Shown: in pieces, positions 1 through 64,000 of the stretch
Numbering within the stretch: the stretch's first letter is position 1
Layout of the letters: each line of letters starts with the position of its first letter
Program-made: the position numbers and the translations under genes
Source: an uncultured virus (IMG/VR IMGVR_UViG_3300042154_002964)
Taxonomy: Duplodnaviria; Heunggongvirae; Uroviricota; Caudoviricetes
Strand: one strand, 5' to 3'
Virus record (IMG/VR): IMGVR_UViG_3300042154_002964
DNA length: 64,000 nucleotides
The notes under the pieces: generated by a model
Seen by the model: the letters and a program-made list of their open reading frames with translations, nothing else
Told to the model about the DNA's origin: nothing
Databases searched by the model: none

Positions 1-115
1 TAAATTCAATTATTAAATGTTTTTTTTCGGTATCGTATTCTGCCTTTCTAAAGTTACTTGATTTTACTTCACAAATAATTTTAGTTCCTTGAATAAATTC
101 TTTTGTAATTCCCAT
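1..115 (-). CDS. KTSC-domain protein, 5' part (runs off window)
   Basis: Manual translation MGITKEFIQGTKIICEVKSSNFRKAEYDTEKKHLIIEF resembles the KTSC motif VxSSNxxxxxYD...LxIEF. Confidence 0.6.
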   Translation of the reverse strand, partial: MGITKEFIQGTKIICEVKSSNFRKAEYDTEKKHLIIEF

Positions 116-116
116 A

Positions 117-512
117 TTATGCGATTGTTAGATTTACTGTTGCACCCATATCAGATGCGGTTAATTTTCTTTTATTAGAATTAAATTGTTTTATTAAGTC
201 TAAAATGTTGGTACTTTTAATTGAAAACGATTTATCCGTATTATCAATAATTTTAATTTTATCACCGTCTTTATATATTTTAGTGACCGCAACAGGTCCA
301 TCATAAAACAATGTATCAACGGTAACCTTAAATTGTTCAGTTCGTTGTCCTGACTTAAAAATTAAATGACCTCGATTATCTTGGCTAACCGATATATTCA
401 CACCTGATAATGTAATCCCATTTGATGGTTTACTTGAATCCATAGTTTCATTAATCACTCGTTTAACTATTCGAGCTAAATCCGATTCAGTCAATTTTAT
501 TACTTTTTTCAT
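117..512 (-). CDS. hypothetical protein with N-terminal KKVIKLTESDL module
   Basis: 131-aa ORF; TATTTAT motif upstream at 528-534. Confidence 0.8.
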   Translation of the reverse strand: MKKVIKLTESDLARIVKRVINETMDSSKPSNGITLSGVNISVSQDNRGHLIFKSGQRTEQFKVTVDTLFYDGPVAVTKIYKDGDKIKIIDNTDKSFSIKSTNILDLIKQFNSNKRKLTASDMGATVNLTIA

Positions 513-584
513 TCTTCTTTTTAATATATAAATATTGATTGAATTTTAAATATAATTATGTTATACTTAATTAAAAAAAAGAAT

Positions 585-2639
585 ATGATTGAATCAGTAG
601 ATAACGATGGTAAAGGTAAAAGTAAATCAAGCGGTGGTTCCACAACACCTGTATTAGATAATTTTAGTCGTGATTTGATTAAATTAGCAGAAGAAGGTAA
701 ATTGGACCCTGTTATTGGACGAGATAGGGAGATTACTCGTATTGCTCAAATTTTATCAAGAAGAAAGAAAAATAACCCAATTGTTATCGGTGAGCCAGGT
801 TGTGGTAAAACTGCAATAGTTGAGGGATTAGCTATTAAAATTTTTAATGGTGAATGTCCGAGAAATTTAATGGATAAACGAATTGTGTCGTTAGATATGA
901 CTTCGATTGTTGCCGGAACAAAATACCGAGGACAATTCGAAGAAAGAATGAAAGTGATTATTGAGGAATTACAAAACAACCCAAGTATCATTGTATTCAT
1001 TGATGAAATCCATACGATTGTTGGTGCGGGTAATGCGTCAGGTTCTATGGATGCGTCTAATATCTTCAAACCTGCGTTAGCAAGGGGGGAAATACAATGT
1101 GTTGGTGCGACAACCTTAGATGAATATCGTAAAAACTTCGAAAAGGATGGTGCGTTAGAAAGACGTTTCCAAAAGGTAATTGTTGATTCCGCAACTAAAG
1201 AAGAGACATTACAAATCCTTAAAAACGCAAAAGATAAATACGAAAATTATCACAAAGTAGTTTATTCTGATGAGGTATTAACTTTATGTGTTGATTTAGC
1301 TGAAAGGTATATCACAGATAGAGAATTCCCTGATAAAGCATTCGACATTATTGATGAGGTTGGTGCTCGTAGTCAAGTGGAAGTTAAAATCCCTGAAGAG
1401 ATTGAAAAACTTAAATTAGATGCTCTTAACATTAAACAAGAAAAGTTGGATGTTGTTAAACGTCAAGACTATGAAGAGGCCGCAAATTTAAGAGACAAAG
1501 AAAAACGTATCCTAAATAAATTGGAGAACGAGAAAAAGAAATTTGAGGAAGATTTAAATAAACAACGTAAAGAAATTAGTCCTGAACTTGTTTATGATGT
1601 TGTTTCCAATATGACAAAAATTCCAATTTCCAAATTAAATGCAGATGAAACTAAATCATTGAGTGAAATGGAAGGTAACTTAAATGAAAAAGTTATTGGT
1701 CAACCTGAAGCGGTGTCTAAAATTGCTAAATCAATCAGACGAAATCGTTTAGGGATTAAGGACCCGAATAAACCAATTGGTTCATTCATATTCCTTGGTT
1801 CAACAGGTGTAGGTAAAACTCACTTAGCAAAACAATTGGCTAAACAGATTTTTGGTACTGAAGATGCGTTAATTAGAATTGATATGTCAGAATATCAAGA
1901 GAAACATAATATCTCAAGATTAATCGGTTCACCTCCGGGATATGTTGGTCACGAAGAAGGGGGTCAATTAACTGAACAAGTTAAAAACAAACCTTACTCG
2001 GTGATTTTATTTGATGAGGTAGAGAAAGCGAACAAAGACATTTTCTCAACATTACTTCAAGTATTGGATGATGGACACTTAACAGATAGTTTAGGTAGAA
2101 AAATCAATTTCAAGAATTGTGTAATAATTATGACTTCAAATATTGGGGTTAGAAAATTACAAGACTTTGGAACAGGAATTGGTTTTGGGACTGTTGCTAA
2201 ATCATATGTTGAAGAAGAACAAAAACGAGATATGTTGAAGAAAGAACTTCAAAAGTTTTTCGCACCTGAGTTCTTAAATCGTATTGATGAGGTTGTTGTA
2301 TTTAAATCATTAAATCGTGAAGATGTTAAGAAAATTGTTTACTTGGAAGTTGATAGATTACAAAAACGATTAACAGGTTTAAAATATAACTTTACATTTG
2401 ATGAGTCAGTTATTGATTTAATCTCTGAAGTTGGGTACGATGAAATATATGGTGCTAGACCTTTGAAAAGAGCAATCCAAGATAAGATTGAGGATTATAT
2501 CTCAGAAGAAGTATTAAAGGGTTCTTTAGTTGAAGACGGGTTATATAACCTAATCGTAGTTGATAAAGAAATTAAGATTGAAGAAACTAAAATAGAAGAT
2601 AAACCTAAAAGAGGTAGAAAGAAAAAAGGGGCTGAATAA
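585..2639 (+). CDS. clpC: ClpC/ClpB-family AAA+ unfoldase lacking the N-terminal Clp repeat domain
   Basis: Two Walker A motifs (GEPGCGKT, GSTGVGKT), Walker B (FIDEIH, LFDEVEKA), pore loops KYRG and GYVG, UVR-like middle segment, IGF-type ClpP-docking loop; likely start at ATG 585. Confidence 0.92.
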   Translation: MIESVDNDGKGKSKSSGGSTTPVLDNFSRDLIKLAEEGKLDPVIGRDREITRIAQILSRRKKNNPIVIGEPGCGKTAIVEGLAIKIFNGECPRNLMDKRIVSLDMTSIVAGTKYRGQFEERMKVIIEELQNNPSIIVFIDEIHTIVGAGNASGSMDASNIFKPALARGEIQCVGATTLDEYRKNFEKDGALERRFQKVIVDSATKEETLQILKNAKDKYENYHKVVYSDEVLTLCVDLAERYITDREFPDKAFDIIDEVGARSQVEVKIPEEIEKLKLDALNIKQEKLDVVKRQDYEEAANLRDKEKRILNKLENEKKKFEEDLNKQRKEISPELVYDVVSNMTKIPISKLNADETKSLSEMEGNLNEKVIGQPEAVSKIAKSIRRNRLGIKDPNKPIGSFIFLGSTGVGKTHLAKQLAKQIFGTEDALIRIDMSEYQEKHNISRLIGSPPGYVGHEEGGQLTEQVKNKPYSVILFDEVEKANKDIFSTLLQVLDDGHLTDSLGRKINFKNCVIIMTSNIGVRKLQDFGTGIGFGTVAKSYVEEEQKRDMLKKELQKFFAPEFLNRIDEVVVFKSLNREDVKKIVYLEVDRLQKRLTGLKYNFTFDESVIDLISEVGYDEIYGARPLKRAIQDKIEDYISEEVLKGSLVEDGLYNLIVVDKEIKIEETKIEDKPKRGRKKKGAE

Positions 2640-2651
2640 CCCCTTTTTTTA

Positions 2652-3467
2652 TTATCCGAATATAATGTTATTTACAGGGATAAGTGGATAATAATTGTAA
2701 CCTAACGATTCAATCATCTGTTTACCGGTTTTAATTCCTGAATAAACATCTTCAACAACCACATATTCATTTCGTGTGTGGTAATTGTAATACCCGATAG
2801 CGAAATTAATACAAGAGAAATTAAATTTCTTTTTTAATGCGTAAACATCCGTGTATGGGTGTGATTGGTAATCGTTACGACCTTCAAATCCTTCAGTTAA
2901 TGCTTGGTCACACTTTACAAAGAAATCACTCTCACGGTCAAATAATTGAGTCCCCATACAATACTCACTAACCATAACATTGCCAGGTGCATCAAATTGG
3001 ATTGCGTACCCCACATTTTCAAAAAACTCAGGGTCTGCGACTCTTGAGCCATAACACCCCGTTTCTTCAGATACGAAGAACGCGACTTTTAAATTTGGTA
3101 GTTCTTTTAGTAATTCCAAACACGCAAAAACCCCACACTTATCATCACCCCCAATTCCTGTTGGTTGACCTGAATCGTTATACGCTTTTAACGACGGTTT
3201 TAAAATACCTTGTTCGTTAGGTAACGTTTCTTCTTTAACGTTGATAGTATCAATATTGTGAACGGTGTCAGTATGTGCAACAACACAAGGGAAATACTCA
3301 ACCTCATCGGTTTGTTTTGTTACATAGATGTTTTTCTTACCATCTAAGTAATACTCGAAGTTATTATCAGTCAACCATTTCTCTAAGAACTCAATCATTA
3401 GTCCTTCTTTATAAGTTTTAGTTGGTACTGATAAAACTTCTTTTAGTAAATTATAGTCTCTTTCCAT
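2652..3467 (-). CDS. M20/M28-family zinc peptidase
   Basis: AHTDTV, GGDDKCG, SEETG motifs and a C-terminal YH. Confidence 0.75.
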   Translation of the reverse strand: MERDYNLLKEVLSVPTKTYKEGLMIEFLEKWLTDNNFEYYLDGKKNIYVTKQTDEVEYFPCVVAHTDTVHNIDTINVKEETLPNEQGILKPSLKAYNDSGQPTGIGGDDKCGVFACLELLKELPNLKVAFFVSEETGCYGSRVADPEFFENVGYAIQFDAPGNVMVSEYCMGTQLFDRESDFFVKCDQALTEGFEGRNDYQSHPYTDVYALKKKFNFSCINFAIGYYNYHTRNEYVVVEDVYSGIKTGKQMIESLGYNYYPLIPVNNIIFG

Positions 3468-3507
3468 ATTGTAAATGTACGGAAAGTTTTGGAATGTCAA
3501 ATGTTTT

Positions 3508-5235
3508 TTAAAATTTTATATTAACTCCGGGTAAATTTTTCTTCCAAATAGGGTTGATTGTTAATGTGAAAGTAATTTTAGGGTTAATATTGTAACTTAA
3601 TGTTTTGATTATTTGTTGAGTGTCACCTATTTGAACACCAAATAAATCTAATTTAAATGGAAACGTTGGTGTTGTTGTTGCTTTTAACACTTCACTCAAA
3701 TCTAAACTCTTACCCGTAGTCCTATTATAGTTATTAATTTCGTCTTTAAGGTAATCTAATGGTTTCTTTTCTGTAATTGGGGGAAGAACCTTCAGGAAGT
3801 TTAAAACCTCTTTATTCTCAGTCTTTTCCAATTGTTCTCGAATGACTTTTTTCATTCGGTTGGATTCAATCAATTTATAGTTGTGTAAGAAATCATTGAA
3901 GGTTTCCAATGTATATGATTGGTCCTCACTTGCACCCCAAGGGTCGGTGGTTTTGAACTTTCTAATAACTACGGTATCATCGTCAGTATCGACTCTAAGA
4001 ATTTTAAATGAATAACCTTCAGATGCCGGAATTGGATGATTTTTATTAATCCCAAACTTGGCAATAATTGTTTGATAAATCTGTAAAGTATCTTCCGAAT
4101 AATCTTCAGTTACCTGTGTAAAGATTTTATCTAATTCATATTTAACATCATTATCAAATGCGGTTTGATTAAAACCATTATATCCGTATTCATAAGAGTG
4201 TTCATAATAACCACTTGGGACTTTTATATTATAAAATGACTCTTTAAATAACTCCATTAAAGTTAAATCAGTACTTGATGCGTCATCATATAATTTAAGT
4301 AATAAATTAACCGATGTAACATACTTAGACATACAATCTACTTTTATGATATAGTATGGTAATAATATATTACAGAAATCATTTGTTATTTCATTTTTTG
4401 CCTCTTCATTTGCCGCACTATTTAGGTTTGATGCGTAGTCACTACATATACTACCAATCTCATTAGGGTATAAATCATACAATAATTTTGACACCTCTTG
4501 AGATTCATCATCATTTGAAAGGTCAAAATTAAGTAAATTAGGGTTAATGTATTTCAATATCTCTCTAATTTTATCAATATTTTCAGTACCAAAATAACGG
4601 ATTAAATAACCTTCACCCCAATCCTCTTCCGCTCGATAAGAGTCCATAAACTCATAACCATCATAATAACTGAATACCGCTTTAATAAACCATATATCGT
4701 CATCACTAATATCGTCAAACATTTTTAGAAATTCTTCTTCATCTTCAAATGTCAAAGTGATTAATGATTTACCCGGATTTCGTTCGGCAATCTTTATTTT
4801 ACTTATTATGTTATCTTCATCAATATCTGAAAAATCGTAATATCTTGGGAATTCAGTTACCTTCCCATTTTTAATATCTAATAATGATTGATAAACACGT
4901 CCGTGACCTTTAATCTCATTAATAATTGGAATAACACTATCTAATTTTTGACTTTTTAATTTGTCTATAAAATCTAAATAACCCTCATCGTCAAAATCAT
5001 CATTATAATATGTTAAATCACCATCTAAATCTCTGTACACATAATATCTTGCCCATACGGAATTTTTATCCACTATAATATAAAAATCACCGTCTCTAAA
5101 TCTTTGGACCCAATCTTTAACTAAAGACTCTTTAATATCGTCAGGTGCGTAGTATTCTATATCTGAAGCTTGTTGGACATCAACAACTATTACGTTGTCA
5201 TCCTCAAACACTATTTTACGTTCATTTTCCTCCAT
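3508..5235 (-). CDS. hypothetical acidic protein
   Basis: 575-aa ORF; internal KLIESNRMKKVIREQ module. Confidence 0.8.
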   Translation of the reverse strand: MEENERKIVFEDDNVIVVDVQQASDIEYYAPDDIKESLVKDWVQRFRDGDFYIIVDKNSVWARYYVYRDLDGDLTYYNDDFDDEGYLDFIDKLKSQKLDSVIPIINEIKGHGRVYQSLLDIKNGKVTEFPRYYDFSDIDEDNIISKIKIAERNPGKSLITLTFEDEEEFLKMFDDISDDDIWFIKAVFSYYDGYEFMDSYRAEEDWGEGYLIRYFGTENIDKIREILKYINPNLLNFDLSNDDESQEVSKLLYDLYPNEIGSICSDYASNLNSAANEEAKNEITNDFCNILLPYYIIKVDCMSKYVTSVNLLLKLYDDASSTDLTLMELFKESFYNIKVPSGYYEHSYEYGYNGFNQTAFDNDVKYELDKIFTQVTEDYSEDTLQIYQTIIAKFGINKNHPIPASEGYSFKILRVDTDDDTVVIRKFKTTDPWGASEDQSYTLETFNDFLHNYKLIESNRMKKVIREQLEKTENKEVLNFLKVLPPITEKKPLDYLKDEINNYNRTTGKSLDLSEVLKATTTPTFPFKLDLFGVQIGDTQQIIKTLSYNINPKITFTLTINPIWKKNLPGVNIKF

Positions 5236-5292
5236 TTAATAAAGTTTTTTAATATAAATATGCTCGGGACTTGGACTTTTCAGTTTTTTCAC

Positions 5293-5328
5293 TATATTTG
5301 TATAGAGAAACAATATGAGTTCTTTGAT
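5293..5328 (+). promoter_or_regulatory. Bacteroidota-type -7 promoter and boxA-like element upstream of tmRNA
   Basis: TATATTTG (TAnnTTTG) at 5293-5300 followed by GTTCTTTGA. Confidence 0.6.
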
Positions 5329-5332
5329 TTAT

Positions 5333-5720
5333 GGGGATAACTTGGAATTGACTGGCATTGTTAATTATTCGGGGCACGCAGTGAGAAGATTCCTATCACT
5401 TAAATCTATGGTATCAAATTACAAACGGCAACGTTTTAAACAAAATGGCGACTATCGGATTAATCCGTGAAGACGCTGCAGTAGCTGCCTAAGCTTAGGA
5501 AGACACTAACGGGTCGATGGACATATAACCTAGGAACAGAAGTCTTTACAAAGGTGGAAAAATGACTGAACCCGAAATCGAGTCATTCATTGGTTGTTAG
5601 TTTACGATGATGAAGAACAAACTTACTATTTTTGGAACATTAGAAAATGTTATCCTAAGCGTGTAGTCCTTAGTCTTTAAGGTGTACAACACGAGGGTTC
5701 GACTCCCTCTATCTCCACCA
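5333..5720 (+). ncRNA. ssrA: tmRNA (388 nt)
   Basis: GGGGATA/TATCTCC-ACCA acceptor stem with G3:U70; GAATTGAC 5' motif; T-arm GAGGGTTCGACTCCCTC; tag ORF 5427-5492 GNVLNKMATIGLIREDAAVAA*. Confidence 0.95.
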
Positions 5721-5726
5721 AATAAC

Positions 5727-5760
5727 AAACCCCACCTTTTTAGGATGGGGTTTTTTTATT
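5727..5760 (+). terminator. intrinsic terminator after tmRNA
   Basis: AAACCCCA...TGGGGTTT hairpin followed by a T run. Confidence 0.7.
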
Positions 5761-5762
5761 TA

Positions 5763-6065
5763 TTATCTTCTTGTTCTTACTTTGAAAGGTCTTTTATGTT
5801 TGTCTTTATACGTATCAAATATTCTTTTACCACTTTCCCCTTTATCAAACCATCTAGTATCTTCCCCGTGTTTCGATTGTAAATCATCAAAGTCATCAAA
5901 TTCTTCATCATCGAATTCCATATCATCAAATCCTGATTTACTAAAAGAACTGTCCTTTTCGTCATACCATTCTTCATCATCAAAAGAACCGTATTTAGAT
6001 TCCTCAATTACTCTTTTAACTATACGTGTTAAATCCGCTTCAGTTAATCTTATAACTTTTTTCAT
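5763..6065 (-). CDS. hypothetical acidic protein with KKVIRLTEADL module
   Basis: 100-aa ORF; N-terminus nearly identical to that of 117..512; TATTTAT at 6082-6088. Confidence 0.8.
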   Translation of the reverse strand: MKKVIRLTEADLTRIVKRVIEESKYGSFDDEEWYDEKDSSFSKSGFDDMEFDDEEFDDFDDLQSKHGEDTRWFDKGESGKRIFDTYKDKHKRPFKVRTRR

Positions 6066-6099
6066 ATTTTTAATTTTATTAATAAATATATTGGGGAAT

Positions 6100-6510
6100 A
6101 AAAAAAGGGAAGAAAAAACAATAAAGTTTAAACTTCCCTTTGATTTGTACTAGGGTTTCCCCTACCGAGTTTGTTAGTGATACAAACTACAGACTCTCTA
6201 TCGTTGAGTGTTTCTAGAATTCACGGTTATAGGATATCATCATTCACTTTTTTTATAGTAGTACTTAATGACTGTGGTTATAATAACGTCCACAACTTAA
6301 AAAACAATCTACTTGTTATTTTTTTAACTTAACCTTCACTGTCTTTTCTTGACATTACAGGAGAATGCTACTCTGGTTATTCGTTTTAAATATAAACGGG
6401 TGCACAAGATTCTATAAACCACCTAAATATAACAGAATGTTCTTGAGGTTCTTTTATACTCATCACTCAAAAGGGGTAACTGTTATCACCTCACACTTTT
6501 GTTTGGAGTC
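6100..6510 (-). ncRNA. candidate structured ncRNA (~350 nt) ending at a terminator
   Basis: ORF-free; several hairpins (e.g. TAGGGGAAACCCTA); terminal AAAGGGAAG...CTTCCCTTTTTTT; downstream of the GOLLD-like RNA and tRNA-Met. Confidence 0.35.
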
Positions 6511-6514
6511 ACTG

Positions 6515-6587
6515 TAGCAACGGACGGGAATCGAACCTGTTTGGGTCGGCTTATGAGACCGATGAGATACCTTACCTCCCCCCTGCT
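6515..6587 (-). tRNA. tRNA-Met(CAU), imperfect stems
   Basis: Anticodon arm TCGGT-CTCATAA-GCCGA; GGTTCGATT T-loop; mismatches in acceptor and T stems. Confidence 0.6.
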
Positions 6588-6599
6588 ATATTTGGCTTT

Positions 6600-7490
6600 A
6601 AAAAAGGCTGAGATTATACCTGTTATTGAGAACCTTTGGAAGGATTATTGTTTCCCTTCGTATCCACTTTCTTTTGAAAAGTATTCCTCAGTGTCGGTTT
6701 TTTAGGTGAACCACTCCTTGAGACATCAACTACTCTCTCATTACTCAACTCTCTTCGAGAATGCCTCCCCGACTAATCCTTGCGAGATTAGAGGTTTTTG
6801 GTAAGAATACATTCAGACTTGCGGTCATCCTGTGCAATGAACAACTCATTACTATGTAGACACCTTTCGTTGATATCTGACGGACACTTTTGCTTTAGTT
6901 TAAATTTTAATTTTTACATTAACCTAGTAAAATAAAGTTTTTCGTGTTGTGGATTAATCAAAGTAGTGGTCCGTCTTTCAGATTCGTCGTCTTTTGAACA
7001 ACGAAATACCAAACTACTCTGTGAAGTATCCCTACCTCAATATTTTAAGATTACTTCGAAACAATTCTTTTGGTAAAGAATCATCAAGGAAAATTTCAGC
7101 ACCACCTGTTTGTTTTCATACCTTTCGGTTTTAAGCCACCTCTTATAATGGAAGTCGTAATTGTAACGTTGGATACGATACTTCTTACATAAATCCTACG
7201 AGTTATTCCTATTAGAGTTCCCTCCTCAATCTGATGACCCACATCACCAAATCATATAACCACTTTCTCTACATCGTTGACCTCGATACTAAAGGTTATA
7301 CGGTATCCCGCTTGTGTACTCGACCTCGGTTTCCCAAGACGCAGACCCGTTACACTTGGGGGTCCACTTTATCCTACTTTCGTAGTTTATTTAATGACCA
7401 TACACGGCCAATATCTTTATCAGTTTGTTACTCAAAATCAACCACAAGGGTCTCATCATCAAACATTCTGAACGGATAATCAAATTTCAA
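6600..7490 (-). ncRNA. large ornate ncRNA, GOLLD-like (~0.88 kb)
   Basis: No credible ORF; raised GC; many GNRA-capped hairpins (CTAATCTC-GCAA-GGATTAG, TCTTGG-GAAA-CCGAGG, ACC-GAAA-GGT); 3' ACTGAG...TAATCTCAG pairing; tandem promoters and boxA upstream; adjacent tRNA. Size and context fit GOLLD; family not verified by covariance search. Confidence 0.6.
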
Positions 7491-7740
7491 AGAACGTCTC
7501 GGACATTTCCGATTTGTTTTGTAAAGTTAAGTATTTAATTTTGATTTGTCAAACACTTTTTTTAACTTTTTTTTGAGGTTTAGGAAACCACGGTTTTATA
7601 ACTAATTGTCAACCTTTCCCTCATTTGTTTTACAAAGATACTTAATGTTTTTTGTTCTGTCAAGTACTTTGTAAACTTTATTTTCTGATTTAAATTACTT
7701 TGTTTCAGAATTGTTTAACAAATGTATGAAATAAATATCG
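7485..7740 (-). promoter_or_regulatory. tandem promoter region with boxA-like element driving the large ncRNA
   Basis: TACATTTG (~7719-7726), TATCTTTG with upstream TTGACA (~7633-7665), TAACTTTA with TTTGACA (~7522-7555), GTTCTTTGAAA at ~7485-7495. Confidence 0.6.
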
Positions 7741-7761
7741 GTAATCAAGTAAAAAAACAGA

Positions 7762-8415
7762 TTATTTTAATAAATTTTTAATTCTTGAGATTTCTTCGTT
7801 CAAATTATCCTCGGAATCGTTTTTTTTCTGTTTTAGTCTTTCGTCTTTTTCTTTATTATGTAATTGGAACATACCTTTACCAATTTTCTTTAATTCTTTA
7901 CCGGCAATATCCGCACCTTTTAAAAGTTGGTTTGCCGCAAATTCGATTGGTAAAGTGACAGGTGATAACGCATTAATTTCATAGTCTTTTGAATCACGAT
8001 ATCTTTTTGTTGGTTTTGTTTCTTTTTTGTCACTTACTTTAGATTTATCTTTAGATTCCTCATCTTTAAATAATTCACCATTTAAGAACTTCTTAGGATT
8101 GAGGTAATCTAAATTAGACGATAATACTGAATAAGTTATTGGTTCTTCAGAAAAAAAACCAATTGTTGACCCACCACGAACATTATCGCTAAGATGAGCA
8201 AGAGTGTTATTAACACCACAAAATTGAGAATAGAATTTAGAGCCCCCAATATTATGTTGAATTAATAAATAACCATCAGAACAACTATTATTATTAGTTT
8301 TAACCACAACACCATCATAGGGGGACATAACTTTGTCCATCCTATATGACTTCAACTCCGCACTTTTAGATTTAAAATCTATATCTCCGTGGGTTATTTT
8401 ATTTGATTTACTCAT
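7762..8415 (-). CDS. degenerate M23-peptidase-like protein
   Basis: V-x-SPYDGVV, YLLIQH, V-x-GG-x-x-IG and LNP motifs of the M23 fold; catalytic HxH absent. Confidence 0.5.
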   Translation of the reverse strand: MSKSNKITHGDIDFKSKSAELKSYRMDKVMSPYDGVVVKTNNNSCSDGYLLIQHNIGGSKFYSQFCGVNNTLAHLSDNVRGGSTIGFFSEEPITYSVLSSNLDYLNPKKFLNGELFKDEESKDKSKVSDKKETKPTKRYRDSKDYEINALSPVTLPIEFAANQLLKGADIAGKELKKIGKGMFQLHNKEKDERLKQKKNDSEDNLNEEISRIKNLLK

Positions 8416-9098
8416 TTCATTAATTTTTTAATTCTAGTAATTTCTTCAGTAATTGTTTGAACATTTTCAAGTGACTCATCATTTTCTTTAAACCCTAATA
8501 AATTTAACATTGATTTAAATATTGGGTTACCCATTGGCTTAGTATCACTAGTTTCATCACCGTTAGTTTCATCCCCTTTAGTTTCGGTGTCAGTTGTGGT
8601 TTCTGAATCAGAGTCTGTTTTATCATTTTCAGGTGTCATTGGTTTACCTGAACCTAATTTTTTTGCACTTTCAACGTGTTCCCAATGCCAAGGTTCGGTC
8701 CTTGGATTACTAAATGGGTTTGAGAAACCAAATTTCGATGCGTTGTCAGTTAACCATTTATGGGCTTTATCACCATATTTAACGACTAAATCAAGAGCAG
8801 CACCCCATCCGTGATTTGAAGTACCAGGATATGCGACAGGTGTTCCTGCGGTCCCTTTCTTTCTTCTTTTCTTGGTTTTCTTATAATAATCCCAATCAAA
8901 TATTTTGTCTTGGATTTCAAATGGTCGATATGAATCAGTGATTGACCAAGTGACACCATCTTCTTTAGCGGCTTTAACCATTTTATCGTAGGCCGCCGCG
9001 GCTTCGGGATTTAATTTATGATTACTATTTGAAGAGAGAGGTGTCAGATTGGTTAACTTACCATTAGTTTCTTCAAAAATCAATTTTTGATTTTTCAT
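8412..9098 (-). CDS. M15B D-Ala-D-Ala carboxypeptidase (VanY-like)
   Basis: DSYR...Q, PGTSNHGWGAALD, EPWHWE motifs. Confidence 0.85.
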   Translation of the reverse strand: MKNQKLIFEETNGKLTNLTPLSSNSNHKLNPEAAAAYDKMVKAAKEDGVTWSITDSYRPFEIQDKIFDWDYYKKTKKRRKKGTAGTPVAYPGTSNHGWGAALDLVVKYGDKAHKWLTDNASKFGFSNPFSNPRTEPWHWEHVESAKKLGSGKPMTPENDKTDSDSETTTDTETKGDETNGDETSDTKPMGNPIFKSMLNLLGFKENDESLENVQTITEEITRIKKLMK

Positions 9099-9787
9099 TT
9101 CATTAATTGTTTAATTCTAATTATTTCCTCGGTTATCGGTTTAACACTTTCAAGGGACTCGTCATTTTCTTTAAACCCCAATAGATTTAACATTGATTTA
9201 AATATTGGATTACCCATTGACTTTTCACCTTCAGGTTCATCAGTTTTTGATTCGTCATCTTTAGTTTCACTATCTTTACTCACATCCCCTTTAGTTTCAT
9301 CATCGGGAGTATCACTCGAACCTAATGACGGGTTTGAGGATGATGTTCCACTATCGGAATTTCGTGAAACGTGAACGTGGTTATCGTGATTGGGGAACCC
9401 AAATGTTAATACCGCTTTATCATTTCCACTTTCACTATTTTTAACGTAACCCATTTTAACTAGTTCATTAACGAACTTATTAATGGCATCATAAATACCA
9501 TTACTTTTGGCTGCGGATAATGATGAAAATCCTTTACCATTAACCATAGCAATATCTACGGCATTCCCTTTAGGGTGTCTACCACTATTTCTATGTCCTG
9601 TCACCGCAGTTGTTACGGAAACTTTAACACCGGCAGCTTTGGCAGCTTTATCAACATCGGCTAATAACGATGGGTTAATCTTATCTTTTGAAGGTGTACT
9701 TGAACCAACAACCCTATCTTTAAAATCGGTATTTTGATATAACGATGAATTAACGCTAGATGGTGCTTCATATATATTCTTATCCAT
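9095..9787 (-). CDS. M15-like zinc peptidoglycan peptidase
   Basis: RHPKGNAVDI and HDNHVHVS motifs; C-terminal tail duplicated with 8412..9098. Confidence 0.65.
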   Translation of the reverse strand: MDKNIYEAPSSVNSSLYQNTDFKDRVVGSSTPSKDKINPSLLADVDKAAKAAGVKVSVTTAVTGHRNSGRHPKGNAVDIAMVNGKGFSSLSAAKSNGIYDAINKFVNELVKMGYVKNSESGNDKAVLTFGFPNHDNHVHVSRNSDSGTSSSNPSLGSSDTPDDETKGDVSKDSETKDDESKTDEPEGEKSMGNPIFKSMLNLLGFKENDESLESVKPITEEIIRIKQLMK

Positions 9788-9832
9788 ACCAATAAATAGT
9801 TGGGATATAAAAAAAAGTGGGTTTCCCCACTT

Positions 9833-10888
9833 TTATAACTTTTTGAACTCAGGTCTTATTAGTCTCCATATAGTTTCGTCGTAATCTTTTTTATCCCACA
9901 TTTGAAACATCACACCTCTAAGTCCTTCTTTTATGTTTTTCATAACAAACTCTGCGTATTCTTTCTTAGTTGGTTCAGGGTCAACATCACCATATTTCCC
10001 GTATCTAAACCCATCGTGCATTTTACCACAATATTCAGATATTGAATAGTGAGCGTATCTCAAATCTTTAACGTAAGATTTTATTTTAGAATAGAATTCA
10101 TCAGGAACTTCTTTCATCATTTCTAAAACATCATCACCATTTCTCAAACATTCCCATATACCGGTAGTAGATACGTTAGTCATTATTTTATGTAGACGTA
10201 AGTATTCCACACCTTTAACTTTCATTCTATCACCATTTGAGAATAACACTATAAACCCTTCAGCGTCGTCTCTAACCATTTGTTTTAACACAGAATAGTC
10301 AGATATACCATCGTAACGTTTAACAACTTTTAAACCGATATTTCGTATAAGATTTTGTATTCTCATATCTAAATCCCCGTGTAAGTTTACTTCATATCCG
10401 TGTTTAGTGTTTGTCGAGCCAAGTAAAACAACATCTTCAAAATCATATGAACAAACTATTCTGTTTTCAGCATATATTATTTCAAATAAGTAAGTGAAGT
10501 CTTTATGTAATTTGTTGTAATCATAATTAGATAACATTTCCATACCTTTCACCGCTTGGTCGGAAGTAAATGAACCACGAGTTGCCATAACCCATTCCCC
10601 TTCGTAGTGGAATAATATCCCCAATGAACCATCCATTTTCTCATAGACTTTGAAATCATCAGTTGGGGTGTGTTTACCTTCCTCCATATTGAAGAATTTT
10701 CTAAATGGTCTTGCAACTATATTACCGTTGTCGTCAGTTACTAAACCACGACACATCAAAGTCACCTCATCCCATAAGTTCTCAAACTGAACTTTCTCAG
10801 TGTAATTCCATATGGTTAATGGTAAAGTTGGATGTACTTGTTTGTACAATAACCCATCATTGTAATATTTTTCTAAAGTTGCTTTCAT
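9833..10888 (-). CDS. T4 Rnl1-family RNA ligase
   Basis: CRGLV...RPFRKFFN, EKMDGSLG (motif I), FEII, EGF, RMKVK. Confidence 0.9.
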   Translation of the reverse strand: MKATLEKYYNDGLLYKQVHPTLPLTIWNYTEKVQFENLWDEVTLMCRGLVTDDNGNIVARPFRKFFNMEEGKHTPTDDFKVYEKMDGSLGILFHYEGEWVMATRGSFTSDQAVKGMEMLSNYDYNKLHKDFTYLFEIIYAENRIVCSYDFEDVVLLGSTNTKHGYEVNLHGDLDMRIQNLIRNIGLKVVKRYDGISDYSVLKQMVRDDAEGFIVLFSNGDRMKVKGVEYLRLHKIMTNVSTTGIWECLRNGDDVLEMMKEVPDEFYSKIKSYVKDLRYAHYSISEYCGKMHDGFRYGKYGDVDPEPTKKEYAEFVMKNIKEGLRGVMFQMWDKKDYDETIWRLIRPEFKKL

Positions 10889-10900
10889 ACAACAAATATA

Positions 10901-11842
10901 CTAAATTCTTTTAATAATCGTACCGTCTGAATAGTGAAAAAATTTCATTCCAGGTGAATCTACCGTAACGTCTTGACCTAATGTGTTTGTTATCTTAATT
11001 AATTCGGGGGTGAATTTACGATTATCAATTGATATGATATTAAAATCTTTTGATTTACCATCATAATCGGTTTGCGTTAAATAATAATATGAAATATCAT
11101 TAAAATAACCCCTCTCTAAGTATTGGTAAAAATGCGTAAATGATGAGGTTCCGACACCATCAACTTTTGCGACTTCCACCCAATTAATTGGGTAATATGT
11201 TTTAAAAATTGTGAAGAATTGATTATTAGTTTCTGTGGCAGTCGCCCATTCAAGTAAATTACCATCCTCAGTTTGTTTACCCTTGAAGTATAATAATTCA
11301 ATAGGTAAACCTACAGGTTCAGATTCAAAGATTGATAAGTCATCTAAATATGCTGATGTTGGACCACCATAGATTGTGTTAGTCCATATTTGAAAATAAC
11401 CCGACCCTGCGTATGTGGATAATATAGTAAACGACCATTGATACCAAGTATTCCAATTTGAATTACAACTTGAGTTAGTTTGATTATCAGTTGTTAATAA
11501 TGTTGTTTGATTTGGTAACTCATTAGTGTTTACAACTACCGAACAAACACGTTTTGTGTAAAAGGTTATTGTGTAATTATAATTCGCTTTAAAAGTAATA
11601 GGAATATAAATATAAATTGAATTACCATTTGCCGCGGATGAAAATCTTGAGGAATACTTCGTCGCGTCAAAAACATTACGATAATTTCCTGTGGCACTTT
11701 CATTCCTGTTAAAGACCCAAACATTTGAAGTTGATGACCATCCTGATGGTGATACACTTGAGAAGTGTTGGTCAACAAGATAAGTCTGTCCATAAGTGAA
11801 TATAGACAGACTTAACATTAAGATATTAATTAAAGTTTTCAT
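10901..11842 (-). CDS. secreted Bacteroidota-type protein with carbohydrate-binding-like domain and T9SS-like C-terminus
   Basis: Signal peptide; LPIELLYFKG...LEWATATETNN...YYYLTQTDYDG module typical of Bacteroidota secreted proteins; C-terminal NTLGQ...YSDG. Confidence 0.65.
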   Translation of the reverse strand: MKTLINILMLSLSIFTYGQTYLVDQHFSSVSPSGWSSTSNVWVFNRNESATGNYRNVFDATKYSSRFSSAANGNSIYIYIPITFKANYNYTITFYTKRVCSVVVNTNELPNQTTLLTTDNQTNSSCNSNWNTWYQWSFTILSTYAGSGYFQIWTNTIYGGPTSAYLDDLSIFESEPVGLPIELLYFKGKQTEDGNLLEWATATETNNQFFTIFKTYYPINWVEVAKVDGVGTSSFTHFYQYLERGYFNDISYYYLTQTDYDGKSKDFNIISIDNRKFTPELIKITNTLGQDVTVDSPGMKFFHYSDGTIIKRI

Positions 11843-12873
11843 TTCTCATTTAATAAGAATTTATTAGAGATTGCTTTGAAACTGATTTTTCTGTCGTGTG
11901 AACGAATAACTAGCCCCTCTCTTTCGGTTTTAATATTTAAAACAGACTTACCTTCAGCCATTAACAATAATTCATCAATTGTTTCAGGTAATGTAAAATC
12001 TAAGTCGAGAATTGGAACCGTTTTCACTTCCAAAATTTTAGTCAATTCAAGCAAATCATCTAACGATAAATAGTCGTACTTGTCAATATCAAATCCGTTG
12101 AATATTCTAACTGTTTGACCAATACGTTGGTAAGGATTTCCTTGAATTCCTTCACCGATGATTTCACCTTGTACCGCAAGGTTTTTCTCCAATCCAACCA
12201 ACTTATCACGTAATCCTGATTCGATTGCGAATTTCCACATAGAATTGTTCACATCCTCCAATAAATCCAAGTTTCTTGAACACACTCCAAATACCCCGTC
12301 TTTAACGTAGTAAGTTACACTAGAACCATCTAATTTCTCAGTTACGTAGAATTTCGCCAATTTGTAGATAGGGTATTCTTTTGTCAAGTTTTGAACTCTT
12401 TCTTCATCAGTTTTCTTTAAAAATGAAGGAAAATTACCTTTAACTTGTCCTGCCAATTGTGCGGGAATTGGTGGTTCGTATTTCACAATGTTTAACATTT
12501 CTGTTACGTCAAGACCTTCAAACCAACCCATATCCATATTCGGTGTGTTTCTTTTGAAAACATCGTAAGCCTCTTTAAGGGGTAAGATTAACCCTTGAGA
12601 GATTTGACCTCGTAATCTGATTGTTTTCAAACGGAAACCTTCATTACCGTCCGCCATTTTTTTGTATGAACTCTTACGTAAAAATTCAAACTCAGGTTCA
12701 ATAGGTAAAAATGAGTCAACCTCACAGTAAACAATTAAGTCACCTACTTTATGATTTACATCTTTAGCAACAACAACTTTCCATCCGTCAATTGTTGCCA
12801 ATTCAATTTTGTCAGCCCCTTCGATTGGACTTAAATCAGAAATTTGTCTAATACTCGCTAATTTTCTTTCCAT
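11839..12873 (-). CDS. RNA ligase, DRB0094/Rnl5 family
   Basis: N-terminal OB domain (RKLASI...IEGADKIE...SQGL), TEKLDGSS, QGE, REGLV, SFKAISNKFL. Confidence 0.9.
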   Translation of the reverse strand: MERKLASIRQISDLSPIEGADKIELATIDGWKVVVAKDVNHKVGDLIVYCEVDSFLPIEPEFEFLRKSSYKKMADGNEGFRLKTIRLRGQISQGLILPLKEAYDVFKRNTPNMDMGWFEGLDVTEMLNIVKYEPPIPAQLAGQVKGNFPSFLKKTDEERVQNLTKEYPIYKLAKFYVTEKLDGSSVTYYVKDGVFGVCSRNLDLLEDVNNSMWKFAIESGLRDKLVGLEKNLAVQGEIIGEGIQGNPYQRIGQTVRIFNGFDIDKYDYLSLDDLLELTKILEVKTVPILDLDFTLPETIDELLLMAEGKSVLNIKTEREGLVIRSHDRKISFKAISNKFLLNEK

Positions 12874-13033
12874 TTGTTCTTGTGTTAAATAATTTTATAT
12901 ATTTTATTCTCAATGTTTTGTATTGTCTTATCATAAACTGACTTATATTGTCAGGGTTTGATGAATGTAATTCAATCATATAATTGGTTGACCTTACCTC
13001 ATCCAATAAATCGAGTAATTCATATTTTTCCAT
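12848..13033 (-). CDS. hypothetical protein
   Basis: ORF coupled by overlap to its neighbours. Confidence 0.55.
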   Translation of the reverse strand: MEKYELLDLLDEVRSTNYMIELHSSNPDNISQFMIRQYKTLRIKYIKLFNTRTNGKKISEY

Positions 13034-13382
13034 CGTCAATTCTTTTAACCATTTCCGATTGTGTGTATACTTCCTCACCCGATTCAAATTTAATCAATAA
13101 ATCTAAATTCACAACTTTATTATCCATATATTTTTCAGTGTAAGTGTAATTACAATTTGTTTGAATAACAATACCGTGGTTTTGAAATAATTTATCAATC
13201 CCTGACCGGTGTTTTAACGTGTCTTTATCAATGTTATAACTACCATCCCAAATCAAGACTCTATCACCTACATCTTTAATTCTATCGTCTTTATGTTGTT
13301 TGATATACTCTTGTATTTCTTTTAACATATTAACCGATTCTAAGAATAAATCATCTTGATTATTTTCGTCGTAAGTTTCCAT
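13020..13382 (-). CDS. hypothetical protein
   Basis: 120-aa ORF in operon. Confidence 0.7.
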   Translation of the reverse strand: METYDENNQDDLFLESVNMLKEIQEYIKQHKDDRIKDVGDRVLIWDGSYNIDKDTLKHRSGIDKLFQNHGIVIQTNCNYTYTEKYMDNKVVNLDLLIKFESGEEVYTQSEMVKRIDDGKI

Positions 13383-13387
13383 AATAA

Positions 13388-14056
13388 TTAACCAATAACA
13401 TTTAACATTTCATCAGTGTGGTGGTCCTTTTCAATCTCAGAATGAATTGGTTGTCTATCTAACAATGGAACCAACTCTCCCATAAGATTGTATGGTCTAA
13501 ACTCTAAATGACCATCAATACCAGCATCAATTCTTCTCCCTTTTCCTAATCTTCTATTGTTAGGTAAGTGACAGTGACCGTGTATGTGCATCGCACCTTT
13601 ACGTAAGTTATTCCACGAGTCAATTGGGTAGTGCATCAATTGAATTTCTCTTTTCCCAATCTTCAATGTGTTGTAGTGAGAAACACTCAAAAACAATTCT
13701 TGAACGTTGTCTTTATTATTCTCAATGTGGTGGTCGTGATTCCCCAAGATTAAGTGTATGTTTTTACATACAACTCTATCTCTGAATTTTCGGATTGACT
13801 CGAACCCACCAAAAGACCAATCACCCAAGTGAATTAAGATATCGTCTTCTTTAACGTATTGGTTAATGTTATTAACTATTGTGTCATTCATTAAATCAAG
13901 ATTACTGAAGTCACGAGTTTCTTTAATTGGAATTGAACCGTCAGGTTTTCTCCAACTTGTTGTACCACGACAAATGTTTGTGTGATTGTAGTGAGTATCT
14001 GATGTTACCCAAACATTTGGGTATTTTCCTTGTTTATTTGCGTTAATTTTAATCAT
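13388..14056 (-). CDS. calcineurin-like metallophosphoesterase
   Basis: SDTH, HLGD, GNHD, HYP, HGHCH motifs. Confidence 0.9.
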   Translation of the reverse strand: MIKINANKQGKYPNVWVTSDTHYNHTNICRGTTSWRKPDGSIPIKETRDFSNLDLMNDTIVNNINQYVKEDDILIHLGDWSFGGFESIRKFRDRVVCKNIHLILGNHDHHIENNKDNVQELFLSVSHYNTLKIGKREIQLMHYPIDSWNNLRKGAMHIHGHCHLPNNRRLGKGRRIDAGIDGHLEFRPYNLMGELVPLLDRQPIHSEIEKDHHTDEMLNVIG

Positions 14057-14573
14057 ATTGTAAATCTAGTAATTTTTCACCACTAAACCAAGATGGAACG
14101 TCTCTTTTTTTCCACGCCGCCAAATCTGATTTAGCTCCTTTATAATATTTTCGGTAAGATAATACTGCCGAGGTGATAGGATGACAATAACTTACCGTTT
14201 TAAACTCGTCTGGCATCGCCAATGGGGGACAAGTGAATTCTGTGTCAGGAATGTTTGGTCTGTTGAATAGACACCATTTAATGACCTCAACCGATTTATG
14301 AGTTTTACCATATCTAAATGTATATTCTTCACCCAACGCTAAACCTAATTCACACAAGTACAAATAGTTTGGTAATGTCTCACGAGCCCAAATCGCACAA
14401 GGGTGGTTCTTATGTGTCATCTTGTATGGGATTAGTTCTTTATCCACATTACCAGTTAAATGTTGAACTGAACACAATAGTTGTGCAGTTTCCAATATCA
14501 TTTTAACAACGTGTTTGTCTACGTGATATTGTGCATTTTTCTTAACGTCGGTATCTAAAAAGAATATGTTCAT
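14049..14573 (-). CDS. pyrimidine-dimer DNA glycosylase/endonuclease V-like protein
   Basis: MNIFFLD...DKHVVKMILETAQLL...HKNHPCAIW...YTFRYGKTH. Confidence 0.75.
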   Translation of the reverse strand: MNIFFLDTDVKKNAQYHVDKHVVKMILETAQLLCSVQHLTGNVDKELIPYKMTHKNHPCAIWARETLPNYLYLCELGLALGEEYTFRYGKTHKSVEVIKWCLFNRPNIPDTEFTCPPLAMPDEFKTVSYCHPITSAVLSYRKYYKGAKSDLAAWKKRDVPSWFSGEKLLDLQYD

Positions 14574-14574
14574 A

Positions 14575-15033
14575 TTATACAGTATGTTCAATTTGTACTC
14601 TAACACAAGTTTGTGATTGTCCTTCATTCATCAAGAAGTTGTTACAATACCCCATTATATTAGCGGACCCAATTGGGTTTGCTGAATGTACAACAATTTC
14701 AGGGAACTTAATAGGTTTTTGTTTTTTATCAAATCTTGACATATTGATTCTATTCTCATTTAATCCGTAGAATTCTGATACCAACCATTTAATTGCGTCG
14801 TAACCTGTTTTTTCTTCGATGTTATCGTAATCTAATTTATAATTTTTAGATACGTTATTGAAGTATTCTTGCATCGCACTATCACCTAAGTCGTGGTCCA
14901 ATGAAATTAATTTGATATTAGTTAAACCAACTTTGTTTACCAAATTAACAAACTCATAGAAGTTTCTTACTACTAACCAATCTTTATCGACAGGTGTTCT
15001 TACATCATCTAAATATATTTTTACTTTTTCCAT
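14575..15033 (-). CDS. cyclic-phosphate-processing receiver-domain protein
   Basis: YLDDVRTP, ISLDHDLG, TGYD, VHSANPIG motifs. Confidence 0.75.
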   Translation of the reverse strand: MEKVKIYLDDVRTPVDKDWLVVRNFYEFVNLVNKVGLTNIKLISLDHDLGDSAMQEYFNNVSKNYKLDYDNIEEKTGYDAIKWLVSEFYGLNENRINMSRFDKKQKPIKFPEIVVHSANPIGSANIMGYCNNFLMNEGQSQTCVRVQIEHTV

Positions 15034-15056
15034 AATCTTTCTTTTAACAAATATAA

Positions 15057-15404
15057 TCAATATCTATGAACGTACACTATCAATCCAAGTTTTTTTGATG
15101 TGTCTATCATATTTTTAGTCCCTTTACTCTCACCGTCCCAAAACGCAATTAACATATCACCATATTCGGCCATTTGTCTATTACGGATGTGACCGGCACC
15201 TTTACCGTGTTTATTCCAATCGGCAGGAAATACCTTTAAATCAAAACCCTTTTCTTTGGAATATTGTTCACCCAATTTATCGGTTCCTCTAGCACCACCA
15301 CTAACAATTTCAGGTGTGGTAAGTGTTGGTATAACACCGTCACATATCTCACGTAGTAATTCATAATCGTTGAATTCTCTACCACCAGCAATAATGACTT
15401 TCAT
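15057..15404 (-). CDS. YspA/DUF2493 SLOG-family protein
   Basis: IIAGGR, VSGGARGTD, ADW...AGHIRN, AFWDGESKGT. Confidence 0.85.
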   Translation of the reverse strand: MKVIIAGGREFNDYELLREICDGVIPTLTTPEIVSGGARGTDKLGEQYSKEKGFDLKVFPADWNKHGKGAGHIRNRQMAEYGDMLIAFWDGESKGTKNMIDTSKKLGLIVYVHRY

Positions 15405-15631
15405 TATCTGAAGAAATATTTTCTTGAATAATACCCAAGGGTGTTTATGTCAATATCATCATTATTAATGAACATAAATCCTTGATATTGGTCGGCGATA
15501 TGTAACGCACTTTCAATCATAGTACAAATACCAATTTTAAAATCTTTGGTTGCGATTTCATCGGTTCTTGATAATTGAAGGTTTGCGTAATCAACCATAT
15601 CTTTAACTGAAACTGTTTTTCTTTTTGCCAT
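15404..15631 (-). CDS. hypothetical protein
   Basis: 75-aa ORF at head of operon. Confidence 0.65.
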   Translation of the reverse strand: MAKRKTVSVKDMVDYANLQLSRTDEIATKDFKIGICTMIESALHIADQYQGFMFINNDDIDINTLGYYSRKYFFR

Positions 15632-15697
15632 AACATTAAGTTTTATGTTACGAAGATATATAAATTTTGGGGAAAAACATACGGAATAGAAAAAAAA

Positions 15698-15806
15698 GTT
15701 ATTAATACAGGATTCGAACCTGTGAGTCCCCGTGTATAGGTATCATACATACCACATTCCCGGACTTTATGTATGCTCAACCTTAAGCCACTCGGTCAAT
15801 TAATTA
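15698..15806 (-). ncRNA. tRNA-like element with aberrant enlarged anticodon arm
   Basis: D-arm CCGAGTGGCTTAAGG and T-arm ACAGGTTCGAATCCTGT intact; anticodon arm replaced by CATACATA-16 nt-TATGTATG. Confidence 0.55.
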
Positions 15807-15807
15807 A

Positions 15808-16018
15808 CCACCCCTGAGATTACGGGGTGTAGATGTCCTCAGTTTTTCTTATACAAAACCCAACGCGTCTTACCGCTTAAAAATCAACCATTACGTCGGA
15901 GTGAGGATGGTGTTCCACACTATTAGCCCAACGACCCCCTTTACAAATCCTAATGAGGTATCAGATATATCATTGTTTAAGTAACGATACCAAATCTAGT
16001 GAGTTTCTCGAACTCATT
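15808..16018 (-). ncRNA. candidate structured ncRNA sharing a 3' motif with the GOLLD-like RNA
   Basis: ORF-free; ACTGAGG...CCCCG-TAATCTCA-GGGG end. Confidence 0.4.
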
Positions 16019-16019
16019 G

Positions 16020-16094
16020 TGGAGACAGTGGGAATCGAACCCACCACACGGTGATTGCAAATCATCATCGCCACGCCTTGGAACATTTGCCCCC
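16020..16094 (-). tRNA. tRNA-Ala(UGC)
   Basis: Acceptor GGGGGCA/TGTCTCC with G3:U70; A73; loop TTTGCAA. Confidence 0.8.
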
Positions 16095-16100
16095 AAATTT

Positions 16101-16200
16101 AGACAACAGGTAATACTCACATTTATTATTACCTAACTCAACGACCTCTGCAGTTGTGAATCTGTTTTAAAGGTTTTCCTCGGTGAAGAGTTTGTTGTCT
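16101..16200 (-). ncRNA. candidate multi-stem small RNA
   Basis: Closed by AGACAAC/GTTGTCT; internal AGGTAATA/TATTACCT and AACTC/GAGTT helices. Confidence 0.4.
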
Positions 16201-16206
16201 ATTTTT

Positions 16207-16365
16207 TTATTTGAAAGACTTTGATTGGTCCTCCCTATTTAATTCTTTCTCAATGTAGATATTGACCATATGTATTAGTGTGTCAGAATCAATATCAATT
16301 GTTTGACTTTCCTTACTTTCTTTCAGAAACGGAAAGATATTTTTAAAATACTCCTCGAATTTCAT
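16207..16365 (-). CDS. small hypothetical protein (52 aa)
   Basis: Manual translation MKFEEYFKNIFPFLKE...SFK*. Confidence 0.55.
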   Translation of the reverse strand: MKFEEYFKNIFPFLKESKESQTIDIDSDTLIHMVNIYIEKELNREDQSKSFK

Positions 16366-16369
16366 TTTA

Positions 16370-16702
16370 TTATAACTTTATAAATGTTTCATTTTTGATT
16401 GATTTACTAATCCATCTTGCTAATTCAGAACCTCTTATTTCCGAATTGAAAGAAGTTGTCCCAAGGTCTTCAGATAATGTTGTGACCACATCTGACTCCT
16501 TAACTTTCGCACCAACTTCTAATGTTGATACATTATGTGTGACCTTTACATCAACTGTTGAAATTGGAAACTCGTACATATCACCAAAAACCTCAATCTT
16601 GTAATACAAATTACCTGCAATATAGTGACTAAATTTAGCCATTGCTTTAGACTTCATTAAGTCTTTTTTAATTTCAGTTTCGTTTAACTCAATTGTAACC
16701 AT
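16370..16702 (-). CDS. hypothetical protein
   Basis: ORF within tRNA region. Confidence 0.7.
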   Translation of the reverse strand: MVTIELNETEIKKDLMKSKAMAKFSHYIAGNLYYKIEVFGDMYEFPISTVDVKVTHNVSTLEVGAKVKESDVVTTLSEDLGTTSFNSEIRGSELARWISKSIKNETFIKL

Positions 16703-17009
16703 TTTCCAATTTCCATTTATTATGTAATTCATTTATTGTGTGATAAGGACTACCTACACCTTCATAAATCTCATCAAAACCATTTTCTTTAGTAATAACA
16801 GATTCTTCAGCTTTAATTGCCCCCCTATATTTATCCCCGTAACTTCCTTGAACTGTTTTTGTTGCCGGGTCAATATCACCCCAAGATGCTCTCCAACTTC
16901 TTGGTTCAATATATTCTACGAAATATTGTTTACCTGTTTCAGGAAATACAACAATTTCTTTTCCTGTTTCGTCTCGATTTACTAAGAAATCTCTTTTTAC
17001 ATCTTCCAT
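16689..17009 (-). CDS. hypothetical protein
   Basis: 106 aa; WGDIDPATK...YGDKYRGAI. Confidence 0.75.
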   Translation of the reverse strand: MEDVKRDFLVNRDETGKEIVVFPETGKQYFVEYIEPRSWRASWGDIDPATKTVQGSYGDKYRGAIKAEESVITKENGFDEIYEGVGSPYHTINELHNKWKLENGYN

Positions 17010-17038
17010 AACTGACTGTTATACTGTTTATTTTATTG

Positions 17039-17111
17039 AGCGGGTGGGGGGAATCGAACCCTCGTCCTTAGATTGGAAGTCTAATATAATAAGCCACTAT
17101 ACGACACCCGC
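17039..17111 (-). tRNA. tRNA-Gly(UCC)
   Basis: TTAGA-CTTCCAA-TCTAA; GCGGGTG acceptor; U73. Confidence 0.92.
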
Positions 17112-17197
17112 AATTTGGGTAGAATCAGACGCGTTCTGTCTACCGAGACCTCGACGTTGTACTATGTTTCAAGTCAGAGCGTACCGAGACACTATTG

Positions 17198-17277
17198 TGA
17201 ACCTGGAGGGAGTCGAACCCTCAATCCTAAAAATCGCGGCTTAAACACGACGCGTATACCAATTTCGCCACAGGTCC
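17198..17277 (-). tRNA. tRNA-Leu(UAA)
   Basis: TCGTG-TTTAAGC-CGCGA; Leu-type D arm. Confidence 0.85.
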
Positions 17278-17283
17278 TTTTTG

Positions 17284-17356
17284 TACCCCTACAGGGATTC
17301 TAACCCCGATTAAACCCTTAGAAGGGGTTGGTCCTATACAGTTGAACGATAGGGGC
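17284..17356 (-). tRNA. tRNA-Arg(UCU), non-canonical T- and D-loops
   Basis: AACCC-CTTCTAA-GGGTT; T-loop TTAGAAT; D-loop lacks GG. Confidence 0.7.
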
Positions 17357-17365
17357 GAATTATTG

Positions 17366-17437
17366 CGGACTATGTAGGATTCGAACCTACGACCTATCCG
17401 TTAACAGCGGAGTGCTCTACCACTGAGCTAATAGTCC
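17366..17437 (-). tRNA. tRNA-Asn(GUU)
   Basis: Loop CTGTTAA; canonical D and T arms. Confidence 0.92.
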
Positions 17438-17449
17438 ATTTAATTGTTG

Positions 17450-17522
17450 AGGTCCCTAACGGATTCGAACCGTTATCCCTGGGTTACAAAGCCAGAATAA
17501 TAAGCCATTATACTAAGAGACC
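17450..17522 (-). tRNA. tRNA-Thr(UGU)
   Basis: CTGGC-TTTGTAA-CCCAG. Confidence 0.85.
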
Positions 17523-17664
17523 AATTAAGAGTGTTATTAATTCGTTTTACCTAAGACCGCGAATCCACGTAAAACTCAACTTCACCAATATTTTTACTGC
17601 AGTTCCAATATTGTCACATTGCTACTATATTGAACTAATAACTACGAATTACCCATCATAATTT

Positions 17665-17740
17665 CACCATCGTTAGGGCTCGAACCTAAAGCTTCCGACT
17701 CCACGTCAGATGTGTTGACCAATTTACACCACTAGTTACT
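17665..17740 (-). pseudogene. tRNA-like element (Pro UGG-like, G33, broken acceptor stem)
   Basis: D arm, TCTGA-CGTGGAG-TCGGA and TTAGGTTCGAGCCCTAA present; acceptor strands do not pair. Confidence 0.55.
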
Positions 17741-17769
17741 TAGATTGACAAATAATTGTTTTTCTCTTT

Positions 17770-17845
17770 GCTGAATAATAAGGGTTCGAACCTTAATCTG
17801 AAATCCGTATTACCATCATCCGTGCTCCATTACACTATATCCAAT
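17770..17845 (-). pseudogene. tRNA-like element with unpaired anticodon stem
   Basis: TAGTGTAATGGAGCAC D arm and TAAGGTTCGAACCCTTA T arm. Confidence 0.5.
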
Positions 17846-17893
17846 CGACAGTTTCGAACCTGTCATATAAAGGGTTATAACTCCTTTATTTTG

Positions 17894-17965
17894 CGGTCTA
17901 TGCGAGAATCGAACTCGCGGCACATCCGTGACAGGGATGTATGTTAGCCACTACACCAATAGACC
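17894..17965 (-). tRNA. tRNA-Asp(GUC)
   Basis: CATCC-CTGTCAC-GGATG; G73. Confidence 0.92.
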
Positions 17966-17971
17966 ATAATA

Positions 17972-18154
17972 AAAACAAGTTTTTCGTGACCTTTACACAT
18001 CATAACCAATTTTACTCGGTGATTACATTTTCGTCATTGGGGTAGCTAATCCCCGACTTATAGTAATTCTACCCTCAATACTTTACTATCGCGAATCAAG
18101 TACCATCTTGGGATTTATAGACAGTGAGGGTTTACTCACCGTCTTCACTTGTTT
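17972..18154 (-). ncRNA. candidate structured RNA (~180 nt)
   Basis: Closed by AAACAAGT/ACTTGTTT; internal AGACGGTGAG/CTCACTGTCT and GGGG/CCCC hairpins. Confidence 0.4.
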
Positions 18155-18156
18155 AG

Positions 18157-18228
18157 TAGCGGGTACAGGATTCGAACCTGTGTCTTTGGGTTATGAGCCC
18201 AACGGGGTGACCACTCCCCCAACCCGCG
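18157..18228 (-). tRNA. initiator tRNA-fMet(CAU)
   Basis: GGG-CTCATAA-CCC anticodon stem; C1:U72 mismatch. Confidence 0.9.
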
Positions 18229-18233
18229 ATATG

Positions 18234-18310
18234 AATTACCCATAGGACTCGAACCTACAACCCTTCGCCCTTTTGAGCGATGTGCAAACCAATTTACACC
18301 ATAAGTAATT
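18234..18310 (-). pseudogene. tRNA-like element with non-canonical anticodon loop
   Basis: D and T arms intact; TCGCT-CAAAAG-GGCGA 6-nt loop without U33. Confidence 0.55.
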
Positions 18311-18405
18311 AATCAAGAACAATAAACAGAAATTAGTGTCGACAAATTTCCTTAGGCAATATGTTTATTTTCTTGTTAGGGTTCGGTTAATTACTCCGAC
18401 CTTTG

Positions 18406-18479
18406 TATCGCGTACGGGATTCGAACCCGTGATTTTCACCTTGAAAGGGTGACGACTTAAACCTCTCGTCTAACGCGAC
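18406..18479 (-). tRNA. tRNA-Glu(UUC)
   Basis: TCACC-CTTTCAA-GGTGA. Confidence 0.9.
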
Positions 18480-18491
18480 ATTTTGTTTTTT

Positions 18492-18570
18492 CTATTCCGA
18501 TATGTCAAAGACCTTTTGTTTTCTTTTGTCTTACAAATCTAATCATTTTCTTTTGTTCTCACAAGCTCTT
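18492..18570 (-). promoter_or_regulatory. promoter (TAGATTTG) plus boxA-like cassette
   Basis: TAGATTTGTAAGACAAAA...GTCTTTGACATATCGG; near-duplicate of 18832-18905. Confidence 0.65.
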
Positions 18571-18589
18571 TGTGATATTTTTTTTTCTG

Positions 18590-18663
18590 TAGTTCAGAAG
18601 GGATTTGAACCCCCAACCTTGACGATATAAGCGTCCTGCTCTCACCTGTTGAGCTACTGAACC
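18590..18663 (-). tRNA. tRNA-Ile(UAU)
   Basis: GGACG-CTTATAT-CGTCA; A73. Confidence 0.85.
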
Positions 18664-18667
18664 AAAT

Positions 18668-18747
18668 ACGTTTCACGTTTTAGGCCAATTAAACTAACCG
18701 CCCGTCGTCACGGACAGTACCGGAGTCGAACCGATATGTGATAACGA
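18668..18747 (-). ncRNA. circularly permuted tRNA mimic (YrlA/Y-RNA-like topology)
   Basis: 5'->3' order: T arm ATCGGTTCGACTCCGGT, acceptor-like stem closed by a GACG loop, D arm GTTTAATTGGCCTAAAAC; termini pair (CGTTATCAC/GTGAAACG). Confidence 0.65.
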
Positions 18748-18749
18748 AG

Positions 18750-18823
18750 TACCCTTGGTGGGATTCGAACCCACAAAAAAATAGTTTCTAAAACTATCGT
18801 GTATACCTTTCCACCACAAGGGT
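18750..18823 (-). tRNA. tRNA-Leu(UAG), short variable region
   Basis: ATAGT-TTTAGAA-ACTAT. Confidence 0.8.
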
Positions 18824-18831
18824 ATCTACTT

Positions 18832-18905
18832 CTATTCCAATATGTCAATGAACTCTTGTTCTGTTTTGTCTTACAAATCTAATACTTTTATTTTGATTTG
18901 CCAAA
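18832..18905 (-). promoter_or_regulatory. promoter (TAGATTTG) plus boxA-like cassette
   Basis: TTTG...TAGATTTGTAAGACAAAA...GTTCATTGACATATTGG. Confidence 0.65.
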
Positions 18906-18915
18906 CTTAGGTCAC

Positions 18916-18947
18916 AAAAAAAACCCCTCTCTTTTGGAGAAGGGTTT
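18916..18947 (-). terminator. putative attenuator terminator 1
   Basis: AAACCCTTCTC-CAAAA-GAGAGGGGTTT followed by a U tract. Confidence 0.8.
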
Positions 18948-18970
18948 CATTTAAATTTTATCTTAATGAA

Positions 18971-19048
18971 TTAACACATCTTCTCCGATACACAAGGATT
19001 GTCTCCCTCCGTTCTCGCATTTAAAAGTATGTTATTCAAATTTTGCAT
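18971..19048 (-). CDS. putative leader peptide 1 (25 aa) of the tRNA sub-array 16020-18823
   Basis: MQNLNNILLNARTEGDNPCVSEKMC*; contains GGAGAAG complementary to the terminator 5' arm. Confidence 0.75.
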   Translation of the reverse strand: MQNLNNILLNARTEGDNPCVSEKMC

Positions 19049-19133
19049 TGTGTTGTCTTTTTTATTAAATATATTGTACTTTTTGAAAAGTTCAATAGTT
19101 AGTGAAAAATTTTTAACAAATTGGTTTAGATTT

Positions 19134-19532
19134 TTAATTTTCAAGTACTTCTTTAACAATTTTTGAAACTAAAGTATTGTCGGCTTTACCCTTATATACT
19201 TTATTGAAAGCACCCATCATTTTACCAACATTATCAATACCATCTTTTTTAAATGTTCTGATGATTGAACGGATACTAAATTCATCCATTAACTTTGGTA
19301 AATATGGTTTAATGTATTCTAATTCTTTTAAAGATTCATCAGTGTTTGTCTGTGTTAATGATTTTTCCATTTTCTTTAAAATAGAAAGAACTACCTCATC
19401 TGTCACACTAACACCTCTACCTTCTTCATTTTGGATTTCACCTTTTAGTACACCTAAAAAGTTTTTCTTTTCCATTTCTTTGTTTTTAAATGCCGTCATA
19501 AATTCGACATTAATTTGTTCTCTTAGTGACAT
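19134..19532 (-). CDS. GatB/YqeY-domain protein
   Basis: MSLREQI...AFKNK...LKGEIQNEE...YLPK...GKMMG...KGKAD...VSKIVK. Confidence 0.85.
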   Translation of the reverse strand: MSLREQINVEFMTAFKNKEMEKKNFLGVLKGEIQNEEGRGVSVTDEVVLSILKKMEKSLTQTNTDESLKELEYIKPYLPKLMDEFSIRSIIRTFKKDGIDNVGKMMGAFNKVYKGKADNTLVSKIVKEVLEN

Positions 19533-19549
19533 AGTTATTTGTTTTTAAG

Positions 19550-19630
19550 TGGGTGCGGAGGGATTCGAACCCCCACGCGATTAAGACCTGAGCTACAATC
19601 AGGCGAGCCAGCCAATTGCTCAACACACCC
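19550..19630 (-). tRNA. tRNA-Tyr(GUA), atypical
   Basis: CCTGA-TTGTAGC-TCAGG; long variable region. Confidence 0.75.
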
Positions 19631-19705
19631 ATAAAGAAAATATCGTAGATTGTCCTTCACAATTTAACGGCGGGTTTGAACTTAATCAACTCTCCTACGA
19701 TATCT

Positions 19706-19791
<86 letters not shown>

Positions 19792-19817
19792 ATTATATGA
19801 CAATTAATGTCATTTCG

Positions 19818-19889
19818 CGCACCACCAAGGACTCGAACCCTGACCAAATGGGTTGGAACCATTTATGCTAGCCATTACACCAATGATGC
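19818..19889 (-). tRNA. tRNA-Trp(CCA)
   Basis: AATGG-TTCCAAC-CCATT; G73. Confidence 0.85.
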
Positions 19890-19916
19890 GAATAATGAAA
19901 TTTTTATATTTCATTG

Positions 19917-19990
19917 AGGACAGAGAGAGGTTCGAACTCCCGAATAATGGGTTTGCAGCCCACCCCTTTAGACCACTCAGGCATCTGTCC
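19917..19990 (-). tRNA. tRNA-Cys(GCA)
   Basis: GTGGG-CTGCAAA-CCCAT; U73. Confidence 0.92.
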
Positions 19991-20186
19991 AATTTAATAT
20001 TAAGTCGCGAGTAATCCATCTGTCGCTTATTACTAGAATCTTGTGGCTTACTTACTATAGTTCATACCGTTACCACTAGGAAACCCAACTTAATATCTTC
20101 GTACTAATTATTTTAGAGATTGGTTCCCGAAGGATTAAACCATCACTTGTACTTCGTGTCAGGAGGTAAACCCCATATCTCTAATG

Positions 20187-20258
20187 TAGCCCCTGTAGGA
20201 CTCGAACCTACACTATCTTGTATGTAAAACAAGTACTTCACCTTTAAGCTAAAGGGCT
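20187..20258 (-). tRNA. tRNA-Val(UAC)
   Basis: CTTGT-TTTACAT-ACAAG. Confidence 0.9.
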
Positions 20259-20266
20259 AATTATTG

Positions 20267-20341
20267 TGACCCCGGTGAGAATCGAACTCACGACCCGTAC
20301 ATTAAAAGTGTACTGCTCTAAACCAACTGAGCTACGAAGTC
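20267..20341 (-). tRNA. tRNA-Lys(UUU)
   Basis: GTACA-CTTTTAA-TGTAC. Confidence 0.92.
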
Positions 20342-20464
20342 AAATTTGGAAGGTCACCACAAACACCTTCCACGGTGAGTATTTTAATGTCGTTTTGTCT
20401 AATTACACCTAAGTGTCATAGTCGCAGGTCTCACTTCACGACAAACCCGATTGGTATTAAGTAG

Positions 20465-20538
20465 TCGGTACGGTAGGATTTGAACCTACGACCTTTCACG
20501 TATCAGGCGAATGCTCTTACCAGCTGAGCTACGTACCG
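20465..20538 (-). tRNA. tRNA-Ile(GAU)
   Basis: TTCGC-CTGATAC-GTGAA. Confidence 0.9.
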
Positions 20539-20545
20539 TTATTTT

Positions 20546-20620
20546 TGGTCGGGGTAGCAGGTGTCGAACCTGCCGCCTCTTGGTCCCAAACCAAGCGTCT
20601 CACCCCAAGACTATACCCCG
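20546..20620 (-). tRNA. tRNA-Pro(UGG) with encoded CCA
   Basis: CTTGG-TTTGGGA-CCAAG; CGGGGTA acceptor. Confidence 0.9.
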
Positions 20621-20686
20621 TTTGTTTGTTTAACAAAGATAAGTAATCATTTTCATTCTCACAATACCTTAGTTAATTTTTTTTTG

Positions 20687-20758
20687 TATCGTTATCAGGA
20701 CTCGAACCTGAACCCACACCTTATGAGAGTGTTGTGACTACCTTTACACTATAACGAC
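20687..20758 (-). tRNA. tRNA-Met(CAU) elongator (or Ile2)
   Basis: ACACT-CTCATAA-GGTGT. Confidence 0.8.
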
Positions 20759-20763
20759 GTTTG

Positions 20764-20851
20764 CGGAAGATGTAGGGTTCGAACCTACGCGTCATATTTC
20801 AGACCTACTTGTTTAGCAAACAAGCCTCTTTACCAATTTGAGTAATCTTCC
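20764..20851 (-). tRNA. tRNA-Ser(GCU)
   Basis: CTTGT-TTGCTAA-ACAAG; long variable arm; G73. Confidence 0.9.
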
Positions 20852-20891
20852 AAAATACACCGACCTAGCTCGGTATCACACATCGGATACG

Positions 20892-20963
20892 TAGTCCCCC
20901 AAGGACTCGAACCTTGACATTATCGTCCGTAGCGATAGGTGCTATCCGTTACACCAAGGAACC
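20892..20963 (-). tRNA. tRNA-Arg(ACG)
   Basis: TATCG-CTACGGA-CGATA. Confidence 0.9.
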
Positions 20964-20966
20964 AAA

Positions 20967-21077
20967 TAATAAGGTTGGAGACTTATAATCGACCATTATA
21001 AGGTTGGAGCCTTATAATCACCCATTATTAGGTCTGAACCTAATATTCACCCATTATTAGGTTATAACCTTATATTG
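20967..21077. repeat. four degenerate 29-nt tandem hairpin repeats
   Basis: Units start at 20967, 20996, 21025 and 21054; consensus TTATwAGG-6 nt-CCTwATAwTCACCCA. Confidence 0.8.
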
Positions 21078-21254
21078 AGTTTTTCTGTAGTGTTTCCAAG
21101 TTTTATACATTCTAACTTGATAACTCATTTTGTTTCCGTAGAAACTTATTCCTTCATCCCAATAAATTGGGTAAAAGTCATTAATCAATCTATTTCGGTA
21201 TTCTCTACCATTTTGTGCTTTGTTCAGTTTTGCTCTGTTGATGTTTGTACTCAT
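21057..21254 (-). CDS. small basic hypothetical protein
   Basis: MSTNINRAKLNKA...KTWKHYRKTQYK. Confidence 0.65.
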   Translation of the reverse strand: MSTNINRAKLNKAQNGREYRNRLINDFYPIYWDEGISFYGNKMSYQVRMYKTWKHYRKTQYKVIT

Positions 21255-21510
21255 AGTTGTGGTTTTTAACCTACAACTTGTCAAATTTTTTCTTCATTTT
21301 GTTTAATGTAATCTAATGCAATGTGTATCAAACCGTTGAGATATTGCCATTTCGGACTTGCGTTCGGATAATGACCGAATATCTCAACTAATTTTTCTTC
21401 TTGCCATTTCCTTTCACTAATGATTGGAGATAACCATCGACCATTTTCTAAGTCGGCATTTACAAATGTTTTTTCTGTCTCTGCGATTTCTAAGTTTTAA
21501 AAATTAATTG

Positions 21511-21585
21511 GGAGTATAGTGAGATTCGAACTCACCCTATTAGCACCACAAACTAACGTGCTCGACCACTGACACTATATACTCC
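21511..21585 (-). tRNA. tRNA-His(GUG)
   Basis: TTAGT-TTGTGGT-GCTAA; G-1:C73 pair. Confidence 0.9.
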
Positions 21586-21663
21586 ATAAAAACCCCACTT
21601 CATCGGATTAATGGACCGACTGCCATATCGGGAGTGGGGGTTTTCCCATCAGTAGGGACTCCG

Positions 21664-21736
21664 TGGGACAGGAGGGAATCGAACCCCCATTGCTTGTTCT
21701 TCAGACAAGTGCCTTGACCAACTTGGCAACTGACCC
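21664..21736 (-). tRNA. tRNA-Phe(GAA)
   Basis: CTTGT-CTGAAGA-ACAAG. Confidence 0.88.
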
Positions 21737-21842
21737 AAATATTTTCATCAAATCACCGATTACCACAATTACGGTGAGACCTTCGGGAACTGCCGTCCCG
21801 TGTTTTCTTTTTACCCGTGGATTAAACTATTTGATGGGGTAG

Positions 21843-21917
21843 TTGTCCCGGCAGGAATCGAACCTGCGATATCCACATTCAAAGTGTGGTGGCTCTGCCA
21901 ACGTCGCCTACAGGACA
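21843..21917 (-). tRNA. tRNA-Gln(UUG)
   Basis: CCACA-CTTTGAA-TGTGG; U1:A72. Confidence 0.85.
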
Positions 21918-21924
21918 ATAATGG

Positions 21925-22050
21925 TTACTTACGTAACCTTTTGATTAATTTTCTCAACAACCTAAATTTTATTTTAACCTCTTTAGGTTGTTGTCTTAAC
22001 ATTACTCTACTTGACTCAAATGTTCCCGTCAATACTTCTCTTTTTTTCAT
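21925..22050 (-). CDS. small basic hypothetical protein (41 aa)
   Basis: Manual translation MKKREVLTGTFESSRVMLRQQPKEVKIKFRLLRKLIKRLRK*. Confidence 0.5.
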   Translation of the reverse strand: MKKREVLTGTFESSRVMLRQQPKEVKIKFRLLRKLIKRLRK

Positions 22051-22065
22051 TTTACTTTTATTTTG

Positions 22066-22148
22066 CGGAAGACGAGGGAATCGAACCCCCAAAGCTTTTA
22101 CACCCAGCCGCTTTCAAGGCGGTGTCCTCGTCCATTCGGGCGCCTTCC
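22066..22148 (-). tRNA. tRNA-Ser(UGA)
   Basis: ACCGC-CTTGAAA-GCGGC; long variable arm; G73. Confidence 0.85.
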
Positions 22149-22163
22149 GTATTATTATCTAAA

Positions 22164-22225
22164 CCAATATGTCAATGAACTTTTCTGTTGTCAAAGATAC
22201 AAATTTCATTTTGTAACTTCCAAAT
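22164..22225 (-). promoter_or_regulatory. promoter (TATCTTTG) plus boxA-like cassette
   Basis: TTTG...TATCTTTGACAACAG...GTTCATTGACATATTGG. Confidence 0.65.
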
Positions 22226-22233
22226 TTTATTTC

Positions 22234-22267
22234 AAAAAAAAACCCCCGAACTTTTGGTTCAGGGGTC
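22234..22267 (-). terminator. putative attenuator terminator 2
   Basis: GACCCCTGAAC-CAAAA-GTTCGGGGGTT followed by a U tract. Confidence 0.8.
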
Positions 22268-22292
22268 TTACTAAATTAATATACGTTTATAT

Positions 22293-22412
22293 TTAACTTA
22301 ATATGTTTTCTGAACCATATGACGTGCTAAACCACATCGGATACGATACGCTACACACGCGAATCTGTTTCGATGGACTTACTTGTTTAATATGTTGTTC
22401 AGTTGTTCTCAT
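22293..22412 (-). CDS. putative leader peptide 2 (39 aa) of the tRNA sub-array 19550-22148
   Basis: Manual translation MRTTEQHIKQVSPSKQIRVCSVSYPMWFSTSYGSENILS*; contains GGTTCAG complementary to the terminator 5' arm. Confidence 0.75.
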   Translation of the reverse strand: MRTTEQHIKQVSPSKQIRVCSVSYPMWFSTSYGSENILS

Positions 22413-22477
22413 TTTTATTATTCTTTTAATATATATCAACAAATTTAGTAAAAGTTCTTTGGTTGTCAAGTTTTTTT

Positions 22478-23050
22478 TTAATTTTTTCTACATTTTTCAC
22501 AAAATGTGATTGTGTTCACATCATTACTTCTGTTTTCAGACATAACACAATTTGAGTTATCACAATGACTCAAACCTAAATTGTGTCCTATCTCGTGAAT
22601 TATGACACGTTTTAATTCATTTGGTCGGTTCTTACCAACAATTATGATATTACCATAAAGTTCACCTAATCCACCAATCGTATTTTTATCTTCTACTGAA
22701 TAACACCCATCATCAGTTAATAAAATTTTATTTTGGTTATTGTCAAAATCCTCTAAAGATTTCTCACAATCAATTAACCCATTGATGTAATAATCAGAAC
22801 TCAATTGAATTGGGTCAATTATTTTAGTTGGAACACCATAAGTCTCTTCAACAATTTGTTTAGCGTGACGTAAAGTACTATTTGAATAATTACCAAGACC
22901 TTGAATATAGATTGTATCACCATCTGTCATTTTTTTCAAATCAATTGAATTTGTGATAAATGTTGGTAATGGGATTTTACCTGATTTAACTTTAGAAGTT
23001 AAAGTAACCATAACCAAAACTATAACACCAAATTTTATTATCTCTTTCAT
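22478..23050 (-). CDS. archaemetzincin (M54)-like zinc metalloprotease, membrane-anchored or secreted
   Basis: HEIGHNLGLSHC...CVM...FCEKC; N-terminal hydrophobic segment. Confidence 0.8.
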   Translation of the reverse strand: MKEIIKFGVIVLVMVTLTSKVKSGKIPLPTFITNSIDLKKMTDGDTIYIQGLGNYSNSTLRHAKQIVEETYGVPTKIIDPIQLSSDYYINGLIDCEKSLEDFDNNQNKILLTDDGCYSVEDKNTIGGLGELYGNIIIVGKNRPNELKRVIIHEIGHNLGLSHCDNSNCVMSENRSNDVNTITFCEKCRKN

Positions 23051-23104
23051 ATCCGTTTCTTTTTATCAAAGATATAAAAAATACTTAATAATCAAGCAAG
23101 GTTA

Positions 23105-23287
23105 TCAATTATTTTTCCATTCTTTCCAATACTCAAAATCTTTCAAGTCTTCTAAAAATTGTTTCTCAACTAACACATAGTTACTTGATTGTTCCATTTC
23201 TGATAACATTTTGAAAAATTCTTGACCATCAATTGATTCTGCGAATTGTCGATGTTCTTCTTCTAATATTTCGTGAAAACTCCCCAT
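23105..23287 (-). CDS. hypothetical protein
   Basis: 60 aa; C-terminal LKDFEYWKEWKN. Confidence 0.6.
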   Translation of the reverse strand: MGSFHEILEEEHRQFAESIDGQEFFKMLSEMEQSSNYVLVEKQFLEDLKDFEYWKEWKNN

Positions 23288-23288
23288 A

Positions 23289-23471
23289 TTAGATTTTTTT
23301 AACTTCGTATTCGTGACCTGAATCTGAATTGGTTTCGAAGATTGTCTTCATTTCAGTTGCTTTATCTAAGTCTTCGAACTCCCAAACTTCGTGGTCACTA
23401 TTTAATAAGATTACTGGTATTGAAACACCATTTCTTTTCTTCACTTTTTTGATAATAACATACATTCCCAT
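23289..23471 (-). CDS. hypothetical protein
   Basis: PVILLN...EVWEF...FETNSDSGHEYEVKKI. Confidence 0.65.
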   Translation of the reverse strand: MGMYVIIKKVKKRNGVSIPVILLNSDHEVWEFEDLDKATEMKTIFETNSDSGHEYEVKKI

Positions 23472-23579
23472 AACATTTAATTTTTTTGTAAAGATATAAA
23501 CTATTTCGAGTAAATCAAACATTTTAAAATTTTGACTATTAATCTTTTTAGATATATACTTAATAACAAAATAAATAAA

Positions 23580-24071
23580 ATGGATAAGGTATTAGTATTA
23601 AACTCTGATTATACCCCAATTAACGTAACAAGTACAATACGTGGGTATAATTTAGTTATTAAAGGTAAAGCTGAGATATTGAAGACGGGGGAAAAACCTA
23701 TAGTAACCGGAAACATACCTGTGCTTAGACCTTTGATTATCAGACTATTGAGTTACGTTAAATTTAGAGTTCGTAATCTTAAAATTAACAGACATAGAAT
23801 TTTTAAAAGGGATAATTACGAATGTGCTTATTGTGGTAGTGGGAAACATCTTACTATTGACCATATTATTCCCAAATCAAGAGGTGGGGGTAATACTTGG
23901 ACTAACTTGGTTACTTGTTGTCGAAATTGTAATAGAACTAAAGATGACAAAACACCTGATGAAGCGGGAATGAAATTAAAATACAAACCATTTGAACCTT
24001 CAATCTTTTCTAATGTAATTAATCCAACAATTGAAGATATTTGGATTGATTTTCAAAAGACATTTAGTTAA
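23580..24071 (+). CDS. HNH endonuclease (McrA-like)
   Basis: VLVLNSDY, RDNYECAYCG, TIDHIIPKSRGG, NLVTCCRNCN. Confidence 0.92.
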   Translation: MDKVLVLNSDYTPINVTSTIRGYNLVIKGKAEILKTGEKPIVTGNIPVLRPLIIRLLSYVKFRVRNLKINRHRIFKRDNYECAYCGSGKHLTIDHIIPKSRGGGNTWTNLVTCCRNCNRTKDDKTPDEAGMKLKYKPFEPSIFSNVINPTIEDIWIDFQKTFS

Positions 24072-24172
24072 AAAACAAAGAGGTGTCTCTCGACACCTCG
24101 TTGCTAGATTTGGAACACCCCCTTTCTTTTAAAATGGTTTATTCCTTTCGGGTAACTATCCCGAAGGTAAGT
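24072..24172 (-). ncRNA. candidate small RNA or 3'-UTR element complementary to the host 16S rRNA 3' end
   Basis: AGAAAGGGGGTGTTCCA (24111-24127) between a CCTTCGGG/CCCGAAAGG hairpin and a GAGGTGTC-GAGA-GACACCTC terminator. Confidence 0.5.
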
Positions 24173-25816
24173 TTAAGATAATGCTTTAGTTTTTAATGTA
24201 TTAAAGACACCATCCATATTTCCACTAATTTTACTTAACGCTGGACATATTGCCGCTGCTAATCCTCGTTCTATTGATTGTGCAAAGTCTGAACTATCTA
24301 AACCTTGAACAATAGAATTTCTTAATATATCAAAGAAACCACCCGTCAATCCTGCATTATCTTTAACTTTATCTAACGCCTCTTCAGCGATTGATTTTGC
24401 TAATAATGGTGTTAAGTAATCACACGTTAATATTTTACCTGAAGTATAATCACCAAGTGGTATATTTCCAATTGCTTTCACAATTGTACCGGCAACCCAA
24501 CTATCTGTATTAATTCCCAATTTATTTAATAAGGTCTCAGCGATTTTTTCTTTAAAGTAACCTAAAATTCCTTCAGTTCCTAAACCAAACATACCTTTTA
24601 ATGAATCCCATAATCCTTCAGATATTAATTTTGGTGATAAACCTAAATTAACTAAATCAAATGATTCGTTAAATAATTCAGATACTGACTCTTTTTTCAC
24701 TTTTGAAGACTCGGTAATCATTTTAAAACGTGCATTAATTATTTTACTTTCTGTGACTAATGTTTTTTTTTTACTCTCAGATAACATTGATAATTTACCT
24801 TTGATGATTGATTTAAGAACATCGTCTTTAGACTCATTCATTCGTTGTTCGAATTTGTATCTTAAACCCCAACCACCATTGTTACGTTTCAAAAAGTTAA
24901 TTTCATCTTCAATACCCATAATACCCCCTAAAAAGTTCATACCTTGGGTAGCACATTTATAAGCATAATCCCTAACAGTTTCAACTTCAGTAGCTCCTGC
25001 GGTTACAGGTACATTTTTCGATGCGTTTTTATATAATATTTTGATAGCTTTTCTACATTCATTTCTTGATATTTTTTGACCCTCTAAAGTTGCTGCTAAT
25101 TCTTTTGCACTTGTTGCGGTCGCCCCTTTAACTGCTTGAGAACTTTTTTTCCAAACGACTAAATTTTTTGATGATTTTCCATTTTTTTGTAACACCTTAT
25201 TAAATTCGTCAACAATATTTTCACCACCATTCTTAGTTAATATTGTTAACGCGTTACCTGTTAATGTGTATTCAGGTGTTCCATAAGGGGCTTCTGTAAA
25301 TGTATATCCTATTTTATCAAAAAAGTTTTTAACATTTGGCATTTGGTCAATCCAATTATTTGTAATACCAACTGATTGGTAAATAAAATGTACCCCTTTT
25401 TCTGGAAACGTTTGAGAATTGATGGAGTTTAAGTCGACCGCTTTATAAGTTCCTTTGTCTATTTCACCACGACCACCAGGAATATCTGATAATCTTTTAT
25501 AACCTGTATTTTGTGCAAGTAACGCCTCTACAACCTTTTTTTGGTCAGGACCTAATGGTAAATCAATTTTACCTTTAACCGCTTCACAAGCACTATATGT
25601 ACCTTCATTATTTAGTTTACCATTAGTACCATAAGCTTTATAAGTAAAATCATCATATAAAAACACAATACCTTTACCCGGTACACTTTGTCTTAACGCA
25701 GGTTTTTTAGTGTTTTCATCAGTAACCAATTGATAACCCTTCCAACCACAATCACGTAATAATAACGTTAATGTTTCATTTTGGGTAGTTTCTTGTTCTT
25801 TTATAACTCGTTTCAT
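24173..25816 (-). CDS. hypothetical protein, possibly virion-associated
   Basis: 547 aa; repeated (I/L/M)xE(S) motifs; helical C-terminal domain. Confidence 0.8.
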   Translation of the reverse strand: MKRVIKEQETTQNETLTLLLRDCGWKGYQLVTDENTKKPALRQSVPGKGIVFLYDDFTYKAYGTNGKLNNEGTYSACEAVKGKIDLPLGPDQKKVVEALLAQNTGYKRLSDIPGGRGEIDKGTYKAVDLNSINSQTFPEKGVHFIYQSVGITNNWIDQMPNVKNFFDKIGYTFTEAPYGTPEYTLTGNALTILTKNGGENIVDEFNKVLQKNGKSSKNLVVWKKSSQAVKGATATSAKELAATLEGQKISRNECRKAIKILYKNASKNVPVTAGATEVETVRDYAYKCATQGMNFLGGIMGIEDEINFLKRNNGGWGLRYKFEQRMNESKDDVLKSIIKGKLSMLSESKKKTLVTESKIINARFKMITESSKVKKESVSELFNESFDLVNLGLSPKLISEGLWDSLKGMFGLGTEGILGYFKEKIAETLLNKLGINTDSWVAGTIVKAIGNIPLGDYTSGKILTCDYLTPLLAKSIAEEALDKVKDNAGLTGGFFDILRNSIVQGLDSSDFAQSIERGLAAAICPALSKISGNMDGVFNTLKTKALS

Positions 25817-25837
25817 TTTAATATTTAATATTTAGAT

Positions 25838-26908
25838 TTATTTAAATAATGACGATGCGTTTTCGGCATCAACATCGACTAATGTATAATTATCCGCAGG
25901 ATTTAGTGTTGTTGTTGTAGTTGTAGATGAACCACCACAATTTGCTTTAATTTTATCGTAAACTTCTTTAGTGATTTCAGCACCATAACCTTTATCTTTT
26001 AAAGTCTTTTCAGTGTTAGGTCCAAACTTACCATCCGCAGTTAAACCTAAACATTGTTGAACTTCAGCAATCACTGAATTTTGACATCCTTTTTTATATG
26101 GGAAATCAGTACAATTAGTGTAGGTAGTTCCACCAGTACCACCACCTGTGTCACCACCACCTGAGCCACCATCAGTATTATCAGGTTTTGGGTTAGGTAT
26201 TTTTTCATCATCATTTCCTGACATCATCCACCAAGTAACTGCCGCGGCACCTAAAATCAGTGCCATTCTTTTTCTACCTTTAGATGTTAATTTACCGGCT
26301 CCGTCAACCCAACCCCATTTTTGGAATTTACCTTTCCACCAAGTTTTACTTTTGGTTGCGTTTCGTTTAACAAAATCAAGGACTTTTTGACCTGATTTAT
26401 CAAGATTTTTACCTGCCGCGGTTACTGTGTTATCGGCAGAACCTTGAGCGACTTTGGATAGTCTTTGACTATATGTTTGAGTAACCTCTTGACCTGTTTT
26501 TTTGTAAATGTCATCTAATTGACCATTTAACTTCATATTTTTTAACTCAGTGGTTATTGCCAATTTTTCTTGAGGTGCTAATTTTTGACCTAGTTTGGTC
26601 TCAACTGCTGATTGTATTTTAGCGTAATTTTTAGTAACAAATCCATCACCTAAGACTTTTTTAACATTACCTTTTAATAAATCCTCAGCGGTTTCTTTAC
26701 TAGCATTTTTAATTACGTCATCAATTGTGTCTCTAATTGCGTCTTTAATACCTGTTTTAATTGAGGCTCTTAATGCGTCATCAGTCATACCGGCAATTGC
26801 ACCTTCACGGATTAAAAACTTATTAGTCTTATTGGACATCAATTCTTGAATACGGATTGACTCCTCTAAAAACATTATTTGTTTATCTAAAAATTCTAAA
26901 TCTTTCAT
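25838..26908 (-). CDS. membrane protein with C-terminal peptidoglycan-binding domain
   Basis: TM segment LILGAAAVTWW, Gly linker, KKGC...VQQCLGLTADGKFGPNTE. Confidence 0.75.
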   Translation of the reverse strand: MKDLEFLDKQIMFLEESIRIQELMSNKTNKFLIREGAIAGMTDDALRASIKTGIKDAIRDTIDDVIKNASKETAEDLLKGNVKKVLGDGFVTKNYAKIQSAVETKLGQKLAPQEKLAITTELKNMKLNGQLDDIYKKTGQEVTQTYSQRLSKVAQGSADNTVTAAGKNLDKSGQKVLDFVKRNATKSKTWWKGKFQKWGWVDGAGKLTSKGRKRMALILGAAAVTWWMMSGNDDEKIPNPKPDNTDGGSGGGDTGGGTGGTTYTNCTDFPYKKGCQNSVIAEVQQCLGLTADGKFGPNTEKTLKDKGYGAEITKEVYDKIKANCGGSSTTTTTTLNPADNYTLVDVDAENASSLFK

Positions 26909-26943
26909 ACTTTTTTTTTTTATAAATACATTTTAATAAATGA

Positions 26944-28428
26944 TTATTTCATTGAACCTTTTAATTTACCAAATTTGGATTCTAACCACGAATTTGATTT
27001 TACCATTTTATCACCAAATGATTTCATATTATCGGTCCCAACAATTTTTTCCAATCCACCTGGTTCCATTTCAATACCAAAGGCAAATGCTAATTTAGGG
27101 TCGACATTACCTGTGATTGGTAATTTATATGCCTTCTGAATATCTTTAATTGCTTGTGTTGTTTCGGGTCCGTAAATACCATCTACTTTTCCGTTATATT
27201 TTAATGTGGGAACACCACCCATATTAGCCGGAGTTTGTTTCGCTAATAATATACCTTCTTGGACTTTTTTAACTTTATCTCCTTTATCACCTTCTTTAAT
27301 TGTTTTTTCTTTAAAGAATTCTGCGATACCGACACCAATACCTGTCCCGACCGCTAGTTTACCTAACCCTTTTTTAGTTGCGATTTCTTTACCTGTTTTA
27401 ATTAACGCTTCTTTACCAACATTTAATCCAAATGTTTCACTAATCCAACTAACCATTTTAGTTATTATAGTATCAATACCTGAGAATACTTTACCAATAA
27501 ACCCACCAATATTTTTACCAAAAACTTTAACTATGAATTTTTGAGCATCACCTAAAAATTTACTTAACATTGGTAATTTTTTAATTAATTTTGTTAAAAT
27601 ACCTTTAGCCGCTGGACTTTTAGCTCCGGCCTTAACCGCTTGTTTTAATGTGACACCCGCAGCCTTACCTGCCGCCGCAGTGAATAATAAAGATAGAATA
27701 TCAGTTATTAAAAATAAAAATGGCATTTGTTGTCTTTCAGGGTCTTCAGGGTCGTAATCATTTGATAATATCTCATAGATATCTAACACAACAATTAACC
27801 CCCATATTGCTCTCATAACTACAACAGTTGGGAACATTGATAATATCACATCGGCAATAATACCAATATAACTATTTAAATTACGTCGTACCCAACGTAA
27901 AAATGGTAATACACCTTTTTTCAATATAGGTATAATGACTTTTTGAGCCACAACACTTACACCCTTTTTAATACCTTCCCACGCACTACTAGCGACTGAC
28001 TTAACACCGTTCCACGCTTTACTCGCACCTGACTTGATACTATCCCATAAACCTTCACAAATAACACTAACCTCATCCCAAGATTCGTTGATTATTGTTT
28101 TAGTAACTTCTTTATTGGTAGTTTCAGTTATTAAATAATTTTTGTCAAATTTTTTATCCCATTCAATTAAAATATTCATTTTATCGTTAGGTGATGATAC
28201 TAAGTTTTCAAGTACCATATTTAAAAACTTTCTAGGTGTTGACACCCATTCTGTCAAAGATAATTGACCCTTATTATAACGATATTCAGAATCTGATTTA
28301 TTAATCTTATATAGATTTGAAATAAGATTTGAATTGTATGGTACGAATACTGCAGATTCTTCTAAGATATAAAACCCTTTAGTTGTAAAAATAAATTTTT
28401 CATCATTAGAAATTCCTATATATTTCAT
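26944..28428 (-). CDS. membrane protein with C-terminal peptidoglycan-binding domain
   Basis: Several hydrophobic helices; GDKGDKVKKVQ...VDGIYGPET...LPITGNVD. Confidence 0.75.
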   Translation of the reverse strand: MKYIGISNDEKFIFTTKGFYILEESAVFVPYNSNLISNLYKINKSDSEYRYNKGQLSLTEWVSTPRKFLNMVLENLVSSPNDKMNILIEWDKKFDKNYLITETTNKEVTKTIINESWDEVSVICEGLWDSIKSGASKAWNGVKSVASSAWEGIKKGVSVVAQKVIIPILKKGVLPFLRWVRRNLNSYIGIIADVILSMFPTVVVMRAIWGLIVVLDIYEILSNDYDPEDPERQQMPFLFLITDILSLLFTAAAGKAAGVTLKQAVKAGAKSPAAKGILTKLIKKLPMLSKFLGDAQKFIVKVFGKNIGGFIGKVFSGIDTIITKMVSWISETFGLNVGKEALIKTGKEIATKKGLGKLAVGTGIGVGIAEFFKEKTIKEGDKGDKVKKVQEGILLAKQTPANMGGVPTLKYNGKVDGIYGPETTQAIKDIQKAYKLPITGNVDPKLAFAFGIEMEPGGLEKIVGTDNMKSFGDKMVKSNSWLESKFGKLKGSMK

Positions 28429-28454
28429 ATTGTTTTAATTTATAAATATTACGA

Positions 28455-28709
28455 CTATAGTAAAGTATTTGCTTTACCACGATTTATTTTAACGATGTCA
28501 GCCCATTTAGTTAACCCTATTTGGTTTGCGGGTCCTCTAGTCACACCTGACTCCCATTTTGTAACTGTGGGATATGGGGGTTTACCACCACCTCCACCAC
28601 CTGTACTCGGTGCTGCGGCGGGAGCGGCATCTTGTTCCCCAAGTTCTGACGAATCATCAATATTCGTGAAATGGTTTAAAAGACTTATTATGTTATCAAT
28701 ATTGCTCAT
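28455..28709 (-). CDS. hypothetical protein
   Basis: 84 aa; KWESGVTRGPAN and INRGKAN internal repeat. Confidence 0.7.
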   Translation of the reverse strand: MSNIDNIISLLNHFTNIDDSSELGEQDAAPAAAPSTGGGGGGKPPYPTVTKWESGVTRGPANQIGLTKWADIVKINRGKANTLL

Positions 28710-28770
28710 ATAGTATAAATATTTTTGTTTTCATAAATATTTTAATATCTTTGTTGAAAATGTGAACCCT

Positions 28771-29286
28771 ATGAAATATATTGTAATAATCGTAATCTCT
28801 CTGTTAACATTAACATCTTGTTATAAACAGTATTCCCAACCAAAAACCTTATCATTAAGTGGTGAGTATATCGTGGATAAAATCACGTATTCTAAAATTG
28901 AGAATTCAACAACTCCTGACGAGACAGTGTATTATGGTGGTGACATTTATGTTAATCCTAATGGGACATTCCCTATGGATAGTATAAGTGTTGGATTCAC
29001 ACGTTGGCATTTAGACTATAGTGTAATATCGTTTGACCCACATACCTTAAATACAGGTCAAGTTATTTGGGAAAAACAATATTTCTACACGGTTACAAAT
29101 CATTACACTAACTATGATTTAGGTTATCTTGACTTCACAATGGATAATGGGGGTCGACGAGTATTTAAAATAATTGATGATGGTGTTGAAAACCTGGTAT
29201 TAAGAACTACGGGTCAATGGGGAGCTTACGGAGCGTCAGGTCCTGAAGAATCTTTGACACTTTATTTAACTAGAGTAGGTCCATAA
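28771..29286 (+). CDS. putative lipoprotein
   Basis: Lipobox LTSC; TATCTTTG promoter at ~28746. Confidence 0.75.
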   Translation: MKYIVIIVISLLTLTSCYKQYSQPKTLSLSGEYIVDKITYSKIENSTTPDETVYYGGDIYVNPNGTFPMDSISVGFTRWHLDYSVISFDPHTLNTGQVIWEKQYFYTVTNHYTNYDLGYLDFTMDNGGRRVFKIIDDGVENLVLRTTGQWGAYGASGPEESLTLYLTRVGP

Positions 29287-29319
29287 AAAAACCCCTCTTT
29301 ATCGGAGGGGCTTTAATAT

Positions 29320-29637
29320 TTAAAATAGTTCTGACTTAGGTAGTCTTTTTGGATTTACTAAGTAATATTCATTAAGAAATGAAATTACCTCATCGTCGTC
29401 AATATCATACTCATCCGAGTAATCAAACGCATCTGAGAATTCATCATCAAAGTCTTCACCAAACGCGTCACTAATTTTATTCTTAGAATCAAAATCAAAC
29501 CCAAAACCGATAGTTTCATCTAAATCTATTTGGTCTGTTCTAATTTCATCTTCTTTGTCAAATAACAATCTAAATGTCACATCTAATGTTTCTGATGTTT
29601 CATTGATATAAAAGGATACTAATTCTTTAACTTCCAT
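29320..29637 (-). CDS. hypothetical acidic protein
   Basis: 105-aa ORF. Confidence 0.7.
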   Translation of the reverse strand: MEVKELVSFYINETSETLDVTFRLLFDKEDEIRTDQIDLDETIGFGFDFDSKNKISDAFGEDFDDEFSDAFDYSDEYDIDDDEVISFLNEYYLVNPKRLPKSELF

Positions 29638-29688
29638 AATTTAATCTTTAATTAAAAAATATCTGAAAACTTATTAAAAGTTAATATA

Positions 29689-30420
29689 TTAGTTATATTT
29701 TTTAAATCTTTTGAACATATCCAATGATTTGTTAACTTGTTCCATAATTGGTTCAGCGTCTTCATCATCAATACCTAATTCAAATGAAAATTCATCATCA
29801 TTTGATTCTTCATTGTCGTGAGTCAAATCAAGACTAAATTCAACATTATCGTCACCATATTCGTCATCATCAAATGGTATAATATCACCTAAATCGAAAT
29901 TTTCGATATCACCATCAAAATCAACTGTTCCGTGTTTAACATCACTATCTCTGTCGGCAATCATATCCAATGGTGCTCCAAATCTGTCTTCTTGTAATTC
30001 AAAATCAAATTCAGTGTCATAATCAACGTCGTGTTTCGGCCAATCTTCAGATGGGTCTTCCTCATAATGGAATGGTCTTTTAGCTGGTTTACTAAAATGT
30101 TTTTTAATGTCGGACTTTGCAGATTTTTCGGCTTTAGGGTTAGAATAATCATCTTCTTCCGCAGAAAATAAACCTGTGGACTTATTATCAAATCTCATTT
30201 CATTGATACTTTCATTTATTCCAAAGTTTTTATAACCACTAACTTCACCTCTACTATTAACAGTAACACCTTCTTTATCTTTGGCCATATCAACTACGTA
30301 TAATGGTGTCATATTATTACCATTACCATATTCTGTCACATAACCATCATAAGTTGTTTTATGTTTATCTAATATGTTTTCTCTTTCTTCGTTTGTTACA
30401 TCGAAATAATATTTTCTCAT
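29689..30420 (-). CDS. hypothetical acidic protein
   Basis: 243 aa; VTNEERENILDKH N-terminal module. Confidence 0.75.
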   Translation of the reverse strand: MRKYYFDVTNEERENILDKHKTTYDGYVTEYGNGNNMTPLYVVDMAKDKEGVTVNSRGEVSGYKNFGINESINEMRFDNKSTGLFSAEEDDYSNPKAEKSAKSDIKKHFSKPAKRPFHYEEDPSEDWPKHDVDYDTEFDFELQEDRFGAPLDMIADRDSDVKHGTVDFDGDIENFDLGDIIPFDDDEYGDDNVEFSLDLTHDNEESNDDEFSFELGIDDEDAEPIMEQVNKSLDMFKRFKKYN

Positions 30421-30453
30421 AATTTTTGTTTTCTTATAAATATCGTTTATTGA

Positions 30454-31179
30454 TTAATAATCATCATCTTCATCCTCTTCGTCCTCATACCCGTCTTCAT
30501 AGTAATCTTCATCCTCGTCCTCATCATCAAGAGTACTGTCAAATTCTTTTGACATTGGAAACGACATATATATTTGCATAAGAGTTGAAGTATCCCTTCT
30601 CATACGTCTCTCAACTGATTGGGGGGTAATTTCTTTATCTTCATCCTCAAGCATAGACATTGCTCCTGAAATCATCACATTACGAACTTCATCTGCGTGT
30701 TCTAATGCGTATTTTAACGCTTTTTTATTACTAATGTTTTTATATGTGATAAAATGTTCTAATCTTTCTTTACCACAAGATAAGAAATACCCTGATTCCA
30801 ACATATTAACAATACTTGTTGCTCGAATAGCGGTTAAAAATAACTTTATTTTTTTCCAATCGTAGTTTTTTAATATTTGACGATTTTTTAAAACAAAGTC
30901 TGACATTGATTTTTGACTCTCAGTTAACTTTTTTCTAGGTTTAACTGACTCAGTACGTCTTTTTCTTCGGTTATTAAAGTCTTCCTCATATAACCATATA
31001 TCTTCACCTGAGATTAAGTTAAGACGAGAACCATTGTCCCAATCGACATAATATAAGTCATCCCCAAAAACATTACTTGAACTTAAAACGGTTCCCGCAG
31101 TTCCCGGTGGGACTGCAGAATAAGGGTCGGACATTTTGAGTACTACTACTCTATCACCTTTTTGTAATTCTGGATTCAT
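30454..31179 (-). CDS. DUF4314-domain protein
   Basis: GDRVVVLKMSDPY...PPGTAGTV...VDWDNGSRLNLISGED. Confidence 0.7.
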   Translation of the reverse strand: MNPELQKGDRVVVLKMSDPYSAVPPGTAGTVLSSSNVFGDDLYYVDWDNGSRLNLISGEDIWLYEEDFNNRRKRRTESVKPRKKLTESQKSMSDFVLKNRQILKNYDWKKIKLFLTAIRATSIVNMLESGYFLSCGKERLEHFITYKNISNKKALKYALEHADEVRNVMISGAMSMLEDEDKEITPQSVERRMRRDTSTLMQIYMSFPMSKEFDSTLDDEDEDEDYYEDGYEDEEDEDDDY

Positions 31180-31225
31180 ATTTTGATTTTATTAGATAAA
31201 TATAATTAATAAGGTATTTATATGT

Positions 31226-31861
31226 ATGAGAAAAACTATTTTAATAACTGAAGCACAACAACGTGTAATTTTGTGCGAGTTGGCTAATAAGGAAATTGAT
31301 AGTACTATTGGTGAAAACGATAAATTAGTTAAACGAATCGCGAAACAAGCGTCAGACCAAATTAAATTTGATTTAAGTATATTGGGTACTTTTAGTTTGG
31401 CTATTGGTGGTTTAATGGGTCCGTTGGAAAAGTTCATTCACGGTGAATACCCTGAAATGTCAACTATGGAGATTAGTTTATTGTTAGCGGGCGTTGGGTT
31501 CCAATATATGTTGGATAATAAAGTTCCGTTATCAAAGTTAATTCAAAAGATTAAAGAAGATGGTTTGTACGATATCTACCAAAAAGTTCTTAAAAAATCT
31601 GACGTATTAAAAGATTCTTTCTTATCATTTGTTGATAGTTTAGGGGTTAGTGTTAAAAAGACCGCAAATATTATGGGATACACATTCTTAATCCCGTTAA
31701 TCCCCCTTATATATAATATGGTAACTAATGGTCAATTCAGTGAGAATGATACCGTTGAAATAATTAAAAGATTGTCAGGATTTGTCGGTCTTAATTATGG
31801 TGGTATTGGTTTAAAAGAATTGTTGTCATTAATGGTTGCCCGTTTCCGTAAAGAAAAATAA
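31226..31861 (+). CDS. hypothetical membrane protein with ILITEAQ module
   Basis: 211 aa; TATTTAT at 31215-31221. Confidence 0.75.
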   Translation: MRKTILITEAQQRVILCELANKEIDSTIGENDKLVKRIAKQASDQIKFDLSILGTFSLAIGGLMGPLEKFIHGEYPEMSTMEISLLLAGVGFQYMLDNKVPLSKLIQKIKEDGLYDIYQKVLKKSDVLKDSFLSFVDSLGVSVKKTANIMGYTFLIPLIPLIYNMVTNGQFSENDTVEIIKRLSGFVGLNYGGIGLKELLSLMVARFRKEK

Positions 31862-31932
31862 CATTAAATTTGACTTTTATTAAAATGATATTATAATTGG
31901 AATACAATAATAAAATCAATAAATAAAAATTT

Positions 31933-32421
31933 ATGTTTAACAAAAATTACCCAAGCATCTTTGATAGCTTTTTAAGTAATGAGACAGATTTATTCGAATC
32001 TTTCTTCAATCAATTTAACAAAACGTTAAAACCAACAGTTGGTGAAACTAAAACTGAAAGTGGGGTTAATGAAGATGGTAGTAAATGGTACAAAACTACA
32101 TTCACATCTAAAGATGGTAGTTACACTCAGTCAGTGTATTCTTCAACACCTAACTTATCTAAAACTTGGACACCAAAAAGTAAAACTAAAACAACCGTTA
32201 CTGACTCAACAATTACTGAATTGACTGAGAATTTAAATAAAGCGGTTGAGGCTCAAGATTACGAAAATGCGGTTAAATGGAGAGACGAAATTAAGGCTTA
32301 TGAGAAAAACGCTGATGAGGTTAACACATTGAAGTCTAAATTAGAAACTGCGGTTTCAACTCAAAATTATGAGGACGCAATCAAATTGAGAGACAAAATC
32401 AATAAATTGACTAATAAGTAA
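31933..32421 (+). CDS. tandem UVR (UvrB/UvrC motif) domain protein
   Basis: LNKAVEAQDYENAVKWRDEI and LETAVSTQNYEDAIKLRDKI. Confidence 0.85.
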   Translation: MFNKNYPSIFDSFLSNETDLFESFFNQFNKTLKPTVGETKTESGVNEDGSKWYKTTFTSKDGSYTQSVYSSTPNLSKTWTPKSKTKTTVTDSTITELTENLNKAVEAQDYENAVKWRDEIKAYEKNADEVNTLKSKLETAVSTQNYEDAIKLRDKINKLTNK

Positions 32422-32469
32422 TATTAGTTCATATAAAATAAAAAAGGTCATATAACTATGACCTTTTTT

Positions 32470-33486
32470 TTATCTCTGATAATTTAATATTTGTGTTTTA
32501 ACTTGTTCTTCCTCATCAGGTGTTAAACCGTGAATGTCTCTATGGTTCTCAAACCAATCATTAACAACCACATCAATTGGTACTTTCCTTAATTTGGCTA
32601 GTCGTTTAAATCCTTGGTATTGTGCGGGAATTTCGTGAGCCTGTGTATAATACTCTAAAGATGTGTCAGGTTCGTCTACAACTCTTTCAAATTCCCCGTG
32701 ATATTCTTGTTTAGAATGTTCCATTTCGTGAGCCAAGACTTCATTTAATTCGCCAGCCAATTCGTATAGTTGTTTTGTTATAGTATTTGGGTTGTATTCG
32801 ATTCCAATTTCAATAACATCGTCATCGGGGGAATAATAACCTTCTACTTTATAACCACCAATAATGTCGTTTAATTTTAATGTTAATTCAACAGAATATG
32901 TTTGTTTAGAGTTGATGAAACTATATTCCTGTTCACCATTAATATCTTCAGGTAAAAACACACCACCTTCTTTTTTATCTTTAACTGTATTAAGAATGTC
33001 TTTAACGATAGTTCTAATTGCTAGTCGATTCATACGAATTTCATTTAATTGTTTTGTGTCCAACTCAAGTTCTGACGAATATACTAAAATTTGCTCAATT
33101 TTAAAATGTTTAATTTGTAATGGTTCTAAAAATTCTAAAATTTCTTGTTCAATTTGTCCTAACACATACAATTGGTTCATTAAATCCATAATATCCATAA
33201 TACCATTATTCTCATTAAAGTCAAAATTGCTCTCTTTAAAAAGAGTAAGGACTTTTTTAAATGTTTCATTTAAATTAAAAATGGTTACGGAAATCGTGTA
33301 AAATTCAGTCCAATCACCAATTCTTACCATTTTTTTATTTTCGGGTAAAAATTGGAACATATAATCAAATGAATAATAATCTTTTTTAAATTTAAAATGT
33401 TTTTTAACTAATCTTTTATTGATGTTATCAATAACTTTTTTTGGTAAAACTTTATTTACAGTTTTTATGTCTTTTTTGTCGTCCAT
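32470..33486 (-). CDS. hypothetical protein with C-terminal HExxH zincin-like domain
   Basis: VLAHEMEHSKQ...YYTQAHEIPA. Confidence 0.7.
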   Translation of the reverse strand: MDDKKDIKTVNKVLPKKVIDNINKRLVKKHFKFKKDYYSFDYMFQFLPENKKMVRIGDWTEFYTISVTIFNLNETFKKVLTLFKESNFDFNENNGIMDIMDLMNQLYVLGQIEQEILEFLEPLQIKHFKIEQILVYSSELELDTKQLNEIRMNRLAIRTIVKDILNTVKDKKEGGVFLPEDINGEQEYSFINSKQTYSVELTLKLNDIIGGYKVEGYYSPDDDVIEIGIEYNPNTITKQLYELAGELNEVLAHEMEHSKQEYHGEFERVVDEPDTSLEYYTQAHEIPAQYQGFKRLAKLRKVPIDVVVNDWFENHRDIHGLTPDEEEQVKTQILNYQR

Positions 33487-33550
33487 ATCTTAATTCAATA
33501 TACTTATAAATACCAAATATGGTATTAAACTCAACCTCATTTATTTTTTT

Positions 33551-33961
33551 ATGGAATTAATATCAAGTCACCCGATTAAAAAGTCGGATTTAGGCTTTCA
33601 CGGGAACCTATTCGGTGGGTCATTATTAAAGTGGATTGATTCGGCTGCGGCGGGATATGCAATGCAACTATGTGATACACCAAGAATGGTTACTGTCTCA
33701 ATCGACAAATGTAATTTTGAAAAACCTGCAAAGGAAAATCAATTGTTAAAAATCTATGGTTACCCCTCAAGAATAGGGAATACCTCAATAACAATTTATA
33801 TGGAGGCTAGGTCCCATAATGTTTACACCGGTAAACAAGAATTAGTTTTGAAAACAAATATCACATTTGTTAGGATTGATGATACAGGTTCCCCAATTCC
33901 AATTAGTGACAGAGTAAAAAATAAGATTAATAAGATAATCGAAGAGATTGTATTAGTCTAA
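33551..33961 (+). CDS. acyl-CoA thioesterase (hotdog fold, YciA-like)
   Basis: DLGFHGNLFGGSLLKWID...VTVSID...GNTSI...TFV. Confidence 0.88.
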   Translation: MELISSHPIKKSDLGFHGNLFGGSLLKWIDSAAAGYAMQLCDTPRMVTVSIDKCNFEKPAKENQLLKIYGYPSRIGNTSITIYMEARSHNVYTGKQELVLKTNITFVRIDDTGSPIPISDRVKNKINKIIEEIVLV

Positions 33962-34840
33962 GAAATGGACCTTAATTTTAAGTTCTGACGAACCTTTAAT
34001 GACTCTATGATAAACACCTTCAGGGATTACAATTTGTGTCCCTGGTGTTAATCTTTTTGGTAGTTCATTATCAAATTGAATCTCCCATCCATCACCTTCG
34101 ATAACTTCAACCAATCTATCTTCACGGTCACGATGCCATTTCAATTCCTCATCATCAACATTCTCAGAAAAAACTCTAACTCTAACACTTTCATTTATTT
34201 CTTCATCATATGGTAATTCGTCATCAGATTTATCCGTGTCCAATTCTTCAACATCCATATGTAATGAATACCCTTCAAATTCATCAGATTTTTTGACCAT
34301 ACGAGTTAATACAATATTAAGTGTTTTCTCACCGGCTTTTATAAGTGAATCGTTATTTGGTTCATTTGTGTTTAATCTAACAATGACCCTAATAGACATA
34401 CGATTATAAGGTATCCAATTAGTATTTTCAGGAGCAACGTATTCTACTTCAAAATAGTTATCATCAGAATCAAAACTTGACAAACTTTTTTCTAATTCAG
34501 TTCTAAACTCTTCCGATAATGAAACTAACGAATCAAATCTTTCAGGAACATCTGTATTATAATAAATTCGGTAATTAATTGAATTAACGAGTCTACTTAT
34601 TCGAGCTAATTCACGAATTTTAGAATTAAATGCCTCTTGATTATTTTCATCTTCCCAAAAACTATCATCAGAATTTATATAGATATCAAATTTTGGTTTT
34701 TGATTATATATGTCATATAATTCTTGAACTAACTCAACACTTGGTAAGTCATTAATCTCAACACCTAATTCTTTACTTGTTAATCTAATTGCGTGTTTGA
34801 TATATTTTTCAAATATATTTTTAACTTGTTCTTTTGTCAT
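33953..34840 (-). CDS. hypothetical protein with C-terminal cupin domain
   Basis: WHRDREDR...IPEGVYHRVIKG. Confidence 0.7.
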   Translation of the reverse strand: MTKEQVKNIFEKYIKHAIRLTSKELGVEINDLPSVELVQELYDIYNQKPKFDIYINSDDSFWEDENNQEAFNSKIRELARISRLVNSINYRIYYNTDVPERFDSLVSLSEEFRTELEKSLSSFDSDDNYFEVEYVAPENTNWIPYNRMSIRVIVRLNTNEPNNDSLIKAGEKTLNIVLTRMVKKSDEFEGYSLHMDVEELDTDKSDDELPYDEEINESVRVRVFSENVDDEELKWHRDREDRLVEVIEGDGWEIQFDNELPKRLTPGTQIVIPEGVYHRVIKGSSELKIKVHFLD

Positions 34841-34841
34841 A

Positions 34842-36233
34842 TTACCAATTTCTTGAAGATTTTAATCCTAATTTTTTTGCGTATCTACCGACATTACAAC
34901 TCCAATATCCTGCGGTTGTTCTATCTTTCTTTTGGTCACATTTATGTCTTGCTCTAAATGATTTTGCTGCCCCCTTGTTATTATTTTTAACTCTTAAATT
35001 GGGGTCACCAAAAGTGACTTTCTTAACAGTTCCTTTACCTGTCTTAACATATACCGCAAATTTCTTTGGTCCGCCTGGTGTTCTAAAAGGACTACCTAAT
35101 TTCACATTCTTACCTCGGTGTAATGCCTCATTAATTGAATCTTCCAATTCATCGTGTTTAAATACTTTTGAATCTAAATCTCTATTTTCAATCGGAGCAT
35201 ATTCGAATGTGAAAGTGTCTCGACCAAATGGGTCACGGTCATCAATATCAATTCTTTCTAAATCTTTTTTGAAAAAGTAAGGTTTATTTTTATTAATAAA
35301 AACAAAATAATCAAAATCTAAATCTAAAAATCTTTTGAAGTGTGGAACACCGGTAACTCTAAAATGTCGAATAAAAGTTTTAAATAGAATATTGTATATA
35401 TTACCCATTAAGAATAATTTAGTAATACCATCAAATGTTATACTAAAATACCTCATTGACCCCATCTTTTTGATAAGTTTAATCCTATGGTCCTCACTTA
35501 AATTTAACCCCTCACGGATTTCTCTTTCATCTTCATTTTCTTCCTCATACATTGGTGCGTCCAAGTAAACTTCTTCACCACCTTCAAGGATTACTTTTTT
35601 ACCTAAATCAGATTCTACTAACCAAGTATCTTCTTCATTAAGACGTATTAAGTTTTTATTATATAATGACCTAACTTCATTAACTAAGTTGAAGAACCCC
35701 TCAGAATAAATTCTAAACACATTCTCACTCAACGAAATCTCATTATCAATATGATATTTTAAAATCTCAGATACGTTAACTTTACCTTCTAATTTCATAG
35801 TTTTTTTACCCCATTTTTTACCTTTACCTTTAGTTCCACAAGCCGATGGTGTTGGTCTACACGCCGGATATTTTGACCTATCCTCACCCTCACTTCTTCC
35901 ACAGGACTTACAAGTTTTTTTACCATTGGAATCTGTACGACAAGTATTACAGTCAACCCAACCTTGAGATTTACCTTTACCACCTTGTCTTGAAAACCAT
36001 CCGTGTAACCCTGACTTCTTTTCTTTGCTATAATCAGTTTTTTTGGCTTCGTCAATTGGTTCAACTTCTTCTTTCCAAATTTTACCTTGTCGACATTTAA
36101 CTACCGCACCTGACGCATACGCAGAAGGCCAAGTGTCGTATTTTTGTTTAGCTAGTCTAACACATCTATCCGCCTTCTTCTTCTTATTTTTAGATTCATT
36201 AAGGACTTCATATATTAATTCATCAATATTCAT
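34842..36233 (-). CDS. multi-module basic phage protein
   Basis: WPSAYASG, Cys-rich PACRPTP module, C-terminal KKFAVYV...FGDPNL...SFRARHKC...AGYWSC. Confidence 0.75.
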   Translation of the reverse strand: MNIDELIYEVLNESKNKKKKADRCVRLAKQKYDTWPSAYASGAVVKCRQGKIWKEEVEPIDEAKKTDYSKEKKSGLHGWFSRQGGKGKSQGWVDCNTCRTDSNGKKTCKSCGRSEGEDRSKYPACRPTPSACGTKGKGKKWGKKTMKLEGKVNVSEILKYHIDNEISLSENVFRIYSEGFFNLVNEVRSLYNKNLIRLNEEDTWLVESDLGKKVILEGGEEVYLDAPMYEEENEDEREIREGLNLSEDHRIKLIKKMGSMRYFSITFDGITKLFLMGNIYNILFKTFIRHFRVTGVPHFKRFLDLDFDYFVFINKNKPYFFKKDLERIDIDDRDPFGRDTFTFEYAPIENRDLDSKVFKHDELEDSINEALHRGKNVKLGSPFRTPGGPKKFAVYVKTGKGTVKKVTFGDPNLRVKNNNKGAAKSFRARHKCDQKKDRTTAGYWSCNVGRYAKKLGLKSSRNW

Positions 36234-36274
36234 TGGTCGTTGTTTTATTAAATAAATATCCCTATCTTTGGGTT

Positions 36275-36679
36275 ATGAATAATAAATATCTATATATCCT
36301 AAGAGGTTTACCGGGTGCTGGTAAAAGTACATTAGCAAGAACTATCGGAGCCGTTTATTTTGAAGCTGATATGTTTTTTTTGGAAGGTAAAGAATATAAA
36401 TTTAACCCAACCAAATTAAAGGACGCTCACGCTTGGTGTCAAAACCAAGTTAGAACATCTATGAAGAATTCTGATTCAAAGTTGGGGGATAGTAAAATTG
36501 CCGTCGCAAATACTTTCACTCAAGAATGGGAAATGCAACCATATATTGATATGGCTAAAGAATTTGGGTTTACCGTATTTACGTTGGTGGTTGAGAATCG
36601 TCACGGTGGAACAAATGTTCACAACGTTCCCGAAGAAGTAATTGATAAAATGAAAGAAAGATTTGAAATTAAATTATGA
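36275..36679 (+). CDS. AAA_33/polynucleotide-kinase-like P-loop protein
   Basis: LRGLPGAGKST, EADMFF, VANTF, HNVP. Confidence 0.85.
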   Translation: MNNKYLYILRGLPGAGKSTLARTIGAVYFEADMFFLEGKEYKFNPTKLKDAHAWCQNQVRTSMKNSDSKLGDSKIAVANTFTQEWEMQPYIDMAKEFGFTVFTLVVENRHGGTNVHNVPEEVIDKMKERFEIKL

Positions 36680-36906
36680 AACTAATTAATATATTTTTTA
36701 AAACTGCCCAAATATATATTGCACTTAAAATATGTTCGGCATTGTACTTGGTTCATTACTTACCTAAACAACATTCAATAGACAATGTAATATGGTGGGT
36801 TTCTGTATTAATACTTGATATGTGGTTAAATTTAGTCGTATTCAGTAGTGATACTGTTAATATCACTATTAAAGAGCCTGAGAAGACTGAGGACGAAAAA
36901 GAATAA
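36676..36906 (+). CDS. small membrane protein
   Basis: Two hydrophobic segments; overlaps upstream stop codon. Confidence 0.55.
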   Translation: MKLINIFFKTAQIYIALKICSALYLVHYLPKQHSIDNVIWWVSVLILDMWLNLVVFSSDTVNITIKEPEKTEDEKE

Positions 36907-37128
36907 TTATTTAGAACGACTTCGTAATAAGAAATATAATCCAAAGAATAATCCCGAAATGGAATATAAAACGAGATTTGCTTTCATTAAACTTCCTGTT
37001 AGTGTAATAAGATAATATTGAACCACGTCGAACCCGAAAGGATTGAAAAACATCGCTAACACAAGACATTTTACTGCCATATTTCCCATAAAGATTTTCT
37101 TCCACGTCTTGATTTGTCCCTTCATCAT
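36907..37128 (-). CDS. small membrane protein
   Basis: LAMFFNPFGFD...LYSISGLFFGLYF. Confidence 0.65.
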   Translation of the reverse strand: MMKGQIKTWKKIFMGNMAVKCLVLAMFFNPFGFDVVQYYLITLTGSLMKANLVLYSISGLFFGLYFLLRSRSK

Positions 37129-37225
37129 CCATATATTTTAATTTAAGATTTATGCGTATATCAGCATTTTCTTGGATAAATATAAATACGTTAATATTTA
37201 TAAAAGAATACTAAAAAATTCTAAT

Positions 37226-37753
37226 ATGAAAAGATTTATTATAGACGAAAACAAACTTCGAAACACGATACGTAAAAAAATCCTTGAGCAATCATCAATG
37301 GAGGATAAAGAGCAAGAACAAAAACCAAGATGTTTGACCAATAATATTGTCCGATTGGAGGATATCGTTGGTAGAGCTGACGAGTTAGACAATTATACAC
37401 CAGGTATAACTAAAAGATTATCGGGAGTAAACTCAATGGTTGATACTTTAGGTATCCTAAATAACATTAGATTATTTAAAGATGTTAATGATGGTGGTGC
37501 TCACTTATCGTATGAAATGATGAACAATTTAAATAAATTTCGTAATAAAAACTATTACGATGAAACAACAGGAAATTGTCATAAAGCGATGGATAAAGTG
37601 ATTGAGTTATATAAAGAACACGAACACGGAACCGAACTAGTTAAAGATATTGAACGAGTATTGAATCTTCAATCTAAAGAAGATGAATTTACACCTTCTT
37701 CAAGAAGTAAAGAATACTTAAAACAATGTTTAAACCTGATTAAAGGTAAATAA
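37226..37753 (+). CDS. hypothetical protein with FIIDENKLR module
   Basis: ORF with TATTTAT upstream. Confidence 0.75.
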   Translation: MKRFIIDENKLRNTIRKKILEQSSMEDKEQEQKPRCLTNNIVRLEDIVGRADELDNYTPGITKRLSGVNSMVDTLGILNNIRLFKDVNDGGAHLSYEMMNNLNKFRNKNYYDETTGNCHKAMDKVIELYKEHEHGTELVKDIERVLNLQSKEDEFTPSSRSKEYLKQCLNLIKGK

Positions 37754-37854
37754 AGAAATCCGATTAGGACCGTTACCGTTATGGTAACACTTAAAGGGGA
37801 AGGTTCGCTACCATTCCCCTTTTTTAATGCCCGATATTTATCAATAAAAACATT

Positions 37855-38133
37855 ATGAAAAAAATTAAATGGTTCTTCACCGAATTTATGAATATGTATT
37901 CGGGGAAAAAGTCTTATTTCTCGAAAAAGAGAATTGAGTCAGGAATTGCGTTTGTTATCGCACAATGGGGGATGATATTCTTCTTATTAGAAAAACATTC
38001 AACATTAAGTATGGGTGAATTTGTTTTATGGGCAACAGTTGAATTTGCAGTGGCAGGTTGGATGGTTAATAAAATCCAAAAAGAAAAATCGACAAATTCG
38101 GAAAATACGGATGAAACTGAAAACCCTCAATAA
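37855..38133 (+). CDS. small two-TM membrane protein (holin-like candidate)
   Basis: Two hydrophobic helices and a charged C-terminus. Confidence 0.6.
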   Translation: MKKIKWFFTEFMNMYSGKKSYFSKKRIESGIAFVIAQWGMIFFLLEKHSTLSMGEFVLWATVEFAVAGWMVNKIQKEKSTNSENTDETENPQ

Positions 38134-38144
38134 AGAGGGTTTTT

Positions 38145-38669
38145 TTATTGTAAGAATGATAGGACTTTTTCCTTGATTCCGGATTGTTTAATACCTTCCT
38201 TCATTTTCTTAGTATGAACAAAGTTAGGTAACGCACTTAAATCTAAATCATCAATAACAACCCAATGAGTTACTTCAGGGTGGTTATTTAACCAATTGGT
38301 AATCTCAGTTACTCTGTTACTTTCTAAGTCACTCAATGTCTTTAAAACAACATTTGGTGTAAAATCAATTGGTGATTTACTCACACCATATACTTTGAAC
38401 ATATCTTGTAATTGTTCCAAAGTACAATGTAGTTTCCAATCAGATGATACAACAATCTCAGCGTCTGTTAATTCCAACACCTCATTCAATACTTTAACCG
38501 CTTTTGCGTTGAAGTTATCCATCTTGATATGTGCGGGAATTTGGGGGTCATTAACATACCCTTCACTTTCAGGGTTCGCCAATTTCCATTTTTTAATCTT
38601 TTTAATGCGTCCACCCCACTCGGTTGATAAACACATTACACCATCGTTATCTAAAAATATTACTTTCAT
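38145..38669 (-). CDS. HAD-family phosphatase (Swiss-army-knife RNA-repair type)
   Basis: IFLDNDGV, IVVSSDW, WVVIDD. Confidence 0.8.
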   Translation of the reverse strand: MKVIFLDNDGVMCLSTEWGGRIKKIKKWKLANPESEGYVNDPQIPAHIKMDNFNAKAVKVLNEVLELTDAEIVVSSDWKLHCTLEQLQDMFKVYGVSKSPIDFTPNVVLKTLSDLESNRVTEITNWLNNHPEVTHWVVIDDLDLSALPNFVHTKKMKEGIKQSGIKEKVLSFLQ

Positions 38670-38672
38670 AAG

Positions 38673-39158
38673 TTATTTAATTTGGTATGCGAAATAAATT
38701 TCTTTTCTCAATTTTATTGCGTCTTCGTAGTTACCGATAACAACACCATTTTTAATTGTGAATGCGTGACCTTTAACTATGATGAAAAATGTTCCTTCAG
38801 AGTATTTCTTAATGAATGTCCCTACCGTCATTTTTCTTTTAACGACCTCACCCTTTACTTTAACATCATAATGTAATCCCCCGTATACACCATAACCAAT
38901 CGGTTTAATTTTCTTGTAATTACAAGTATAACGTGCTTCGGACAATTTGTTAAGTGTTGCGAATGTACCACGAGTTCCTTGTCTTGGTTGTCTACCAAAT
39001 TTCTCAGTGATAATTTTCCACGCCTTGTCATAAGGAATGTCAAACGCTGATGCGAATGCTCTTACAACACAATCATTAGTTTCTGATTTAGCGATTTTTG
39101 ATTCATCATATCCTTTAATCGCTTTAGATGTTATTTCGTATGGGGCTTTCGTTTTCAT
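38673..39158 (-). CDS. hypothetical protein, possible papain-like Cys-His pair
   Basis: NDCVVRA...GHAF. Confidence 0.65.
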   Translation of the reverse strand: MKTKAPYEITSKAIKGYDESKIAKSETNDCVVRAFASAFDIPYDKAWKIITEKFGRQPRQGTRGTFATLNKLSEARYTCNYKKIKPIGYGVYGGLHYDVKVKGEVVKRKMTVGTFIKKYSEGTFFIIVKGHAFTIKNGVVIGNYEDAIKLRKEIYFAYQIK

Positions 39159-39226
39159 ATATCAAAGATACAAAAATTCCCCAAAGTGCAATAACCTTGG
39201 GGATAATTTTTTTTGAAAACTATTGA

Positions 39227-39430
39227 CTATTCGGAATCTTTTTCTTTCAGTTTCTTTTCTACCTCAACAATTTGGGCAAACCCACTAAATGCGAACATAC
39301 TTGAACAAGCCCAAGCAACCATTTCCCAGGTTGAGTTACGAGAAAGAGTCGCACAATATAACGATGTAAAACCACCAAGTAATAATGAATATTTATTAAC
39401 CACCCGCATTATCTTTTCAAACTTTTCCAT
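39227..39430 (-). CDS. small membrane protein
   Basis: 67 aa with two hydrophobic segments. Confidence 0.55.
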   Translation of the reverse strand: MEKFEKIMRVVNKYSLLLGGFTSLYCATLSRNSTWEMVAWACSSMFAFSGFAQIVEVEKKLKEKDSE

Positions 39431-39519
39431 ATCTAAATCTTTTTAACAAACATAAACTAAATTATTGATTATTTCAAAACAGATAACTAATTATTTGAAA
39501 AAAGTTTTATCTTTGTGAT

Positions 39520-39687
39520 ATGGCAAAAAAAGTAATAGAGACTGAACATAAGAAATGGGAGAGGGTATATGAGTTTGATGACTATACCACAATTTGGCGA
39601 TATGATAGCAAAAGGAGTTTAATTAATCCGGTTGAGGTTGAAATAAAATATAAGTCAGAAAGGAAAAAGTCGATTAAATCTGATTAA
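39520..39687 (+). CDS. small hypothetical protein (55 aa)
   Basis: Manual translation MAKKVIETEHKKWERVYE...; TATCTTTG immediately upstream. Confidence 0.6.
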   Translation: MAKKVIETEHKKWERVYEFDDYTTIWRYDSKRSLINPVEVEIKYKSERKKSIKSD

Positions 39688-40370
39688 CAATCTTTTGGAT
39701 TGTCTTTGGTGGCATATTTAACCCCCATAATAGTACCGACGATACTAAATGCGTTTGTTAATAGAATTCCGAACATATTACTCCAAGCCGGACCGATTGT
39801 ATTAACTTCCTTATTCATAATAATTGAGAAGATATACATCCCCGTAGTCACGATTGCTATGAATGCGATAACACCTAACGCAACTTTAACGATATTACCC
39901 ATCAATTCGGTTTGGGTTTTTTTCTGTAATAAATCTAAGTCAGTTAATGCGTTAGTCTTTGCGTGTTCAGCATCTTCTCTCGCCAACTCAGTTCGTTTCA
40001 TTTCATCCTGAAGTTCGTTTTGAATTCTTTCATTCTCTTCTTTCCAGGTAAGAAGTTCATTATTTTGACATTCAATTTGTTTTTTGGAATTCTCAACGTT
40101 ATCTAACGTAATTTGTAACTCGTCTAATATTCGAACATTTTCGGTATTTAACGATTCTAATTCCTTATTCTTATTTTGAATTTGTTTAGTTATATCTAAA
40201 CGTTTTTTTCGTGATTCTTTGTCTTTTTCAGTGCAAGTTTTAATATATTGTGAGAAGTCAGAATCCTCTTCAGCGTCAATTAATTTCAATAAGTTACCCT
40301 CAAGACCAATATTCTTGGTCTTGTAAAGGTCAATTAATTGTTTTTTTGTATTTGCACTAAACTTAATCAT
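39684..40370 (-). CDS. coiled-coil protein with two C-terminal TM helices
   Basis: Heptad-rich middle region; hydrophobic C-terminus; overlaps the response-regulator stop. Confidence 0.8.
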   Translation of the reverse strand: MIKFSANTKKQLIDLYKTKNIGLEGNLLKLIDAEEDSDFSQYIKTCTEKDKESRKKRLDITKQIQNKNKELESLNTENVRILDELQITLDNVENSKKQIECQNNELLTWKEENERIQNELQDEMKRTELAREDAEHAKTNALTDLDLLQKKTQTELMGNIVKVALGVIAFIAIVTTGMYIFSIIMNKEVNTIGPAWSNMFGILLTNAFSIVGTIMGVKYATKDNPKDC

Positions 40371-40804
40371 TTATACACTTTGAACTCAGCGGTTCTATTT
40401 TTGAAATTAGGGTAATCTTCTCTGAACTCTTCTAATCTTGGTTCAATCTCATCTGATTTGACCAACCAAAATTGTGCTCCGGCTTGTAACGCTTTTGCTT
40501 GTTCTGATGGTTCATTTGATGATGAAATAATTCCGATAACTACGTGGTTACCATATTCAAAATTAATCTTTCTCACTAACTCAATTCCGTCAAATGATGA
40601 ACCAATTATATTTAAATCAACAAATACACATTCAGGTTTTTCTGAGTTATTTCCTGAATCAAACCATTGTTTAAACATTCTTGCCGCCTCATCTGAGCTA
40701 TTAACAGATTTTAGTGATAAACTGATATCTAATAACGAACAAGCGTCTTCAAATACTAAGTGGAATAAATCCTCGTCATCGACTAATAATATAGATTCTA
40801 TCAT
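40367..40804 (-). CDS. single-domain response regulator
   Basis: LLVDDE, FVDLN (phospho-Asp), DGIEL, ISSS, LVK. Confidence 0.9.
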   Translation of the reverse strand: MIESILLVDDEDLFHLVFEDACSLLDISLSLKSVNSSDEAARMFKQWFDSGNNSEKPECVFVDLNIIGSSFDGIELVRKINFEYGNHVVIGIISSSNEPSEQAKALQAGAQFWLVKSDEIEPRLEEFREDYPNFKNRTAEFKVYK

Positions 40805-40854
40805 TTTTTAAATTTTATAACAATAAATACTTTACTTTTAAAAGTAATTTGGAT

Positions 40855-42993
40855 TCACCTCAATTTTATTTTCATTTTTGTACCTGTTTCATTTTTTTCA
40901 CAAGTAATGGTAAAACCGTGTTCGTGTAAAATTGCGATACAAATATTCAACCCCAAACCTGTTCCTGATTCTTTTTGACCTTCTTTTCTATGATATGGTT
41001 GTGATAGGTATTCGAATTCTGATTGAGTCATACCACGACCATTGTCCTGTAATGCTAAGTGGTTTTCGTCTTCCATATAGACCGCAACCACCTTATTATC
41101 CGAATCGTTATATTTTAAACCATTACGAATTAAATTATCAATTGCCGTACAAAATAGAGGTTCATTAACATCCAATGTTGGTAACCAATCAATTGCAACT
41201 TGACTTGAATATGCGGTGGATGTTAAGTATGAGTTTAAGATGTCTCTTAGATTTAAATTTTCTTTTGTTAATACAACATCTTGTTTAACTAAATTTGTAA
41301 ATTCATAAACTCCCTTATAAACTTTCTGTGTATGTTTTAAACCTTCCTTCAACATTTTAAGTGGGGCTTCCAATTTTAATGTTTCAATATCTTCAGGTTT
41401 TAATCTTCGTTCTAACGAACTAATTCCTCTTGGGATGTATGTGTTTATCCCTGAGTGCATATCGTGTCTTAGAATCTTCGCAGCGTGTTCTAAATATGTG
41501 TTTTTCTTTTCTATCTCTCTCTTTTGTTCATAAGAAGTTGTAATGTCTGTTGAAATTTTCATAACACGATAAACCTTACCATCAACACTAAGAATTGGGT
41601 TGTAAGTTGCTTGTAAATAAACTAAAGAACCATCTTTTTTAATTCTAATAATTTCACCTGAAAATGATAAACCATCTTTTAATTTTTCCCAAAAAATACG
41701 ATACTCGTCACTTTTTGAATATTCTTCATCCACAAAAATTCTATGATGATTTCCAATTACTTCAGCATTAGATGAATATCCCATAGTTTCTAAGAACAAA
41801 TTATTGGCAAAAACGATATTACCTTCTAAATCAAATTCAATAACCGCATTAGATTTATTAATAGCATTCATTCTATTATGAATTTCTACTTCCTTTTTTT
41901 TAAGTTCAGTAACGTCTTGTCTAATTGACGTATAACCTTTTACTTTACCGCTATCACTATCAAAATCGGCTTTAATATAGGTGTCAACCCAATATAATTC
42001 ACCTTCTTTATTTTTATTGATAACTAAGTCATTCCAAATCCCACCTTTTTTAACGGTCTTATACATATTAGCCCAAAATTTCTTATCGTGAATTCCCGAA
42101 TTAACAATATTATGGTCTTTACCTAAACACTCATCAAGACTCCAACCTGAAACATCTTCAAATTTTTTATTAACGTAAACAATTTTACCTCTTTTATCTG
42201 TTTTACTGACCAAGACTGATGAGTCCACAAAATGTTCAAACTCACCTAATTCATTTTTAAGTTCATTACCTTCTTGAACTGAATAAGCAAATGAAAATAA
42301 TGACGATAACATTTCGGCAAAATTTACTTCCACTTTATGCCATTCCCTAACCGTATAACTTTCAATACATATTACACCAATTACTTCACCTTTATAAACG
42401 ATTGGAACGTCAAGCATTGCTCTAACACCTAATGGGTCTGAATAAGTTTCTTTAAAACATTGTGTTGATGGATGTAAATTAACATCATTTGCAATTATAA
42501 TCGGATTTGTTTTAAGTCCATTGAAGTATGGTTTATAATCTTTTTCAAAAATCTCAATCCCGTTAACCCATTCACCTGTTTTTTTCTCATATAATTGTTC
42601 ACACACAATACTTGTTTTTTTCTGGTTATATAACCAAATTGAACATCTATCGGCACATACGCTATTTGTAACTTCTTTAGTTAATAATTTAGCACCTTCA
42701 TTAACATTTCCCTCATAAAATAAATGATTGTGTGTTTGTGATATTAAAGTTTCATTTAAATTTCTTGCGTAATAATTCAATTTAATTGATTCTTTATTTT
42801 TTTTCACATAATCATAAATTATTTTGAAAAATAGGGGGATAAATAAAACAAAACAGATAAATTCAACCCACATTACTGAATTACATAGGGGTAGAATATT
42901 AAACACCACTAAAAGTTTTATTATCAAAAACATTGTCATCACAACGACTGAGGTATAAAAAGAATATCGTGTGTTTTTTTCTAGTGATATCAT
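40855..42993 (-). CDS. membrane GAF-PAS-PAS sensor histidine kinase
   Basis: Two N-terminal TM helices; GAF (ADRCSIW...LDVPI); two PAS domains; H-box LRHDMH, N-box NLIRNGLKY, DNGRG, GTGLGL. Confidence 0.92.
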   Translation of the reverse strand: MISLEKNTRYSFYTSVVVMTMFLIIKLLVVFNILPLCNSVMWVEFICFVLFIPLFFKIIYDYVKKNKESIKLNYYARNLNETLISQTHNHLFYEGNVNEGAKLLTKEVTNSVCADRCSIWLYNQKKTSIVCEQLYEKKTGEWVNGIEIFEKDYKPYFNGLKTNPIIIANDVNLHPSTQCFKETYSDPLGVRAMLDVPIVYKGEVIGVICIESYTVREWHKVEVNFAEMLSSLFSFAYSVQEGNELKNELGEFEHFVDSSVLVSKTDKRGKIVYVNKKFEDVSGWSLDECLGKDHNIVNSGIHDKKFWANMYKTVKKGGIWNDLVINKNKEGELYWVDTYIKADFDSDSGKVKGYTSIRQDVTELKKKEVEIHNRMNAINKSNAVIEFDLEGNIVFANNLFLETMGYSSNAEVIGNHHRIFVDEEYSKSDEYRIFWEKLKDGLSFSGEIIRIKKDGSLVYLQATYNPILSVDGKVYRVMKISTDITTSYEQKREIEKKNTYLEHAAKILRHDMHSGINTYIPRGISSLERRLKPEDIETLKLEAPLKMLKEGLKHTQKVYKGVYEFTNLVKQDVVLTKENLNLRDILNSYLTSTAYSSQVAIDWLPTLDVNEPLFCTAIDNLIRNGLKYNDSDNKVVAVYMEDENHLALQDNGRGMTQSEFEYLSQPYHRKEGQKESGTGLGLNICIAILHEHGFTITCEKNETGTKMKIKLR

Positions 42994-43076
42994 AATTAAC
43001 TATTTACTTTATAAATATCTTAAAAACAAAAAACCCCCAACTTAAAGAAGGGGGTTAACAAATAAATAAACCTTAA

Positions 43077-43601
43077 TTAATCGACTTTGGTAAACTGAAC
43101 ACTAACGTTTAAGATAACATCATCAGAGACTAAGAGACCTCCTTTATCTGTTACCGCATTAAATGATAAACCAAACTCAGAACGTTTAATAGTACCACCT
43201 AATTCAAAACCATATTTTGTATTACCGTAGAAATCCACATCATTACCATTGTAGTTACCAACTAAAGAAACTTCTTTTTCAACTCCGTGAATATTAATTA
43301 ATCCTTTAATTTGATACTCATTATCGTTTTTAGTAATCTCAGTTGATTTGAACGTCAATTTAGGAAAATTCTCAGCATCAAAGAAGTCGGCAGATTTTAA
43401 GTGATTATCACGGTCGGCAATACTTGTTGTGATTGAATCAACATTCGCATCAAATGAAATTTGTGCATCTGTAAAATCATCTGAATCTGAAATCATTTCA
43501 GCTTCAAAATCTGTAAAACGACCTGTAACGGTGGAAATCATTAAATGTTTCACTTTAAACTCAATCTCTGAGTGTAATTTATCAATAATAAATTTTGACA
43601 T
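43077..43601 (-). CDS. yceI: YceI-family lipid/polyisoprenoid-binding protein
   Basis: IDKLHSEIEFKVKHLMIS...RDNHLKSADFFD...RSEFGL. Confidence 0.9.
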   Translation of the reverse strand: MSKFIIDKLHSEIEFKVKHLMISTVTGRFTDFEAEMISDSDDFTDAQISFDANVDSITTSIADRDNHLKSADFFDAENFPKLTFKSTEITKNDNEYQIKGLINIHGVEKEVSLVGNYNGNDVDFYGNTKYGFELGGTIKRSEFGLSFNAVTDKGGLLVSDDVILNVSVQFTKVD

Positions 43602-43672
43602 ACTAAATATTTTTTTTTATGTCTAATTAATAGGGATTAAAAATGTATTTATCAATATAAAAATTAAATATT

Positions 43673-44476
43673 ATGATAAAAATTGGTTCGAAAGGTGAGG
43701 ACGTGAAAAAATTACAAGTAAAATTAGGTTTAACACCTGATGGTAACTTTGGTCCCAACACAGAAAAGGCCGTTAAAGAATGGCAAACAAAAAATGGTTT
43801 AACACCTGATGGTATTGTTGGGGAAAAATCATTAACCCTATTAGGTATTACCTCAGTGGTAACACCAACATCTAATTCGATTGACTTGTCAAAATTAAAA
43901 GGACATATTCCTGATTCAGTGTTAGAACAAATACCGGAGGTTCGACTAAGGTTCAATTGTAACTCAGTTTTAAGATTATGTCATTTCTTGGCTCAATGTC
44001 ATCACGAGTCAGGAGGGTTTAAAGCGGTCTCTGAAAATTTAAACTATTCATCAAAAGGTCTTAAAAATACATTTGGTAAATATTTTCCAGGTAACTTATC
44101 AGAATCTTATGCAAAACAACCTGAAAAAATCGCATCAAGAGTTTATAGTAGTAGAATGGGGAATGGTGACGAATCAAGTCAAGAAGGTTGGAAATACCGT
44201 GGCCGAGGTTACATCCAATTAACCGGAAAACAAAATTATAGTAAGTTCACATCATTTATTGGTGAGGATTGTATCGGTAATCCTGATTTGGTTGCTAACA
44301 AATATCCGTTGGCATCTGCGGCATTTTTCTTTGATTCTAATAAACTATGGTCAATTTGTGATTTAGGTGCAACTGATGATGTTGTTACTAAAGTTACCAA
44401 ACGTGTTAACGGAGGAACAATTGGATTATCTGACCGTATCAAACATTTTAAAGAATACCATTCATTATTAAAATAA
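43673..44476 (+). CDS. endolysin: peptidoglycan-binding domain plus GH19
   Basis: GSKGEDVKKLQ...DGIVG; HFLAQCHHESGGF, ENLNYS, YRGRGYIQLTG, VNGG. Confidence 0.92.
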   Translation: MIKIGSKGEDVKKLQVKLGLTPDGNFGPNTEKAVKEWQTKNGLTPDGIVGEKSLTLLGITSVVTPTSNSIDLSKLKGHIPDSVLEQIPEVRLRFNCNSVLRLCHFLAQCHHESGGFKAVSENLNYSSKGLKNTFGKYFPGNLSESYAKQPEKIASRVYSSRMGNGDESSQEGWKYRGRGYIQLTGKQNYSKFTSFIGEDCIGNPDLVANKYPLASAAFFFDSNKLWSICDLGATDDVVTKVTKRVNGGTIGLSDRIKHFKEYHSLLK

Positions 44477-44502
44477 ATCAATTAATATTTATGGTAAATT
44501 AA

Positions 44503-45174
44503 ATGATGAAAGAACGAATAGCTGGAATAGCGTCATTACCTGACAGAGTTGATTGTTTAGAAGATACTGTCAATAGTTTATATGACCAAGTTGATAGGAT
44601 TGTTGTTGGATTGAATAATTATACTGAAATTCCTGAATTTTTAAAAATGAAGAAGATTGATGCTTATTTACTTGACAATAGTTTAGGTGATGCTGCAAAA
44701 TTTTATAAAATTGACGATTTCCCAAATCATTATTATTTTTCTTGTGATGATGATATTATATATCCAAATAACTATTGTGATGTCTTAATTGAAAAATGTG
44801 AAAAATATAAATCAATTGTTGGGTTACACGGGGTTATTTTAAGAAAACCTGTTACAAGTTATTATAAAAACAGAACCGTTTATCATTGTCTAAAACCATT
44901 AAATCGAGATATTGAAGTTGATTTACTTGGTAGTGGTGCTTGTTTAATTGACACCTCAATGCTGAAAATAAGTATCAATGATTTTCCAATTCCAAATATG
45001 GGTGATATTTGGTTAGGGGATTTATGTAAAAAACAGAATATAACATCATATACCATTGAAAGAGGTGATAATTGGTTATTATATAATGAAAAAATGAATA
45101 ATAAATGGACAATATTTGACGATTTTAAATCGAAAAAAGATATTGAACAAACCAAAATAGTTTCAAAATGGTAA
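44503..45174 (+). CDS. glycosyltransferase (GT-A fold)
   Basis: SLPDR...SLYDQVD, GDAAKF, CDDDIIYP. Confidence 0.75.
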   Translation: MMKERIAGIASLPDRVDCLEDTVNSLYDQVDRIVVGLNNYTEIPEFLKMKKIDAYLLDNSLGDAAKFYKIDDFPNHYYFSCDDDIIYPNNYCDVLIEKCEKYKSIVGLHGVILRKPVTSYYKNRTVYHCLKPLNRDIEVDLLGSGACLIDTSMLKISINDFPIPNMGDIWLGDLCKKQNITSYTIERGDNWLLYNEKMNNKWTIFDDFKSKKDIEQTKIVSKW

Positions 45175-45857
45175 AGACAACAATTAAATACAATAATACT
45201 AATATCATATTTGAAGGATTATTTGATAGTGACCATATCTATCGACACTTAAACATAACTAATAATTTTTACGAATTAAAATTATTGGAGAAAATTAAAT
45301 CTTTAAACCTTAAAGGGACTTATGTTGATGTTGGAGCAAATATAGGTAATCACACCCTATTTTTTTCTAAGTTTTGCCCATCTGACAAAGTAGTTTCAAT
45401 TGAGTTATCTCAAAACATTTTTAACACATTAAAACGAAACGTCACTGAAAATAACAATCTTCAAAATGTTGAGGTGATTAATGTTGGTGTCGGTGAAAAA
45501 TATAAAACAGTAACAATTTCAGATATGGATGTTACTAATGTTGGTATGACAAAAATAACCGGTGATGGGGGTGACATAATTGTTGACACGCTTGACAATC
45601 TATTACAAAATGAATCTAACATTTCAATAATTAAATTAGATGTTGAGGGTTATGAAAAAAACGCATTAATAGGTGCTAAAGAAATAATTAAAAAACATTC
45701 CCCAATAATAATCGCCGAACTTAAAGACGATAAGGAATTTAACGAGTTTAAAGAAATTGCTGATGAAATAGGGTATGAGACCGATAAAGTCAATTACGCA
45801 TCAACCCCAACTTATATTTGGGTTAAAAAAAAAAAGATTATAAATTCGTTTATATAA
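45168..45857 (+). CDS. FkbM-family methyltransferase
   Basis: VDVGANIGNH, IKLDVEGYE; ends just after an A11 tract. Confidence 0.88.
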   Translation: MVKTTIKYNNTNIIFEGLFDSDHIYRHLNITNNFYELKLLEKIKSLNLKGTYVDVGANIGNHTLFFSKFCPSDKVVSIELSQNIFNTLKRNVTENNNLQNVEVINVGVGEKYKTVTISDMDVTNVGMTKITGDGGDIIVDTLDNLLQNESNISIIKLDVEGYEKNALIGAKEIIKKHSPIIIAELKDDKEFNEFKEIADEIGYETDKVNYASTPTYIWVKKKKIINSFI

Positions 45858-47065
45858 TACCATCATACGAAAGGTATGTTAAAGTTAAAAATCTAATTGA
45901 CGGTATTTTATCCCAAACTGAGGATTGTTTAATAATTTTATTAGACGATGGGTCCAAAGATGTTAGATACAATGAATTTAAAACCTACAATAATTTAGTT
46001 TATCTAAAAAATCCAACTAACAACGGTAAAGATAATTTTTGGAAAACTGTAAATAAGTTGTTGGATGAAATGTCCAAATACACATTTAAATATGGTGTAA
46101 TGACCGGTGATGATTTTGAATTGGTGGAGAATTATCAGTCAAGATTATTAAGTTATATTAATGACTCTGATATTGTTAGGTTATTTACACAAACAAGTGT
46201 TACAACCACAAATTGGGGTTATGTGAATTGGATTGATGGGGCGTTTTGTGCACCTTACTCGTTCTTTAAACGAATTAACTTTGAGTTATTTCCAATCATA
46301 AAAAGACGTAATCAGATGTCGTCAGGTGTTGGACAACAAATGAGCCAACGACTAAATAGTTTAAAATTTAGTGTTAAAAATTATGGGTCATTAATTATTC
46401 ATAATGGAAATGATGATTCAAAAATGCACCCAACTTTAAGAAAACGTCAACCATTAGAAACTGATTTGACCAACATAGAATTTGAAATTCAGAAATTAAT
46501 GATAAGTACATCAGTTACCTCTGAAAATGTTGAGATACCCGTAACTAATGTAAATGTTAAAACATTATCCTCAGAAAACGTTTTAGATATTTTAAAATTA
46601 AAAAACCATATCCCTGATTCGATATTACTACAATTACCAATTATTATTAATAGATTCAATTGTAATACAATTATACGATTATCACATTTATTATCTCAAT
46701 GCCACTATAACACAAATGGTTTTAATAAAGAGGTGGTACGTGAAAAACCTAACACCAAAATAATAAATAGAAAAACATTTAATCAAAAAGTATTTAACCA
46801 CCTTCAAATATTGACTGAAAAAGATTATATTATATTTGGTAAAAAAATTGGTAAAAATTTGGTTGATAACCCAAGTTTGGTAGAATTAAAATATTCGTTA
46901 GTTGCATCCGCTTATATTTTTGACGTTAAAAATTTATGGTCTATTTGTGATTTTGGAATTAATGAATTGGTTGTTGGGAAATTAACTAAACGTATATATG
47001 AGGATTCAAAAAGTGTATCAGATAGGTATATGTTATTTAAAAAATATTATAACATCTTAAAATAA
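45836..47065 (+). CDS. GT2 glycosyltransferase plus degenerate GH19 domain (reached by -1 shift from FkbM)
   Basis: Frame open from 45836 without ATG: FVYIIPSYER...LLDDGSKD...NNGK; C-terminus paralogous to the endolysin GH19. Confidence 0.75.
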   Translation, partial: DYKFVYIIPSYERYVKVKNLIDGILSQTEDCLIILLDDGSKDVRYNEFKTYNNLVYLKNPTNNGKDNFWKTVNKLLDEMSKYTFKYGVMTGDDFELVENYQSRLLSYINDSDIVRLFTQTSVTTTNWGYVNWIDGAFCAPYSFFKRINFELFPIIKRRNQMSSGVGQQMSQRLNSLKFSVKNYGSLIIHNGNDDSKMHPTLRKRQPLETDLTNIEFEIQKLMISTSVTSENVEIPVTNVNVKTLSSENVLDILKLKNHIPDSILLQLPIIINRFNCNTIIRLSHLLSQCHYNTNGFNKEVVREKPNTKIINRKTFNQKVFNHLQILTEKDYIIFGKKIGKNLVDNPSLVELKYSLVASAYIFDVKNLWSICDFGINELVVGKLTKRIYEDSKSVSDRYMLFKKYYNILK

Positions 47066-47103
47066 GAAAACCCCCAATCACTTGGGGGTTTTTTGATTTA
47101 GGG

Positions 47104-47802
47104 TTAGAATGTAATCTCATTGGTAATTGGGTCCCATTCAAAGGTCCAAGGTGTTTGAGAGTATAAGTAACGCTCATTTAACAAGGACGCATTAAAGTAG
47201 TGAGTGTGTCCGTCGAAGTAGTGACCATAACCGGTGTGGATGTGACCACAAACGTGGATTTTTGGTTTAATCAATTTAATTCTGTCCGCTAATAATTCAC
47301 AACCTAAGTGTTCACCTCGGCGACCTTCAACATCATCAAGAAATCCGTAAGCCGGTCCGTGAGTTACCAAGATATCTGTAGTGTCAGGAATCGCATCCCA
47401 TTTAGCAAATAATTCAGGACCTTTTTTAGGTAGATTAAAAGCCCAATCATAAAACTCAGGTTGCCAAGGAGAACCATAGATGTTAACTAATGGACCATCA
47501 CCATCTTGGATAGTGATTGTTTCGTCTTGGATGTAATCAATTGTTTTATAACCTGTTAAGTTACCCTTAACTTTTTCTGCGTTGTTTTGAAATCCCCAAT
47601 CGTGATTACCGGCAATGTATATTTTGTGGGTATAATTAAGACCATCAAACCATTTTGCAAATTCAGTTATTTCGTGTTCATACCCCATTGAGGATATATC
47701 ACCCGCGTGGATTAATAAATCACCACCAGGTAAATCACCCAATGAATTATTGTGTACGTGTTTATGTTTGTTGTGCGTATCACTTATTAATGTTACTTTC
47801 AT
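47104..47802 (-). CDS. metallophosphoesterase
   Basis: ISDTH, HAGD, AGNHD, THGP, GHIH. Confidence 0.9.
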   Translation of the reverse strand: MKVTLISDTHNKHKHVHNNSLGDLPGGDLLIHAGDISSMGYEHEITEFAKWFDGLNYTHKIYIAGNHDWGFQNNAEKVKGNLTGYKTIDYIQDETITIQDGDGPLVNIYGSPWQPEFYDWAFNLPKKGPELFAKWDAIPDTTDILVTHGPAYGFLDDVEGRRGEHLGCELLADRIKLIKPKIHVCGHIHTGYGHYFDGHTHYFNASLLNERYLYSQTPWTFEWDPITNEITF

Positions 47803-47849
47803 ATCGTATAATTTTTTATAAAGTTAATCTTTTTATTTGAATTGCAAAA

Positions 47850-48020
47850 TTATCTTTCAATATTTGAAATTTCAGTGTTATCAATTCTCACAAAACTACA
47901 TTCTGAAAAATCAACACCGTCACTCCAAAAACAATTCCCATCCCAAAAATAAATACCCCATTTGTCGATACTATCTTCTGTCTTATGATTAAGTCCCCAA
48001 TAATATCCAATTTCTCTCAT
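47850..48020 (-). CDS. small hypothetical protein (56 aa)
   Basis: Manual translation MREIGYYWG...WDGNCFW... Confidence 0.55.
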   Translation of the reverse strand: MREIGYYWGLNHKTEDSIDKWGIYFWDGNCFWSDGVDFSECSFVRIDNTEISNIER

Positions 48021-48031
48021 TTTGTTTGTTT

Positions 48032-48520
48032 TTATAAATTATCAAGTGGGGATATCATATCCTTATCTTCTAAAAATAATTTATCATTCTCAGTTAATGA
48101 ATCCTTTCCGTATTTTAATATTTTATCCAAAAGGATGTCTTTAGTTAAATACTCTTTTCTAAAATTAAAAAAGTCATAATTCATTTCAAATTGAAAAAAC
48201 CCAAAGACTGACGTGTCAAACGTGTTCAACAAAACGTCTTCAGTTATATCGTCAATTGTTGTGTAACCTTCCATATCATTATGGATTTGATTATCGTATT
48301 TTCTTACCTCATCAATTTCTTTCTCACTACAAAACAGAATATTGTACTCAAGTTCACCCTCTCTCCAATGACATACTTTACCATCATATTTAAAAGTATA
48401 CATTTCAATCCTCCCCAACAAGTCAATAATCATTTTTAATTCATACTCACTAAATTGTTTCATACCGGTTTCACTTTGTTCTTGTGTGAAACTTGAAATT
48501 ATTCTATATATTTTCGACAT
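48032..48520 (-). CDS. hypothetical protein
   Basis: C-terminal LDKILKYGKDSLTENDKLFL. Confidence 0.7.
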   Translation of the reverse strand: MSKIYRIISSFTQEQSETGMKQFSEYELKMIIDLLGRIEMYTFKYDGKVCHWREGELEYNILFCSEKEIDEVRKYDNQIHNDMEGYTTIDDITEDVLLNTFDTSVFGFFQFEMNYDFFNFRKEYLTKDILLDKILKYGKDSLTENDKLFLEDKDMISPLDNL

Positions 48521-48707
48521 TATTTTTTGTTAAATGTATGATTAAATCATCAATTGACAAATCGTCTTTAATTTTGCCAAGATTGTAAGTAGTAAAAGTC
48601 TTATCAGGGTTAGATACTTTTACCATAACATAATCTAACTCTGATACATACAATTTTTCAATAACCCCCTTACCTTTGGGGGTATTTATCTCAATTAGTC
48701 CCACCAT
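48504..48707 (-). CDS. hypothetical protein
   Basis: 67 aa in operon. Confidence 0.6.
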   Translation of the reverse strand: MVGLIEINTPKGKGVIEKLYVSELDYVMVKVSNPDKTFTTYNLGKIKDDLSIDDLIIHLTKNNVENI

Positions 48708-49306
48708 CCTTCAACACGATTTGACATTATTTTAAAAACTAATTTACGACATCTATCTTGATTTTCGTGAGCAATTTCCATTGCAATTAGTTTTTTATCT
48801 TTTTCTTCTACAGGTCGACTGAATCGGTTAACCTCACCTGACATCACACGTTTGTATTGACGTGGGTATTTTTTGAAATACTCGTCAAAATTTTCACTAA
48901 TTTCTTCAATCTCCAATCTTTTAGAATCTCGGTATTTCTCAGGGATATCATCTTTATCTGTAATATCTAACCAAAGAATGTTAGATTCGTGATAATCCAT
49001 ATATTCCATATCGTAGTGGTCATCTTGACAACGTTGGATTAAACGTGAAGTCAATCTCATTAATTCAGCATCACGTTTAGCTCTAGTATGTCTATCTTTT
49101 CCACCGATATAATCGGCTTGGTTATTCAATTTAACTCTAATAACTTCATAAATGAAAAATGAATCCCAATCACGGTCTTTCCATATTACAGGAAACCATT
49201 TCCATAGGTTTTTAATGCCTTCAATGAAATCTTTGTGGTAATATCTACCATCAAATTTCCACCATAATCTTATTTTTTCAAATACTGTTATTTTTTCATT
49301 TTCCAT
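48695..49306 (-). CDS. hypothetical phage protein
   Basis: NLWKWFPVIWKDRDWD...GWWD. Confidence 0.8.
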   Translation of the reverse strand: MENEKITVFEKIRLWWKFDGRYYHKDFIEGIKNLWKWFPVIWKDRDWDSFFIYEVIRVKLNNQADYIGGKDRHTRAKRDAELMRLTSRLIQRCQDDHYDMEYMDYHESNILWLDITDKDDIPEKYRDSKRLEIEEISENFDEYFKKYPRQYKRVMSGEVNRFSRPVEEKDKKLIAMEIAHENQDRCRKLVFKIMSNRVEGWWD

Positions 49307-49481
49307 CTTTCAATACTTTTTTAGTTGAGTCATATCTTTCATAAAACATACTCTTAGGTGTCCAACTGTATCTATTAGTTTCAATACTTAATCTAAAAAA
49401 TACTTCACCTTCAAGTTCAACATATTTGTCAACTTCACCCGTGATTGGGTCTATAATCAAATATTCGTTTATAATCTTCAT
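49296..49481 (-). CDS. hypothetical protein
   Basis: ORF coupled to downstream gene. Confidence 0.55.
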   Translation of the reverse strand: MKIINEYLIIDPITGEVDKYVELEGEVFFRLSIETNRYSWTPKSMFYERYDSTKKVLKDGK

Positions 49482-49594
49482 AGGACAAATATACGGACTT
49501 ATTTCCAATAAAAAAAGGAGTAACGTTTAAATTACTCCTTTTAAATATATAGAGGCTCTCGTGATGAGAGTGATAGTAATAATAAATACCACTA

Positions 49595-49843
49595 TTATTT
49601 TAAAAAATCAACACTCCTGTTATTTTGTGAACGATTTTTTTTGATTTTGTTAGATTGGAACTTTTTAATTTTATTGAAAAGTACACCAATAGTGTAAATT
49701 CTTGACTCATCTAATTTACCTCCCCACTTAACCATTAGTTTTTTGAATAGGTTATCCGCAACCGATATTTGGTCTAAAGTCACACAAGATGTTAATACAT
49801 CTATAACCCAATTGAATTCTACTTGAAATTGTGTCTTTTCCAT
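49595..49843 (-). CDS. hypothetical protein
   Basis: 82 aa; TATCTTTG upstream. Confidence 0.65.
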   Translation of the reverse strand: MEKTQFQVEFNWVIDVLTSCVTLDQISVADNLFKKLMVKWGGKLDESRIYTIGVLFNKIKKFQSNKIKKNRSQNNRSVDFLK

Positions 49844-49878
49844 ATCGTTTAGTTTTAAAGTTTAATCAAAGATAGTGA

Positions 49879-50211
49879 TTAAAAGTCTGAAGTTAAAATT
49901 AAATCTACGAATTTTTTAATAGTTCTTCTTTTTAATGAAACATCAACACCGGGGAACACATCATCAATTTCGTTAAATAAACGGTTGACCAATGATTTTT
50001 TATTATCATCAACAGAGAGTAATTTATCATCAATTCGAATCATAATTCTATTTTTCATAAAATCATCATTAAAGAAAGTGCTATTTCCAAATGGTTTTGA
50101 TACAGGAAAATGTCTTTTAAGGAATGTTAGGATTTGTTTATCCGTATTCTCTTCGTTATATTTTTTTAAAATCTCTTCTCTCTCAGATTCGGTTATTATT
50201 AATCGTCCCAT
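49879..50211 (-). CDS. hypothetical protein with LIITESE module
   Basis: ORF with TATTTAT upstream. Confidence 0.7.
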   Translation of the reverse strand: MGRLIITESEREEILKKYNEENTDKQILTFLKRHFPVSKPFGNSTFFNDDFMKNRIMIRIDDKLLSVDDNKKSLVNRLFNEIDDVFPGVDVSLKRRTIKKFVDLILTSDF

Positions 50212-50262
50212 AAACATAAATATTAAGGTTTAGTTCTTTTACAAAGATACTTATTATTTAAT

Positions 50263-50541
50263 ATGTTTCTTGTAAAATATTTTGATTTACATTTTAATCG
50301 TTTATATAAAAACGAATTGGAACTACTCTATGGAGAAGGTGCAAAAATTGTTGTGAATAATGTATCGTATTCAACTAACAATAAATCGTATGTTGTTGAT
50401 GTTAAATTAATACTTGGTGACACAACGTATGATGATATGACGGACCTATATAGTGATGGGTTAAATTATTTAGTTACAGAATCTTGGAAAGGTTCCGGGT
50501 TTAAAACAAAAATATCTTTAATTTATTCCGTAGACATTTGA
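50263..50541 (+). CDS. hypothetical protein
   Basis: 92-aa ORF. Confidence 0.65.
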   Translation: MFLVKYFDLHFNRLYKNELELLYGEGAKIVVNNVSYSTNNKSYVVDVKLILGDTTYDDMTDLYSDGLNYLVTESWKGSGFKTKISLIYSVDI

Positions 50542-50584
50542 TTATTCGAAAAACGTGCATTATACTTAATAAAAAAAACAAATT

Positions 50585-51019
50585 ATGAAGAAAATTGAAA
50601 CAGGTGACACAATTAAAGTTCACTACACAGGAAAATTAGAAGATGGTACTGTTTTTGACACATCTTTGTCTGATGGACGTGAACCATTAGAGGTAAAATT
50701 AGGAGAATCACCACTTATCCAAGGATTTGTTGACGGATTACTTGAAATGACAGTTGGTGAGAAGAAAACTGTTGAAATTGATGTTGAAAACGCTTATGGT
50801 CAAATTAATGAGAATTTGATTTCTGTTGTTCCTAAAGACCAAGTACCTGAAGGGGTTCAAGTTGGTGAAGGATTACAAGCGATGACACCAAACGGAATGC
50901 CAATCAATGTATTAGTAACTGAAGTTAATGAAGAAACTATTACGGTTGATGCTAATCACCCATTGGCTGGTAAAAAATTAATATTTGACTTAGAAGTTGT
51001 TGAATTAGTTGAAGCTTAA
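50585..51019 (+). CDS. FKBP-type peptidyl-prolyl isomerase (SlyD/SlpA-like)
   Basis: VHYTGKLEDGTVFDTS...AYG...DANHPLAGKKLIF. Confidence 0.92.
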   Translation: MKKIETGDTIKVHYTGKLEDGTVFDTSLSDGREPLEVKLGESPLIQGFVDGLLEMTVGEKKTVEIDVENAYGQINENLISVVPKDQVPEGVQVGEGLQAMTPNGMPINVLVTEVNEETITVDANHPLAGKKLIFDLEVVELVEA

Positions 51020-51062
51020 TTAAAAAAAGAATATATCAAAACCCGGCAATAGTCGGGTTTTT

Positions 51063-51449
51063 TTATTCATACATATTTTCAACCAAGTCAGGATTTTTCT
51101 TTTCGAACACTTTGATTAGTTGACCGGCCAATGAATTGGCTTCGTCTTCATTCGGTCCCCCAATATCAGGTCCCATATCTCGTTTTAAAACGTTCATTTG
51201 GTATTCGTGAACCCATTCGTGTGCCAACGTCCTAAAGATGTCACGAGTCATTCTATTTTTACATAAAACATTAATCTGATTAGGTAATCGACTACCTGTT
51301 GTCATACCACCAACTCTTTCACCTAAAAAAGTGATTGTAATATCATCCTTCAATGGTAGACAATGGTTTAATAACTTAATAAACTCATCATAAACTTTAT
51401 AGTTGTCTTTATTTATATCTGATTTCTTATGTTCTATAGTAACTTTCAT
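51063..51449 (-). CDS. HExxH zinc-metallopeptidase-like protein
   Basis: RTLAHEWVHEYQ...EDEANSLAG. Confidence 0.7.
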   Translation of the reverse strand: MKVTIEHKKSDINKDNYKVYDEFIKLLNHCLPLKDDITITFLGERVGGMTTGSRLPNQINVLCKNRMTRDIFRTLAHEWVHEYQMNVLKRDMGPDIGGPNEDEANSLAGQLIKVFEKKNPDLVENMYE

Positions 51450-51484
51450 ACCTATTAAATATTTATAATAAATACTTTTAAATT

Positions 51485-52315
51485 ATGAGTAAGAGATTAA
51501 TAATTACTGAATCAGAAAAAAACGAAATAAAAGGTCTATATAATATTAACGAACAGGATAAGCCAGGCTTTGGTGATGCGATAATGGCATTATTAAAAAA
51601 ATCAGAAGATGAGTCTAATTCAGACGATAAAACTAAAACTGATGATACCAAATCAGATAATTCTGACGATTCATATTTAAATGATAAAACTTCAGGTTCT
51701 GTTGATTCTAAATGGATGAAAGTTACCAAAAAAGTAATTGATAAATTTGAAGGTGGTTATTGGAATGGTTCAACATCAAAGAATAATCAAACAACTAAAT
51801 TAGGTATTTGTAGTAATCATCCTGACGGAAGTATGGGTGCTTCAACTGAAACTATGTTTGGGTTAGACAGATATAATGGTAGTATTGAAAAAACATCTGA
51901 TGGTCAAGAATTTTTCAGACTTATTGATAAACAGAAGAAAGACCTTGGTATGGCCCAATTCTGTAAAAAATGGAAATGGAATTATAAAGGTGGTGAATTA
52001 GAAGATACGTTAAAAAATTTAGCGGCTAAAGTAATGAAACATAGTTATGATAGAAATGCCGGTAATTACTTCTCACCTGAACTTAGAAAACGTGTTGAAA
52101 GTAATGATAGATTATTAATGCACTTCTCATATGCTAGTTGGAATGGACCTGGTTTCTTCCAAAAATTCGCAAAAAGTTTAAATAACGCAGTTAAAGATGG
52201 TAAGTCTGATAAAGAATTATTAAAACAAGCAATTGAGGATAGAAAAGGAACTCGATTATTGAGACAGGAAAAAGTTGCAGCAGTATTAACTGACCCTAAT
52301 TTAAATTTAGCATAA
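51485..52315 (+). CDS. lysozyme-like (GH108-type) protein with LIITESE module
   Basis: VIDKFEGGY...ETMFGLD...SWNG. Confidence 0.55.
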   Translation: MSKRLIITESEKNEIKGLYNINEQDKPGFGDAIMALLKKSEDESNSDDKTKTDDTKSDNSDDSYLNDKTSGSVDSKWMKVTKKVIDKFEGGYWNGSTSKNNQTTKLGICSNHPDGSMGASTETMFGLDRYNGSIEKTSDGQEFFRLIDKQKKDLGMAQFCKKWKWNYKGGELEDTLKNLAAKVMKHSYDRNAGNYFSPELRKRVESNDRLLMHFSYASWNGPGFFQKFAKSLNNAVKDGKSDKELLKQAIEDRKGTRLLRQEKVAAVLTDPNLNLA

Positions 52316-53457
52316 TGAGAAAATTAATAGAAAGTGTACTCCACGAAGAATTGGGGGTCCCATCAAACATTGTTGAAGCGGCAAAAAGTATTACTGAAAA
52401 CGTATACTATGAACTAAAAAAAATATTTAGTGGTGATGGTTATCTAACTGAAGATAATTATCCATTATCATTCCGAATAAATACGAACATTAGTGATTTA
52501 ACCATCAAAAATATTTCCTTTATGTTAGAAATTAAAGAGGCGGGTGTTGATGAGTTAACTTTGGGAGGTGCAGGATTTAATCCAAGACAAAGTGTTGATT
52601 ACAATAAATTTGTTTATGTTTCAAAAAAAGACCCAAGTGATTTACACATTATGTTAAAATTCTACATACCTGATGATGAAGATGTTGATGTAACATTTGA
52701 TGACTTTTTCACATACTATGAAGAAAATTTTAATGATGTTGTAAATAACATTTCACACGAAATAAAACACGCTTACGACCATTTTAAAAAACCTGAAGAA
52801 TCTATCCCATCATCAGTTGAATATCAATCATCAATTAATTTTGGATTTGGTATTAGACCATTACAAGAATTCTTTTTTGATGTTTACTACAGTCATCAAA
52901 CTGAAAATTTGGTGAGAGCCACTGAGATTTATACAAGTGTTAAAACAGAAAAGATTAATGAAGACAGATTTCTTGAGTTTTTATTAAAGACCGAATCATA
53001 CAAACGTTATAAGAACCTACAAAATTTTACGTTTGAGCAATTTTATAATTCATTATTAGATTCGGTTGACGTTATTAAAGAAAGACTTGAGTCAAACGAA
53101 ATTGATATTCCTGAAACAGATGATGAGGTTGTTAAATTAATTTTACAATTAGCCTACACTAACATTACCAATAAAAAAATTGACACTTTAAATAAACATT
53201 TAGCAAGTGGTTTTGCCGAAATGTTTATGGGTATTGACCCTGAAAGTGAAAAAGGTAAATTTTTCAATAAAAACGCATCTAAATTTGGTAGATATGAAAA
53301 TAATTATTTAGGTTTTTATAAAGACCAAATAAAAAAATTCAATATAGTCGGAGATAAAATGGTTAAAAAAATCTCAAAGTTATATGCAATTGCTAACAAT
53401 GAAGATTCTAACCAAAGTGATATCATCAAAAAAATATATAACAAAGTAAACCCCTAA
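52315..53457 (+). CDS. hypothetical protein with HExxH motif
   Basis: ISHEIKHAYD; N-terminal KLIESVLHEE. Confidence 0.75.
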   Translation: MRKLIESVLHEELGVPSNIVEAAKSITENVYYELKKIFSGDGYLTEDNYPLSFRINTNISDLTIKNISFMLEIKEAGVDELTLGGAGFNPRQSVDYNKFVYVSKKDPSDLHIMLKFYIPDDEDVDVTFDDFFTYYEENFNDVVNNISHEIKHAYDHFKKPEESIPSSVEYQSSINFGFGIRPLQEFFFDVYYSHQTENLVRATEIYTSVKTEKINEDRFLEFLLKTESYKRYKNLQNFTFEQFYNSLLDSVDVIKERLESNEIDIPETDDEVVKLILQLAYTNITNKKIDTLNKHLASGFAEMFMGIDPESEKGKFFNKNASKFGRYENNYLGFYKDQIKKFNIVGDKMVKKISKLYAIANNEDSNQSDIIKKIYNKVNP

Positions 53458-53475
53458 TTAAATAGGGGTTTTTTA

Positions 53476-53778
53476 TTAATTAGATAAATCAGTGGGTTCA
53501 AAACCAAAGAACTCAGATAATTTACTAAACTCCGGTTTCATACCACTTGAGTAATCACTATATTTTAAATCTCTACCTTCAGAATCAATTAGACTAAGCA
53601 TACCACTAACATATTTGAATATGTTTTTATCGTTCAAGATTGCTATTAATTCACGATGTTCATCAATCATCATATAACCTTCCATAGTTTTATATGCGGT
53701 TAATATGTTTCCCTCCGAATTTAACAATACAATACTTGGGAATTTCTTATTCAACAAACTAATTTCTTTTTTCTTCAT
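53476..53778 (-). CDS. hypothetical protein
   Basis: 100-aa ORF. Confidence 0.65.
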   Translation of the reverse strand: MKKKEISLLNKKFPSIVLLNSEGNILTAYKTMEGYMMIDEHRELIAILNDKNIFKYVSGMLSLIDSEGRDLKYSDYSSGMKPEFSKLSEFFGFEPTDLSN

Positions 53779-53781
53779 AAC

Positions 53782-54015
53782 TTAACTTATTATATTGATT
53801 TCACTTTCTGTTTCAATGACAACTCTCGCACCACAACTTAATATAGGTTTTTTATCCCCACTACCACAATATATTATCTTACTTGGACCAAGTATCTCAA
53901 CTTCATTACAATAAGTGTTCTTACGTCCTTGTTTTATCGTAATTACGGGTAAGTCAGTATCTTTTGTTTTGTTTGACCTGATATGATGTTGATTAACGTG
54001 TATCCGTGTCTTCAT
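53782..54015 (-). CDS. conserved small phage protein
   Basis: IHVNQHHIRSN...PVITIK...LSCGARVVIET. Confidence 0.75.
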   Translation of the reverse strand: MKTRIHVNQHHIRSNKTKDTDLPVITIKQGRKNTYCNEVEILGPSKIIYCGSGDKKPILSCGARVVIETESEINIIS

Positions 54016-54033
54016 TTCTTCAAATATAATAAA

Positions 54034-55362
54034 TTAATTTGATAATGGTGCTTTTATTGTTGGATGTGATTGATATCCGATAATCTCAAAATCCGTAATT
54101 TCCATATTCTTAATAAGAACATCAATATCACTATGTAAAGGACCAACACCACATTCACCTGATTCAGTAGGCCAAAACTCAGTGTTAATGTTTAATGTTG
54201 GTAATTGAAATGGTGTCCTTGTTCTTGTCGGAATTTTAAATTCATCACAAACTTTTGTGAATTCTTCATCACTCATTCCTTCCTGTATCTTAGACAAATC
54301 TAATTTGGGGTTTTCATAACACATACAAACTCTTTCATCAACTCGTAATTCTCTACCAATTTGTTCTTTTGCTTGTTCAATATGGTTTGAATATAAATGA
54401 GTATCTCCCAAGTTTCCAATTAATTGGTCAGGAACCATATTCACCTCTTTAGCAATGATTTCCAATAACAATCCATAAGATGCAATATTGAATGGTAAAC
54501 CTAAGAATGTATCTACTGAACGTTGATTCCACATTAATGAGATTGCTCTTCTTTGAGGAACTACATTAGTCCCTAAATTATCTAAAAATTCGTGTCTGTA
54601 TACTAATTTTAATTCTTCAGTTTCATCAGGGTGATGTGTTTTAGTTAAACAATCTTCTCTTATTAACGGATTAAATTTATCTGCTATTGACAATCTCTCA
54701 TCTAAACTCAACTCTCTTGTATAAACTTGAAATCCATAATGACAAGGTGGTAGTACCATTGAATCCAATTCTCCAACATTCCAAGCATTTACCATCAAAC
54801 GTCTTGAATCAGGATTTGTTTTAAGTTCGTTGATTAAACACGAGATTTGGTCAATAACTGTTTGGTCAGCTTCTTCATAAATGTTTTCATATGAACCGTC
54901 AGTTGAAAAATACATTTTCTTTTTAGTCCATCTTCTCCATTGCTTACCATACACAGGACCTAAATCACCCCACTTCTTAGCAAACTCATCATCTGTTTTG
55001 ATTTTGTTGATGAATTCTTCTTGCGTGTAGGAACGTTTGACTGTTTCATCCTCATAAAATTCGTGACCATCTTTATAAGCGGTACAGTAATTCTTATAAG
55101 CATCACCATCCCAAATATGACAATCATTATCAACAAGGTATTTGATGTTTGTATCACCACGTAAGAACCATAACAATTCGGTAATAACTCCTTTCATATA
55201 CATTTTCTTTGTTGTAAGAAGAGGAAATCCGTCCTTCATATTATGACGAATGGTATAACCAAAGATAGATTTAGTTCCCGTACCGGTTCTATCTTTCTTA
55301 TCAACCCCATAATCTAATATGGTTTGAAGTAAATCTGTGTATTGTTTATCTAACGTGTTCAT
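54034..55362 (-). CDS. thyA: thymidylate synthase with in-frame insertions
   Basis: DRTGTGT, ELLWFL, GPVYGKQWR, SRR, LPPCH, QRSVDTFLGLPFNIASY, DTHLYSNH. Confidence 0.95.
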   Translation of the reverse strand: MNTLDKQYTDLLQTILDYGVDKKDRTGTGTKSIFGYTIRHNMKDGFPLLTTKKMYMKGVITELLWFLRGDTNIKYLVDNDCHIWDGDAYKNYCTAYKDGHEFYEDETVKRSYTQEEFINKIKTDDEFAKKWGDLGPVYGKQWRRWTKKKMYFSTDGSYENIYEEADQTVIDQISCLINELKTNPDSRRLMVNAWNVGELDSMVLPPCHYGFQVYTRELSLDERLSIADKFNPLIREDCLTKTHHPDETEELKLVYRHEFLDNLGTNVVPQRRAISLMWNQRSVDTFLGLPFNIASYGLLLEIIAKEVNMVPDQLIGNLGDTHLYSNHIEQAKEQIGRELRVDERVCMCYENPKLDLSKIQEGMSDEEFTKVCDEFKIPTRTRTPFQLPTLNINTEFWPTESGECGVGPLHSDIDVLIKNMEITDFEIIGYQSHPTIKAPLSN

Positions 55363-55367
55363 ATAAT

Positions 55368-56009
55368 TTATTTTTTCTTTTTTTTGGTTTCAGGATAAAC
55401 ACCTAAAGAATACCCTAACATTAATTCAAGATTCCCTAAGTTTGTTTCAGTTCTCACAGGGGTGTCATTATTATAGAATAACGAACAAAGAACTATTTTT
55501 TTCTGTGACAAACTATAAACTACTTTCCAACAAATTGAAGGTATCTTCATCCCATTCACTTCGATATTTGGGGTTCCCCAATATCCACCTGTATAAATCA
55601 TTAGTGAATCGGTTTGGGACATTTTCCTAATCTCGGTTTCCATCGCTTTCCAAATCCCTCTATTAAGTTTTCTTGTTTGTGGTAATCTATTATAATCTCT
55701 AAAAGTTAAAGAATCAAGACGACAGTTATACGCAAAGTCTTCGGCGTTAGCCAAATGTCCTTTATCGTATAAAGTCCCTTTATATTGATTCTCATTCACT
55801 AATTTTAATTTAGTATCGTTCACCCAATTGGTGGCTCTTTGACACTTACCACCACCTTTATACAACTTGTATTTCACATATAATGGTTGTTCTAATTGTT
55901 TATTAACGTAAGCGGTGTAAGCTTCATTTATAATTGTCGTGTCAACTTTATATTGACTCAATAATGGTAAACTTACCATTAAACATAACACTAAAAAAAA
56001 TCCTTTCAT
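55368..56009 (-). CDS. secreted DNA/RNA non-specific endonuclease
   Basis: Signal peptide; YDKGHLA...PQ...LNRGIWK...E. Confidence 0.85.
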   Translation of the reverse strand: MKGFFLVLCLMVSLPLLSQYKVDTTIINEAYTAYVNKQLEQPLYVKYKLYKGGGKCQRATNWVNDTKLKLVNENQYKGTLYDKGHLANAEDFAYNCRLDSLTFRDYNRLPQTRKLNRGIWKAMETEIRKMSQTDSLMIYTGGYWGTPNIEVNGMKIPSICWKVVYSLSQKKIVLCSLFYNNDTPVRTETNLGNLELMLGYSLGVYPETKKKKK

Positions 56010-56255
56010 TTATTTTGTTTCTTCAATTGTGTATTGTCCACAAATAATAACTCTTTTATGGTCTTCGTTAATCATACTAAGACAAGATTTATCAATTACC
56101 TTATACGTTATTGCGTGATATCGGTATTTATGTGAATCTATAATTAAATACTTACATTGGTTGTATTTGTTATCTTCACATTTTACGAATAACACTGAAC
56201 TAACAATAATCATTACCATTACAATAATACCAACTATGGCATCAAATTTATTCAT
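56010..56255 (-). CDS. small membrane-anchored protein
   Basis: N-terminal hydrophobic helix. Confidence 0.6.
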   Translation of the reverse strand: MNKFDAIVGIIVMVMIIVSSVLFVKCEDNKYNQCKYLIIDSHKYRYHAITYKVIDKSCLSMINEDHKRVIICGQYTIEETK

Positions 56256-56266
56256 ATAACCATCCG

Positions 56267-56563
56267 TCATAACAATTCTGTTATTAATTTAACAACTTCA
56301 CTCTTGTATCCACCGATAGTCCATTCAGTAATGGTTTCAATATTTGGATTACCATACTTAGCACCATTTTTATAGTTGTAGATATTAGCGACCTCACCGT
56401 TTTCAAATTCCACTTTCCATTCAGCATCAACTTTACCATCACCTGACGCCTTTCTTGGTTCTCCAAATAATTCAACCAACTTAGCGTAAGTTGTTGTGAA
56501 ATCAGCTTTGTGCGATGTTCCAACCACGTTGATGTGTTCGTCGTTATGTGTTCTATATTTCAT
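56267..56563 (-). CDS. hypothetical phage protein
   Basis: YAKLVELFGEP...KVDAEW...IYNYK...WTIGG. Confidence 0.75.
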   Translation of the reverse strand: MKYRTHNDEHINVVGTSHKADFTTTYAKLVELFGEPRKASGDGKVDAEWKVEFENGEVANIYNYKNGAKYGNPNIETITEWTIGGYKSEVVKLITELL

Positions 56564-56632
56564 ATTCTTTAGATTTTAAAACAAATATAAATAAAAAACC
56601 CCAAACTTTTTAGATTTGGGGTTAAATTATTT

Positions 56633-57565
56633 TTAATAATCTGATATTTGATACGCTCTGAGTGGTTTGACATCATCTAAACCATAAACCTCACTAAGCC
56701 ATACCTTTAATAGTGATTGGATTTCATCCCAATCATAACCTAAAACTTCACCAAAAAACGCCCATACTCTATCATTATCAATATTAACAATATGTCTACC
56801 ATCATCGTTATAATACGCAAATAATGGTTTACCATTTTCATCACGATAAAACAAAACCTCACCTTTCTTAACCGGATTTAAATTATTAAATTGGTTAAGG
56901 AATGATAATGGATTATCTTGATATGCTCGTTTGATTATATCTAAATTACCACCGAACAATTTAATAGCGTTTTCATATCCCAAGTCTTCGACTGCGTGTC
57001 TTACCTTCTTATTTAATGGGTTATCACTTTCTTCTTTTAATACATTTTTGATTGTATCTCTTAAAGATTCCCCTTCACGTATCATACCATCCCACAAACC
57101 TGTTTTATCAAGTAATCCAAAGGCTTCTTCATCACTAATCACATCTTCATAACCTGGCCAATTATATGGTCTACCATTGAATGATTTGATAAATAGATTT
57201 TGGTGTGATGGGATTTCCAAATCAATATCGTATATTTCAAATCCGTGGTCATCGGCAACCGCACCAATCCATTGTTTTAATAGATATATCTCTTCACCTG
57301 ATAGATTTTTAAAATCAACAATCATATCAACAATTATCTCAACAAATTCTTCATCCATAATATCATAATCCAATATATTAAAATAAAAAAATGCGTCAGG
57401 AAAACGTCTTTGTGAAACACTACAACTACCTTTTAAATTGCCAAGATGATGACCTAATTCAGGGTTATCATCAACCACTTGTTTAAATTTGTAGAAACCA
57501 CCCAACATTTTAATTGCTTGAGATAGTCCAAACTTTTCAATTAAGTTATTAATTTTCTCAACCAT
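56633..57565 (-). CDS. hypothetical protein
   Basis: 310 aa; two related GxxxAIKxxGG segments joined by LRDTIKNVLKEE. Confidence 0.75.
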   Translation of the reverse strand: MVEKINNLIEKFGLSQAIKMLGGFYKFKQVVDDNPELGHHLGNLKGSCSVSQRRFPDAFFYFNILDYDIMDEEFVEIIVDMIVDFKNLSGEEIYLLKQWIGAVADDHGFEIYDIDLEIPSHQNLFIKSFNGRPYNWPGYEDVISDEEAFGLLDKTGLWDGMIREGESLRDTIKNVLKEESDNPLNKKVRHAVEDLGYENAIKLFGGNLDIIKRAYQDNPLSFLNQFNNLNPVKKGEVLFYRDENGKPLFAYYNDDGRHIVNIDNDRVWAFFGEVLGYDWDEIQSLLKVWLSEVYGLDDVKPLRAYQISDY

Positions 57566-57569
57566 AATT

Positions 57570-57986
57570 TTAATCTTGAATACTAGGGATAACTTCCGAA
57601 TCTAACCAATGTTCAAATTCATAATAACCACCCATTTCTTTTAATACATTTTGTAATCGAACATCCTCATCAGATAATGTTGAATAGAAATCAAACTCAA
57701 GTAAATAACCACGTTTATCAGTAGCAATAACACCTAAGTATTCATCACCGTAAAATCTAATCTCTCCGTAATATTCAATCTCACCATTTTCAATTTCCTT
57801 CATTTCAGAATAGGTAAATTTAATGGGTAAAGATTTAATCTCACCTTCAATTGTCATACCTTCTTTAGTATCGTATTCCTCATTACCGTAACCGGTATTA
57901 CTATCGTAATCCTCATCGTCATAAACACTTTGTTCAAACAAGTGTTTGTATTTTTTATACTGACTTTCTGTAATTATTATTTTCAT
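57570..57986 (-). CDS. hypothetical acidic protein with MKIIITESQ module
   Basis: TATTTAT at 57992-57998. Confidence 0.75.
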   Translation of the reverse strand: MKIIITESQYKKYKHLFEQSVYDDEDYDSNTGYGNEEYDTKEGMTIEGEIKSLPIKFTYSEMKEIENGEIEYYGEIRFYGDEYLGVIATDKRGYLLEFDFYSTLSDEDVRLQNVLKEMGGYYEFEHWLDSEVIPSIQD

Positions 57987-58013
57987 ATACTATAAATATG
58001 TTACATTTTTAAA

Positions 58014-58391
58014 ATGAAAGCAATAATCGCAGTTAACAATTTAGGGTTCATTGGAATTGGGGATAAATTATTATGGAAATCAACCGATGACTTAAAACAT
58101 TTTAAATCACTAACACTGAACCAAACTCTATTAGTTGGTTACAGAACCTTTACAGGTCTACCACCATTAAAAAATAGAACACTTATTGTTGATGAAAGAG
58201 ATAAATTAATTACCGATGTTGATTGGTGTATTGGGGGTAAAAAAACGTATGAGAAATATTGTCATCTATTTACCGAAATCCATATCTCACATATTGATAA
58301 TGATGATATTGGTAACGTAACATTTCCTGACCTATCAAACTTGAATCCTGAATGTAAAGTTTTTAATTACCGGTTCGAATCCCAAAATTGA
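58014..58391 (+). CDS. folA: dihydrofolate reductase
   Basis: IIAV...IG...LLW...DLKHFK..T...VGYRTF..LPPLKNR...IGG. Confidence 0.88.
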   Translation: MKAIIAVNNLGFIGIGDKLLWKSTDDLKHFKSLTLNQTLLVGYRTFTGLPPLKNRTLIVDERDKLITDVDWCIGGKKTYEKYCHLFTEIHISHIDNDDIGNVTFPDLSNLNPECKVFNYRFESQN

Positions 58392-58723
58392 TAATCCATA
58401 TTATAAATTGTTTGTAACTGAGGTTTTCTTTCACAATTTACCAATAATAAGATATTCTCAAGTTTTTCATTAAAGTCGTGAACATCAAAACTTTTTCTCA
58501 TTACAAAATTAATAATGATTAAACCATTATCAACATTAAACTCAATATTGTATTCTGATATATTTCTACGGTAGTTCTTATTTACAAATGAGTTAACCAT
58601 ATTGTGAAATAAATGGATGTCATATTGTTCAAAACAAGGACGACTACGATGAATATGAATAGGGACTCTACCTATCATAGTATCAAGTCTCCTATCGTTA
58701 TGTGTTATATTCAGTGTTCCCAT
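58367..58723 (-). CDS. hypothetical protein
   Basis: ORF convergent with DHFR. Confidence 0.55.
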   Translation of the reverse strand: MGTLNITHNDRRLDTMIGRVPIHIHRSRPCFEQYDIHLFHNMVNSFVNKNYRRNISEYNIEFNVDNGLIIINFVMRKSFDVHDFNEKLENILLLVNCERKPQLQTIYNMDYQFWDSNR

Positions 58724-58776
58724 AGTTGAAATTATAGTAAATAAAAAATCCCCAATCAAGTTGGGGATTATATGTT

Positions 58777-59166
58777 TTACCACTGAGGGTCTTTATCTTT
58801 TCGTTCAATATTATCTTCAATAATCTTAACCTGAATTTCTCTTGACTTACCAACAGAATTAACTTTGAGGTAATACTCAATATTGTGATATATTTGGAAA
58901 CAATCAACGAATCTAATACCTCCCAATATTGTTGATACGTGCACTTTAAAAATAGTTAATGTAAATCCTGGATAAATCTCAGTCTCTTTCTCAACATTAT
59001 TAACTGTGATTGAGTCAATACTTGTAACGTCATTTAAGATTTCAGGGTCAACCCAATCAGGTGTTGCTTGATTTTCATCAGCAATGTCCCATAACAAATT
59101 CAAACAATCATCGGTTAATTTTTGATAGAGACCTACTAATTTATTTTCGCTGATTAAAACTTTCAT
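58777..59166 (-). CDS. hypothetical protein with MKVLISE module
   Basis: TATTTAT at 59171-59177. Confidence 0.7.
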   Translation of the reverse strand: MKVLISENKLVGLYQKLTDDCLNLLWDIADENQATPDWVDPEILNDVTSIDSITVNNVEKETEIYPGFTLTIFKVHVSTILGGIRFVDCFQIYHNIEYYLKVNSVGKSREIQVKIIEDNIERKDKDPQW

Positions 59167-59218
59167 ACAAATAAATATGGTGTTAAACAAAAAACCCACC
59201 TGATGAGGTGGGTTTTAA

Positions 59219-59404
59219 TTAACTCATTAATTTCTTAATGGATAACATAATTTGTACTTGTTTATTTTCTAATACTTTAATACGTTTCATCTGTTCATCA
59301 TTCATTTCAAAGTGTTCAGCTTTAATTTCCGATATTTGATTTCCGACTCTAGTATGTTCGTTTAGTAATTGTCCGTACATCTGTGCTTTTTGAGAATTTT
59401 CCAT
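59219..59404 (-). CDS. small coiled-coil protein
   Basis: 61-aa ORF followed by a terminator. Confidence 0.65.
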   Translation of the reverse strand: MENSQKAQMYGQLLNEHTRVGNQISEIKAEHFEMNDEQMKRIKVLENKQVQIMLSIKKLMS

Positions 59405-59443
59405 AACTGTAATATAATAATGTTTGTTTTAATATCAAGGATT

Positions 59444-59998
59444 TTATGCAAATTCAATTTCACACAGATACCCCATTTTATCTGTGTAATTTTTTTGAAA
59501 GTGTTTTGCAGTTAACCATAAAAATTCATCACGATATTCATTAACAACTGCGAAATAATCATCATCATCATTTTCAACAGGGTACAATTCATCAAATGGT
59601 CTACCACCATCAACGATTGTGCTGAAATCAATATCAATCCAAACCGTAACATCTTTATCTTTAGTGTTAACATCAATACGAGCGAACCTAACGTCACCAC
59701 TTAAATCATCATCACTTAATGTTATTTGGATGTAATCTTTCGACATATATAAATGGGGACTTGATGTTGATTGGTTAAACTTATAACCATCTTCCTCAAA
59801 ATACTTTAATGGGTTTATGTTATGTTCTTCATTCCATTCTAAAACCCAACCTTCAAGATGATGGTGAAAAGACATCGGCATACGCATTAACTTCATCAAA
59901 TTTTCATCAATTGACGCATACCCCCGTTTATCCCAAATCTTTCTAAATGATTTTTTCCAAACATCCATTAATTGGTCCTCAGTTATTAATACTTTCAT
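59444..59998 (-). CDS. hypothetical protein with MKVLITEDQ module
   Basis: 184-aa ORF. Confidence 0.75.
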   Translation of the reverse strand: MKVLITEDQLMDVWKKSFRKIWDKRGYASIDENLMKLMRMPMSFHHHLEGWVLEWNEEHNINPLKYFEEDGYKFNQSTSSPHLYMSKDYIQITLSDDDLSGDVRFARIDVNTKDKDVTVWIDIDFSTIVDGGRPFDELYPVENDDDDYFAVVNEYRDEFLWLTAKHFQKNYTDKMGYLCEIEFA

Positions 59999-60003
59999 AA
60001 ATA

Positions 60004-60636
60004 TTATGCGTCTTTACGTTTACCTAAACCGGCCTTTGGTATGTAAACAATGGGTTCCCATAACCAACTAACATTAGGTATTACTTTTGTTAATTTTTCT
60101 ATAACACGGAAATCACTACAAGACCAAGAATCCCAAATAGCATCTTTCGAATATTTGAAATTGAATCCAATACAGGACCCCCCAATTTTAGTTAATCTCA
60201 TATCACCATAACTAAGAGGTAATGTTCTACCACTTGAAAATTTCATCCTCCAAGCAACTAAAGTATCATCATCAACGGTGTTGATTTTCTTGACCACTTT
60301 TTGAACTGAATTTTTATCAATAAATAAATCATCATCATCCAAATAAATTATCCAACCATCAGTAACTTTTTCATTTAAAATGTTAAGATATAGGTTATGA
60401 ACCATTTTACGACTTCTACGTGGTGGTTCAGTGTCCGATTGAATTACATTTTCTTTATCTATTAGGACATAATCTGTAATCCCCATTTCTTCAATATAAG
60501 GGATTGAATCTTTATCATCGGTACAAACAATATGTCGAATATTCTTATATGTTTGAGACCTAACAGATTCAACATTCCTTTTAAAACCTATTGGTCGTCC
60601 TGAAGTTCTTGTTAAAATATTAATTAATGGTTCCAT
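60004..60636 (-). CDS. GT2-family glycosyltransferase
   Basis: INILTRTSGR...SVRSQTY...YLDDDD. Confidence 0.82.
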   Translation of the reverse strand: MEPLINILTRTSGRPIGFKRNVESVRSQTYKNIRHIVCTDDKDSIPYIEEMGITDYVLIDKENVIQSDTEPPRRSRKMVHNLYLNILNEKVTDGWIIYLDDDDLFIDKNSVQKVVKKINTVDDDTLVAWRMKFSSGRTLPLSYGDMRLTKIGGSCIGFNFKYSKDAIWDSWSCSDFRVIEKLTKVIPNVSWLWEPIVYIPKAGLGKRKDA

Positions 60637-60651
60637 ATATTAATATAAATA

Positions 60652-61044
60652 TTAGAAAAAAAAGTTACGGGAATGGATTCTACAAACTTCATCATTCAAA
60701 TGATTCAAATATCTCCCAAATGTTTGGTCAGACCTAATTCCCGACATTATTCCCTTATCTAAATTGGGGTGTAACATAACAGTATTCTTATCCCCACCAT
60801 ATATATAGATTTTATTATGAAATGGGAACCCATTCATACTATAATAAATTGCGTCAAAATCAAAAACTTTACCACCAATACGATATCTAACATCAAAACT
60901 ATTAGGGTCGTACATTGTATAATAATTAGTATTAATCCTGACAAAATAATGGTCCTCAAAATAACTAATAGTATACTCGCAAGGACAAAAGAAATTCATA
61001 AATTTCTCAACTATCCTAAATTTTTTCAATTCAATCTCATCCAT
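60652..61044 (-). CDS. hypothetical protein
   Basis: 130-aa ORF. Confidence 0.6.
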   Translation of the reverse strand: MDEIELKKFRIVEKFMNFFCPCEYTISYFEDHYFVRINTNYYTMYDPNSFDVRYRIGGKVFDFDAIYYSMNGFPFHNKIYIYGGDKNTVMLHPNLDKGIMSGIRSDQTFGRYLNHLNDEVCRIHSRNFFF

Positions 61045-61096
61045 ATTAGAATATTAAATAAAATTTCATTAATTTAGTAGTATCAAATATTGAATT

Positions 61097-61456
61097 ATGG
61101 AAAATTTTGACAAAATAAGAGAAGTCGTAATCAAATGTATCAAACGAAAATACGACAATAGTAAAATAACCTTCACCAATGATAATAACATATATCAACT
61201 TGATATTCGAATTTTTAGTAATTCCCCAACAAAACAATTAGAATGTGTTTGTGATGTTGAAGAGATATTAAAATTATGTCACATTAAAGAAGATATTAAA
61301 ATTAGAGTTAATGACCGTAATCGGTTATTTATTCATATTGACGTAATAAGTGAAAATTTAGTAAAATTTAGGAAAAAATTGGATTTACCAACACCAGTAA
61401 TTACGGCAATACAGAATAGTTCTTATGGAATACATTGTAATACTGACCCAATATGA
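61097..61456 (+). CDS. hypothetical protein
   Basis: 119 aa; first of three overlapping ORFs. Confidence 0.6.
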   Translation: MENFDKIREVVIKCIKRKYDNSKITFTNDNNIYQLDIRIFSNSPTKQLECVCDVEEILKLCHIKEDIKIRVNDRNRLFIHIDVISENLVKFRKKLDLPTPVITAIQNSSYGIHCNTDPI

Positions 61457-61806
61457 TAGATAATATTTTCAGAAAATTCTTTTGGAGTATAGACGCAATT
61501 GAATTACGTTCACAAGATAGAGTTATGACCGTTTACGGTAGACAAGTAGGGTATTTAACTCTAGGTATCGCACCTAAAAATAAATTAGTTCCTGACGAAC
61601 TAAAAAGTTATAATGGTGTTGTTGATACCGTCAAAATAATTATTCGTGACCACGCCAACATTAATCAAGCCCCACTAAGAGAATGGGGTAAAATGTGTTG
61701 TATTAAAGAATGTGATTTTGACCATTACATTAAACAAGTTTATATTGAAACATTACAACGTAAACGACGAGAAGAATTAATTAAGCCACATAAATTCATT
61801 TGGTGA
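61453..61806 (+). CDS. hypothetical protein
   Basis: 117 aa; ATGA overlap. Confidence 0.6.
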   Translation: MIDNIFRKFFWSIDAIELRSQDRVMTVYGRQVGYLTLGIAPKNKLVPDELKSYNGVVDTVKIIIRDHANINQAPLREWGKMCCIKECDFDHYIKQVYIETLQRKRREELIKPHKFIW

Positions 61807-62144
61807 TGAAAGATATTGATATTAGATTATTGATTAAAAAAACAATATGTAAAATGGAGTCCCCATTCTCTTCGGTTAATGTGAAGATTTCAAAATTAAT
61901 GTACTTAGATAGTGAAGTTTCACAACTATCTTTCAGTGCATCAACATATTATCTTGTAACACAAAATAAAAATATTTATGAAATTGAAGTCATATACCAC
62001 CCCCGTTCATTTCTGTCATCAACATTTGAACAAAGAAATAAATACGAGAATAGAGCAACCAATTCAATACAATTAATGTTAGGTGGGTTATTAAAAGTCG
62101 AACCTGAAGATATCAAACTCAAGTTCATTATTGGGGGATGTTAA
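61800..62144 (+). CDS. hypothetical protein
   Basis: 114-aa ORF. Confidence 0.6.
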   Translation: MVMKDIDIRLLIKKTICKMESPFSSVNVKISKLMYLDSEVSQLSFSASTYYLVTQNKNIYEIEVIYHPRSFLSSTFEQRNKYENRATNSIQLMLGGLLKVEPEDIKLKFIIGGC

Positions 62145-62377
62145 TACTGTTTCAGTAGAATAGTTGTGTCACTATCGGATTTGAAATTTTCAACTGACTT
62201 GTAAGTGTTGTAAGTTACCTTCAACACTTTTTCATCATTGGGGATATTAACATACCCGTCGAAATTAGAATAATAAATAGACTTGTCAGTGGTTACTTTA
62301 ACTGCCGGTAATGTCTCTTTGGTCTCAACATCTAAGAACCAAACCTTAATCATCAATGCTAATATTACTGTTTTCAT
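62141..62377 (-). CDS. small protein resembling a carboxypeptidase-regulatory-like domain
   Basis: DVETKETLPAVKV...YSNFDGY...VTYNTY. Confidence 0.55.
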   Translation of the reverse strand: MKTVILALMIKVWFLDVETKETLPAVKVTTDKSIYYSNFDGYVNIPNDEKVLKVTYNTYKSVENFKSDSDTTILLKQY

Positions 62378-62464
62378 ACTAATACGTATATTAAATTTTA
62401 CTCAAATGGCCCGAAAATTGATTTATTAACGTTTTATTAATATATTTAATAATAAAGTAACATT

Positions 62465-62809
62465 ATGAAAAAATTTCTAATCTCAGTAATGTTTCTTCTA
62501 ATCAGTTACATATCATATGCACAAGAAGAAGAAATAACAATGGTTGTTTCAACATACAGTAACAACACCATTGAACAAACAGGTTTCCTTGACAAAAATG
62601 GGAAAAAAGATTCCGTATGGACTCAATATAATGAAGTAGGTAAGATAATCGGTGTGGGGTCATATTCCCACGGGGTTAAAGACGGGTATTGGTATTGTTA
62701 TAACGATAACGGACGTAAAATCTTTGAAGTCCTATATGTTAACGGAGAAAAAAGAAAAGGTAAACAATGGGATGATAAGGGACATCTTATTGATAAAAGA
62801 AAGTGGTAA
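62465..62809 (+). CDS. secreted MORN-variant repeat protein
   Basis: Signal peptide; GKKDSVWTQY, GVKDGYWYCY repeats. Confidence 0.75.
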   Translation: MKKFLISVMFLLISYISYAQEEEITMVVSTYSNNTIEQTGFLDKNGKKDSVWTQYNEVGKIIGVGSYSHGVKDGYWYCYNDNGRKIFEVLYVNGEKRKGKQWDDKGHLIDKRKW

Positions 62810-62823
62810 ACAAAAACCCCAAG

Positions 62824-63279
62824 TTAATCTTGGGGTTCATTAAAATATAATGACTTATCAACGTTTTTAATTTGAATACTAAAACTAGAACTTGTGAAAT
62901 TAGGCCCTAACATACGTAAGTCCATTTTTAACATTGTTTGAATATTTGCGACCCATATATAAGGATGACCATCTTTATAAATTTTTTCTACAGGATAATT
63001 GTATAAACCATTATAATTACCATCATCATTATTAATGAATACAACCCACGGGAATGGTTTATCCGGAATTAATTCAAGTACGTAGTCGTAATGTCTTCTA
63101 AAATCATCCTCATAATCCCACTGTCTCTCACCCTCAAATAAATCAACAAGTTCAACTTCAAATTTAAAATCAGTTTTAATACCTGCATATAATTTAAAAT
63201 ATCGGTTAATCATCACAGTTGCGAATTTTTGAATTGTTTTCAAAACACTCTCATCGGTAATATCTCTTTTTTTTTCCAT
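62824..63279 (-). CDS. hypothetical protein
   Basis: KRDITDES N-terminus; TATTTAT upstream. Confidence 0.7.
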   Translation of the reverse strand: MEKKRDITDESVLKTIQKFATVMINRYFKLYAGIKTDFKFEVELVDLFEGERQWDYEDDFRRHYDYVLELIPDKPFPWVVFINNDDGNYNGLYNYPVEKIYKDGHPYIWVANIQTMLKMDLRMLGPNFTSSSFSIQIKNVDKSLYFNEPQD

Positions 63280-63337
63280 ATCAATAAATATGTTATTGTT
63301 CAATAAACTAACCTAGTTTATCGTAGCAAATTTATGT

Positions 63338-63592
63338 TTATCGTTTCACTTCCAAATCCTTAAATGAGTCGGGGTTAATGAATTCTGATTCAAGATAAGT
63401 AACAACAGACCTCATCACCTCACCCTCAGTCTGATTACTTTTCTCACCAGCAATACGAATTACCATCGCTAACGCACCCGATAATACAGATAATGATTCA
63501 CCGTATTCTATTGATTCCTTATTAGTCCCCAAATCCAAATACAATCTCCCGTCTTCACGAACTTCATATCCTATCTTAATGTAATTCTCCAT
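63338..63592 (-). CDS. hypothetical protein
   Basis: 84 aa; TATCTTTG upstream. Confidence 0.65.
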   Translation of the reverse strand: MENYIKIGYEVREDGRLYLDLGTNKESIEYGESLSVLSGALAMVIRIAGEKSNQTEGEVMRSVVTYLESEFINPDSFKDLEVKR

Positions 63593-63642
63593 AAATCAAA
63601 GATACAAAAAAACCCCACTTAAAAAAAGAGGGGCTTCATATA

Positions 63643-64000
63643 TTATTTTACCGTATCAATACTATTAATTTCCCAATCAATCTCATTGAACATTCGTTTT
63701 AATTTATATTCATATGTTCGATTAAACCAATCAACGATTAAATCAGGATTATTACCAAAGACTTCAAATAATTTAGAGTATCTTGGTTCCAAATATAATC
63801 TCCTATCATCTGAACCATAATCATTATCAAAAAACCCAATTAACTTAGAATTAAGATTAAATCTGTCTTTATCTATAACATAGATGTTAACACCATCTTC
63901 TGATGGGCTCATTACAAATTTAACATTCTCAGGTAATAACTGAGGGGCAACGTGTTTGATGTATTTATCAATCGTATTATCTTTTTTAGATTCGGTATTC
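63643..64000 (-). CDS. hypothetical protein, 3' part (start outside window)
   Basis: Frame stays open to the window edge (...NTESKKDNTIDKYIKHVAPQ...MSPSE). Confidence 0.65.
   Translation of the reverse strand, partial: NTESKKDNTIDKYIKHVAPQLLPENVKFVMSPSEDGVNIYVIDKDRFNLNSKLIGFFDNDYGSDDRRLYLEPRYSKLFEVFGNNPDLIVDWFNRTYEYKLKRMFNEIDWEINSIDTVK

Follow-up and report, generated by a model that had tools for sequence, protein, structure and literature searches.

The window analysed here is a stretch of 64,000 nucleotides from an uncultured virus of the Caudoviricetes (IMG/VR record IMGVR_UViG_3300042154_002964). It contains a 101-nt gap separating two convergent genes, and in this gap a motif complementary to the 3′ end of Bacteroidota 16S rRNA lies between a hairpin and a terminator. 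The first-pass annotation had described this motif as non-coding, flanked by the two structures and lacking a start codon downstream, which is what the gap contains: no ATG, GTG or TTG is found at start-codon distance after the motif, and the terminator comes next without an ORF. The features of the locus are the following.

23580..24071, plus strand: HNH endonuclease gene, convergent with the element, 163 aa when started at the ATG shared with relatives
24173..25816, minus strand: gene for a 547-aa protein; the element forms the 3′ end of its predicted transcript
24067..24177, minus strand: the conserved RNA element in full, about 105 nt (109 positions in covariance model R1)
24147..24165, minus strand: hairpin P1, UUCGGG/CCCGAA with the 7-nt loop AUAGUUA
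24112..24145, minus strand: hairpin P2, predicted by RNAalifold and also present in the MFE fold
24134..24139, minus strand: invariant AUAAAC, on the P2 5′ strand, partner of the SD core and of its 3′ flank
about 24117-24130, minus strand: family-wide conserved core AAAGAAAGGRGG(U), the purine tract presented by P2
24111..24127, minus strand: 17-mer AGAAAGGGGGUGUUCCA, complement of the 16S 3′ tail
24105..24109, minus strand: invariant AUCUA, 8 nt past the GGGGG core, at the place of a start codon
24080-24099, minus strand: predicted intrinsic terminator P3, GAGGUGUC-GAGA-GACACCUC, a G+C-rich 8-bp stem
24070-24079, minus strand: U-rich tail of P3, UUUGUUUUUU, the whole of P3 covering 24070..24099

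The HNH protein matches PF14279 (E 2.1e-16) and phrog_16726 (E 7.8e-38). In cultured phages it was found only at 44% identity or less, in cyanophages and actinophages, and no GenBank phage matched the 2.6-kb region. Using the HNH protein as a marker, we found 80 related loci. The 547-aa protein has no match in Pfam or PHROG, nothing usable in the ESM Atlas and a predicted model with a pLDDT of 0.46. Its C-terminal domain of about 190 aa is conserved beside the element in distant relatives, and homologous C-termini were identified at L003, L103 and L123. In RNA run X1 (contigs only, 6% of words) five pieces were found, none of them over the element; one contig of 268 nt fell on 24423-24690, inside the 547-aa gene.

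The element begins at the stop codon of the 547-aa gene and finishes with the U-tract of the terminator; it scores 109.5 bits (E 1.8e-18) at this locus in the covariance-model search with R1. Its fold has a free energy of -37.2 kcal/mol (z = -5.04), and none of 200 shuffled sequences was equally stable. P1 can be extended to 24144-24167 with one bulged A; its loop carries the motif GUAR in relatives, and all six modelled pairs vary on both sides, with 88-89.5% of cells paired. P3, a G+C-rich hairpin followed by a run of U on the transcribed strand, is predicted to act as an intrinsic terminator. Eleven of its 12 pairs vary on both sides (98.5% of cells paired), and the minus-strand U-rich tail after it is kept in all relatives. 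P2 is predicted to consist of an outer helix (GGAAUA/UGUUCC), a 2x2 internal loop (AA/GG) and an inner CC/GG helix, with an apical loop that contains the A-rich portion of the purine tract, AAAAGAAAG. The same architecture recurs in diverged relatives (GGAUA/UAUCC, AAAUCAC/GUGAUUU, AUAAAC/GUUUAU, UAGGAU/GUCCUA), and all six pairs of the outer helix vary on both sides in the model-fitted alignment A3 (86.7% paired). The support for P2 is weaker than that for P1 and P3. Over the whole structure 93.1% of cells were paired and 24 of 26 pairs varied on both sides; none of 500 shuffles reached the observed values, and slid controls were 44-56% paired. AUAAAC was invariant in the columns of alignment A2. 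AUCUA, which reads AUC UAG in the window, was present in 50 of 54 distinct elements, 45 of these 50 having a spacer of 7-9 nt, and no conserved ORF follows it in the relatives.

Four other features of this region were tried and rejected. A small plus-strand ORF at 24134 (15 codons) is not conserved in L003, where the changes are compensatory for the hairpin. Read-through of the stop codon into AUC UAG would keep the frame in the window and L123 and lose it in L055 and L071. A pseudoknot between AUCUA and the P1 loop is not accompanied by a matching change where the loop reads GUAA, as judged by eye, and a slippery site for frameshifting before P3 is absent in the window.

The element, with compensatory changes, was found at 66 of the 80 related phage loci and on at least 77 metagenome contigs, with one copy per genome; homologues of R1 were present at 64 of 78 loci, plus L055. 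Rfam 15 gave no family match at the locus at the gathering threshold, and with E values allowed up to 10 the best scores were those of sraA (19.1 bits, gathering 56) and BTnc231 (14.7 bits, gathering 80.4). It was not found in 150 sampled genomes of the phylum Bacteroidota, searched with stricter filters, 25 candidates per genome and no positive control. Whatever its target, the RNA motif is new and widespread, and its structure is well supported.

Read as minus-strand RNA, the alignment contains 112 G:U pairs and 10 A:C pairs. This asymmetry places the RNA on the minus strand, with selection acting on the RNA of one strand, in agreement with the minus-strand RNA of the first-pass annotation. 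A plus-strand anti-SD decoy had been offered there as a second option. A functional plus-strand RNA of this kind would mimic the 16S tail, either titrating bS21, bS18 or bS6 or pairing with the SD of the host rpsU. On the plus strand 16 of the 17 positions read like the 16S tail, and TAGATTTG at 24105-24112 fits TAnnTTTG, the form of Bacteroidota promoters. We rejected this word as a plus-strand promoter: it is not conserved, its TTTG being lost in most of the distant relatives, and TAnnTTTG occurs 119 times in the window against 101 expected, a count reached by 9 of 100 shuffles. A bS21-binding mimic of the anti-SD has been described in OLE RNA (PMC12054373). The G:U asymmetry and the U-rich tail, which is constant only on the minus strand, argue against a plus-strand function, which we regard as extremely improbable.

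The plus strand at 24111-24127 reads TGGAACACCCCCTTTCT, and this 17-mer occurs once in the 64-kb window, even when three mismatches are allowed. Locus L018 contains a real 16S end, and the tail pattern derived from it, TGGAACACCTCCTTTCT, matches the window only here at up to two mismatches; 0.02 matches are expected by chance in the window, and any match was obtained in 2 of 100 shuffles. The 17-nt complement with one G:U pair that had been noted from the letters is thus real and unique in the window. In two Bacteroidales MAGs, GGAACACCTCCTTTCT is located at the 3′ end of the SSU rRNA genes, at the end of the Rfam SSU model. Pairing between the minus-strand RNA and the 16S tail involves 17 of 17 positions, one of them G:U, with -29.8 kcal/mol (ViennaRNA duplexfold). 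The next-best site on both strands of the nearest record (G001, 186.8 kb) reached -23.1 and the remainder -19 or weaker. As a second measure, we used a 13-nt 16S tail (positions 1532-1544). With this tail the element is the genome-wide best in G001 (-20.4 vs -17.3) and in G005 (-20.6 vs -16.5), the fourth-best anti-SD complement in G002 (-16.8; top -17.6) and outside the top six in G004. The pairing is therefore a genome-wide outlier in only two of the four genomes tested, and in G002 and G004 its strength alone lies within the range of chance.

On the ribosome, probably at most about 15 of the 17 pairs would be possible, as 16S positions 1528-1529 are within helix 45 of the standard secondary structure. 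In the free RNA, P2 is predicted to engage in pairs the 3′ third of the 17-mer (UGUUCC) and two core G, which contradicts the earlier description of the motif as single-stranded. Conservation in relatives, with substitutions compatible with G:U pairing, had been named as a check, and the core behaves in this way. In GG[G/A]GG the only variation is at the position facing U1537, where G and A both pair with U; the A-run is retained, as is the U facing A1534. G-to-A is also the commonest neutral change, which weakens this substitution argument. What the whole family conserves is limited to about 9-11 nt (GAAAGGRGGU). Changes in the 3′ extension are matched by changes in the internal partner in P2, and its complementarity to 16S rRNA is not maintained; most relatives read GGUAUUCC, with one extra A:C mismatch to 16S. 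The full 17-nt pairing claimed at first is present in the window; as a selected feature it shrinks to the 9-11 nt kept throughout the family. The 3′ flank of the SD is GGUGUU or GGUGAU in the phage variants, and both types recur in the SDs of host rpsU, matching 16S tails with AACACC and AUCACC. A GGUAUU variant also occurs in the phages. A GGAGAG variant (L058 group) fits the alternative ASD2 AUCUCAUU at one of two diagnostic positions.

The likeness to 16S rRNA might still be due to chance, with no SD-like RNA function at the locus: a bidirectional terminator and passenger sequence of a mobile HNH gene, or a packaging or nuclease site acting at the DNA level. HNH genes are often mobile or located beside cos sites, and the 547-aa gene, 66% identical between the window and L003, is far less conserved there than the HNH gene and the spacer. 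The motif was also picked from 64 kb for its strikingness, which raises a concern of multiple testing. However, relatives with an HNH identity of no more than 53-57% still have the core, with compensatory changes in the three helices, and the element stays with the 547-aa-type gene where a tRNA and a ClpP-like gene part it from HNH. Together with the G:U asymmetry and the low number of matches expected by chance, this leads us to consider such an explanation very improbable.

A structured regulatory RNA whose SD likeness is incidental has to be weighed more seriously. The element could be a 3′-UTR element or a 3′-UTR-derived sRNA in which the purine loop of P2 binds a partner other than 16S rRNA, either a protein or a pyrimidine-rich RNA. 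The structure and its conservation are real, the displayed loop is mainly the A-rich AAAAGAAAG while much of the G-run is paired, and the energy of pairing with the anti-SD is no outlier in two of the four genomes. The invariant AUAAAC, AUCUA and P1 GUAR also suggest sequence-specific contacts that SD-anti-SD pairing would not need. Against this, a search of four phage genomes gave no conserved site complementary to the loop; other CCYCCTTTY sites there are scattered and mostly fall in terminator arms. Another partner would also leave unexplained the start-like spacing of 7-9 nt to AUCUA, the fact that the sole variable core position faces a U, and the occurrence in a clade with a bS21 that guards the anti-SD. 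We hold this reading to be possible, although on balance unlikely.

Bacteroidota rarely use SD sequences, and some of their phages encode bS21. In Bacteroidia, the anti-SD is kept perfect yet is sequestered by bS21, bS18 and bS6. Sequence features support a Bacteroidota-like host type for this phage. Among 46 ORFs with 150 aa or more, none reached -7 kcal in the interval from -22 to -3 (3 of 46 in a mock window), upstream regions are A-rich, and the 29 cellular relatives found for the family bS21 are all Bacteroidota by record title. Since the phage genes use no SD, the motif stands outside ordinary phage translation.

The link to bS21 made in the first-pass annotation was borne out in the relatives. 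Among 29 related records, 22 contain a bS21 that passes the Pfam cut-off, including all four that are at least 98% complete, and the element and bS21 occur together in 20 of the 29 and again in these four. Two fragments have bS21 without the element and five records have the element without a good bS21; all seven are incomplete, G018 being 89% complete. The element is associated with a bS21-encoding phage clade, and because the co-occurrence is confined to this one clade it is not independent evidence. No bS21 was found in the window or in G001 (64% complete), which amounts to 194 kb of this phage searched. In the nearest relative with both (G007) the element and bS21 are 35.6 kb apart and the window offers 24.1 kb on that side, so that synteny with G007 would place bS21 beyond the window end. 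The phage bS21 keeps Tyr54, described as a Bacteroidia-specific bS21 residue that stacks on A1534 (PMC9976891). Large phages of Bacteroidota that encode bS21 have been reported by Chen et al. 2022 (PMC9723584).

Analysis of the rpsU leaders of the 29 Bacteroidales-type MAGs nearest to the phage bS21 showed no SD (best -8.4 kcal), and a phylum-wide rpsU sample was therefore used for comparison. In 30 genomes of the phylum Bacteroidota the rpsU leaders ranged from -2.8 to -22.8 by the same measure, with 25 of 30 at -10 or stronger. To our knowledge, the rpsU mRNA is the sole natural mRNA that pairs with the Bacteroidia anti-SD. In published work, the extended SD of the host rpsU forms a 13-bp helix with 16S rRNA that displaces bS21, the helix being present in 65% of wild-type particles and bS21 missing from those (PMC13000457). 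The pairing length is given there as 9-13 bp. A distance of 7-9 nt from SD to start is quoted in PMC7797042, and the authors of PMC9976891 speculated that the autoregulation of rpsU serves as a counter-defence against phages with bS21.

Compared with the rpsU signal as published, the phage element shows a similarly long complementarity to the 16S 3′ tail, up to the terminal nucleotides (PMC7797042, PMC9976891, PMC13000457, PMC13000453). Like it, the element is a lone strong SD in a genome otherwise without SD use, with an equal or greater strength and a similar P-site spacing. The window element has more than the 9 consecutive pairs with the 16S tail that characterise an SD of the rpsU type; a start codon 7-9 nt downstream that opens an ORF, which would define an initiation region, is absent. 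The element differs from the rpsU signal in being encoded by a phage, in having no start codon, ORF or link to rpsU, and in lying at the 3′ end of a transcript before a terminator, with part of it hidden in a hairpin. The bS21 genes of the phages themselves lack an SD.

The host type, the minus strand, the conservation and the presence of bS21 in relatives fit an RNA that engages the anti-SD, with rpsU as precedent. We tentatively favour, at somewhat less than an even chance, an RNA that binds the 16S tail through an extended SD like that of rpsU but with no ORF behind it. The element would be transcribed from the minus strand as the 3′ end of the 547-aa gene transcript, with P1, P2, AUCUA and the intrinsic terminator. 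Its conserved core would act as an "orphan" extended SD, complementary over 9-11 nt family-wide and over 15-17 nt in this phage, with a non-start triplet at the place of the start codon and no ORF after it. As the anti-SD of Bacteroidia is hidden and the rpsU helix excludes bS21, we infer that the phage RNA acts likewise: in 30S subunits or ribosomes without bS21 it would bind the 16S 3′ tail, or else it would displace bS21 as the rpsU mRNA does. The A-rich loop might serve as a toehold on the extreme 16S 3′ end, after which P2 would open and the helix extend. The outcome may be competition with the host rpsU mRNA, a bS21 site freed for the phage-encoded bS21, or both.

A more specific form of the 16S-binding reading, which we consider conceivable but rather unlikely, is an "anti-anti-SD" RNA. 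This gene-less copy of the rpsU signal would capture bS21-free subunits or eject the host bS21, blocking the SD-dependent translation of rpsU and opening the site for the SD-independent bS21 of the phage. If true, an RNA would for the first time be known to reprogram the composition of ribosomes during infection. Large freshwater phages of Bacteroidota carry bS21, and binding to the 16S tail, if true, would link that observation with the hidden anti-SD. The element would be a second SD-type RNA beside rpsU, phage-borne, with an SD of equal or greater length and no gene, and conserved across the bS21 clade. Should it bind 16S rRNA, it would provide a concrete molecule for testing phage takeover of bS21 occupancy, and assays for Flavobacterium johnsoniae ribosomes exist (PMC9976891, PMC13000453).

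The arrangement of the SD and AUCUA upstream of P3 could also act in cis. A ribosome with a free anti-SD, parked there, could mask the P3 5′ arm and allow read-through, could protect the mRNA 3′ end, or could simply be retained on this late transcript. Eight nucleotides separate the SD from AUCUA, and another 5 nt lead to the P3 5′ arm, probably within the ribosome footprint, and the same gene always precedes the element. A start-less SD that stabilises an mRNA has a precedent in the STAB-SD of Bacillus cry3A, an SD-like 5′ mRNA stabiliser thought to bind 30S, which like the element directs no translation. However, known SD stabilisers act at 5′ ends. STAB-SD lies near the transcript 5′ end in an organism with free SD use, whereas the element sits between a stop codon and a terminator, at the 3′ end, in a host type that sequesters the anti-SD. 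Read-through would lead antisense into HNH, or into a tRNA or ClpP-like gene in some relatives, which makes no coherent regulon. No conserved antiterminator pairing was seen (one checked by eye, in the window alone). Parking in cis therefore appears improbable to us, though less so than a locus with no SD-like function.

The favoured SD-type RNA was also compared with other RNAs that carry SD or anti-SD motifs. OLE RNA is, like the element, a non-coding RNA with an SD/anti-SD-like sequence tied to bS21 biology. In its helix P6, a copy of the anti-SD is paired internally with an SD-like strand and a protein is bound (PMC12054373). The internal partner of the SD in the phage element, AUAAACC, is not anti-SD-like; the RNA strand has no CCUCC, and CC:GG plus AA/GG take the place of an OLE-type CCUCCU/SD helix. 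In the distant variant L102, CUUUCU pairs with AGAAAG. The icaR mRNA of Staphylococcus aureus is likewise a case in which a bacterial 3′ UTR bears an SD/anti-SD motif (PMC3868564). There, an anti-SD-like motif of the 3′ UTR pairs with the SD of the same mRNA in its 5′ UTR, whereas in the phage it is the SD-like strand that lies in the 3′ UTR, and the phage mRNAs offer neither an SD nor an anti-SD as partner. GOLLD, a tmRNA and a tRNA array of the same phage are also non-coding RNAs of the translation sphere, although unrelated to the element in sequence and structure. These three are clustered within 20 kb.

The 17-mer TGGAACACCCCCTTTCT (24111-24127, + strand) sits within the 101-nt gap separating the convergent HNH and 547-aa genes. 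The window is a portion of a large phage genome (CheckV completeness of the nearest record, G001, is 64%, and relatives reach 295-322 kb), and the phage carries 25 tRNAs, one tmRNA and one GOLLD RNA.

Features of the window
558-2639, + strand: ClpB/ClpA-like double AAA+ chaperone (AAA_2 4.2e-68)
5333-5720, + strand: tmRNA (74.5 bits)
6516-6589, - strand: tRNA-Met, directly abutting the GOLLD RNA
6605-7021, - strand: full-length GOLLD RNA (316 bits), adjoining the tmRNA
17038-21917, all - strand: tRNA array (24 genes), with the GOLLD/tmRNA region to one side and the element to the other
22478-23050, - strand: zinc-metallopeptidase-like protein, 190 aa (Peptidase_M54 1.2e-9, Matrixin 6.4e-7), three genes past the element
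23580-24071, + strand: HNH endonuclease gene (PF14279)
24173-25816, - strand: 547-aa gene, function unassigned, convergent with the HNH gene
26944-28428, - strand: 494-aa protein with tape-measure-like matches (phrog_1272 5.7e-10) and a peptidoglycan-binding domain
40855-42993, - strand: 712-aa sensor-kinase-like protein with GAF, PAS and HATPase_c domains, unusual phage cargo

The first-pass annotation had proposed that the minus-strand RNA would pair over 17 nt with the Bacteroidota 16S 3' end, and our analysis confirmed this complementarity with a tail taken from sequence data. L018, a viral contig that starts within a 16S gene, reads ...GCGGCTGGAACACCTCCTTTCT, and in the rRNA operons of two Bacteroidales MAGs GGAACACCTCCTTTCT coincides exactly with the end of the Rfam SSU model. 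All 17 nt of the minus-strand RNA pair with this tail, with one G:U. The 17-mer is unique in the window, also at up to 3 mismatches, and a search of the window for the 16S tail (≤2 mismatches) returned this site as its sole match, with 0.02 expected from shuffles (any match in 2/100). Duplex energies computed along both strands of G001 (186.8 kb) gave -29.8 kcal/mol for this site, -23.1 for the runner-up and -19 or weaker for the rest. This second-best complement, GAGTGAGGATGGTGTTCCAC (window ~15899, + strand; G001 8553), is surrounded by short ORFs only (15780-16370). Exact 17-mer matches were also found in viral contigs (L004-L044), largely from a single family of ~35-kb contigs. The reverse complement is fused to ATG (AGAAAGGAGGTGTTCCATG) in 35 of these 41 stretches, the ATG lies one base further on in two more, and L018 is the genuine 16S end; the stretches with ATG are ordinary strong Shine-Dalgarno (SD) sequences with start codons, in unrelated phages.

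In minus-strand direction, the gap runs from the 547-aa stop codon through hairpin P1, AUAAAC, the purine tract AAAAGAAAGGGGGU, GUUCCAA, AUCUA and hairpin P3 to the tail UUUGUUUUUU. Because this tail follows it, P3, an 8-bp G+C-rich hairpin, is a textbook intrinsic terminator on the minus strand, and the 494-aa protein suggests that the operon ended here is a late structural one. For the 111-nt stretch, the folding energy is -37.2 kcal/mol (z = -5.0 against shuffles). In a hand-made alignment of 25 sequences, 92.4% of cells are paired and 16 of 26 pairs show both-side changes, values reached by 0/500 shuffles, with slid controls at 40-61% paired; in a wider, model-fitted alignment of 55 distinct rows, which is biased towards the model, these values are 93.1% and 24/26. 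Hairpins P1 and P3 are beyond doubt. Across 54 distinct rows (leaving out L085:1934-2031, an opposite-strand, terminator-only match), we counted 112 G:U pairs, which fit the minus strand only, against 10 A:C pairs, the form in which G:U pairs of the opposite strand would appear; the RNA is therefore read from the minus strand. This ratio speaks against the + strand anti-SD decoy suggested earlier, and a + strand mimic of the 16S end is now hardly credible. The element is, with high confidence, a conserved structured RNA of the minus strand.

Searching viral contigs with the 547-aa protein returned two loci only. In the relative L003, the protein is 66% identical, yet the spacer is nearly unchanged and P1 carries a compensatory change (U-A to C-G). 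With the HNH protein as query we obtained 80 loci (53-100% identity), and 25 HNH-locus sequences were used to build a covariance model, R1. It matched 64 of 78 loci (L057-L134) at E ≤0.002 on the strand opposite HNH, giving 66/80 with L055 and the window itself, and 25 of 29 related records. Genomes with the element have a single strong copy, as in G001 (E 1.8e-18; next matches 0.01 or weaker). At least 120 metagenome stretches match a gapped word pattern derived from the element, and among the matches listed R1 fits 77 of the 80 with DNA at E ≤1e-5. No Rfam family was matched, and a filtered search run without positive control did not find the element in 150 sampled Bacteroidota-phylum genomes.

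Kept across the family are AUAAAC, AAAG(A)AAGG[G/A]GG(U), AUCUA (50/54 elements) and the terminator. The sole variable core position is the one facing 16S U1537, occupied by G or A, both able to pair with U (GGGGG in most lineages, GGAGG in at least five). The conservation looked for in relatives thus holds for the core; the complete 17-nt match is confined to the window sublineage (window, L055, L057), most relatives having GGUAUUCC with one added A:C mismatch and remoter ones diverging further in the 3' flank. A terminator with hitch-hiking sequence, or a DNA site, serving no SD-related function seems very improbable. The octamer TAGATTTG (24105-24112, + strand), the reverse of AUCUA with the three bases that follow, fits TAnnTTTG, a Bacteroidota promoter word; a promoter reading was rejected, as distant relatives lose the TTTG part and TAnnTTTG shows no enrichment in the window (119 found, 101 expected).

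Core and AUCUA are 7-9 nt apart in 45/50 elements, the SD-to-start-codon distance quoted in PMC7797042. An AUC would be an unusual start; most lineages continue with UAA or UAG (UAC in two), and no ORF lies downstream of the AUC. With its SD-like core at start-codon spacing, the element therefore looks, in sequence, like a translation initiation region stripped of start codon and gene. A role in cis, with a ribosome parked at the terminator or 3' end, is improbable in our estimation.

Hairpin P2 is probable, as modelled: upstream (G)GRAUA..CC would pair with downstream GG..UAUUCC, flanking the purine tract. It is near-invariant in close relatives and is formed by other sequences in distant ones (GGAUA/UAUCC, AAAUCAC/GUGAUUU, AUAAAC/GUUUAU, UAGGAU/GUCCUA, UAAACC/GGUUUA); 4 of the 24 types shown fold differently. 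In the predicted P2, AAAAGAAAG remains exposed in the loop, and the UGUUCC flank is buried along with four G's, two from the core in CC:GG pairs and two more in an AA/GG internal loop. That this purine loop binds a partner other than 16S is a lesser but real possibility.

We compared four genomes using the 13-nt tail at positions 1532-1544, which PMC9976891 also employs.

Pairing with the 13-nt tail, element against best other site (kcal/mol)
G001: element -20.4, best other site -17.3, element ranked 1st
G005: element -20.6, best other site -16.5, element ranked 1st
G002: element -16.8, best other site -17.6, element ranked 4th
G004: element outside the top 6, best other site -17.8

Given this mixed ranking, energy alone singles the element out only in some genomes, and the 16S case rests on core conservation, substitution pattern, AUCUA spacing, SD-less phages and clade context taken together. 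Intergenic terminators of related phages are often hairpins of the form AAAAGGAGG...CCTCCTTTT, whose arms resemble an SD paired to an anti-SD (for example, G005 233281-233296 and 244391-244406; G002 118063-118078).

With the 17-nt tail, leaders of rpsU, the bS21 gene, from genomes sampled across the Bacteroidota phylum ranged from -2.8 to -22.8 (-10 or stronger in 25/30). The element types lie within or above this range (window -29.8, commonest type -23.6, others -13 to -26). In a five-genome comparison, two without a tail match, the rpsU flank follows the host tail: GGTGTT with TGGAACACC (G167), GGTGAT with TGGATCACC (G165, G105). Both flanks occur among the phage element variants.

The phage's own genes make no use of SDs. 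Among 46 non-overlapping window ORFs of at least 150 aa, none had an SD site of -7 kcal or stronger at -22 to -3 (3/46 in a mock window), and the adenine share, 32% overall, rose to 57-67% at positions -14 to -10. Bacteroidia genes are described with the same pattern (PMC9976891). Phage bS21 genes also lack SDs, the best site (-9.6) occurring in one of four.

All five records tested first encode bS21, as do 17 of 24 further ones (above the Pfam cut-off). Of these 29 related records, 20 have element and bS21, five the element only, two bS21 only and two neither; records without both are all incomplete, and both are present in 4/4 records at least 98% complete. This co-occurrence comes from a single clade and does not count as independent evidence. 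No bS21 gene was found in 194 kb of this phage; in relatives it lies 23-41 kb from the element on the 3' side (35.6 kb in G007, the nearest relative with both), where the window extends 24.1 kb. Phage bS21 proteins retain Tyr54, and their cellular relatives in a genome scan are Bacteroidota by record title (29/29). The clade fits the bS21-encoding freshwater Bacteroidetes phages of Chen et al. 2022, and term look-ups in that article (PMC9723584) yielded no mention of an element-like RNA.

Ribosomes of Bacteroidia keep the anti-SD (ASD) buried under bS21, bS18 and bS6, and rpsU alone has an extended SD, best translated by bS21-less ribosomes (PMC7797042; PMC9976891). In a cryo-EM study of rpsU initiation complexes, an SD-ASD helix of 13 bp is reported for 65% of wild-type particles; these particles lack bS21, as its C-terminal helix clashes with the SD-ASD duplex (PMC13000457). 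Binding of rpsU mRNA is tight even without initiator tRNA; autoregulation of rpsU is, in the authors' speculation, a countermeasure against bS21 phages (PMC9976891). The element's SD equals or exceeds that of rpsU in length but is phage-borne and gene-less, whereas rpsU has its gene. By analogy, such an RNA would be what one might design to occupy the 16S tail, and we tentatively propose that the element acts through it. It could compete with host rpsU mRNA, keep bS21-free subunits or pre-30S particles engaged (an intact ASD is important for processing of 16S rRNA too; PMC13000453), or dislodge host bS21 in favour of phage bS21; one of these, if any, may apply. The specific bS21-takeover reading is more doubtful. 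If both 16S binding and the bS21 effect hold true, phages would have a further, new way of taking over the host. SD-ASD recognition, the rpsU-type extended SD and orphan SD elements are known already, and the element is a variation on them; full-text literature searches found no earlier report of an SD RNA that is phage-borne and gene-less.

On the 3' side of the element, the tRNA array and the bS21 gene of relatives make up a "translation island". The metallopeptidase-like gene lies on this side as well; PMC9976891 speculates that a protease directed at host bS21 might be among the genes of bS21 phages. In L103-type relatives, the HNH gene and the element are separated by a ClpP-like gene (L103 2125-2802).
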